The notes beneath the pieces are model-generated. The model did no database searches and was not told the origin of the DNA. It was given only the letters and a program-made list of their open reading frames with translations. This document shows, in pieces, positions 1 through 32,000 of a stretch of 32,000 nucleotides of DNA; position 1 is the stretch's first letter; each line of letters begins with the position of its first letter. The DNA comes from Erysipelothrix inopinata. Lineage in GTDB: Bacteria > Bacillota_I > Bacilli_A > Erysipelotrichales > Erysipelotrichaceae. The position numbers and the translations under genes were made by a program. The DNA lies in NCBI RefSeq assembly GCF_014396165.1, contig NZ_CP060715.1, positions 420,001 to 452,000 on the forward strand. The letters are read 5' to 3'.

Positions 1-1
1 G

Positions 2-172
2 GAATTTGTGAGTGTTGATGAGAACGGCATTGTAACTGTCAGACTCCTTGGAGCATGTGTCGGTTGCGGTCTTATTGACTATACACTACGAGGCGGTGTT
101 GAAGCCTTGTTAATGGATGAAATTCCTGAAGTGACTGGCGTCATTGCCGAAGATTACTTTACAGACTTATAG
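2..172 (+). CDS. NifU/Nfu-type Fe-S cluster scaffold domain protein, C-terminal fragment (5' end lies outside the window)
   Basis: The frame is open from the window edge. It translates to EFVSVDENGIVTVRLLGACVGCGLIDYTLRGGVEALLMDEIPEVTGVIAEDYFTDL, which carries the GACxxC motif typical of NifU C-terminal domains. The stop is TAG at 170-172 and a hairpin terminator follows directly. Confidence 0.7.
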   Translation, partial: EFVSVDENGIVTVRLLGACVGCGLIDYTLRGGVEALLMDEIPEVTGVIAEDYFTDL

Positions 173-178
173 ATGTTT

Positions 179-202
179 AAAGACGCTCATAGCGTCTTTT
201 TT
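179..202 (+). terminator. Rho-independent terminator after the NifU-like gene
   Basis: A perfect 9-bp stem, aaagacgct (179-187) with agcgtcttt (191-199), has a 3-nt loop and runs into a T tract. Confidence 0.75.
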
Positions 203-315
203 ATATTGATATTATAAATATTACTACTGTCAATCATCGTCATACTTTAGGAATAGGGATAAGAAATCTTAACTTCTTTAAAACTGTCCCCTAAAAGACA
301 TCATTCCAAAATCCA

Positions 316-324
316 TGCTATAAT
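316..324 (+). promoter_or_regulatory. Extended -10 promoter element (TGcTATAAT)
   Basis: The sequence tgctataat matches the TGnTATAAT extended -10 consensus. It lies about 30 nt upstream of a strong RBS (taggaggag) and the ATG at 354. No good -35 element is present. Confidence 0.4.
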
Positions 325-353
325 TAAATTGACATAAATGTTAGGAGGAGAAA

Positions 354-500
354 ATGGAAATAAAGAAGAAATTATCTGCCATATTTCTAGCATAGGCAAT
401 GCTTTCCACATTTATTTGGCCAATATCTTCCCAACACACTGATCAGAACGGATACATCAGTGAAGAACTAAAAAGTATGATATATCTTCCGAAAACATAG
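354..500 (+). pseudogene. Signal-peptide-like short ORF interrupted by an in-frame TAG; either a gene remnant or a 13-aa micro-ORF
   Basis: A strong RBS (AGGAGGAG) precedes the ATG at 354. The translation is MEIKKKLSAIFLA, then TAG (393-395), then in frame AMLSTFIWPISSQHTDQNGYISEELKSMIYLPKT with a stop at 498-500. No intact long ORF exists anywhere in 203-677 on either strand. Confidence 0.25.
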
Positions 501-677
501 TTTATTAATTGGTAAGTATGAAAACTGAATTGTTACTTCAAACAAACCAACTGTAGCTCATTTTCGATTCACTCAGACAATGAGGATGAAGGTTTCTCCA
601 AAAACGCACTCTTCGCTGCCAATATTCAGGACGCAACGACGCATATTCTACCTATTCATAATAAAAAAGGAGCCCTT

Positions 678-815
678 ATGACAACACTGATCTATTTAGT
701 AAAAATAGTAGTTATTTTATATTTGATTTTTCTTTATGTCAGATACATGAACGAACAACACAAACTTTATCTTTCCCATAAGGAAAAAGATGATTCATCA
801 AAGAAAGATAGGTAA
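678..815 (+). CDS. Hypothetical 45-aa small membrane protein
   Basis: An RBS (aaaaaaggag) sits 6-7 nt before the ATG at 678. The product is MTTLIYLVKIVVILYLIFLYVRYMNEQHKLYLSHKEKDDSSKKDR, with a hydrophobic N-terminal helix and a charged tail. A strong hairpin terminator follows about 45 nt downstream. The ORF is below the 60-aa cutoff of the ORF track. Confidence 0.3.
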   Translation: MTTLIYLVKIVVILYLIFLYVRYMNEQHKLYLSHKEKDDSSKKDR

Positions 816-859
816 AGTGCCAGGTTAGCATTGCAGTGGCATACTCTTGACTAAACAAA

Positions 860-901
860 GGCTGTATACTGAGATTAAAGTCTCAATATACAGCCTTTTT
901 T
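860..901. terminator. Bidirectional Rho-independent terminator
   Basis: The arms ggctgtatactgaga (860-874) and tctcaatatacagcc (881-895) pair over about 15 bp with one non-Watson-Crick position. A T6 run follows on the plus strand and an A-rich run lies on the other side. The hairpin sits immediately after the stop codon (900-902) of the minus-strand 72-aa gene. Confidence 0.7.
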
Positions 902-1118
902 ATTTCTTATCCTTATTACTTTCTTTATTGCCTTCTTTAAATAATTTCACGAGTTTTACAACCATCGTTACGATGAGTAATGTCATTACTGCATACATTC
1001 CCATTCGTAATGGTGTCCACCCACCATGACTAAACCATGCCGTATCTAAAATAATGATAAGTACGGTTCCCATACCTAAATAAGCAATTGAATTAAAGCG
1101 TTCATCTTTATTCTTCAT
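900..1118 (-). CDS. Small integral membrane protein (72 aa, 2 predicted TM), unknown function
   Basis: A strong RBS (ggagggg) lies 5 nt before the ATG. There are two hydrophobic segments (IAYLGMGTVLIIILDTAWF and MGMYAVMTLLIVTMVVKLV) and a Lys-rich tail. It is the last gene of the ABC exporter operon and is followed directly by a terminator. Confidence 0.6.
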   Translation of the reverse strand: MKNKDERFNSIAYLGMGTVLIIILDTAWFSHGGWTPLRMGMYAVMTLLIVTMVVKLVKLFKEGNKESNKDKK

Positions 1119-1150
1119 AAGTCCCCTCCACAGGATGTTTAGGATACGTA

Positions 1151-2947
1151 TTAATCTCCCTCACTAAATTGTGAGTTATAAAGAGTTGCGTAGAATCCAT
1201 CTTGAGCCAAGAGTTCATCATGCGTACCTTTTTCAACAATATCTCCCTTATCCATGACAAGAATAAGATCAGCATTACGAATTGTGGAAAGTCTGTGAGC
1301 AATAATAAAGCTCGTTCTTCCTACCATGAGTTGATCCAGTGCTTTTTGTATTAATACTTCAGTACGGGTATCAACAGAACTCGTAGCTTCATCCAAAATC
1401 ATAATCTTAGGATCCGCAAGAATCGCTCTCGCAATCGTTAAGAGTTGTTTTTGTCCTTGAGATATATTTGATGTATCTTCATTTAAGATTGTATCATATC
1501 CATCTGGAAGTGTCCTTACAAAATAGTCTACTTGTGCTTTCAACGCTGCTTCGTGAACTTCATCATCGGATGCTTCAAGCTTACCGTAGCGAATATTTTC
1601 CCGAATGGTATCACTGTATAACCATGTATCTTGGAGCACCATTCCAATAACTTCTCGTAATTCAGATCGTTTCACATCGCGGATATCAATACCATCAATT
1701 TTGATGGAACCACTGGTTACATCGTAGAATCTCATCAAGAGTTTCACAATTGTTGTTTTACCAGCTCCTGTAGGTCCTACAATTGCAATTTTTTGTCCTG
1801 GTTGAATTGTTGCGCTGAAGTCGTTGATAATAGGTACATTTACATCATAACCAAAGTGTACGTGATCAAATTCAACACTACCTTGAACTTCTTGTACATC
1901 GTGAGTTTCTTGAGTTTCTGAAATTTCTTCCGGTTGTTCAAGATAATCAAAGACACGTTCTGCAGCGGCAAGTGAGAGTTGTAATTGACTTGATAAGTTT
2001 CCCAACTGTGCAATCGGGTTCATAAAACTTCTCATATATTGAACGAAGGATTGAATGTCTCCAACACTAATAATTCCTTGTGTTGCAAACCATCCACCAA
2101 GTATACTTACAACAACATAGCCAAAGTTACCAATGAAGTTCATGATTGGATGAACCATACCTGAGAAGAAGTTACTCTTCCAAGCAGATGCATACAATTG
2201 ATCATTAACTTCATCAAATTGTTCAATCGATTTTTCTTCACCATTGAATGCTTTAATCAGTACATGACTTCCAAACATTTCTTCAATATGACTGTTTAAA
2301 TCTCCAAGATTTTTTTGTTGATCTTGGAAGAAACGTTGTGATTTAGAGAATACAAAGAACACCAGGCCAAATGAGAGTGGCAATACAAGAAGTGCTGCCA
2401 GTGTCATTTGCCAATTAATGGAGAACATCATGTAGAGAACTCCAATGATTGTTGTGACTGAAGTTAGAATTGAAGTTAAGCTACTTGTTAAGTTTGCATC
2501 GATAACATCAATATCGTTAGTAACATATGAAAGTACTTCCCCGACGGTTGTACCATCAAAATAACTAAGTGGTAATTTTTCAATTTTTTGATGCATATCA
2601 GTTCTAAGTTTGTACGTTACATTTCTTGAAATTCGAGCCATCATAACGCCTTGAATTAAACTAAATACTAAACTTAGTAAATAGACTACAAAGAGCCAAG
2701 TTAGAATAGATATGATTTTATCAAAATCAACACCACCCAAACCTTTAACACGATTTAATAAGCCTTCAAATAAAACAGTTGTTGCTTGACCCATAACTTT
2801 CGGTCCAATAATCGAGAAGATTGTGGAAGCTAGGGCAAAGATTAAGACGATAACAATTCCAACAGTATAGGGTTTGAGAAGTCCCCCTAATTTCGCAATA
2901 ACTTTCTTTTGATTACGAGGTTTTGAGTTTGTTTGATTATTTTTCAT
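1151..2947 (-). CDS. ABC exporter permease/ATPase fusion (type I exporter half-transporter) with a consensus-site NBD
   Basis: This 598-aa protein has a 6-TM N-terminal domain followed by an NBD. The NBD carries Walker A GPTGAGKTT, Q-loop VLQDT, Walker B IMILDE with the catalytic Glu, and H-loop IAHRLST. Its signature motif is non-canonical (ISQGQ rather than LSGGQ). The start overlaps the upstream partner gene by 11 nt. Confidence 0.9.
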   Translation of the reverse strand: MKNNQTNSKPRNQKKVIAKLGGLLKPYTVGIVIVLIFALASTIFSIIGPKVMGQATTVLFEGLLNRVKGLGGVDFDKIISILTWLFVVYLLSLVFSLIQGVMMARISRNVTYKLRTDMHQKIEKLPLSYFDGTTVGEVLSYVTNDIDVIDANLTSSLTSILTSVTTIIGVLYMMFSINWQMTLAALLVLPLSFGLVFFVFSKSQRFFQDQQKNLGDLNSHIEEMFGSHVLIKAFNGEEKSIEQFDEVNDQLYASAWKSNFFSGMVHPIMNFIGNFGYVVVSILGGWFATQGIISVGDIQSFVQYMRSFMNPIAQLGNLSSQLQLSLAAAERVFDYLEQPEEISETQETHDVQEVQGSVEFDHVHFGYDVNVPIINDFSATIQPGQKIAIVGPTGAGKTTIVKLLMRFYDVTSGSIKIDGIDIRDVKRSELREVIGMVLQDTWLYSDTIRENIRYGKLEASDDEVHEAALKAQVDYFVRTLPDGYDTILNEDTSNISQGQKQLLTIARAILADPKIMILDEATSSVDTRTEVLIQKALDQLMVGRTSFIIAHRLSTIRNADLILVMDKGDIVEKGTHDELLAQDGFYATLYNSQFSEGD

Positions 2948-5105
2948 ACTCTAATTCCTCCTTTGACAATTGTGAAGCAGCAATTTCGTAGTATGTAGGA
3001 CAGGATTTGAGAAGGTCATGGTGTTTACCAATACCCATGATTCGTCCGTTATCTAAGACCACAATTTGATCTGCATCCATAATAGTATTAACACGTTGAG
3101 CAACAATTAATAGGGTTGCATCACTCATGTTTTCTTTTATTGATTTTCTTAAGAGTTGATCAGTTTTAAAATCAAGTGCTGAGAAACTATCATCAAATAT
3201 ATAAATAGGAGCATGTTTCGTAAGAGCTCGTGCAATACTGATTCGTTGCTTTTGCCCTCCAGATACGTTTGTTCCACCTTGAGATATTTCCATATCAAGA
3301 CCTTCTTCTTTATTTAAAATGAAGGTTGCTTGCGCAATTTCTAGAGCTTTCTTGATTTCTTCTTCGGTAGCATTTTCATTACCGTAGGTTAAGTTATATC
3401 TTGCTGTTCCTGATAGTAACACACCTTTTTGAGGAATGTATCCAATGGATTCACGAAGTTCATGTTGTTCAACATGTCTTACATCTGTACCATTTACTAA
3501 GACCTCTCCCGAGGTGACATCATAGAATCTTGGAACTAAGTTAATTAGTGTTGATTTACCACTACCTGTTGATCCGATAAACGCTGTGGTTTCACCCGGT
3601 TTCGCTGTGAATGAAATATCCTTGAGGACGTATTCATCCGCATCACCATATTTGAAATCAACATCCTTAAACTCGACATAACCCTTACGACTTGAAATAA
3701 AGTCTTCAGGATGAGCATCGTCCTGAATTGAGACTTCTGTATCCAGTATTTCTGTAATACGATTTAAAGATACGATAGCTCTTGGGATAAAAATAAACAT
3801 CATCGCAATCATTAAGAATGACATAATGATTTGCATTGAATATTGCATAAAGGCCATCATATCCCCAATTTGTAGCACACCATCAGAAACTTGATTTGCT
3901 CCAAACCACAGGATTGCGATAATTGTTACGTTCATTACGAACATCATGATTGGCATTATGAGTGACATTAAGCGGTTCACAAACAGTGCCAGATCGGAAA
4001 CATCTCGATTGGCTTTATCAAAGCGATCATCTTCAAATTTCTTGTTACCAAATGCTCTGATTACCATAACTCCCGATAAATTTTCACGGAATACGAGATT
4101 AAGACGATCTACAAATTTTTGCATCTTCTTAAAGCGTGGTACAGCAATCACAGATACGATAAGTAATAGAACGAGTAGAATCGCACATGTTAGTGCAATA
4201 ATCCATGTCATTGATGTATCTCTTCTTGAAATCATAATGATACCACCAATAGCCATGATTGGCGCATAGATAAACATACGGATACCCATTGTAATCATCA
4301 TTTGTACTTGGCTGACGTCATTAACATTACGAACAACCATTGAAGATTGAGAGAACTTATCGAACTCTTCATTGGAAAAAGATTGAATTTTCATAAAGAT
4401 ATCACGACGAAGTCCTTTAGAAAATCCGGATCCAACGCGCGCAGACATGTATCCAATTACAATAGCAGCGACAACTCCTAAGAGCGTCATCCCAAGCATT
4501 TGCGCTCCGACGGAAATAATATATTTATTTTGTAGTGAATTGAGGTCAGTTCCCAATTCTTCATAGAAAGCCTTCGCCATGACAATACCAGTTTGTTGTT
4601 TTAAACTGTCTTCCATCGCGTGTGCTTTTTCATATGCTGTTTCTTTTACCGATTGATCCAACATTTGGAACATCGGAATTGCTTCATAGAGTTTTTCAAC
4701 TTTAAAATCATCGGTCATGGTCATTTGTGTTTGACCTTGCCCCTGATTCATTCCAGGTATATCCATATTCATAAGAGTCCAAACGGTTTCTCCCATGAGT
4801 AAATCTGCTTCATTACGATCAATATCACTTTTAATAGTATAAACATCAGAGTTTTTTTCTACATAATAGTTCTTAAATTCATCGCTTTGTTTTTGAGGCA
4901 AAATTGATTGTATGAGTTCGAGTCCATTATGACTAATTTCATCTGGACTGGCATGTTTAATACCGTTTTGTTGAATCCCTACGTTAACTATATCTGACAT
5001 ATAATTCGGTAGTTTTAAGTCAGCAAATGCTTGTACAAATAACAATGCAATTGCAGCGACAATCATCCAAATAAACGGTTTTATATTTTTCTTTACGTGT
5101 CTCAT
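2937..5105 (-). CDS. ABC exporter permease/ATPase fusion, the degenerate-site partner, with an enlarged first extracytoplasmic loop
   Basis: This 722-aa protein has Walker A GSTGSGKST and a canonical signature VSGGQKQR. Its Walker B reads IYIFDD, with Asp in place of the catalytic Glu. Its H-loop reads VAQRVNT, with Gln in place of His. About 170 residues lie between TM1 and TM2. An RBS (gaaggagagg) precedes the ATG. Confidence 0.9.
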   Translation of the reverse strand: MRHVKKNIKPFIWMIVAAIALLFVQAFADLKLPNYMSDIVNVGIQQNGIKHASPDEISHNGLELIQSILPQKQSDEFKNYYVEKNSDVYTIKSDIDRNEADLLMGETVWTLMNMDIPGMNQGQGQTQMTMTDDFKVEKLYEAIPMFQMLDQSVKETAYEKAHAMEDSLKQQTGIVMAKAFYEELGTDLNSLQNKYIISVGAQMLGMTLLGVVAAIVIGYMSARVGSGFSKGLRRDIFMKIQSFSNEEFDKFSQSSMVVRNVNDVSQVQMMITMGIRMFIYAPIMAIGGIIMISRRDTSMTWIIALTCAILLVLLLIVSVIAVPRFKKMQKFVDRLNLVFRENLSGVMVIRAFGNKKFEDDRFDKANRDVSDLALFVNRLMSLIMPIMMFVMNVTIIAILWFGANQVSDGVLQIGDMMAFMQYSMQIIMSFLMIAMMFIFIPRAIVSLNRITEILDTEVSIQDDAHPEDFISSRKGYVEFKDVDFKYGDADEYVLKDISFTAKPGETTAFIGSTGSGKSTLINLVPRFYDVTSGEVLVNGTDVRHVEQHELRESIGYIPQKGVLLSGTARYNLTYGNENATEEEIKKALEIAQATFILNKEEGLDMEISQGGTNVSGGQKQRISIARALTKHAPIYIFDDSFSALDFKTDQLLRKSIKENMSDATLLIVAQRVNTIMDADQIVVLDNGRIMGIGKHHDLLKSCPTYYEIAASQLSKEELEYEK

Positions 5106-5145
5106 CGATACCTCTCCTTCTATACTGAACTATGTTCATTAGTTT

Positions 5146-5174
5146 ATTATAATGCAACACACTTCTTTTCTCAA
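5146..5174 (-). promoter_or_regulatory. Candidate sigma-A promoter for the ABC exporter operon
   Basis: On the minus strand the sequence reads TTGAGA, then a 17-nt spacer, then TATAAT. The -35 element is at 5169-5174 and the -10 element at 5146-5151. The -10 lies about 40 nt upstream of the ATG at 5105. Confidence 0.4.
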
Positions 5175-5209
5175 TCAAAAACCACTAAAAATATAGCATT
5201 CAATTATTA

Positions 5210-5250
5210 ACTAAAAAGAAACTATTTCTCAATTTGAGATAGTTTCTTTC
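5210..5250 (-). terminator. Rho-independent terminator of the trmH-like/nadE operon
   Basis: A hairpin of about 15 bp with a 2-nt bulge spans agaaactat..tctca and tgaga..tagtttct. On the minus-strand RNA it is followed by UUUUU. The nadE stop codon (5229-5231) lies inside the stem. Confidence 0.65.
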
Positions 5251-6998
5251 GCAATTTGTTGCATCAGTGCTTGTGCATGTTCACTTACACGGAATGCAGA
5301 TTGACTTTCACGATAGGCAAGACCAAAGGCATATTCACTCACCGTTACAATTGGTGGCATTTGAATTCTTTTGTAAACTGCTGTATTCATCGTTTTTAGT
5401 ACCCAATTTAAGTCTTCAATAAATGCTGATCCCTGGTCAAGATGATACGCGTTTAAGTAACCACCTAACTCAGTATCATAGATTGTTTTATCTTGATACG
5501 ATTCCAAAAGATCAATTAATGAATATTTCATTAAGTAAGTTATTAATGCATCATGATATCCCCATTTCATCGGATCAAACTGATCTTGAGCAAGTTCTGC
5601 ACTCGGTGCAAAGTCCCAATCAATTTTCGTTTTACTTTGAATTGGAATCAAATTGATAGGAACAATCTCGGTTTGGGCACGTCTGTTGATGGATTGTGCA
5701 AGGGTTCCCACTTGCATTTTTGTTAGGTCACCAAGAATTGCTAATGCCCCAATTGCATCACCATAAAGTGTTGCGTAACCCAATGCTACTTCAATTTTAT
5801 TACCATTATTCATGATTACGCCATTTTCAAGGCTTGATAAACTCATTAGTGTATGACCTCTAAGTCTGGCTTGAATGTTTTCATATGCTAAGCCTTGGAC
5901 AGAATCATATCCCGATAAATTAAGTGCACCAACCGTAGCATCAACCATCCCACCAATAGGAATTTCTAAGAATCGAATTCCAAGTTTCTTACTGAGATGG
6001 TAAGCATTGTTTTTGGTTATCTCGCGACTGAAATTACTTGGCATTGTCACACCAATGACCCGATTTGAACCTAATGCTTCAACGAGAAGAGAAACTGATA
6101 CACTACTGTCAAGTCCTCCCGAAACACCCACAATCCAATTTGGTTTATAAGGTAATGTTTCTTCATCAAAATATTGAATGGCTTTAATCATGGCATCATG
6201 AATTTTATCATCATTTTTTTCAAGGGGTTTATGGTGTAGACGTGTTGTTTCCACAACCAGAACTTCGGATTCAAAGTTATCCGCAAGCATCGTAACGATA
6301 TCTCCCTGTTTAACCATACTTCCACCATCAAACAAGACAACATTTTTACCGTTATTTTGCATCCCGACAGCATTTACATAAATGAATGGAATATCAAGAT
6401 TGAGTGTCTCAATTTGCTCTAATCGTCTTCCTTCCTTATGTAATGTCCATGGTGAACATGAAATATTAATCATCATATCTGGTTGGTATGCCATCATTTT
6501 ATCAGTTGGTGAAAAATCATGACGATCATCCCACATATCTTCGCAAATTTGAATTGAAAGTTTTTCTCCCATATATTCAAAGGGTTCAAACAAACCTTCT
6601 CCAGCGTGGAAATAACGCTTATCATCGAATAATGTATAATTAGGCAATAAGTGTTTCTTGTAAATCCCTGGCTCTTTTTTAGAATTACGGTTTACCCATT
6701 CACCTTTTGCCGCAAAGAATGCAGCATTATAATTTTTATGATTCTCATGGTACAAGTTTCCCCAAATAATTCCTGTATTTTGACTGAGTAACTTGATTTC
6801 ATTATTATAGTGAGTCATCTCATTTACAAAGTCCTTTTGAAGAAAACGATCGCCGACATAATAGCCGCTAATGCACATTTCCGGGAAAACGATTAAATCT
6901 ACACTTGATTCATATTCTTTTACGATAGCTTTCATTGCTTCAAAGTTCTTTTGAGGCTGATTTGCTTGGACTCTCATTTGCGCAATTGCGATTTTCAT
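5229..6998 (-). CDS. nadE: Glutamine-dependent NAD+ synthetase (N-terminal CN-hydrolase domain plus C-terminal NAD synthetase domain)
   Basis: The 589-aa protein has an N-terminal nitrilase-type triad context (FPEMCISGY, KKHLLPNY, IQICEDMW). The C-terminal domain carries the SGGLDSS PP-loop ATP pyrophosphatase motif. Confidence 0.9.
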   Translation of the reverse strand: MKIAIAQMRVQANQPQKNFEAMKAIVKEYESSVDLIVFPEMCISGYYVGDRFLQKDFVNEMTHYNNEIKLLSQNTGIIWGNLYHENHKNYNAAFFAAKGEWVNRNSKKEPGIYKKHLLPNYTLFDDKRYFHAGEGLFEPFEYMGEKLSIQICEDMWDDRHDFSPTDKMMAYQPDMMINISCSPWTLHKEGRRLEQIETLNLDIPFIYVNAVGMQNNGKNVVLFDGGSMVKQGDIVTMLADNFESEVLVVETTRLHHKPLEKNDDKIHDAMIKAIQYFDEETLPYKPNWIVGVSGGLDSSVSVSLLVEALGSNRVIGVTMPSNFSREITKNNAYHLSKKLGIRFLEIPIGGMVDATVGALNLSGYDSVQGLAYENIQARLRGHTLMSLSSLENGVIMNNGNKIEVALGYATLYGDAIGALAILGDLTKMQVGTLAQSINRRAQTEIVPINLIPIQSKTKIDWDFAPSAELAQDQFDPMKWGYHDALITYLMKYSLIDLLESYQDKTIYDTELGGYLNAYHLDQGSAFIEDLNWVLKTMNTAVYKRIQMPPIVTVSEYAFGLAYRESQSAFRVSEHAQALMQQIAKETISN

Positions 6999-7708
6999 TA
7001 TTTGAGCTCCTTTTGTCTAAAGTATTCATATGCAAATACAGTACATGCTCCAACACTACTTAAAGATACACGAGCATCATAATCAATTCGTACACGTTCA
7101 TCACTCATATCCAACAGCTTACGTGATAAACCACGTAATGCACCACCAAAACAAACACAGAAACGATCTGGGTAAGTAAATTTGGTTAGGGAATGACTGG
7201 TCTCATCACGATGGGTTGCAATGATTGCGATGTTTTGTTTTTGAATCTTTTCAATCGTATCAATGAGATCTTCTGTTTGGTACCACCAAAGCGATTCACT
7301 GGCACCAGCACTCGCACGAATTAGTTTTGCTTCATGTTCATAAAAATCATAAGCTGGTGTCACAATGCCATCAAAACCAAGCGACGCGACAGTACGACAA
7401 ATCTCACCCAAGTTAAAGGGATCTGTTACACCTTCAACACAAACCAAAGCTAAATCTGCTTTGCCGAGTTTGTTGATGTTGTCATTAAGGCGTGGGCCAC
7501 ATTCTACAAGATAGCCACCATGTGACTTATTTTGAGCCAACTCATCCATGCTTTCGCGATCCATTCTTTCCACAAGAATTCCTTCCGCAATGCCTAAAAC
7601 ATAACGCGATTCTCGATCGTGATGTTTATCTAAAATCACAACACGCTTAATTTCACGTTTTCTTTCCTTTAGGATTGCTTTAACACTAATTTTTCCAGAT
7701 ACTATCAT
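6998..7708 (-). CDS. TrmH/SpoU-family RNA 2'-O-methyltransferase
   Basis: The 236-aa protein has an N-terminal L30e-like substrate-binding region and a C-terminal SpoU methylase-like region (NIAIIATHRDE...VCFGGALRGLSRKLL...VRIDYDARVSLSSVGACTVFAYE). It overlaps the nadE start by 1 nt. A GAGG RBS is present. Confidence 0.8.
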   Translation of the reverse strand: MIVSGKISVKAILKERKREIKRVVILDKHHDRESRYVLGIAEGILVERMDRESMDELAQNKSHGGYLVECGPRLNDNINKLGKADLALVCVEGVTDPFNLGEICRTVASLGFDGIVTPAYDFYEHEAKLIRASAGASESLWWYQTEDLIDTIEKIQKQNIAIIATHRDETSHSLTKFTYPDRFCVCFGGALRGLSRKLLDMSDERVRIDYDARVSLSSVGACTVFAYEYFRQKELK

Positions 7709-7773
7709 AATAACCTCGCTTATTTACATACCTCTATCATACCATAAACCATGGTTTCTTCTGTCAGATGGCA

Positions 7774-7800
7774 TAAAAAAAATGACAGAAACTGTCATTT
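7774..7800 (-). terminator. Rho-independent terminator ending the queA operon
   Basis: A perfect 9-bp stem, aaatgacag with ctgtcattt, has a 3-nt loop. On the minus-strand RNA it is followed by a U8 run. The stop codon of the SGNH-like gene (7795-7797) lies in the stem. Confidence 0.75.
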
Positions 7801-8388
7801 GATTTCAATTAGATTTTCAATCGAGTCTGCGATTATTTGATAACTCGCACTTCGAGGTGTTACACCATTTAATTTTACAGGTTTATGTATACCATTGTTG
7901 ATAGCATAAGCGTTGATGGGGCCATCCAAAGATACAAAGCTAAAGCCAAATTGACGTACTAATCTTCGAATACCGGTAAGTTTACGATCCAAATCAAATC
8001 GTAAGCACTCACTCATTAACGGATTCACAACCATAAATGGTTCAAGGATAATAACTCGTTCATCATAGGATTCAACTTGATTCAAGATATCTTCATATAA
8101 TGTTATAAAACGATAATACTCTTCATAACGTCCTAAACTTGGACTGCGTTTTTGATCGATGGAATCAGAGATACCAACACTTAGGATAATTAAGTCAGGT
8201 TTGACAGCCTTAACTTCGTGTTTAATACGTCCGAGCAAATGGTCTAGTAATTCTTTATCATGACTTGAAACTACAATATTTAATTCAGGATGTGCCTCAC
8301 GCAAAAGCAGAGGAACACTTTTCTCAGATTTATCATCTATAATATGATCTCCAATGAATAATACTGTCGCATTCTTTTTAAGTTTCAT
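7795..8388 (-). CDS. SGNH/GDSL-fold protein with non-canonical catalytic motifs
   Basis: I prefer the start at MKLKKNATVLFIGDH because a GAGGTG RBS lies 6 nt upstream; the ORF-track start at 8418 has none. The overall block layout resembles GDSL hydrolases (FIGDHIID ... KPDLIILSVGISDSI ... LNGVTPRSASYQIIAD), but the signature residues are substituted. Confidence 0.6.
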   Translation of the reverse strand: MKLKKNATVLFIGDHIIDDKSEKSVPLLLREAHPELNIVVSSHDKELLDHLLGRIKHEVKAVKPDLIILSVGISDSIDQKRSPSLGRYEEYYRFITLYEDILNQVESYDERVIILEPFMVVNPLMSECLRFDLDRKLTGIRRLVRQFGFSFVSLDGPINAYAINNGIHKPVKLNGVTPRSASYQIIADSIENLIEIK

Positions 8389-8434
8389 GCAATCACCTCG
8401 CCGTTCAATATATACCACGCGTCTCTAACTTTAA

Positions 8435-8773
8435 CTATACTTGGAAAAATGCCCAACCACAATAGATTAACAACAAGTCTAGGAAATTTCCTGTTAAACC
8501 GAGTAGATTCAAGAGATTCGTGAATTCTGGTATGACAAAGAAATTCATACGGTAAGCAACGATGAATACTACCAAGATAGCAATCACCACTTTACCAAGC
8601 CAACGATTATTCTTTTTGGCATGCGGTGCTAAGTAATATCCGATAACCAAAAGTAAAATCATCCACAACAAGTCTAGAAAACCACTAAACTTCGCTGGAA
8701 GAAAACGTCCGATTAATTGATACAATAAAGCACTCACAATAATAACTAATAATGCACTCCAATAACGTTTCAT
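8435..8773 (-). CDS. Hypothetical membrane protein (112 aa, 3-4 TM)
   Basis: The ORF is hydrophobic throughout. Its start overlaps the upstream stop (TAATG), and an internal GAAGGAG RBS is present. It lies in the queA operon. Confidence 0.6.
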   Translation of the reverse strand: MKRYWSALLVIIVSALLYQLIGRFLPAKFSGFLDLLWMILLLVIGYYLAPHAKKNNRWLGKVVIAILVVFIVAYRMNFFVIPEFTNLLNLLGLTGNFLDLLLIYCGWAFFQV

Positions 8774-9291
8774 TACACAACTCCTTCATGTTTTAATCTT
8801 AAGAACATTCCAAACGCAAGACTCACACTTGGGATGATTGCTGAAACAATCCAAAGTAATGACATCCAATCTGGCTTCATGGTTGTAAACATTAAAGTTC
8901 CAAATATTGGATTTAAGAATGTATAGATAACCCACATATTATGACGAATGGTAATCCATGAATAAATGTAGGCAAATAAAAATACGACTAAGAATATGAT
9001 TGCCAAAATTAAGGCTGCACGATCCAATCCTTTAACTAAATTTTCTTTATGTCTTGGATAGGCAATTACAAGCAAATACCCAATAACACTATAAATTACA
9101 AAAGCATAAATTGAACATGCAATAACTTGAACAAAGATCGGTAAACTTCCTACAAGTTTCGTAAGTGGATGTCCACCACCATACATCATCAATTGAACAA
9201 TACTAATCGCTAAATGCGAGACGACAAAGACTGCGAGAAGAAGCAACGAATGTGATGATATTATTTTTTTTCCGATTCGAGAGTCACTCAT
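8773..9291 (-). CDS. Hypothetical membrane protein (172 aa, about 5 TM)
   Basis: An AAGGAGA RBS precedes the start and several hydrophobic helices are present. The gene begins 28 nt downstream of queA on the same strand. Confidence 0.6.
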   Translation of the reverse strand: MSDSRIGKKIISSHSLLLLAVFVVSHLAISIVQLMMYGGGHPLTKLVGSLPIFVQVIACSIYAFVIYSVIGYLLVIAYPRHKENLVKGLDRAALILAIIFLVVFLFAYIYSWITIRHNMWVIYTFLNPIFGTLMFTTMKPDWMSLLWIVSAIIPSVSLAFGMFLRLKHEGVV

Positions 9292-9319
9292 ATTAATTCT
9301 CCTTTTTCTATGATGTTCA

Positions 9320-10360
9320 TTATATCACATGTGAGGTTTTCTTATGTGACAGAAACATGCTATCCCCAAAGGAGAAGAAACGGTACTCATTATCGACCGC
9401 ATGTTTGTAAGCATGATCAATCACATCTTTACCTGCAAAAGAACTTACCAACATAATTAATGTGGATTTAGGGAGGTGGAAGTTGGTAATGATTGCATCA
9501 ACCGCCTTCCATTTATACCCTGGATAAATAAATATTTCGCTATCACCATGACATGCTTTAAACTCTCCATACTCGCTCATAATCGTTTCAAGAGTCCGCA
9601 CAGAAGTCGTTCCTACCGCAACAATTCGACGTTTTTCCTCACGTGCATGATTTAGAATATCTGCAGTTTCTTGCGACATAAAGTATTCTTCTTTATGCAT
9701 TTTATGATTCAAGACATCATCAACCTTAACAGGTCTAAACGTTCCCAATCCCACATGCAATGTAACAGGAGTAATCGTGATTCCTTTATCTTTAATCTGT
9801 TGTAGCAATTCTTGAGTAAAGTGAAGTCCTGCTGTTGGTGCTGCAGCACTTCCTTCAACTTTTGAATAAACTGTTTGGTATCGTTCCTTATCTTCTAGTT
9901 TTTCATGAATATAAGGTGGTAGCGGCATTTGTCCAAGTTCATCCAATATTTCTAAGAAAATCCCATCAAAAACAAGATCAAAGAAACGAATTCCTTCTTC
10001 ACCAATTCCAGTACAAATAGCTTTAAGTTTCCCTTCACCAAAATCCAGTTCCGTTCCAACTTTTACTACCTTAGCATTCCCAACAAGACACTCTGCAGTT
10101 TTTCCTTCAAATTTTAGAATTAATAATTCTACATGAGCACCTGTCTCTGGTTTTGTCCCAAATAAACGAGCGGCAATTACGCGCGTATCGTTAACGACCA
10201 ACACATCACCTTCATTTAAGTAATCAATAATGTTATAAAAGTGTTTATCTTCTAAATTCATGTCATCTACTACCAGCAAACGTGATTCACTTCTTTTTTC
10301 AGAAGGTGTTTGTGCTATCAACGATTCCGGTAGATAAAAATCAAAATCATTTGTATTCAT
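9320..10360 (-). CDS. queA: S-adenosylmethionine:tRNA ribosyltransferase-isomerase
   Basis: The 346-aa protein starts with the typical QueA N-terminus [14 protein letters not shown]...RSESRLLVV. It also carries [33 protein letters not shown] and [10 protein letters not shown]. An AGGAGA RBS is present. Confidence 0.92.
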
Positions 10361-10433
10361 AATATTCTCCTAATCTTGTTTATTATACTCCAATTTTTAA
10401 ATGAGGCATAGTTTCTCGTGCCAAGCAATTTCT

Positions 10434-10457
10434 AAATATGATACTTCCATCATATTT
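10434..10457. promoter_or_regulatory. Perfect 9-bp inverted repeat AAATATGAT-N6-ATCATATTT in the queA/response-regulator divergent region; candidate operator or regulator box
   Basis: The repeat was read directly from the sequence. It ends 17 nt upstream of a TATAAT hexamer (10475-10480) and so overlaps the position where a -35 element would sit. That position has only a poor match to the -35 consensus. Confidence 0.4.
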
Positions 10458-10474
10458 TACTGACAAAAACACGT

Positions 10475-10480
10475 TATAAT
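10475..10480 (+). promoter_or_regulatory. Candidate -10 hexamer (TATAAT) for the TCS-ABC operon
   Basis: A consensus TATAAT lies 6 nt upstream of the response-regulator ATG (10487). This implies a leaderless or near-leaderless transcript. Only a weak, closely spaced AGGA sits in between. Confidence 0.4.
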
Positions 10481-10486
10481 AGGATT

Positions 10487-11131
10487 ATGAAAATATTCTT
10501 GGTGGAAGATGATACTGCGATAGTCTTTGGACTTCGTAAGTTTATGGAACTCAATGGGTGGGAAGTTATTGCATCGCTTACTTATCATGATGCGCTTCTC
10601 AATTTTAGTCATGATATCGATTTGTGTATTGTGGACATCGAACTTCCGGATGGTAATGGTCTTGATTTTTGTCGTCATATTAAATCCAATAGTAATATCC
10701 CTGTTATTTTCTTAACTGCCAAAAGTCATGAACGTACCGTAATTGAAGCCTTTGATTTGGGTGCGGATGATTATATTACAAAACCATTTCGATTGGATGA
10801 GTTAAAACGACGGATACTTGCTGTAACGCGACGAACACACACTGGAATTTATCATCATCAAAATATCACTTTAAACATTCATACCGCAACTGCACATCTT
10901 GATCATGACCCCATTAATTTAAGCACGCAAGAATACCGTTTACTATTGTATCTACTGAAACATCAGAATACTTTACTAACCCGTCAAGAACTAAACCACG
11001 TCATTTGGCAAACAGATGATTATATTACTGACAACGCACTCTCCGTTATTATTCGCCGTCTCAAAGAGAAATGCGATAATAAACTTCGAATTGAAACAGT
11101 CCATGGGAAAGGATACATTGTCATATCATGA
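10487..11131 (+). CDS. OmpR/PhoB-family response regulator
   Basis: The 214-aa protein has a receiver domain with EDD, the phospho-acceptor context CIVDIELPDG, FLTA and ITKPF. The C-terminal winged-helix region reads LTRQELNHVIW...RRLKEK...VHGKGYIV. Confidence 0.9.
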   Translation: MKIFLVEDDTAIVFGLRKFMELNGWEVIASLTYHDALLNFSHDIDLCIVDIELPDGNGLDFCRHIKSNSNIPVIFLTAKSHERTVIEAFDLGADDYITKPFRLDELKRRILAVTRRTHTGIYHHQNITLNIHTATAHLDHDPINLSTQEYRLLLYLLKHQNTLLTRQELNHVIWQTDDYITDNALSVIIRRLKEKCDNKLRIETVHGKGYIVIS

Positions 11132-12087
11132 AAATGCTACGCGATTCATTTATACAAAAAATGTTTATAAAACTAACGATGGTCTTCATTCTTTCCTGCC
11201 TCGTTTTCTACTTCATTCCTAACATTCTAGTTTTAATCATTGCTTTTATATTTCTAATCGGTCTTGTGTATCAGTATTTAAAACAACGAAACGACCAAGT
11301 TGAAGAACTCACTCAGTATATTAAAACGTTAAATAGTGGTAACTACCACTATTTTCTTGAGGCATATGATGAGGGAGAACTCGGTATTCTCTACTCCGAG
11401 CTTAACAAAACAATGGTGACGCTTAGAACTATGAATTCTAATTTACAGGATAAAAATGACTTTATTAATTCTTCCTTTGAAGACATCTCGCATCAAATTA
11501 AAACACCAATCACTGCACTCTCAATTCTCACAGACCTGAGACCACAAGATGATGAACTCGTCCTTGCTACTCGTGATCAAGTGAATCGGTTGGACCACCT
11601 CATTAGTGCGATTATGAGGTTAATTCAACTTGAAACAGCTCAGGTTACACTCAATATTGAAAAGATATCTTTAGAATGTTTGGTAAAAAACGTACTTAGT
11701 GATATCTATCCTTTAATCAAAAATCAAAACATAAAAATCGTAGTTGATGTACAAAGTGATGTTTATGGCGATGTAGGACAATACTATGAAGCACTCTATA
11801 ATATCCTTGTTAATAAAATAAAGTACGCAGAGACGACAATTTGGATAGAAGATGTGAAAACAAGTTTGACTCCTACCCTAAATATTTATGATGACGGTCC
11901 AGAAATTCCACATGATATTCGTGACCGTGTTTTTGAACGATTCTTTACGACACACCATCAACCTAATAGCCTTGGTATTGGTTTATCAGTTGCACGTCAA
12001 ATCATGATTCTACATGATGGAAATATCCGTGTAAAAGATGCGAACACATTTACAGTCATCTTCCCAAATATGATAGAACCGTCATAA
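11128..12087 (+). CDS. Intramembrane-sensing histidine kinase (BceS-like architecture)
   Basis: The 319-aa protein overlaps the response-regulator gene with an ATGA. Two N-terminal TM helices are joined by only about 3 residues (..VFYFIPNILVLII..). It has H-box ISHQIKTPITAL, N-box NILVNKIKYA, G1 box YDDGPEIP and G2 box GIGLSVARQI. Confidence 0.85.
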   Translation: MKMLRDSFIQKMFIKLTMVFILSCLVFYFIPNILVLIIAFIFLIGLVYQYLKQRNDQVEELTQYIKTLNSGNYHYFLEAYDEGELGILYSELNKTMVTLRTMNSNLQDKNDFINSSFEDISHQIKTPITALSILTDLRPQDDELVLATRDQVNRLDHLISAIMRLIQLETAQVTLNIEKISLECLVKNVLSDIYPLIKNQNIKIVVDVQSDVYGDVGQYYEALYNILVNKIKYAETTIWIEDVKTSLTPTLNIYDDGPEIPHDIRDRVFERFFTTHHQPNSLGIGLSVARQIMILHDGNIRVKDANTFTVIFPNMIEPS

Positions 12088-12113
12088 CCAAACAATCCTT
12101 ATCCCCTTATAAT
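12066..12113 (+). promoter_or_regulatory. Second copy of the AAATATGAT-N6-(G)TCATA box plus a TATAAT hexamer, just upstream of ATPase 1; candidate internal inducible promoter
   Basis: AAATATGAT lies at 12066-12074, a 6-nt spacer follows, and GTCATAACC lies at 12081-12089. TATAAT is at 12108-12113, 18 nt further on. This geometry mirrors the box and -10 pair at 10434-10480. The element overlaps the kinase stop codon. Confidence 0.35.
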
Positions 12114-12132
12114 GAAGTTAGAGGTGAAACAT

Positions 12133-12813
12133 ATGGAAATTTTAAATGTATCGAATTTAACAAAAGTCTATAAAACAGGGGGCGAATCAGTTTATGCTCT
12201 CAATGATCTTTCTCTAACCGTTAAACGTGGCGAATTCGTTGCGATAATGGGACCCAGTGGTAGTGGTAAGTCAACACTCCTCCATATTTTAGGTTGTGTT
12301 GATGAACCTACAGCGGGCTCCGTAACCATTGATGGTCATAATGTCAGTACTTTCAATGAAGAAAAGCTAACACTTTTTAGAAGACGTCATATTGGTCTTG
12401 TATACCAATTCTATAATCTCATACCCATTCTTGATGTGGAGAATAATATTAAACTTCCTCTTCTTCTTGATCAAACATCTGTTGACGAGGACTATTATCA
12501 AGAGCTTATCACACAGCTTGGATTACAAGACCGTTTAAATCACTTGCCTAATCAGCTCTCTGGGGGCCAACAGCAGCGTGTTTCAATTGCAAGAGCACTT
12601 ATATCTCATCCTTCATTATTACTGGCTGATGAACCAACAGGAAACTTAGATCAAGCCAACTCACAAGAAATTATTGATATCCTCAAACACGCGCACAAAG
12701 AGTATTCACAAACAATTATCCTCATCACTCATGATGAGACAATCGCTTCGCAAGCTGATCGTATTATCCATATTGAAGATGGAAAAATAATCAGAGATGA
12801 GGTCTTGCGATGA
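12133..12813 (+). CDS. ABC transporter ATP-binding protein, MacB/FtsE/BceA-like (module 1)
   Basis: I prefer the start at MEILNVSNL because a GAGGTG RBS lies 6 nt upstream. The protein has Walker [11 protein letters not shown]-loop YQFYNL, signature LSGGQQQR, Walker [13 protein letters not shown] and H-loop ILITHD. Confidence 0.9.
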   Translation: MEILNVSNLTKVYKTGGESVYALNDLSLTVKRGEFVAIMGPSGSGKSTLLHILGCVDEPTAGSVTIDGHNVSTFNEEKLTLFRRRHIGLVYQFYNLIPILDVENNIKLPLLLDQTSVDEDYYQELITQLGLQDRLNHLPNQLSGGQQQRVSIARALISHPSLLLADEPTGNLDQANSQEIIDILKHAHKEYSQTIILITHDETIASQADRIIHIEDGKIIRDEVLR

Positions 12814-15392
12814 ACATAACCAAAAGAATAAGTTTACAAAACGTAAAAAAGAATTGGAAGGCGTCACTTCTAACGATTATTAGTATTTCTCTTTCCGTCG
12901 CCATGACAACCATGGTCGTCGCTTCTCTTTTTGGTGTTTATAAGACCTACGAAGAAGATAAGCTCTATAAGAGTTCAAAATGGAATGTAGAAGTTGGTAT
13001 TCAGGATGACGCAGATGAAATTATCAGTGCTCTTGGCGAGATTGTAGATTCCTACGCTGTCATTAGTCGCGGAAAGTATGTTGACGTCGGTACAGAATTG
13101 GATCGTAGAAGCATGTCAATTGATACTATCGATTTTAAATCAAATTTTTCAATGTTTTCAGATGAAGTAAAAGTCGGGAAAGACTCATTTGATGATTTAA
13201 TAATTGAAGGAAGACTACCACAAAGCAAAGATGAGCTCATCATTACGTCACGTTCTAAAACCGAGTTTAGCCTAAATCTCGATGATATCGTCACTATTAA
13301 ACAAAGTGTCGACAATTACGAAAATCCATCTAATGATGAAATATTCAGCGAGGCCAGGATAGTTGGTATTATGGCCGGTTCTTCTAATGGTATAGATTTT
13401 ACTGGAGCACTAAGACAATATTATCCTTCAGATAGTAATGATAATTGGAAAACTCTCTATATCAAGTTTAAGCCTGGAACAAAAAACATTGAAAAAATAA
13501 TGGAACCAATTGGTAAAGAGTTTGATCCTTCGTTACCTAATCACGATGGCATTCGTATTCTTCGATATAATGAAACCTATAATACAATTCTCGGGATGCA
13601 ATTTAAGTTAGACACCACAAAAGTTATTTTAGGTGTCGCTTCAGCTGTTTTTATCGTTTTACTGTCACTCGCAACATTTTCGCTGATTACTAATGCTTTC
13701 TATAATAACATCCAAACACAAGTTCATGACTATGGTTTATTGCGTAGTATTGGGGCAACCAAAAAACAACTTAAGTCCATGATTCGCTTTGAAGGATATA
13801 TTTTACTTTCGATTGGGTTGGCATTCGGGATTGGAGTGGGATTTGGAATAGGAAAGCTTCTCCTTAACTACATCAATAGTATTTTTTCTTTTTCAAATCA
13901 AGCTTTCGGAACAACAATTAACTGGGTTTTCTCACCTGTTCTTCCTTGGCAAGGCATCCTAATTATCACTGTCTTCTCCTTCATCCTAGTTAGCTTTCCA
14001 TTGAATCATTCTATAAAAAAATTATTTAAAATGACTTCGATCGATGCTATCCGAGAAAATAACCGTTACGTGAGAAACAAACTCAAGATATATTCAAGGA
14101 ATCTCTCTAAGTCTCTAGCAAAACAATACAGTATCTCAGAAAAATCTAAATTTAGAGGTATTAAAATATCATTAACCATTACCATTGTGATTTTCATCAC
14201 TACAATGAGCTTTATAAAAATTGGTTTTAGTAATATGGGAGAATACAACACTTCAAAATATAATGTCGAGGTAGCGCCTCAGCATTTCTATGCCGCCTCG
14301 CTTGATAGTTTTAATAAAAAAAATGAAGAAATGCGGCATATTCTAGAAAAGGATTCAAATACAAAAATCTACTTAATATTTTCTCAATATAATATTTCAA
14401 TCCGTGATAAAAACTTTGATCCTCTAAAGATATATAAGGAAGTTCCTCAAAACAACTCAGCTAATAGCGATATTATCAAACTATTAATTATGGATGATCA
14501 CTCTTTTGACATTGTTCGCAACTCTTTAGACATCCAAGAAAAAAATATCGATTCGATTCTTGTAAACTATGGCACTATCTATGATTTCGACCGTGTAAGT
14601 TCTGATCACACTTATGAAGGTATTTATTTTGATTTTGACTCTACAGAGTCTCTATATATTGGGGAGTCAGTCTATAATGATAAAAATCCTGACTCTTATA
14701 TATTTAACCCTATTTTTGAGATTCCTGTTGACGCTGTCATCGCAAGAGAATTACCCGATTTCGACTCTCTGTCTTATCCCTATATTATTGTGAATTCTGA
14801 TAGTGTCCGTTTTAATGCAATCCAAGAATCACTCCTAAAAAGTGAAGCTGCTCACCTAAACAGATTTGCAGCGATAGTGCAAACTCATGATAGCTTTGAG
14901 ACCGTTAAATTATTTGATTCAGAAGATTATTATATTTCAAATCAAGATGTCGATAAAGCAATTCCAAAGCTTATTGAAAAAACGATTACAAACATTCTTG
15001 TCTCAATTATGACATTTATTACGCTTGTTTGTTTATTAAACGTTGTGAACATATCACTTACAAATCTCAACACTCGCAAACGCGAACTTGCGGCATTGCG
15101 TTCCGTAGGAATGTCTCAAAAACAAGTTCAGAAAATGCTGTTCTATGAAAGTGTTCGATTAGCTTGGAATCCTTTAATAATGGGTACATTAATAGGTATT
15201 TTTGCTTCATACTCAATCATCGCCATTGTGAATCTATTTATTATCAATGGTCAACCTATTGCTTTCAGTATTGATATCAGAGCTATTCTTATTTCGTGGT
15301 GTATTCTTCTCTTACTAATCGTATCAAATACAATTATCACAATTGTGAAGAGTAGAAATCATAGTATTATCGAGAGCTTGCGTAATTTATAG
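12810..15392 (+). CDS. Double-FtsX ABC permease (module 1), 860 aa, about 8 TM with two large extracytoplasmic domains
   Basis: The start overlaps the ATPase gene with an ATGA. By hydropathy the layout is TM1, a loop of about 225 aa, TM2-4, a basic cytoplasmic linker, TM5, a loop of about 260 aa, then TM6-8. There are two FtsX-like segments (LLRSIGATKKQLKSMIRFEG and LAALRSVGMSQKQVQKMLFYES). Confidence 0.85.
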   Translation: MNITKRISLQNVKKNWKASLLTIISISLSVAMTTMVVASLFGVYKTYEEDKLYKSSKWNVEVGIQDDADEIISALGEIVDSYAVISRGKYVDVGTELDRRSMSIDTIDFKSNFSMFSDEVKVGKDSFDDLIIEGRLPQSKDELIITSRSKTEFSLNLDDIVTIKQSVDNYENPSNDEIFSEARIVGIMAGSSNGIDFTGALRQYYPSDSNDNWKTLYIKFKPGTKNIEKIMEPIGKEFDPSLPNHDGIRILRYNETYNTILGMQFKLDTTKVILGVASAVFIVLLSLATFSLITNAFYNNIQTQVHDYGLLRSIGATKKQLKSMIRFEGYILLSIGLAFGIGVGFGIGKLLLNYINSIFSFSNQAFGTTINWVFSPVLPWQGILIITVFSFILVSFPLNHSIKKLFKMTSIDAIRENNRYVRNKLKIYSRNLSKSLAKQYSISEKSKFRGIKISLTITIVIFITTMSFIKIGFSNMGEYNTSKYNVEVAPQHFYAASLDSFNKKNEEMRHILEKDSNTKIYLIFSQYNISIRDKNFDPLKIYKEVPQNNSANSDIIKLLIMDDHSFDIVRNSLDIQEKNIDSILVNYGTIYDFDRVSSDHTYEGIYFDFDSTESLYIGESVYNDKNPDSYIFNPIFEIPVDAVIARELPDFDSLSYPYIIVNSDSVRFNAIQESLLKSEAAHLNRFAAIVQTHDSFETVKLFDSEDYYISNQDVDKAIPKLIEKTITNILVSIMTFITLVCLLNVVNISLTNLNTRKRELAALRSVGMSQKQVQKMLFYESVRLAWNPLIMGTLIGIFASYSIIAIVNLFIINGQPIAFSIDIRAILISWCILLLLIVSNTIITIVKSRNHSIIESLRNL

Positions 15393-15436
15393 TCAAACAA
15401 ACTTTACCATTGTTAACTATACATAGAGGAGATCAA

Positions 15437-16117
15437 ATGGAAATTCTTAAAGTCAGTAACTTAACAAAAATATATAAATCCGGTGATGAGTCACTTTATG
15501 CACTGAATGATTTATCACTGTCTATCAATCGTGGCGAGTTTGTGGCGATTATGGGTCCAAGTGGTAGCGGCAAATCAACACTCTTACATATTTTAGGATG
15601 TGTCGATGAGCCTACATCAGGTTCTGTGACCATTGATGGTCATAATGTCAGTACTTTCAATGAAGAAAAACTAACACTTTTTAGAAGACGTCATATTGGT
15701 CTTGTATACCAATTCTATAATCTCATACCCATTCTTGATGTGGAGAACAATGTTAAACTTCCTCTTCTTCTCGATCAAACATCTGTTGACGAGGATTATT
15801 ATCAAGAGATTATTACACAGCTTGGATTACAAGACCGTTTAAATCACTTGCCTAATCAGCTCTCGGGGGGCCAACAGCAGCGTGTTTCAATTGCGAGAGC
15901 ACTTATATCACATCCTTCATTACTACTGGCTGATGAACCAACAGGAAACTTGGATCAGGCCAACTCACAAGAAATTATTGATATCCTCAAACACGCGCAC
16001 AAAGAGTATTCACAAACAATTATCCTAATCACTCATGACGAGACAATCGCTTCGCAAGCTGATCGTATTATCCACATTGAAGATGGAAAAATAATCAGAG
16101 ATGAGGTCTTACGATGA
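15437..16117 (+). CDS. ABC transporter ATP-binding protein (module 2), paralog of 12133..12813
   Basis: I prefer the start at MEILKVSNL because an AGAGGAG RBS lies 5 nt upstream. The Walker and signature motifs match module 1. The protein differs from module 1 at roughly 11 of 226 residues, and most differences fall in the first 61. Confidence 0.9.
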
Positions 16118-18699
16118 ACATAACCAAAAGAATAAGTTTACAAAACGTAAAAAAGAATTGGAAGGCGTCACTTCTAACGGTTATTAGTATTTCTCTTTCC
16201 GTCACCATGACAACTATGGTTGTCGCTTCTCTTTTTGGTGTTTATAAGACTTACGAAGAAGATGCTCTGTACAAAAGTTCAAAGTGGAATGTAATGATAC
16301 AACTTGAGGATGACGCAGATGAAATTATCAGGGCTCTTGGAGATGTTGTGGATTCCTATGCCATCGTAAGTGATAGTAAAGAAATAATATTAAATGACAA
16401 TCAAATGTTCGGAAATATATCGGTTTCTACTGTTGACTTCGAAGATAATTATTTACTTTTCTCAGATATGCTCAAAGAACATAGTAACTCTTTTGATGAT
16501 CTAATTATCGAAGGGCGAATGCCTCAAAATAAAGATGAACTCATTATCACTTCTCGATCAAAAATTGAACACGATTTAAACTTAGGTGATATTGTAACCG
16601 TGAAGCAAAACATCCCCATTGAAAATGGGCATTTTGAACCAAGACATTATTCAGACGCTACAATTGTAGGAATTACCGAAGAATCATCAATTGAAATTAC
16701 TCATTCGAGTGCGCTAATGTCTTTTGACACTTCTGATCCATATAAATATCTATATATCAAATTTAAACCTGGAACTAAAAGCATCGAAAATTTAATAGGA
16801 AACATCAAAAATAATGTTTTCCCCAGTAAACACAATCCGGAAGCAGCTCGTCATGTTAGATATAACAATAACTACAATTCAATTATCGGAATGCAATACA
16901 GTCTAGACTATACCAAGTTGGTTTTAGGAGGCTCATCTACTGTATTTATTGTTCTTTTATCTCTTGCTACATTTTCACTTATCACCAATGCATTCTATAA
17001 TAATATTCAAACACAGGTTCACGATTACGGTTTATTACGTAGCATCGGAGCCACAAAAAAACAACTAAAGTCTATGATACGATTTGAAGGATATATTCTA
17101 CTTACTATTGGATTAGTCTTAGGAATCGGACTTGGGTTTGGTATTAGTAAACTTCTACTCACATATATAAATAGCATTTTCACTTTTTCAAATCAAAATT
17201 TTGGAACTAGTTCTGATTGGGTTTTCTATCCCAGACTACCGTGGGAGGGTGTCCTTATTGTTACCGCCTTCTCATTCATTCTTGTTAGTTTCCCTTTAAA
17301 TTATTCAATCAAAAAACTCTTCAAAATGACTTCCATTGATGCAATTCGAGAAAACTCACGTTACTCAAGAAATAAGATTAAAATAAATTCAAAAAATCTC
17401 CCTAAATCTATGGCAAAACAATACAATATCTCTGATAAATCAAAATTTAAGGGAATTAAAATATCGTTGAGCATAACAATTGCGATATTCGTGACCACTA
17501 TGAGTTTTATTAAAATTGGTTTCGGTAATATGGGGGAATACAATACCTCTAGTTATAATGTTGAGATTAGACCTTCTGCTTATAATGCTTCATCAATAAG
17601 CAGTATAAAAAAAATCAATGAAGAAATAGACAATGTTTTATCTAATGACTCAAATACAGAAAACTACATTTTAATACCAGAATACTATGTTTCCATAAGA
17701 GATACTAATTCAAATCATTTGAAGTTTGTCGATGGAATTAAAGATGCAAATAACGAAATGAGTGATTACATTCCTCTTTGGGCTTTGAACGGAAAGTCGT
17801 TTGAGACTATTTACAACTCTCTAGACATAAATCAAAAAGGAATTGATACAATTTTTCTAAATTACTTTAGCAGTCTTGACTATACTTGGTATGATTCTTC
17901 CGAAAAATATGACGGCGCATTTTTTGATATTGATAGTTTAAATTCATTGTCGGTAGGAGCAGTAAATTTCGACAATGAATCCTCTGAGGAAGATGACCGC
18001 TTCAAATTTCAGTCTGTTTTTGATCTCCCTATTGACTATATATTAACTACACCTTTGCCCAATTTCGAGCAACTTGTAACTTCGCCAATACTCATTATGA
18101 ATGCTGACAGCCCTCGACTTAATTTTATTCAAGAAACCATGCACAGTACTGATTTAATATACCTAAATCGCATTACAGCAAAGATAGAATCCTCAGATAG
18201 TTTCTCAACGGTTAAACTGTTTGATGTAGATAAATATTATTCATCAAATCAAGATGTTGACAAAGCGATGCCAAAGCTTATTCAAAAAACAATTACAAAC
18301 ATACTCGTTTCAATTATGGCGTTTATCGTCCTTGTCTGTTTATTAAACGTTGTGAACATATCACTAACAAATCTCAACACTCGCAAACGTGAACTCGCTG
18401 CATTACGTTCAGTCGGGATGTCTCAAAAGCAAATTCAGAAAATGCTATTTTATGAAAGTGTTCGGTTAGTTTGGTCACCTTTAATATTTGGTACATTAAT
18501 AGGGGTTCTAGCTTCATTCTCTATAATCGTAATTGTGAATTTATTTGTTGTGAATGGGCAACCTCTCGCTTATGGTATAGACATTAAAGCAATACTTATT
18601 TCGTGGAGTATACTGCTTCTACTCATCGTATCAAATACAATCATCACAATTGTGAAAAGTAAAAATCATAGTATTATCGATAGCTTGCGTAACCTCTAA
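16114..18699 (+). CDS. Double-FtsX ABC permease (module 2), 861 aa, paralog of 12810..15392
   Basis: The start overlaps the ATPase gene with an ATGA and the layout is the same 8-TM, two-loop arrangement. TM and cytoplasmic segments are near-identical to module 1. The two large loops are strongly diverged and contain indels. Confidence 0.85.
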   Translation: MNITKRISLQNVKKNWKASLLTVISISLSVTMTTMVVASLFGVYKTYEEDALYKSSKWNVMIQLEDDADEIIRALGDVVDSYAIVSDSKEIILNDNQMFGNISVSTVDFEDNYLLFSDMLKEHSNSFDDLIIEGRMPQNKDELIITSRSKIEHDLNLGDIVTVKQNIPIENGHFEPRHYSDATIVGITEESSIEITHSSALMSFDTSDPYKYLYIKFKPGTKSIENLIGNIKNNVFPSKHNPEAARHVRYNNNYNSIIGMQYSLDYTKLVLGGSSTVFIVLLSLATFSLITNAFYNNIQTQVHDYGLLRSIGATKKQLKSMIRFEGYILLTIGLVLGIGLGFGISKLLLTYINSIFTFSNQNFGTSSDWVFYPRLPWEGVLIVTAFSFILVSFPLNYSIKKLFKMTSIDAIRENSRYSRNKIKINSKNLPKSMAKQYNISDKSKFKGIKISLSITIAIFVTTMSFIKIGFGNMGEYNTSSYNVEIRPSAYNASSISSIKKINEEIDNVLSNDSNTENYILIPEYYVSIRDTNSNHLKFVDGIKDANNEMSDYIPLWALNGKSFETIYNSLDINQKGIDTIFLNYFSSLDYTWYDSSEKYDGAFFDIDSLNSLSVGAVNFDNESSEEDDRFKFQSVFDLPIDYILTTPLPNFEQLVTSPILIMNADSPRLNFIQETMHSTDLIYLNRITAKIESSDSFSTVKLFDVDKYYSSNQDVDKAMPKLIQKTITNILVSIMAFIVLVCLLNVVNISLTNLNTRKRELAALRSVGMSQKQIQKMLFYESVRLVWSPLIFGTLIGVLASFSIIVIVNLFVVNGQPLAYGIDIKAILISWSILLLLIVSNTIITIVKSKNHSIIDSLRNL

Positions 18700-18702
18700 G
18701 AA

Positions 18703-18727
18703 AAGACGTCACAAATTGTGACGTCTT
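18703..18727. terminator. Bidirectional terminator between convergent permease 2 and tpx
   Basis: A perfect 10-bp stem, aagacgtcac with gtgacgtctt, has a 5-nt loop. U-rich sequence follows on both transcripts (ttttctt on the minus RNA, aatttatttt on the plus RNA). The hairpin overlaps the tpx stop codon. Confidence 0.75.
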
Positions 18728-19217
18728 AATTTATTTTATTTAGATAACCTATAACCGCCTTATAATCAGGCTCATCAGTGATGTTTTTTGTTACGTATAT
18801 CTTCTCAATATAGCCTAATTCATCAACAATCATAACAGTACGCGCGTACTTATTAATGATTGGAATCCATACACCTAAGCGTTTCGCAATATCACCTGAC
18901 TTATCACTGATCATTGTTGCTTTCAAACCTTCTTGAGCACACCAGTGGAGAAAGTCGTTATTTGAGTTTGTTGAAATGCTTACGAGTTGGACACGATCAT
19001 CATTTTGAAATGATTCAATAAACTTACGTGTTTGAATAGAGCATACTTTGGTATTTATATCAGGGAACGTACTAATAACTGTTTTCTTCCCTAATAAATT
19101 TACATGTGAGAAAGTATCACCATACACCGTTTCTACATCGAAATAGGGAAATTTCTTTCCAAGTACGAGTTCACTCTCTTTTAAATTCAGTGGAATTCCG
19201 AATACTTTTGTTTTCAT
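18726..19217 (-). CDS. tpx: Thiol peroxidase (atypical 2-Cys peroxiredoxin, Tpx family)
   Basis: The 163-aa protein has STFPDINTKVCSIQTRKF, matching the Tpx peroxidatic-Cys motif (E. coli SVFPSIDTGVCAASVRKF). The resolving-Cys context is HWCAQEGL. A strong AGGAGG RBS is present. Confidence 0.85.
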   Translation of the reverse strand: MKTKVFGIPLNLKESELVLGKKFPYFDVETVYGDTFSHVNLLGKKTVISTFPDINTKVCSIQTRKFIESFQNDDRVQLVSISTNSNNDFLHWCAQEGLKATMISDKSGDIAKRLGVWIPIINKYARTVMIVDELGYIEKIYVTKNITDEPDYKAVIGYLNKIN

Positions 19218-19226
19218 ACAGACCTC

Positions 19227-19691
19227 CTAAAACATTTGTCCGTTAAGTAGGACATATTTCATAAATTGTTTTTCAATAACATGGTTGTAATCTTCAATGT
19301 ATTTCAAATGTTCTTTATCCATATTTAATGGTAAATGTTCAAGATCAAAAAATTCTATTTGTGTTTGATTTTCTTTAAATTTAAATAAATCTGTATAGTA
19401 TACTGTTGTAACGATAAATAATTCTTCTTCAAATGCTTCTTGTCTTTCAGTAAATGCATTTGAAATGATTAAGTTTTCAATTTCTAAATTAAATTCATTG
19501 ATGCAATCTTGTGTTAAAGATGCTTCTAAAGTTTCTTTCGGGTGAATCGTTGTCTCAGGTAGTTGCCATAGGTTACTATCATGAGTACTTTGAAGCAGTC
19601 CAATACGATTCTCTTCATCAACGAGAATTAAAACAGCTTTAGGAATAAATGTAGAACGTGGTTGTTGCGTTTTCTTCTTAAAATGTTTCAT
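19227..19691 (-). CDS. Nudix-fold protein with a degenerate Nudix box
   Basis: I prefer the start at MKHFKKK because a GGAGG RBS lies 8 nt upstream. The segment WQLPETTIHPKETLEASLTQDCINEFNLEI aligns to the Nudix box GX5EX7REUXEEXGU, but with G->T, RE->QD, EE->NE and G->N. The gene stops 9 nt before the tpx start. Confidence 0.55.
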   Translation of the reverse strand: MKHFKKKTQQPRSTFIPKAVLILVDEENRIGLLQSTHDSNLWQLPETTIHPKETLEASLTQDCINEFNLEIENLIISNAFTERQEAFEEELFIVTTVYYTDLFKFKENQTQIEFFDLEHLPLNMDKEHLKYIEDYNHVIEKQFMKYVLLNGQMF

Positions 19692-19712
19692 GGGAATTGC
19701 CTCCATGAACAT

Positions 19713-19741
19713 ATTATCAACCGTATCGAAGTTGGTTTCAA
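19713..19741 (-). promoter_or_regulatory. Candidate sigma-A promoter for the nudix-like/tpx operon
   Basis: On the minus strand the sequence reads TTGAAA (19736-19741), then a 17-nt spacer, then GATAAT (19713-19718). It lies immediately upstream of the GGAGG RBS. Confidence 0.5.
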
Positions 19742-19849
19742 GTCATTCACACGCTTTTACATACTTCCACAAATAATTGCAAAAATTATGAAACAATTTT
19801 AAAATTACCATTTCAGGCTTATTATTGCGGTATTCTAACACTATGAACA

Positions 19850-19886
19850 TAAAAGGAAACATCCCAAATGTGATGTTTCCTCTTTT
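19850..19886 (-). terminator. Rho-independent terminator after tgt (hairpin usable in both directions)
   Basis: A perfect 10-bp stem, aggaaacatc (19854-19863) with gatgtttcct (19872-19881), has an 8-nt loop and is flanked by A and T runs. On the minus RNA it is followed by UUUUAUGUU. Confidence 0.7.
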
Positions 19887-19925
19887 ATATTTCATATGAT
19901 TTTCATATTTAAAGATTCTATTTGA

Positions 19926-22912
<2,987 letters not shown>

Positions 22913-23021
22913 TTTATCGTCTCTTTTCCGTTAACTGGTCTATTATACATGAATTCACAGCAAAATTACAGTTTTTTCATCCTGCACCTTGACATTTCAC
23001 AAATTGTTCGTATTTGAATCC

Positions 23022-23810
23022 TTATTTTGTAGGATTCTTAGCAAAAGGAATGGTTTCTCCTTTTTGAATTGTTGTGATAAAAGGACCATCCGCTGTGATT
23101 GCAAGTGTGTGTTCATATTGGCAACTTAAACAACCATCTACAGTACGTGCTGTCCATCCATTACTATCTAATTTAGCATGACCTGTGGTTTGATTTACAA
23201 TTGGTTCAATGGTAATAACCATACCTTCTTTTAAACGCGCACCCGTGCCCTTAATTCCCGTAAAAGGAACCATAGGTGACTCATGTATGGTTGGTCCCAA
23301 TCCGTGTCCTGAGAAGTCTAAAGACATTCTATAACCAAATTTTTGAATATACTCATCCATAACTGCACCAATATCTCCGGTACGTTTTCCAACTTGAGCT
23401 TGTTCAAGACCTAAGTATAATGCTTCTTGGGTTACTTCCATTAATTGTTTTACGTCTTCGCTTGGATTATTTCCGACACAATATGCCCAGCATGAATCGG
23501 ATAGAAATCCATTAAGATCCACACAGAAGTCAACCTTTACAAGATCACCATCTTTGAGTTTCTTGTGAGTTGGAAATCCATGACACATTTCATCGTTAAC
23601 ACTACAGCAGGTTGCGAACTTATAACCTTCATATCCAATTTGAGCTGCAGTTCCACCGTTATCTTCAATCATTTTTTGTACGAATTTATCAATATCATGA
23701 GTTGATATCCCTGCTTTAATATAGTCTCGTAACGCTTCATGAATTGAAGCTAATAGCTTACCGGATTCATGCATTCCTTCAATTTCTCTTTGTGATTTAA
23801 TAGTTATCAT
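23022..23810 (-). CDS. map: Type I methionine aminopeptidase
   Basis: The 262-aa protein has the MetAP pita-bread metal-ligand contexts (VKVDFCVDLNGFLSDS, GHGLG, ITIEP, QYEHT). Confidence 0.92.
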   Translation of the reverse strand: MITIKSQREIEGMHESGKLLASIHEALRDYIKAGISTHDIDKFVQKMIEDNGGTAAQIGYEGYKFATCCSVNDEMCHGFPTHKKLKDGDLVKVDFCVDLNGFLSDSCWAYCVGNNPSEDVKQLMEVTQEALYLGLEQAQVGKRTGDIGAVMDEYIQKFGYRMSLDFSGHGLGPTIHESPMVPFTGIKGTGARLKEGMVITIEPIVNQTTGHAKLDSNGWTARTVDGCLSCQYEHTLAITADGPFITTIQKGETIPFAKNPTK

Positions 23811-23868
23811 TTTAATACCTCATTTCAACTCTTTCATTATACTCGTTATTATTCATTTTGCCTAATCA

Positions 23869-23897
23869 CTAAAAAGTCTCACCGAAGTGAGACTTAA
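23869..23897 (-). terminator. Rho-independent terminator after ldh
   Basis: A 9-bp stem, aagtctcac with gtgagactt, closes a UUCG tetraloop on the minus RNA. U residues follow. The hairpin begins a few nt after the ldh stop at 23901-23903. Confidence 0.75.
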
Positions 23898-23900
23898 AAA

Positions 23901-24842
23901 CTATAAGTTTGATGCGTCAATAATATCCTTCAACATTTTTGCTGACTCTTGAAGTGCACTAACTTCAGCAGAGCTATATGGCACTTCCACAACATGTTGG
24001 ACACCAGAGCGGCCAATAATTGTAGGAACCGAAATATACACATCATCAATTCCATAGTCTCCACTTTGAAGTGTTGATACAGTAAGAATTGATCGTTCAT
24101 CACGTAAGATTGCTTCTACAATACGTGTAATTGCTAAGGCTACAGCGTAGTTTGTATATCCTTTACGGTTGATAATTTCATAAGCTGCAGTTTTTACATC
24201 ATATGTAATGCTTTCTGCCATTTCTTGATTAAAGTCAATATTCATCATCTTACAGTATTGATCAATAGTGAGTCCTGCAATGGTTGTGAGTGACCATGTC
24301 GCAATTTCACTATCACCGTGTTCACCAATGATGTTTGCATGAATGTTTCGAGCATCAACCTCAAAACGATTTGCAAGAATTGATTGGAAACGTGCCGTAT
24401 CAAGTACCGTACCTGATCCAATAACACGTTCTGCAGGGAATCCTGATAATTGGTAGGTTATCTGTGCGAGGATATCTACAGGGTTAGAAACTACAAGTAA
24501 AATTGAGTCCGGATTGTATTTCACAATTTGAGGAATCATCTGCTTGTAAATTTCGATATTTCTATTTACAAGGTCGATTCGTGTTTCTCCAGGTTTTTGT
24601 GCCATACCTGCAGTAATAATTACAATATCCGAATCTTTCGTATCAGGATAATCTCCTGCAACAATTTTAACGGGTGAAACAAATACTTGTCCTTGACCTA
24701 AGTCCATTGCTTCTCCTTGTGCTTTGTCGTTATTAATATCAACAATCACAATTTCCGAAGCAACGTTTTGATTCATTAATGCAAATGCTGTTGTTGAGCC
24801 AACAAATCCAGCACCAATAATTGAAATCTTATTTGTCTTCAT
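23901..24842 (-). CDS. ldh: L-lactate dehydrogenase
   Basis: The 313-aa protein has the Rossmann motif [26 protein letters not shown] and the catalytic GEHGDS. An AAGGAGA RBS is present. Confidence 0.92.
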
Positions 24843-24954
24843 ATTCTATCTCCTTTATGGTCTTATCATACCAAATATCCCATAATATCACTATAAATTA
24901 ACTTGGTATTTATCAATTATTTTTGTTATGCTTATTTATAAGGGGTGTACCAAA

Positions 24955-26196
24955 ATGTATGATAAATTTTATAAAAAAACAACCGATGAACGACGTGCTG
25001 TTTTAAAGGCAGATAATCGTTATCTTAAAGCACTCGATTACCCACTTCCTCAAGACATTTATGAACAAATGATTGAGAATGCGGTAACTACGTATGAAAT
25101 ACCGATGGGTGTCGCTCTGAATTTTTTAATCAACGATAAAGACTATATTATTCCAATGGTTACTGAGGAACCTTCTGTTATTGCGGCAGCAAGTAATGCT
25201 GCGAAAATAATTCGAGAAAATGGCGGCTTTATGGCTCAAGTACTCGAGCGTACTATGATTGGCCAAATTGCTTTCAAAAATCCAAAGAATCATGAATCCA
25301 TGATGGCATATATTGATGAGAAAGAAAGAGAACTCGCTAATGTAGGTCATAACGCATATCCAAGCATTGTGAAACGCGGTGGTGGTGTCCGTTCAATTCG
25401 TTATGAATATAAGGAACACTCTGATGATGCGAAGTTTTTTATCATCTATGTTTCTGTAGATACTCAAGAAGCAATGGGTGCAAACATCATGAATACGATG
25501 CTTGAAGCCATGGCAAGCTATCTTCAAAGTAAGTTCCAAGATGAACCGTTGATGTCCATCTTATCCAATCTTTCAACTGAATGTTTGGTAGAAGCCACAT
25601 GCATCATCGATCCGAAAACACTAAAAAATCCAGACGTTATTGCGGAAAGAATTCTTTCTGCAAGTCAACTTGCTGAAGTTGATCCCTATCGTGCAACTAC
25701 CCACAATAAAGGAATTATGAATGGTATCGATGCTGTTGTAATTGCTACGGGTAATGACTGGCGTGCGATTGAAGCGTGTTCTCATGCCTTCGCTTCCCAA
25801 TCCGGTTCTTATCAACCCCTCGTAAGATGGTCTGTTGATAACGATGGTATGATTGTTGGACACATTCTTATGCCAATGCCAATTGGCGCTGTTGGCGGTT
25901 CGATTGGTATTCATCCAAAAGCACAACTTGCTAAAGAAATATTGAAATACGAATCCGCTTCTGAACTCATGGAAATTCTCGCATGCGTTGGACTTGCCCA
26001 AAACTTTGCTGCCATCTATGCACTCACTACTGTTGGTATCCAAAAGGGACATATGGCATTGCAAGCTCGATCTTTAGCAATCCAAGCAGGATGCCCTATG
26101 GATCATCTCGATCAGGTTGTAAAGCAACTCACAATGATTAAACCTATGAACCTTGAAAGTGCAAAGCGAATCATTGAATCATTGACCTCAAAATAA
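24955..26196 (+). CDS. mvaA: Class II hydroxymethylglutaryl-CoA reductase
   Basis: I prefer the start at MYDKFYKK because an AAGGGG RBS lies upstream. Class II motifs are present: TEEPSVIAAASNAAK, EAMGANIMNT, ATGNDWRA, GAVGGS and ALTTVGIQKGHM. Confidence 0.88.
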   Translation: MYDKFYKKTTDERRAVLKADNRYLKALDYPLPQDIYEQMIENAVTTYEIPMGVALNFLINDKDYIIPMVTEEPSVIAAASNAAKIIRENGGFMAQVLERTMIGQIAFKNPKNHESMMAYIDEKERELANVGHNAYPSIVKRGGGVRSIRYEYKEHSDDAKFFIIYVSVDTQEAMGANIMNTMLEAMASYLQSKFQDEPLMSILSNLSTECLVEATCIIDPKTLKNPDVIAERILSASQLAEVDPYRATTHNKGIMNGIDAVVIATGNDWRAIEACSHAFASQSGSYQPLVRWSVDNDGMIVGHILMPMPIGAVGGSIGIHPKAQLAKEILKYESASELMEILACVGLAQNFAAIYALTTVGIQKGHMALQARSLAIQAGCPMDHLDQVVKQLTMIKPMNLESAKRIIESLTSK

Positions 26197-26214
26197 TTAT
26201 CTAAGTATTCTTCT

Positions 26215-26250
26215 AAAGCTAACGACTGCAAACATGTCGTTAGCTTTTTT
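26215..26250 (+). terminator. Rho-independent terminator after mvaA
   Basis: A 12-bp stem, aaagctaacgac with gtcgttagcttt, has a 9-nt loop and runs into T6. Confidence 0.7.
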
Positions 26251-26342
26251 ACTAAAAAACTCTGCAGAAGGTCACAATATTACTACGTGCTCAATCAACA
26301 GAGTCCAATTTTTTTATAATTACTCTATAAGATTTATTTCAT

Positions 26343-27593
26343 TTATAATCGGTAGACTTCTTTTTTTATTACAATAGATCCAGGCTTCTTTACTTGTTTA
26401 TCTAAATAATCGTAATATGCACCTGGTGTCGCAATTCCACTAATTTGGAATAACTTCATTCCAGTAGCTTCGACAATCTGATCCGCAACAATTACACAAT
26501 TAGTTGTAAAGACATTGTATGTCCTGAACTTACCATCAAAGAATTTGTAGAAATTGAGTCTGAGATTGTTTTGAATCAATCGTGTTAGGTAATGCTCTCC
26601 CTCAGGATCTTTTTCATCCGGATATTCGTAGTAATAGGATAACTTTAGAATTGATTCAATTTGGTCTTCTATTTGTAGTGATTGATCTGGTGTTAAACGA
26701 CAAACAAATCTAAAGACGATGGTGTTTGTATCCACAGCATACTGAACAAAGTCTTTCTCACTTCCAACAATCAGAACCCCATCCCCATACGCCATTGATT
26801 TTGCCCGATTGTATGGGTCGTGTGCCCCATAAGAATAGATAGAACCATTATAACCAATATCTAGATGTCCCATTTGTTCAAACCCATCATCTTTAGTATA
26901 TAAGTAGATGGATAAATAGTCTCCTTTGGTTTCTTCAACAACATGTTTGAAGTACTCTGGGTTATTCTTAGCTGTTTCGCGAGTTTTCTTTGCAAGGAAT
27001 GCTGGCATGAATGCAGCGAGAACAACCGGAGCAGAAAGTTTCCCACCAATTTCATGTAGAAATAGAATACGAACCGTAGAAATCATTTGAATCGCACCTA
27101 ATAAAGCGATATAAGAACCAATCTGCAAATTAATAATATAGCGATTTTCAACACCACTAAAGATTAATAGAAATCCCATTCCCGCTGAGAAAAGTGCATA
27201 CAGAAAATGCATAATCTTTCCCTTTGTGTTGTCCTTATAAGCAACGTACATCTCTAGGCCATGGACACCCGCATTAAACAATGCCCAAACTCCCGCTAAG
27301 CCAGCCACCAACTCAACATATAATGTTGAACTTTGCATTAAGATGGTCAAAAAGACACCCGCACCAATGGCAATAAGTCCTTGAAATGGATTTCGATTAA
27401 AGAAGAGTCGGTATATTGCTGTAACGATTGTCGCAATCAATACTGATACCAGACCCCAATAAATCGAAGACCACAATATATCCTGCTTAAAGACAATCAC
27501 TAAACCCAGGATTATGTATAAAATACTCAATAACATTTGTAATACAAGCCCAAGTTTCTCCCGAGTTGTAAATAGATCTCCCTTATACTTCAT
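26343..27593 (-). CDS. Multi-pass membrane protein with a C-terminal soluble domain carrying a His...Asn-Cys motif; function unknown
   Basis: The 416-aa protein has about 6-7 TM helices over its first 200 residues or so, resembling HdeD/DUF308-type repeats. A domain of about 210 aa follows, with MGHLDIGYNGSIYSYGAHD and later YNVFTTNCVIVADQIVE. An AAGAGG RBS is present. Confidence 0.7.
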   Translation of the reverse strand: MKYKGDLFTTREKLGLVLQMLLSILYIILGLVIVFKQDILWSSIYWGLVSVLIATIVTAIYRLFFNRNPFQGLIAIGAGVFLTILMQSSTLYVELVAGLAGVWALFNAGVHGLEMYVAYKDNTKGKIMHFLYALFSAGMGFLLIFSGVENRYIINLQIGSYIALLGAIQMISTVRILFLHEIGGKLSAPVVLAAFMPAFLAKKTRETAKNNPEYFKHVVEETKGDYLSIYLYTKDDGFEQMGHLDIGYNGSIYSYGAHDPYNRAKSMAYGDGVLIVGSEKDFVQYAVDTNTIVFRFVCRLTPDQSLQIEDQIESILKLSYYYEYPDEKDPEGEHYLTRLIQNNLRLNFYKFFDGKFRTYNVFTTNCVIVADQIVEATGMKLFQISGIATPGAYYDYLDKQVKKPGSIVIKKEVYRL

Positions 27594-27611
27594 AGAATAC
27601 CTCTTGGTTAT

Positions 27612-27620
27612 ATTATAGCA
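27612..27620 (-). promoter_or_regulatory. Extended -10 element (TGcTATAAT) upstream of the 416-aa membrane protein gene
   Basis: The minus strand reads aaaTGCTATAATata. The element ends about 18 nt before the ATG at 27593, which implies a very short leader. Confidence 0.4.
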
Positions 27621-27824
27621 TTTATCCTTGCATTATAAATAATAAAGCGTTATCATATAGCTAACAACTTAATAATAAACATAGGTTGTTACTGTATTCA
27701 TTGTCTCTCTAAATATAATATATAATTTCCTTCTTAACCACTTATATATTATATGATAATGAAACACTATCTCTCTAGTGAAAAGGGCATCTGGCTCTTT
27801 TCTTTTGTTTATATGAGGTATACT

Positions 27825-28817
27825 ATGACCATGACATTTACAGATAGATTATTAAATTGGTACCATGAGAACAAACGCGAGCTTCCCTTTCGAAGCCAAA
27901 AAGACCCTTATAAAATATGGGTCAGCGAGATCATGGCACAACAAACTCAAATAGCAACAATGATTCCATACTACAACCGATGGATTGAAAAGTACCCTGA
28001 TGTCCAAACCCTTGCACAAGCAGATATCGATGAAGTATTAAAGATGTGGGAAGGACTTGGATATTATCGACGTGCACGAAATTTACATAAAGGTGCCCAA
28101 TATGTGGTGGAAAACTTTGATGGCGTTATTCCCCGTGATAAAAAACTATTAATGGATATTCCTGGAATTGGTGACTACACTTCTTCGGCAATTGCATCCA
28201 TTGCTTTCAGTTTGCCTGAAGTAGCGATTGACGGTAACGTTAAACGTGTCATGGCCCGCTATCTAAACTACACCGAAAGTGTCAACACTCGCGCATGCCA
28301 TAAATATTTCGAAGAATTTTTAAAAGAAGAACTTCTTAAAAATGGTGCAGATCCTAGTGATTTCACTCAGGCACTTATGGAACTGGGTGCTCTTGTATGT
28401 ACCCCTTCCAATACACAATGTATTGGTTGTCCCTTCAAAGAAATGTGCGCTTGTTACCGTGGCGAGTGTGTTGGAACAATTCCTTATATTCCAAAAGCAA
28501 AACCGGTTCCTTCATATGATAAAACCGTTTATATCGTTACAGATAAAACTCGCATTCTAATTTCTAACGATCACTCTGATGGATTAATGGAAGGTCTTTT
28601 TAGACTTCCACAAGTCGAAGGTCATCTTGATGATAAACCTAATGCCAAATTAGTTCATAAATTCTCACATCTGCATTGGAACATTCACGCATATATTGTA
28701 GACTCTTTACCTGAAACTTCAGATGATTGGTTTTGGGTACCACTCCAAGATCTCATTGATACACATCCAATGATTACTGCTCATAAGAAAATTCTGAAAA
28801 AATTAGATATTCTTTAA
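27825..28817 (+). CDS. mutY: A/G-specific adenine DNA glycosylase
   Basis: I prefer the start at MTMTFTDRLL because a GAGGT RBS lies 5 nt upstream. The protein has VSEIMAQQTQ, an HhH-GPD segment (IPGIGDYTSSAI...AIDGNVKRV) and a 4Fe-4S loop (CTPSNTQCIGCPFKEMC). A C-terminal MutT-like domain is present. Confidence 0.88.
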   Translation: MTMTFTDRLLNWYHENKRELPFRSQKDPYKIWVSEIMAQQTQIATMIPYYNRWIEKYPDVQTLAQADIDEVLKMWEGLGYYRRARNLHKGAQYVVENFDGVIPRDKKLLMDIPGIGDYTSSAIASIAFSLPEVAIDGNVKRVMARYLNYTESVNTRACHKYFEEFLKEELLKNGADPSDFTQALMELGALVCTPSNTQCIGCPFKEMCACYRGECVGTIPYIPKAKPVPSYDKTVYIVTDKTRILISNDHSDGLMEGLFRLPQVEGHLDDKPNAKLVHKFSHLHWNIHAYIVDSLPETSDDWFWVPLQDLIDTHPMITAHKKILKKLDIL

Positions 28818-28927
28818 GTCCAAATTTGCATCCTTTTGTCAATTTGTTTCTACCTCTCAGTTGCTAGCTGACTCACTCTATTAAAAACAGTAATATAATG
28901 AGCTCAAAAGAATACTAAGGAGGAACT

Positions 28928-29086
28928 ATGACACCAGAACAAGAATTTTACATGAACTATTCCATCACAGATGCGAAGCTTACAATGTATTTAAAATTCT
29001 CATGCATCATCTTAATTATTTCGATTATAGTATTTTTATTTCTATATCTTTACCTAGAAAACAAAAAAATCAAAGCTCTTAAATAA
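28928..29086 (+). CDS. Hypothetical 52-aa small membrane protein
   Basis: A strong RBS (AAGGAGGA) lies 5 nt before the ATG. The product is MTPEQEFYMNYSITDAKLTMYLKFSCIILIISIIVFLFLYLYLENKKIKALK, with one C-terminal TM helix. A hairpin follows 5 nt after the stop. The ORF is below the ORF-track cutoff. Confidence 0.45.
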   Translation: MTPEQEFYMNYSITDAKLTMYLKFSCIILIISIIVFLFLYLYLENKKIKALK

Positions 29087-29090
29087 GTGA

Positions 29091-29125
29091 AAGAACCGAC
29101 TCTGAATATCAGAGCCGGTTCTTTT
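29091..29125. terminator. Shared hairpin between the convergent 52-aa ORF and the secreted-protein gene
   Basis: The arms aagaaccgactctga and tcagagccggttctt pair over 14 bp with one A-C mismatch around a 3-nt loop. The T tract on the plus strand is short. The stop of the minus-strand gene (29126-29128) abuts the hairpin. Confidence 0.6.
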
Positions 29126-29836
29126 CTAGTTCAAGCCAAAACTTGCATAATAACCATTACCAGAAGGTCTGACAAATAAACGAAGTGCATAAGTACCCGA
29201 ATAATAGTCACCTTTGATATTAGCTTTCATAACCGCTTCCGCATAACCACTGCTTGTTGGTTTACTTTTGACGATGGTTGGGTTTTGAGTAATCGTGTAA
29301 CTTGCACCTGGTCCCGAAACCAAGATGCCAGGCTCATACACTGAGGTCAGTTCAACATGTCCTCCATACGCATAAGTAACATTAGCGTAGTATGTCATCG
29401 TGACAATTCCATAAGTGCCATTAACTTTGAGTCTTAGATTACTATAGCCACTTCCTGATTGAGAACCGACAGAATCCACCCAAGCGTTCCAAGTTGCTCT
29501 ACTTGCTCTTAGTCCGTTAATCTCATATGCATCAGGTTGAATCTCTAGTATTTTTACCGAACCATCAGGATAGCGATATCTTTCAATTTTTGATCCATCT
29601 TCAAACTCCAGTTCATATTCAGGTTCAACATGATCATAATCGTCATCGAGAGAATTCGGCGTCTCGCCATTCTGTATTTTCTCTACCAAACTTGGTATTG
29701 CTTCTTCATACACACCAATTTCTTCCAATTTAGTAGAGATATCATCAATTTCAGTTGCGGAAACATTAGTCGTTAAGTAAATTACGGTCAGCGTTGATAA
29801 GACAGTTAAATTGAATAATTTAAGTAGTTTATTCAC
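29126..29836 (-). CDS. Secreted protein of unknown function (Sec signal peptide, acidic N-terminal region, beta-rich Gly/Ser/Tyr C-terminal domain)
   Basis: I prefer a GTG start at 29836 because an AGGAGGA RBS lies 6 nt upstream. The signal peptide reads VNKLLKLFNLTVLSTLTVIYLTTNVSA|TE. No lipobox Cys, LPXTG motif or recognisable catalytic motif is present. Confidence 0.7.
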   Translation of the reverse strand: MNKLLKLFNLTVLSTLTVIYLTTNVSATEIDDISTKLEEIGVYEEAIPSLVEKIQNGETPNSLDDDYDHVEPEYELEFEDGSKIERYRYPDGSVKILEIQPDAYEINGLRASRATWNAWVDSVGSQSGSGYSNLRLKVNGTYGIVTMTYYANVTYAYGGHVELTSVYEPGILVSGPGASYTITQNPTIVKSKPTSSGYAEAVMKANIKGDYYSGTYALRLFVRPSGNGYYASFGLN

Positions 29837-29962
29837 TCTACATCCTCCTCTATTTAACAACCTCTTATGAATTCAGTTTTCCATCCTTTCTGTTTTTTTG
29901 AATTCATCTGGTTTAATATAAGTTATCCACAATCACAATGATTCCTATTGACTCTTGAATAC

Positions 29963-30003
29963 TAAAAAGCCGTAATAAACGAACTCAGTCGATATTACGG
30001 CTT
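29963..30003 (-). terminator. Rho-independent terminator after the NCS2 permease gene
   Basis: An 11-bp stem, aagccgtaata with tattacggctt, has a 15-nt loop. On the minus RNA it is followed by UUUUU. Confidence 0.7.
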
Positions 30004-30029
30004 ATCTTGCTAGGCCAAGATGCTGATGA

Positions 30030-31403
30030 TTATCCCAATGCAACAATTACAAAGTTGATGACAAAGAGTAATGTACTTCCATAAACAATCGGATGAACTT
30101 CTTTTGCCTTACCGGTTGTAACTTTCACAAGAATGTATGAAATAAAACCAAATGCCAATCCATTAGAGATACTGTAAGTTAAAACTGTCATTAACACTGT
30201 AAAGAATGCGGGAATTGCATCCTCAAAGTTCGTCCATTCAATATCCGCAAATGATCCTGCCATAAGGATTCCAACAACAATCAATGCAGGTGCTGTAGCA
30301 GCAGAAGGAATTAATCCAATCACTGGTGCAGCAACAATACTGAGTAAGAAAAGAATTGCTGTAACAACAGAGGTTAGTCCTGTTCGTCCACCAACACCAA
30401 TCCCTGCTGAACTTTCAACGAATGTTGTGACATTTGATGTTCCTAAAATAGATCCTGCTGTAGTAGCAACCATATCTGCGAAGAGACCGCGTTCCATTTT
30501 TGAATTAAGCCCCGATCCCGTCTCCATTGCTTTTTCATCTTCATCAGTAAAAATTCCAGAGCGACGTCCTGTACCAATAAAAGTACCAATTGTATCAAAT
30601 GTATCAGTGAGGCTGAAAGCAAAAATAATAGGAATAACTTTGAAGATATCATGATTTGTAAAGAGACTTACGATTCCTTCTTTACCCAGAGCAACACCGA
30701 AAATACTCTTGAAGTCAGCGAAAACTGTTCCGTAACTGTCGGCGCCACTACCGATACTTGATATATCCACAATCCCCATTGGAATACCAATTATAGTAGT
30801 CACGATGATACTGATTAAAATAGCCCCTTTAACTTTCTTTAACATAAGAATTAAAGTAATAGCAATACCAATAATTGCAAGCAACACATTCGGATCTTGG
30901 AAATTGGTAAGACTTGGTACCCCAGCACTAAAGTTGATAAATCCAACATTTAATAATCCAATATATGCAATAAACAATCCAATTCCTGCCCCAATCGCTT
31001 GTTGTAACGTTTCAGGAATTGCTTTTACAAGCTGCTTTCTAATGCTTGTAACGGTTATAATCATGTTTATAACACCGCAAACAAATACCATCGCAAGTGC
31101 TTCATACGGTGTAAAGCCACCGATAATTACAACAGTATAGGTAAAGAATGCATTCAGTCCCATCCCTGGAGCTTGAGCATAAGGAATGTTTGCATAAAGT
31201 CCCATCATGAGTGTTCCAATAACTGCTGATAGAATTGTTGCGATATAAACACCATTACGTGGTAATCCAGTTTCAGCAAGCATTTGTGGATGCACAAATA
31301 ACACATATGCCATTGTAAAAAATGTTGTAACACCTGCTAATACTTCAGTACTGAAAGTCGTATTATGTTCTTTCAACTTAAAGAAATTTTCTATTTTTCT
31401 CAT
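30030..31403 (-). CDS. NCS2/AzgA-family purine (guanine/hypoxanthine-type) permease, PbuG-like
   Basis: The 457-aa polytopic protein has an N-terminus (FFKLKEHNTTFSTEVLAGVTTFFTMAYVLFVHPQML) typical of AzgA/PbuG-type permeases. A GGGAGAG RBS is present. A purine riboswitch precedes the gene. Confidence 0.9.
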   Translation of the reverse strand: MRKIENFFKLKEHNTTFSTEVLAGVTTFFTMAYVLFVHPQMLAETGLPRNGVYIATILSAVIGTLMMGLYANIPYAQAPGMGLNAFFTYTVVIIGGFTPYEALAMVFVCGVINMIITVTSIRKQLVKAIPETLQQAIGAGIGLFIAYIGLLNVGFINFSAGVPSLTNFQDPNVLLAIIGIAITLILMLKKVKGAILISIIVTTIIGIPMGIVDISSIGSGADSYGTVFADFKSIFGVALGKEGIVSLFTNHDIFKVIPIIFAFSLTDTFDTIGTFIGTGRRSGIFTDEDEKAMETGSGLNSKMERGLFADMVATTAGSILGTSNVTTFVESSAGIGVGGRTGLTSVVTAILFLLSIVAAPVIGLIPSAATAPALIVVGILMAGSFADIEWTNFEDAIPAFFTVLMTVLTYSISNGLAFGFISYILVKVTTGKAKEVHPIVYGSTLLFVINFVIVALG

Positions 31404-31440
31404 TTTCTCTCCCTTGTATTTTCTTTGATTTAAACCAAAT

Positions 31441-31546
31441 AAAAAAGATCGGGAGAAACGATCCTAGGTTTCACCACGATAGTCGATACATTTACGGTGT
31501 ATCGGTAGATACTACCCAACCATATTTTGGGTATTATATTCGGTAT
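31441..31546 (-). promoter_or_regulatory. Purine riboswitch (guanine class, C at the specificity position) with an intrinsic terminator as expression platform
   Basis: The minus-strand RNA reads UAUAAUACCCAAAAUAUGGUUGGGUAGUAUCUACCGAUACACCGUAAAUGUAUCGACUAUC. It aligns almost position for position with the B. subtilis xpt aptamer (UAUAAU..P2..AUAUGG..AGUxUCUACC..P3..CCGUAAAU..CGACUAU). The aptamer spans about 31473-31546. A terminator hairpin (GGAUCG UUUCUC CGAUCU followed by U6) lies at about 31441-31466. Confidence 0.85.
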
Positions 31547-31558
31547 AAATACACTTAA

Positions 31559-31587
31559 AGTGTAAAAGAACCCTATTTAAATGTCAA
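31559..31587 (-). promoter_or_regulatory. Candidate sigma-A promoter driving the riboswitch-permease transcript
   Basis: On the minus strand the sequence reads TTGACA (31582-31587), then a 17-nt spacer, then TACACT (31559-31564). It lies about 13 nt upstream of the aptamer. Confidence 0.55.
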
Positions 31588-31593
31588 GGATAA

Positions 31594-32000
31594 CTATAAA
31601 TCGAATGGTTTATATGATGTTTGTTTAATTTCGAAGGTACCAAAGCCATTCGTATAAGCGATAACTTGTTGTTGATAATTAATAGAAAACTTCAGGTACA
31701 TTTCACCACGGATAACTATCATCTCTCCTTCGTAATCGGTACTTTGAATCGTTGCAGAAACATTAGTTAATTCTCTATACGCCTGCTTTAGAGAATAATC
31801 CGGAATTCGTAGTATAAATTCGCCTACTGGCTCAAGTTCCGTAAACTCAACTCGGCTCATTATTTTATGATACAAAACTTCGGTTGCATGCCTAAAGTCT
31901 GAAGGTGTACTCACTGGACTCGCAAATTCAGCTCCGGTTAATGTTAATTTAAAGTCTGTTATGAGTTTTCCTCTATAAGGAACAGAAACTAGTCTATCCA
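31594..32000 (-). CDS. Hypothetical protein, C-terminal part (5' end probably outside the window)
   Basis: The ORF track starts at a GTG at 31914. The same frame stays open without stops up to the window edge (..DRLVSVPYRGKLITDFKLTLTGAEFASPVSTPSDF..). No RBS is evident before the GTG, so the gene most likely begins beyond position 32000. I recognised no motif. Confidence 0.6.
   Translation of the reverse strand, partial: DRLVSVPYRGKLITDFKLTLTGAEFASPVSTPSDFRHATEVLYHKIMSRVEFTELEPVGEFILRIPDYSLKQAYRELTNVSATIQSTDYEGEMIVIRGEMYLKFSINYQQQVIAYTNGFGTFEIKQTSYKPFDL

Follow-up and report, generated by a model that had tools for sequence, protein, structure and literature searches.

How does a histidine kinase with almost nothing outside the membrane come to share an operon with two paralogous ABC transporters, and is such an arrangement already characterized? 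We analysed a 32,000-nucleotide stretch of the Erysipelothrix inopinata genome (the window), in which positions 10434–18727 form one operon of six genes, with all open reading frames on the + strand, flanked by queA and genes for small membrane proteins, redoxin, NUDIX and tgt. The features of the locus are as follows.

10434..10457, + strand: perfect inverted repeat AAATATGAT-N6-ATCATATTT, candidate operator of the response regulator
10475..10480, + strand: TATAAT −10 box, 6 nt ahead of the regulator start codon
10487..11131, + strand: OmpR/PhoB-type response regulator (RR), 214 aa; Pfam Response_reg 4.4e-25, Trans_reg_C 5.8e-17
11128..12087, + strand: intramembrane-sensing histidine kinase (HK), 319 aa; HATPase_c 1e-13
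12133..12813, + strand: ATPase A1, 226 aa from ATG 12133, reading frame opening at 12112; ABC_tran 6.7e-36
12270..12990, + strand: gene-conversion tract, module-1 copy, 3′ two-thirds of the ATPase gene and first ~60 permease codons
12810..15392, + strand: permease P1, 860 aa; 8 transmembrane (TM) helices, two FtsX units, two extracytoplasmic domains (ECDs)
15437..16117, + strand: ATPase A2, 226 aa from ATG 15437, reading frame opening at TTG 15410; ABC_tran 3.2e-36
15574..16294, + strand: gene-conversion tract, module-2 copy, offset 3304 nt from the module-1 copy
16114..18699, + strand: permease P2, 861 aa; 8-TM, two-ECD layout as in P1
18703..18727, + strand: intrinsic terminator hairpin, 11-pair stem with 5 G–C pairs, then a T-rich tail

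An earlier note had described an OmpR-type regulator and a 319-aa kinase followed by two consecutive ATPase–permease pairs with ATGA overlaps and permeases of 860 and 861 aa, and the reading frames and Pfam domains bear this out; ATGA overlaps occur at RR/HK, A1/P1 and A2/P2. The regulator reached no NCBIfam equivalog cut-off. A1 likely starts at ATG 12133, with GAGGTG ahead of it and a resulting 226 aa that matches the length called for relatives, and A2 likely starts at ATG 15437, with GAGGAG ahead. No terminators were found between the six genes, and the hairpin that closes the operon is common to the convergent redoxin gene. Within the 126-bp queA–RR intergenic region, the repeat at 10434–10457 is the sole inverted repeat found, and 17 nt separate the end of its right arm from the −10 box downstream. 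This repeat is kept in the related loci L081 and L083, and L085, otherwise unalignable there, carries a degenerate AAATATGA-N8-TCATTTAT at an equal distance from TATAAT. The interval between TATAAT and the RR start makes Shine–Dalgarno spacing unusable, and to judge from the sequence the operon mRNA is probably leaderless. TATAAT-N6-ATG recurs in the window, L081, L083, L085 and L001, which represent several Erysipelothrix species with differing flanking sequence, whereas 23 loci of this class from outside Erysipelothrix lack it and have Shine–Dalgarno sequences.

In each permease, two MacB-like 4-TM units are fused directly to one another, and the two ECDs that they carry are dissimilar. Hydropathy and an AF2 model give TM1, ECD1 (residues ~45–266), TM2–4, a basic, cytoplasmic linker (403–449), TM5, ECD2 (~475–723) and TM6–8, amounting to 8 TM helices without an extra TM pair. 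Pfam places two FtsX stretches in each permease (1e-26, 9e-26) and matches MacB_PCD to ECD1 weakly (21.2 and 19.3 bits versus a 27-bit cut-off). The P1 model (pLDDT 71, pTM 0.61) contains 8 long TM helices, coupling helices at 305–314 and 757–766, and a poorly modelled ECD1 (pLDDT 33–60); its top Foldseek match is YbbP (9GE7; E 5.7e-17, TM-score 0.51–0.54), and its type VII fold also matches BceB, LolE and MacB. The proposal that these permeases depart from the BceB layout is thus confirmed: in BceB the TM helices number exactly 10 and a single ECD lies between TM7 and TM8 (PMC11009047, PMC3023708), whereas P1 and P2 have 8 TM helices, no TM5–6 pair and two ECDs. As in MacB and LolCDE, each P1 or P2 half is a 4-TM unit whose ECD separates TM1 from TM2, whose coupling helix links TM2 to TM3 and which has the C-terminal amphipathic motif, but the MacB and LolCDE units are separate chains in homo- or heterodimers, and MacB has a fused NBD and the partners MacA and TolC. 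A1 and A2 give their best NCBIfam alignments to the MacB NBD (1e-69) and LolD (3e-69). In E. coli YbbAP(-TesA), too, the type VII permease is one pseudo-dimeric chain with two ECDs, there built from Porter and Sabre subdomains, and the ATPase is a separate protein that binds it 2:1 (PMC12646458). By contrast with P1 and P2, YbbP has 10 TM helices with TM5–6 as a linker and ~9–10% identity in structural alignment, and YbbAP is from a Gram-negative organism and has a periplasmic SGNH hydrolase partner and no two-component link. The top NCBIfam match of P1 is the ADOP family (TIGR03434), which also comprises duplicated FtsX permeases of ~800 aa; membership was ruled out at 45.3 bits versus a cut-off of 622, with one FtsX unit covered. 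ABC3 porters with 4, 8 or 10 TMS have been described (PMC3654945), a solved structure exists for fused two-ECD permeases such as YbbP (PMC5985334, PMC12646458), and the 8-TM fusion belongs to the known variants of ABC3/type VII topology. Of the fused MacB-like pseudo-dimer suggested earlier, the two FtsX units and two differing ECDs stand, but the fused architecture had already been described.

Divergence between the modules is concentrated outside the membrane. A1 and A2 are 95% identical and P1 and P2 64%, the latter figure combining TM blocks at 82–95% with ECD1 at 48% and ECD2 at 40%. Purifying selection acts on the TM blocks (dN 0.01–0.18, dS saturated), indicating that both module copies are maintained, and residues 281–320 are the most conserved part of the permease (dN 0.01).

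The kinase comprises two hydrophobic TM helices (residues ~12–29 and 32–50) joined by 'PN', a loop of 2–3 residues, followed by a HAMP-like linker, a His box (SHQIKTP) and a HATPase_c domain; its Pfam HisKA match, at 25.5 bits, lies just under the 26.9-bit cut-off. The intramembrane-sensing topology claimed for a BceS-type kinase is therefore present, but the sequence is not specifically BceS-like: BceS ranks about 20th at 35.9 bits, and the generic kinase HK853 scores higher at 57.6 bits. As far as tested, kinase and regulator fall outside the BceS/BceR sequence clade, making transporter-dependent sensing an analogy. In the BceRS–BceAB modules of Bacillota (B. subtilis Bce, Psd and Yxd), too, the genes for an OmpR-type regulator and for a two-TM kinase whose linker is shorter than 10 residues adjoin those for a separate ATPase and an FtsX-type permease bearing a large, sequence-divergent ECD, and transporter/two-component co-evolution and a probable stoichiometry of one permease to two ATPases are shared. 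Unlike in classical bce loci, one promoter region here serves the two-component and transporter genes as a single operon, and the transporter genes have no regulated promoter of their own.

A two-component system with one 8-TM module is a widespread conserved arrangement and not specific to the window. In the best 80 of at least 592 related loci, the order RR-HK-ATPase-permease occurs about 25 times; the kinases there measure 314–358 aa, and in the 22 whose two TM helices are resolved the loop is 3–9 aa long. A further 34 or so are arranged ATPase-permease-RR-HK, and in these the kinase reaches ~404 aa and its loop ~75 aa. A neighbour-joining tree of the permeases splits cleanly by kinase type and gene order, which indicates co-evolution as reported for Bce modules. 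Eight TM helices and two large loops are predicted in 75 of 84 family permeases and 10 TM helices in none; published Bce surveys demanded exactly 10. We found no characterized homologue (NCBIfam holds no specific family, annotation names are generic, and the literature was searched), and nothing in the literature on an 8-TM two-ECD permease architecture coupled to a two-component system. The earlier suggestion of an uncharacterized one-kinase/two-transporter configuration survives to that extent, but its logic is known from S. aureus NsaS/BraS, a single sensor-less kinase for which BraDE is the sensor and VraDE the detoxifier (PMC6291627), the single-module unit is widespread and the tandem varies between strains. 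Although NsaRS/BraRS likewise combines one such kinase with two paralogous FtsX-type ABC transporters, BraDE and VraDE are both 10-TM BceAB-type with vraDE elsewhere in the genome, whereas two 8-TM two-ECD permeases differing mainly in their ECDs stand in tandem in the kinase operon here. S. pneumoniae Vex123-VncRS, compared by description only, also places two FtsX-type permease units and one ATPase beside a two-component system, but Vex1 and Vex3 are separate proteins (PMC9637936). An E. rhusiopathiae 'vex23-vncRS' locus, its regulator labelled 'luxR', is annotated as a vancomycin-tolerance candidate in a genome report, and the role of the vex locus in vancomycin tolerance is disputed (PMC9637936).

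We propose, with a probability of about 0.5, that the operon is a self-contained envelope-stress sensing and detoxification module, Bce-like in action but built on a different type VII ABC permease. Each permease would bind two copies of its own ATPase (1:2, as in BceAB and YbbAP), and ATP-driven mechanotransmission through stalk helices would move ECDs that recognize, then release or expel, a ligand at the membrane surface, most likely an antimicrobial peptide, alone or complexed with a lipid II-cycle intermediate. The kinase, blind to the outside, would rest against the conserved transporter TM scaffold and read its activity (flux sensing), phosphorylating a regulator that may then bind the inverted repeat adjoining the −35 position and raise transcription of the whole, probably leaderless, six-gene operon in positive autoregulation. 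Sensor-less kinases rely on Bce transporters (PMC5985334, PMC11009047), and BceS attaches to BceB at its N-terminal FtsX half, close to TM3 (PMC10314905), the equivalent of which here is the highly conserved block 281–320. With nearly all their differences confined to the ECDs, the two modules may broaden the ligand range or divide sensing from detoxification in the manner of BraDE and VraDE.

Two-component systems paired with type VII ABC transporters can, however, sense on their own, as HssRS-HrtAB does. It is doubtful, if far from fanciful, that the transporters are output only and that the two-TM kinase directly senses membrane perturbation or a membrane-dissolved ligand, the ABC modules being induced effectors with no signalling role. 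HssS itself senses haem at the membrane and induces the MacB-like ABC transporter HrtAB (PMC11237747), the kinase of the window is not BceS-like in sequence, and with one promoter region for all six genes simple autoregulated induction would suffice. Yet the outer loop has just 2–3 residues between plain hydrophobic helices, the strict co-phylogeny of permease clade and kinase type exceeds what co-regulation needs, and the TM scaffold stays constant while the ECDs vary.

YbbAP, the nearest fold with a solved structure, acts together with a hydrolase on lipids and hydrophobic compounds, not on peptides (PMC12646458). The module might by that precedent extract bile salts, fatty acids or lysolipids, possibly handing them to a secreted or wall-associated partner atop the ECDs, as YbbAP-TesA extracts hydrophobic compounds (PMC12646458); the top structural match to a two-ECD permease and the GDSL lipase gene near the double module of strain HDW6C fit this idea. 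We regard it as improbable, because similarity to YbbP in sequence is negligible (NF041854, 30.9 bits versus a cut-off of 999, P2 only), YbbP is missing among the PDB sequence matches and has 10 TM helices against 8 here, no conserved linked secreted hydrolase was found in the best 80 of at least 592 loci, and PMC12646458 ties no two-component system to YbbAP.

The tandem double module is present in some strains only. A lone module occupies this locus in E. anatis and in four assemblies that are conspecific or nearly so (together L081/82, L083/84, L086, L087, L088), L089 is a second strain keeping the double, and strain HDW6C has an older, much more diverged one, with a GDSL lipase gene close by. 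A 720-bp gene-conversion tract links the modules of the window, with 88–99% DNA identity versus 42–83% elsewhere and dS of 0.08–0.20 (0.08 over the first 40 permease codons) against saturation elsewhere; the short-read contig L089 stops inside the module-2 copy. Such a near-identical tract can drive unequal exchange, and this, with the single modules of the other strains, could make the second module a by-product, redundant or in decay, of unequal crossing-over where repeats abound. That it lacks a distinct role is very unlikely, however: both reading frames are intact with strongly purifying TM blocks, the ECDs are just 40–48% identical and the module is thus not a recent copy, and L089 and HDW6C retain their doubles. 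That the module exports a peptide produced by its own cell, or confers immunity to it, is the least credible reading, for although some FtsX/MacB-type ABC systems, such as AS-48EFGH, confer bacteriocin immunity (PMC5985334) and the ATPases match the putative bacteriocin-export subfamily TIGR03608 (3e-59, under cut-off), bacteriocin precursor, modification and processing genes are absent from the window flanks and no bacteriocin genes were seen in syntenic loci.

Between strains of E. inopinata the two-component genes are near-identical, whereas at the transporter genes one divergent allele replaces another. Between the window and L081, dS is 0.02–0.03 for queA, RR and HK, versus 0.25 for the ATPase and 0.2–1.55 for the permease, and the flanks are 96–100% identical. 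Alleles of the E. inopinata group share TM blocks at 78–100% identity, with ECD1 at 42–64% and ECD2 at 36–61% between allele types. ECD1 and ECD2 reassort independently: permease P0003 joins the ECD1 of P1 (97%) to the ECD2 of P0004 (98%).

Under the sensing and detoxification reading, populations would hold kinase and regulator fixed while recombination exchanges transporter alleles and ECD cassettes; phage or immune pressure could equally account for the hypervariable ECDs. The operon appears to be a widespread, so far unstudied relative of the Bce modules, which sense and resist antimicrobial peptides; such a peptide role here we infer only. What is new is the contrast between fixed two-component genes and swapped transporter alleles, together with the reassorting ECDs, the 720-bp conversion tract and the strain-variable double module, and such exchange would be expected if the ECDs are specificity determinants under diversifying pressure.

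The operon is best filed as a Bce-like two-component and type VII ABC module on a permease with eight transmembrane (TM) helices and two extracytoplasmic domains (ECDs), of which this strain stacks two hypervariable transporter alleles. What the earlier note observed is confirmed, and its interpretation is partly supported. Our ORF survey of the window recovered all six proposed genes on the + strand, amid neighbours lying almost entirely on the − strand. ATGA overlaps join the regulator to the kinase and each ATPase to its permease, and the kinase–A1 and P1–A2 gaps measure 24–45 nt and contain no terminator, which we sought there. The ATPases probably start at ATG 12133 and ATG 15437, as a GAGG motif precedes each and the resulting 226 aa matches the length called in relatives.

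Features of the operon and its surroundings (positions in the window)
1151-5105, − strand, two ABC_membrane+ABC_tran half-transporters of 598 and 722 aa, about 5 kb upstream
7795-9291, − strand, three conserved genes adjoining queA, for one protein of 207 aa and two small ones with several TM helices (112 and 172 aa)
9320-21083, region in which queA and tgt, both − strand, flank the operon
10434-10457, inverted repeat AAATATGAT-N6-ATCATATTT
10475-10489, TATAAT box and regulator ATG
10487-11131, + strand, OmpR-type response regulator, 214 aa
11128-12087, + strand, kinase, 319 aa
12133-12813, + strand, ATPase A1 (module 1), probable start
12810-15392, + strand, permease P1 (module 1), 860 aa
13052-13315, − strand, 87-aa ORF antisense within the P1 gene, probably spurious
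15437-16117, + strand, ATPase A2 (module 2), probable start
16114-18699, + strand, permease P2 (module 2), 861 aa
18703-18727, strong terminator hairpin at the operon end

The site, with queA on one side and redoxin through tgt on the other, is syntenic across the relatives compared. Redoxin and NUDIX-like genes lie between operon and tgt in the window, and two close relatives (L081 and L086) carry an extra gene of 194–202 aa, absent from the window, between a 154-aa gene and tgt. A Pfam search gave no match for the 207-, 112- and 172-aa proteins, whose genes stay beside queA in close relatives and strain HDW6C and, in E. anatis, still form a group of three but lack queA (loci L081–L088); at the start of the 207-aa protein, a ‘VLFIGDHI’ strand recalls, by eye only, a GDSL motif. 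In E. anatis, a homologous-looking half-transporter pair lies directly downstream of the single two-component/ABC module (L088, 9792-13737).

The kinase has two TM helices, at about residues 12–29 and 32–50, joined by a loop of 2–3 residues, and its only Pfam domains are HisKA (weak) and HATPase_c. By TM helices and Pfam content it falls within the topological class of intramembrane-sensing kinases, which Mascher is said to have defined in 2006 by an N-terminal input region limited to two TM helices less than about 25 aa apart, lacking both extracytoplasmic and cytoplasmic sensor domains. The OmpR-type assignment of the regulator comes from Pfam, and its closest solved relatives are BasR, KdpE and RegX3. 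Kinases of Bce-like modules have exactly two TM helices and an extracytoplasmic linker of 1–20 aa (PMC3023708), a description that fits this kinase. The BceS-type layout proposed in the earlier note stands for topology, whereas the kinase sequence is not demonstrably of Bce type: in a comparison of scores only, BceS (8G3A_D) reached 35.9 bits (E = 4.7e-8) and ranked about 20th among solved kinases, outscored by about 19 generic kinases such as HK853 (57.6 bits).

Of the mechanisms weighed for this operon, we favour a Bce-like one, at a probability of roughly 0.5. The ECDs of a complex of one permease with two ATPases would engage a ligand at the membrane surface, ATP-driven mechanotransmission would remove it, the sensor-less kinase would read transporter activity, and the phosphorylated regulator would activate the operon. 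The kinase might instead sense the membrane directly, as HssS does, which we judge unlikely; the Bce-like mechanism is favoured by the kinase topology, by the co-phylogeny of permease and kinase, and by the extreme conservation of the N-terminal TM2–4 block of the permease, equivalent to the block at which BceS docks on BceB (PMC10314905).

Hydropathy predicts eight TM helices in each permease, in agreement with an AlphaFold2 model of P1 (23-sequence alignment; pLDDT 71, pTM 0.61), with an ECD of about 222 aa after TM1 (about residues 45–266), another of about 250 aa after TM5 (about 475–723) and two FtsX stretches (Pfam, 1e-26). The model has eight long TM helices, with TM2 and TM6 each followed by a short coupling helix; in both model and hydropathy, residues 403–449 make up a basic cytoplasmic linker that is non-hydrophobic and lacks an extra TM pair. 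YbbP and BceB have ten TM helices with TM5–6 as a linker, and carry two ECDs and one ECD, respectively (PMC12646458, PMC5985334); lacking that linker pair, P1 and P2 represent an 8-TM direct-fusion form. Eight helices and two ECDs rule out an ordinary BceB fold of ten helices and one ECD, as the earlier note had anticipated. Its description of a fused MacB-like pseudo-dimer was likewise correct in the eight helices, two FtsX segments and two ECDs, but the topology is not new, as ABC3 porters had already been described with ‘four, eight, or ten TMSs’ (PMC3654945). A1 and A2 are MacB/LolD-like by NCBIfam and align to the MacB nucleotide-binding domain (NBD) and LolD at 1e-69, and the transporters show the hallmarks of type VII (MacB/FtsX, ABC3) systems: a 4-TM FtsX unit, a large ECD between TM1 and TM2 of that unit, and a separate MacB/LolD-like NBD. 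MacB_PCD (PF12704), present in many homologues, scored 21.2 and 19.3 bits against ECD1 (cut-off 27 bits), and the order of secondary structure in the model is compatible with Porter and Sabre subdomains, at a pLDDT of 33–60 for ECD1.

Foldseek matches of the P1 model in the PDB
E. coli YbbP, E = 5.7e-17, TM-score 0.51–0.54 (best match)
BceB, E about 1e-12
LolE/LolC, E about 1e-11 to 1e-6
MacB, E about 1e-10 to 1e-8
YtrF, E about 1e-9
HrtB, E about 1e-6

By sequence alone, PDB matches were marginal (PsdB, 5e-5; MacB, 8e-4), and YbbP was not among them at E ≤ 1. P1 matches an ABC transporter permease from Erysipelothrix inopinata at 100% identity; looking up P1 and P2 by exact sequence yielded no entry. 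A YbbAP-like handling of lipids or amphiphiles, whose permease gives the best structural match, is in our estimation improbable. Membership of the YbbP family (NF041854; PDB 9GE6-8) was ruled out at 30.9 bits, for P2 only, against a cut-off of 999, and the TM5–6 pair that joins the two duplicated halves of the ten-helix YbbP (PMC12646458) is missing from P1 and P2. In the 80 related loci, screened for regulator, kinase, ATPase and permease, we noticed no conserved linked counterpart of TesA, the periplasmic SGNH hydrolase partner of YbbP; only the HDW6C locus has a GDSL lipase nearby. Curated cut-offs also ruled out the ADOP duplicated permeases (TIGR03434; 45.3 bits for P1 and 39.8 for P2 against 622.3) and the LolCE family.

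Set beside the criteria for Bce-like modules, which we took from Coumes-Florens 2011 and the Orlando review of 2024, the operon departs in its permeases, with eight TM helices where exactly ten are demanded and two ECDs in place of one of about 200–250 aa between TM7 and TM8, and conforms in its genetics, with the ABC genes adjoining an OmpR-type two-component system in one operon and a permease tree congruent with kinase type. Surveys of Bce modules demanded exactly ten TM helices and the TM7–8 loop (PMC3023708), and would thus have missed this class. With one genome taken per species, a scan by degenerate pattern confirmed at least 592 loci; the ORFs of the best 80 were searched with four window proteins, and kinase TM helices were predicted. 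ABC genes adjoin a two-component system in about 63 of these best 80. About 25 have the order regulator–kinase–ATPase–permease, with kinases of 314–358 aa whose loops span 3–9 aa in the 22 loci with two resolved TM helices; these loci come from Bacillaceae, Planococcus, Ruminococcus, Lachnospiraceae, Christensenellaceae and Erysipelothrix. A further group of about 34 among the best 80 has the order ATPase–permease–regulator–kinase; the kinases here measure about 404 aa and their loops about 75 aa. In three more loci the transporter genes follow a long-loop kinase, and the remainder are mostly cut by contig ends. The opposite-order loci (within L002–L080) form a sister clade of 8-TM two-ECD permeases very common in metagenome-assembled genomes (MAGs) of gut Clostridia and Bacilli.

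The branches of a neighbour-joining permease tree correspond exactly to kinase type and to gene order, and eight TM helices with two large loops were predicted in 75 of 84 family permeases, ten helices in none. Together with the survey of gene order, this argues that sensor-less kinases and 8-TM two-ECD transporters form a conserved, co-evolving module class. In the literature searched we found no paper on this class, and NCBIfam has no model specific to it; the family is widespread and apparently unstudied. The papers on B. anthracis HitPQRS and pneumococcal Vex123-VncRS, considered as possible characterised homologues, leave the permease architecture undescribed.

Module number is variable at this site; among the other 80 loci (the best 80 of at least 592), two tandem permeases occur only in L030.

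Transporter modules at the locus in relatives
L081/82, L083/84, L086 and L087 (four conspecific or close assemblies), one module
L088, E. anatis, one module
L085, Erysipelothrix sp. HDW6C, two modules, far more diverged, then a 1030-aa NBD-FtsX fusion
L089, 3.2-kb contig from another sample, permease allele P0003 then the 5′ end of an A2-type ATPase

The ATPase 5′ end in L089 is 95% identical to window 15393-15660 and 72% identical to the 5′ end of A1; L089 thereby documents a second strain with a double module. That contig ends within the repeated tract, so a genuine double does break at the repeat; collapse of doubles into single-module contigs is judged unlikely, as those of L081 (197 kb) and L083 (209 kb) continue across the locus and carry distinct permease alleles. 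In the neighbour-joining tree P1 and P2 are sisters, one HDW6C permease (HDW6C-b) groups with E. anatis and the other (HDW6C-a) branches earlier, pointing to more than one duplication at this site. In HDW6C the fusion following the double module is a single-chain ABC_tran+FtsX protein resembling MacB (L085, 12076-15781), itself followed by a convergent gene for a 187-aa GDSL lipase; TesA, the partner of YbbAP, is also an SGNH/GDSL hydrolase. L030 (994-10547; uncultured Bacilli MAG) encodes a regulator, a kinase with a 63-aa loop, one ATPase and tandem permeases of 827 and 848 aa; unexplained gaps of 0.7 and 1.2 kb lie between the genes, and a second ATPase was not detected.

Modules 1 and 2 share 88–99% DNA identity over about 12270-12990 (the 3′ two-thirds of the ATPase gene and the 5′ end of the permease gene; 15574-16294 in module 2), 62–90% in TM-coding parts and 42–66% in ECD-coding parts. 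Across that tract dS is 0.08–0.20, and elsewhere it is saturated, with dN of 0.01–0.18 in TM blocks and 0.4–0.7 in ECDs. This pattern indicates paralogues that are old or imported from a divergent lineage, both under purifying selection and joined by a recent gene-conversion tract. Recent duplication in situ is ruled out by the saturated dS outside the 720-bp tract, and is also contradicted by the 3′ TM block of P2, which lies nearer to other strains’ alleles (95% identity to P0002 and P0004) than to P1 (86%). With both copies under purifying selection, we regard a redundant second module as very improbable. S. aureus provides a precedent in which one such kinase serves two transporters, BraDE as sensor and VraDE as detoxifier (PMC6291627); the two modules may divide labour in this way or, alternatively, cover two ligand ranges. 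Bacteriocin self-immunity is the least plausible role that we considered.

Flanks and two-component genes are 96–100% identical between strains. Between the window and L081, dS is 0.02–0.03 for queA, regulator and kinase, 0.25 for the ATPase and 0.2–1.55 for the permease, with the breakpoint at the kinase/ATPase junction; in L086 the breakpoint falls mid-permease, after ECD1. Across seven alleles the TM blocks are 78–100% identical, and between allele types ECD1 is 42–64% and ECD2 36–61% identical. The ECDs reassort, with P0003 combining a P1-type ECD1 (97%) and a P0004-type ECD2 (98%). These patterns are the sequence signature of recombinational allele or cassette exchange limited to the transporter, with kinase and TM scaffold fixed. 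Compared with L081, L086 and L087, window 12100-18750 is a recombination hot spot, a hypervariable locus inside one species.

The inverted repeat is the sole one in the 126-bp spacer between queA and the regulator gene and ends 17 nt upstream of the TATAAT box; L085 carries a degenerate copy at equal spacing. We infer that the regulator binds this candidate operator. TATAAT stands 6 nt before the regulator ATG in the window, L081, L083, L085 and L001, which represent several Erysipelothrix species, despite differing flanks, which suggests a leaderless operon mRNA, from TATAAT-N6-ATG, in Erysipelothrix; as a family-wide feature this is ruled out by ordinary Shine-Dalgarno leaders at 23 loci of this module class in other genera. 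Scanning for promoter consensus sequences yielded 50 sites where chance predicts 43 and was uninformative, and no separate promoter signal or repeat was found before either ATPase gene, so the whole operon is probably autoregulated.

A broader reading, which we advance tentatively, is that these operons belong to a second, unclassified Bacillota lineage of sensor-less two-component modules coupled to transporters. Its type VII permeases would have eight TM helices and two ECDs, so that the ten-TM filter excluded it, and its kinase would read transporter activity. In Erysipelothrix, both ECDs might then be specificity cassettes that can be exchanged independently: recombination would swap them and at times stack them in tandem while kinase and TM scaffold stay fixed, giving the population a repertoire of receptors for peptides or amphiphiles. 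Should the kinase depend on the permeases, type VII ABC flux sensing would not be bound to the BceB fold and would reach a large family, matched at a minimum of 592 loci, in gut Clostridia, Bacilli and Erysipelotrichia. The natural variants, which pair ECD1 and ECD2 in different ways and have either one module or two on a constant kinase and TM scaffold, offer a ready-made specificity experiment on whether ECDs set ligand specificity and how one kinase handles two transporters. Because Erysipelothrix counts among its members pathogens of animals and humans that are intrinsically resistant to glycopeptides, an inducible module for envelope defence in this genus would also be of practical interest.
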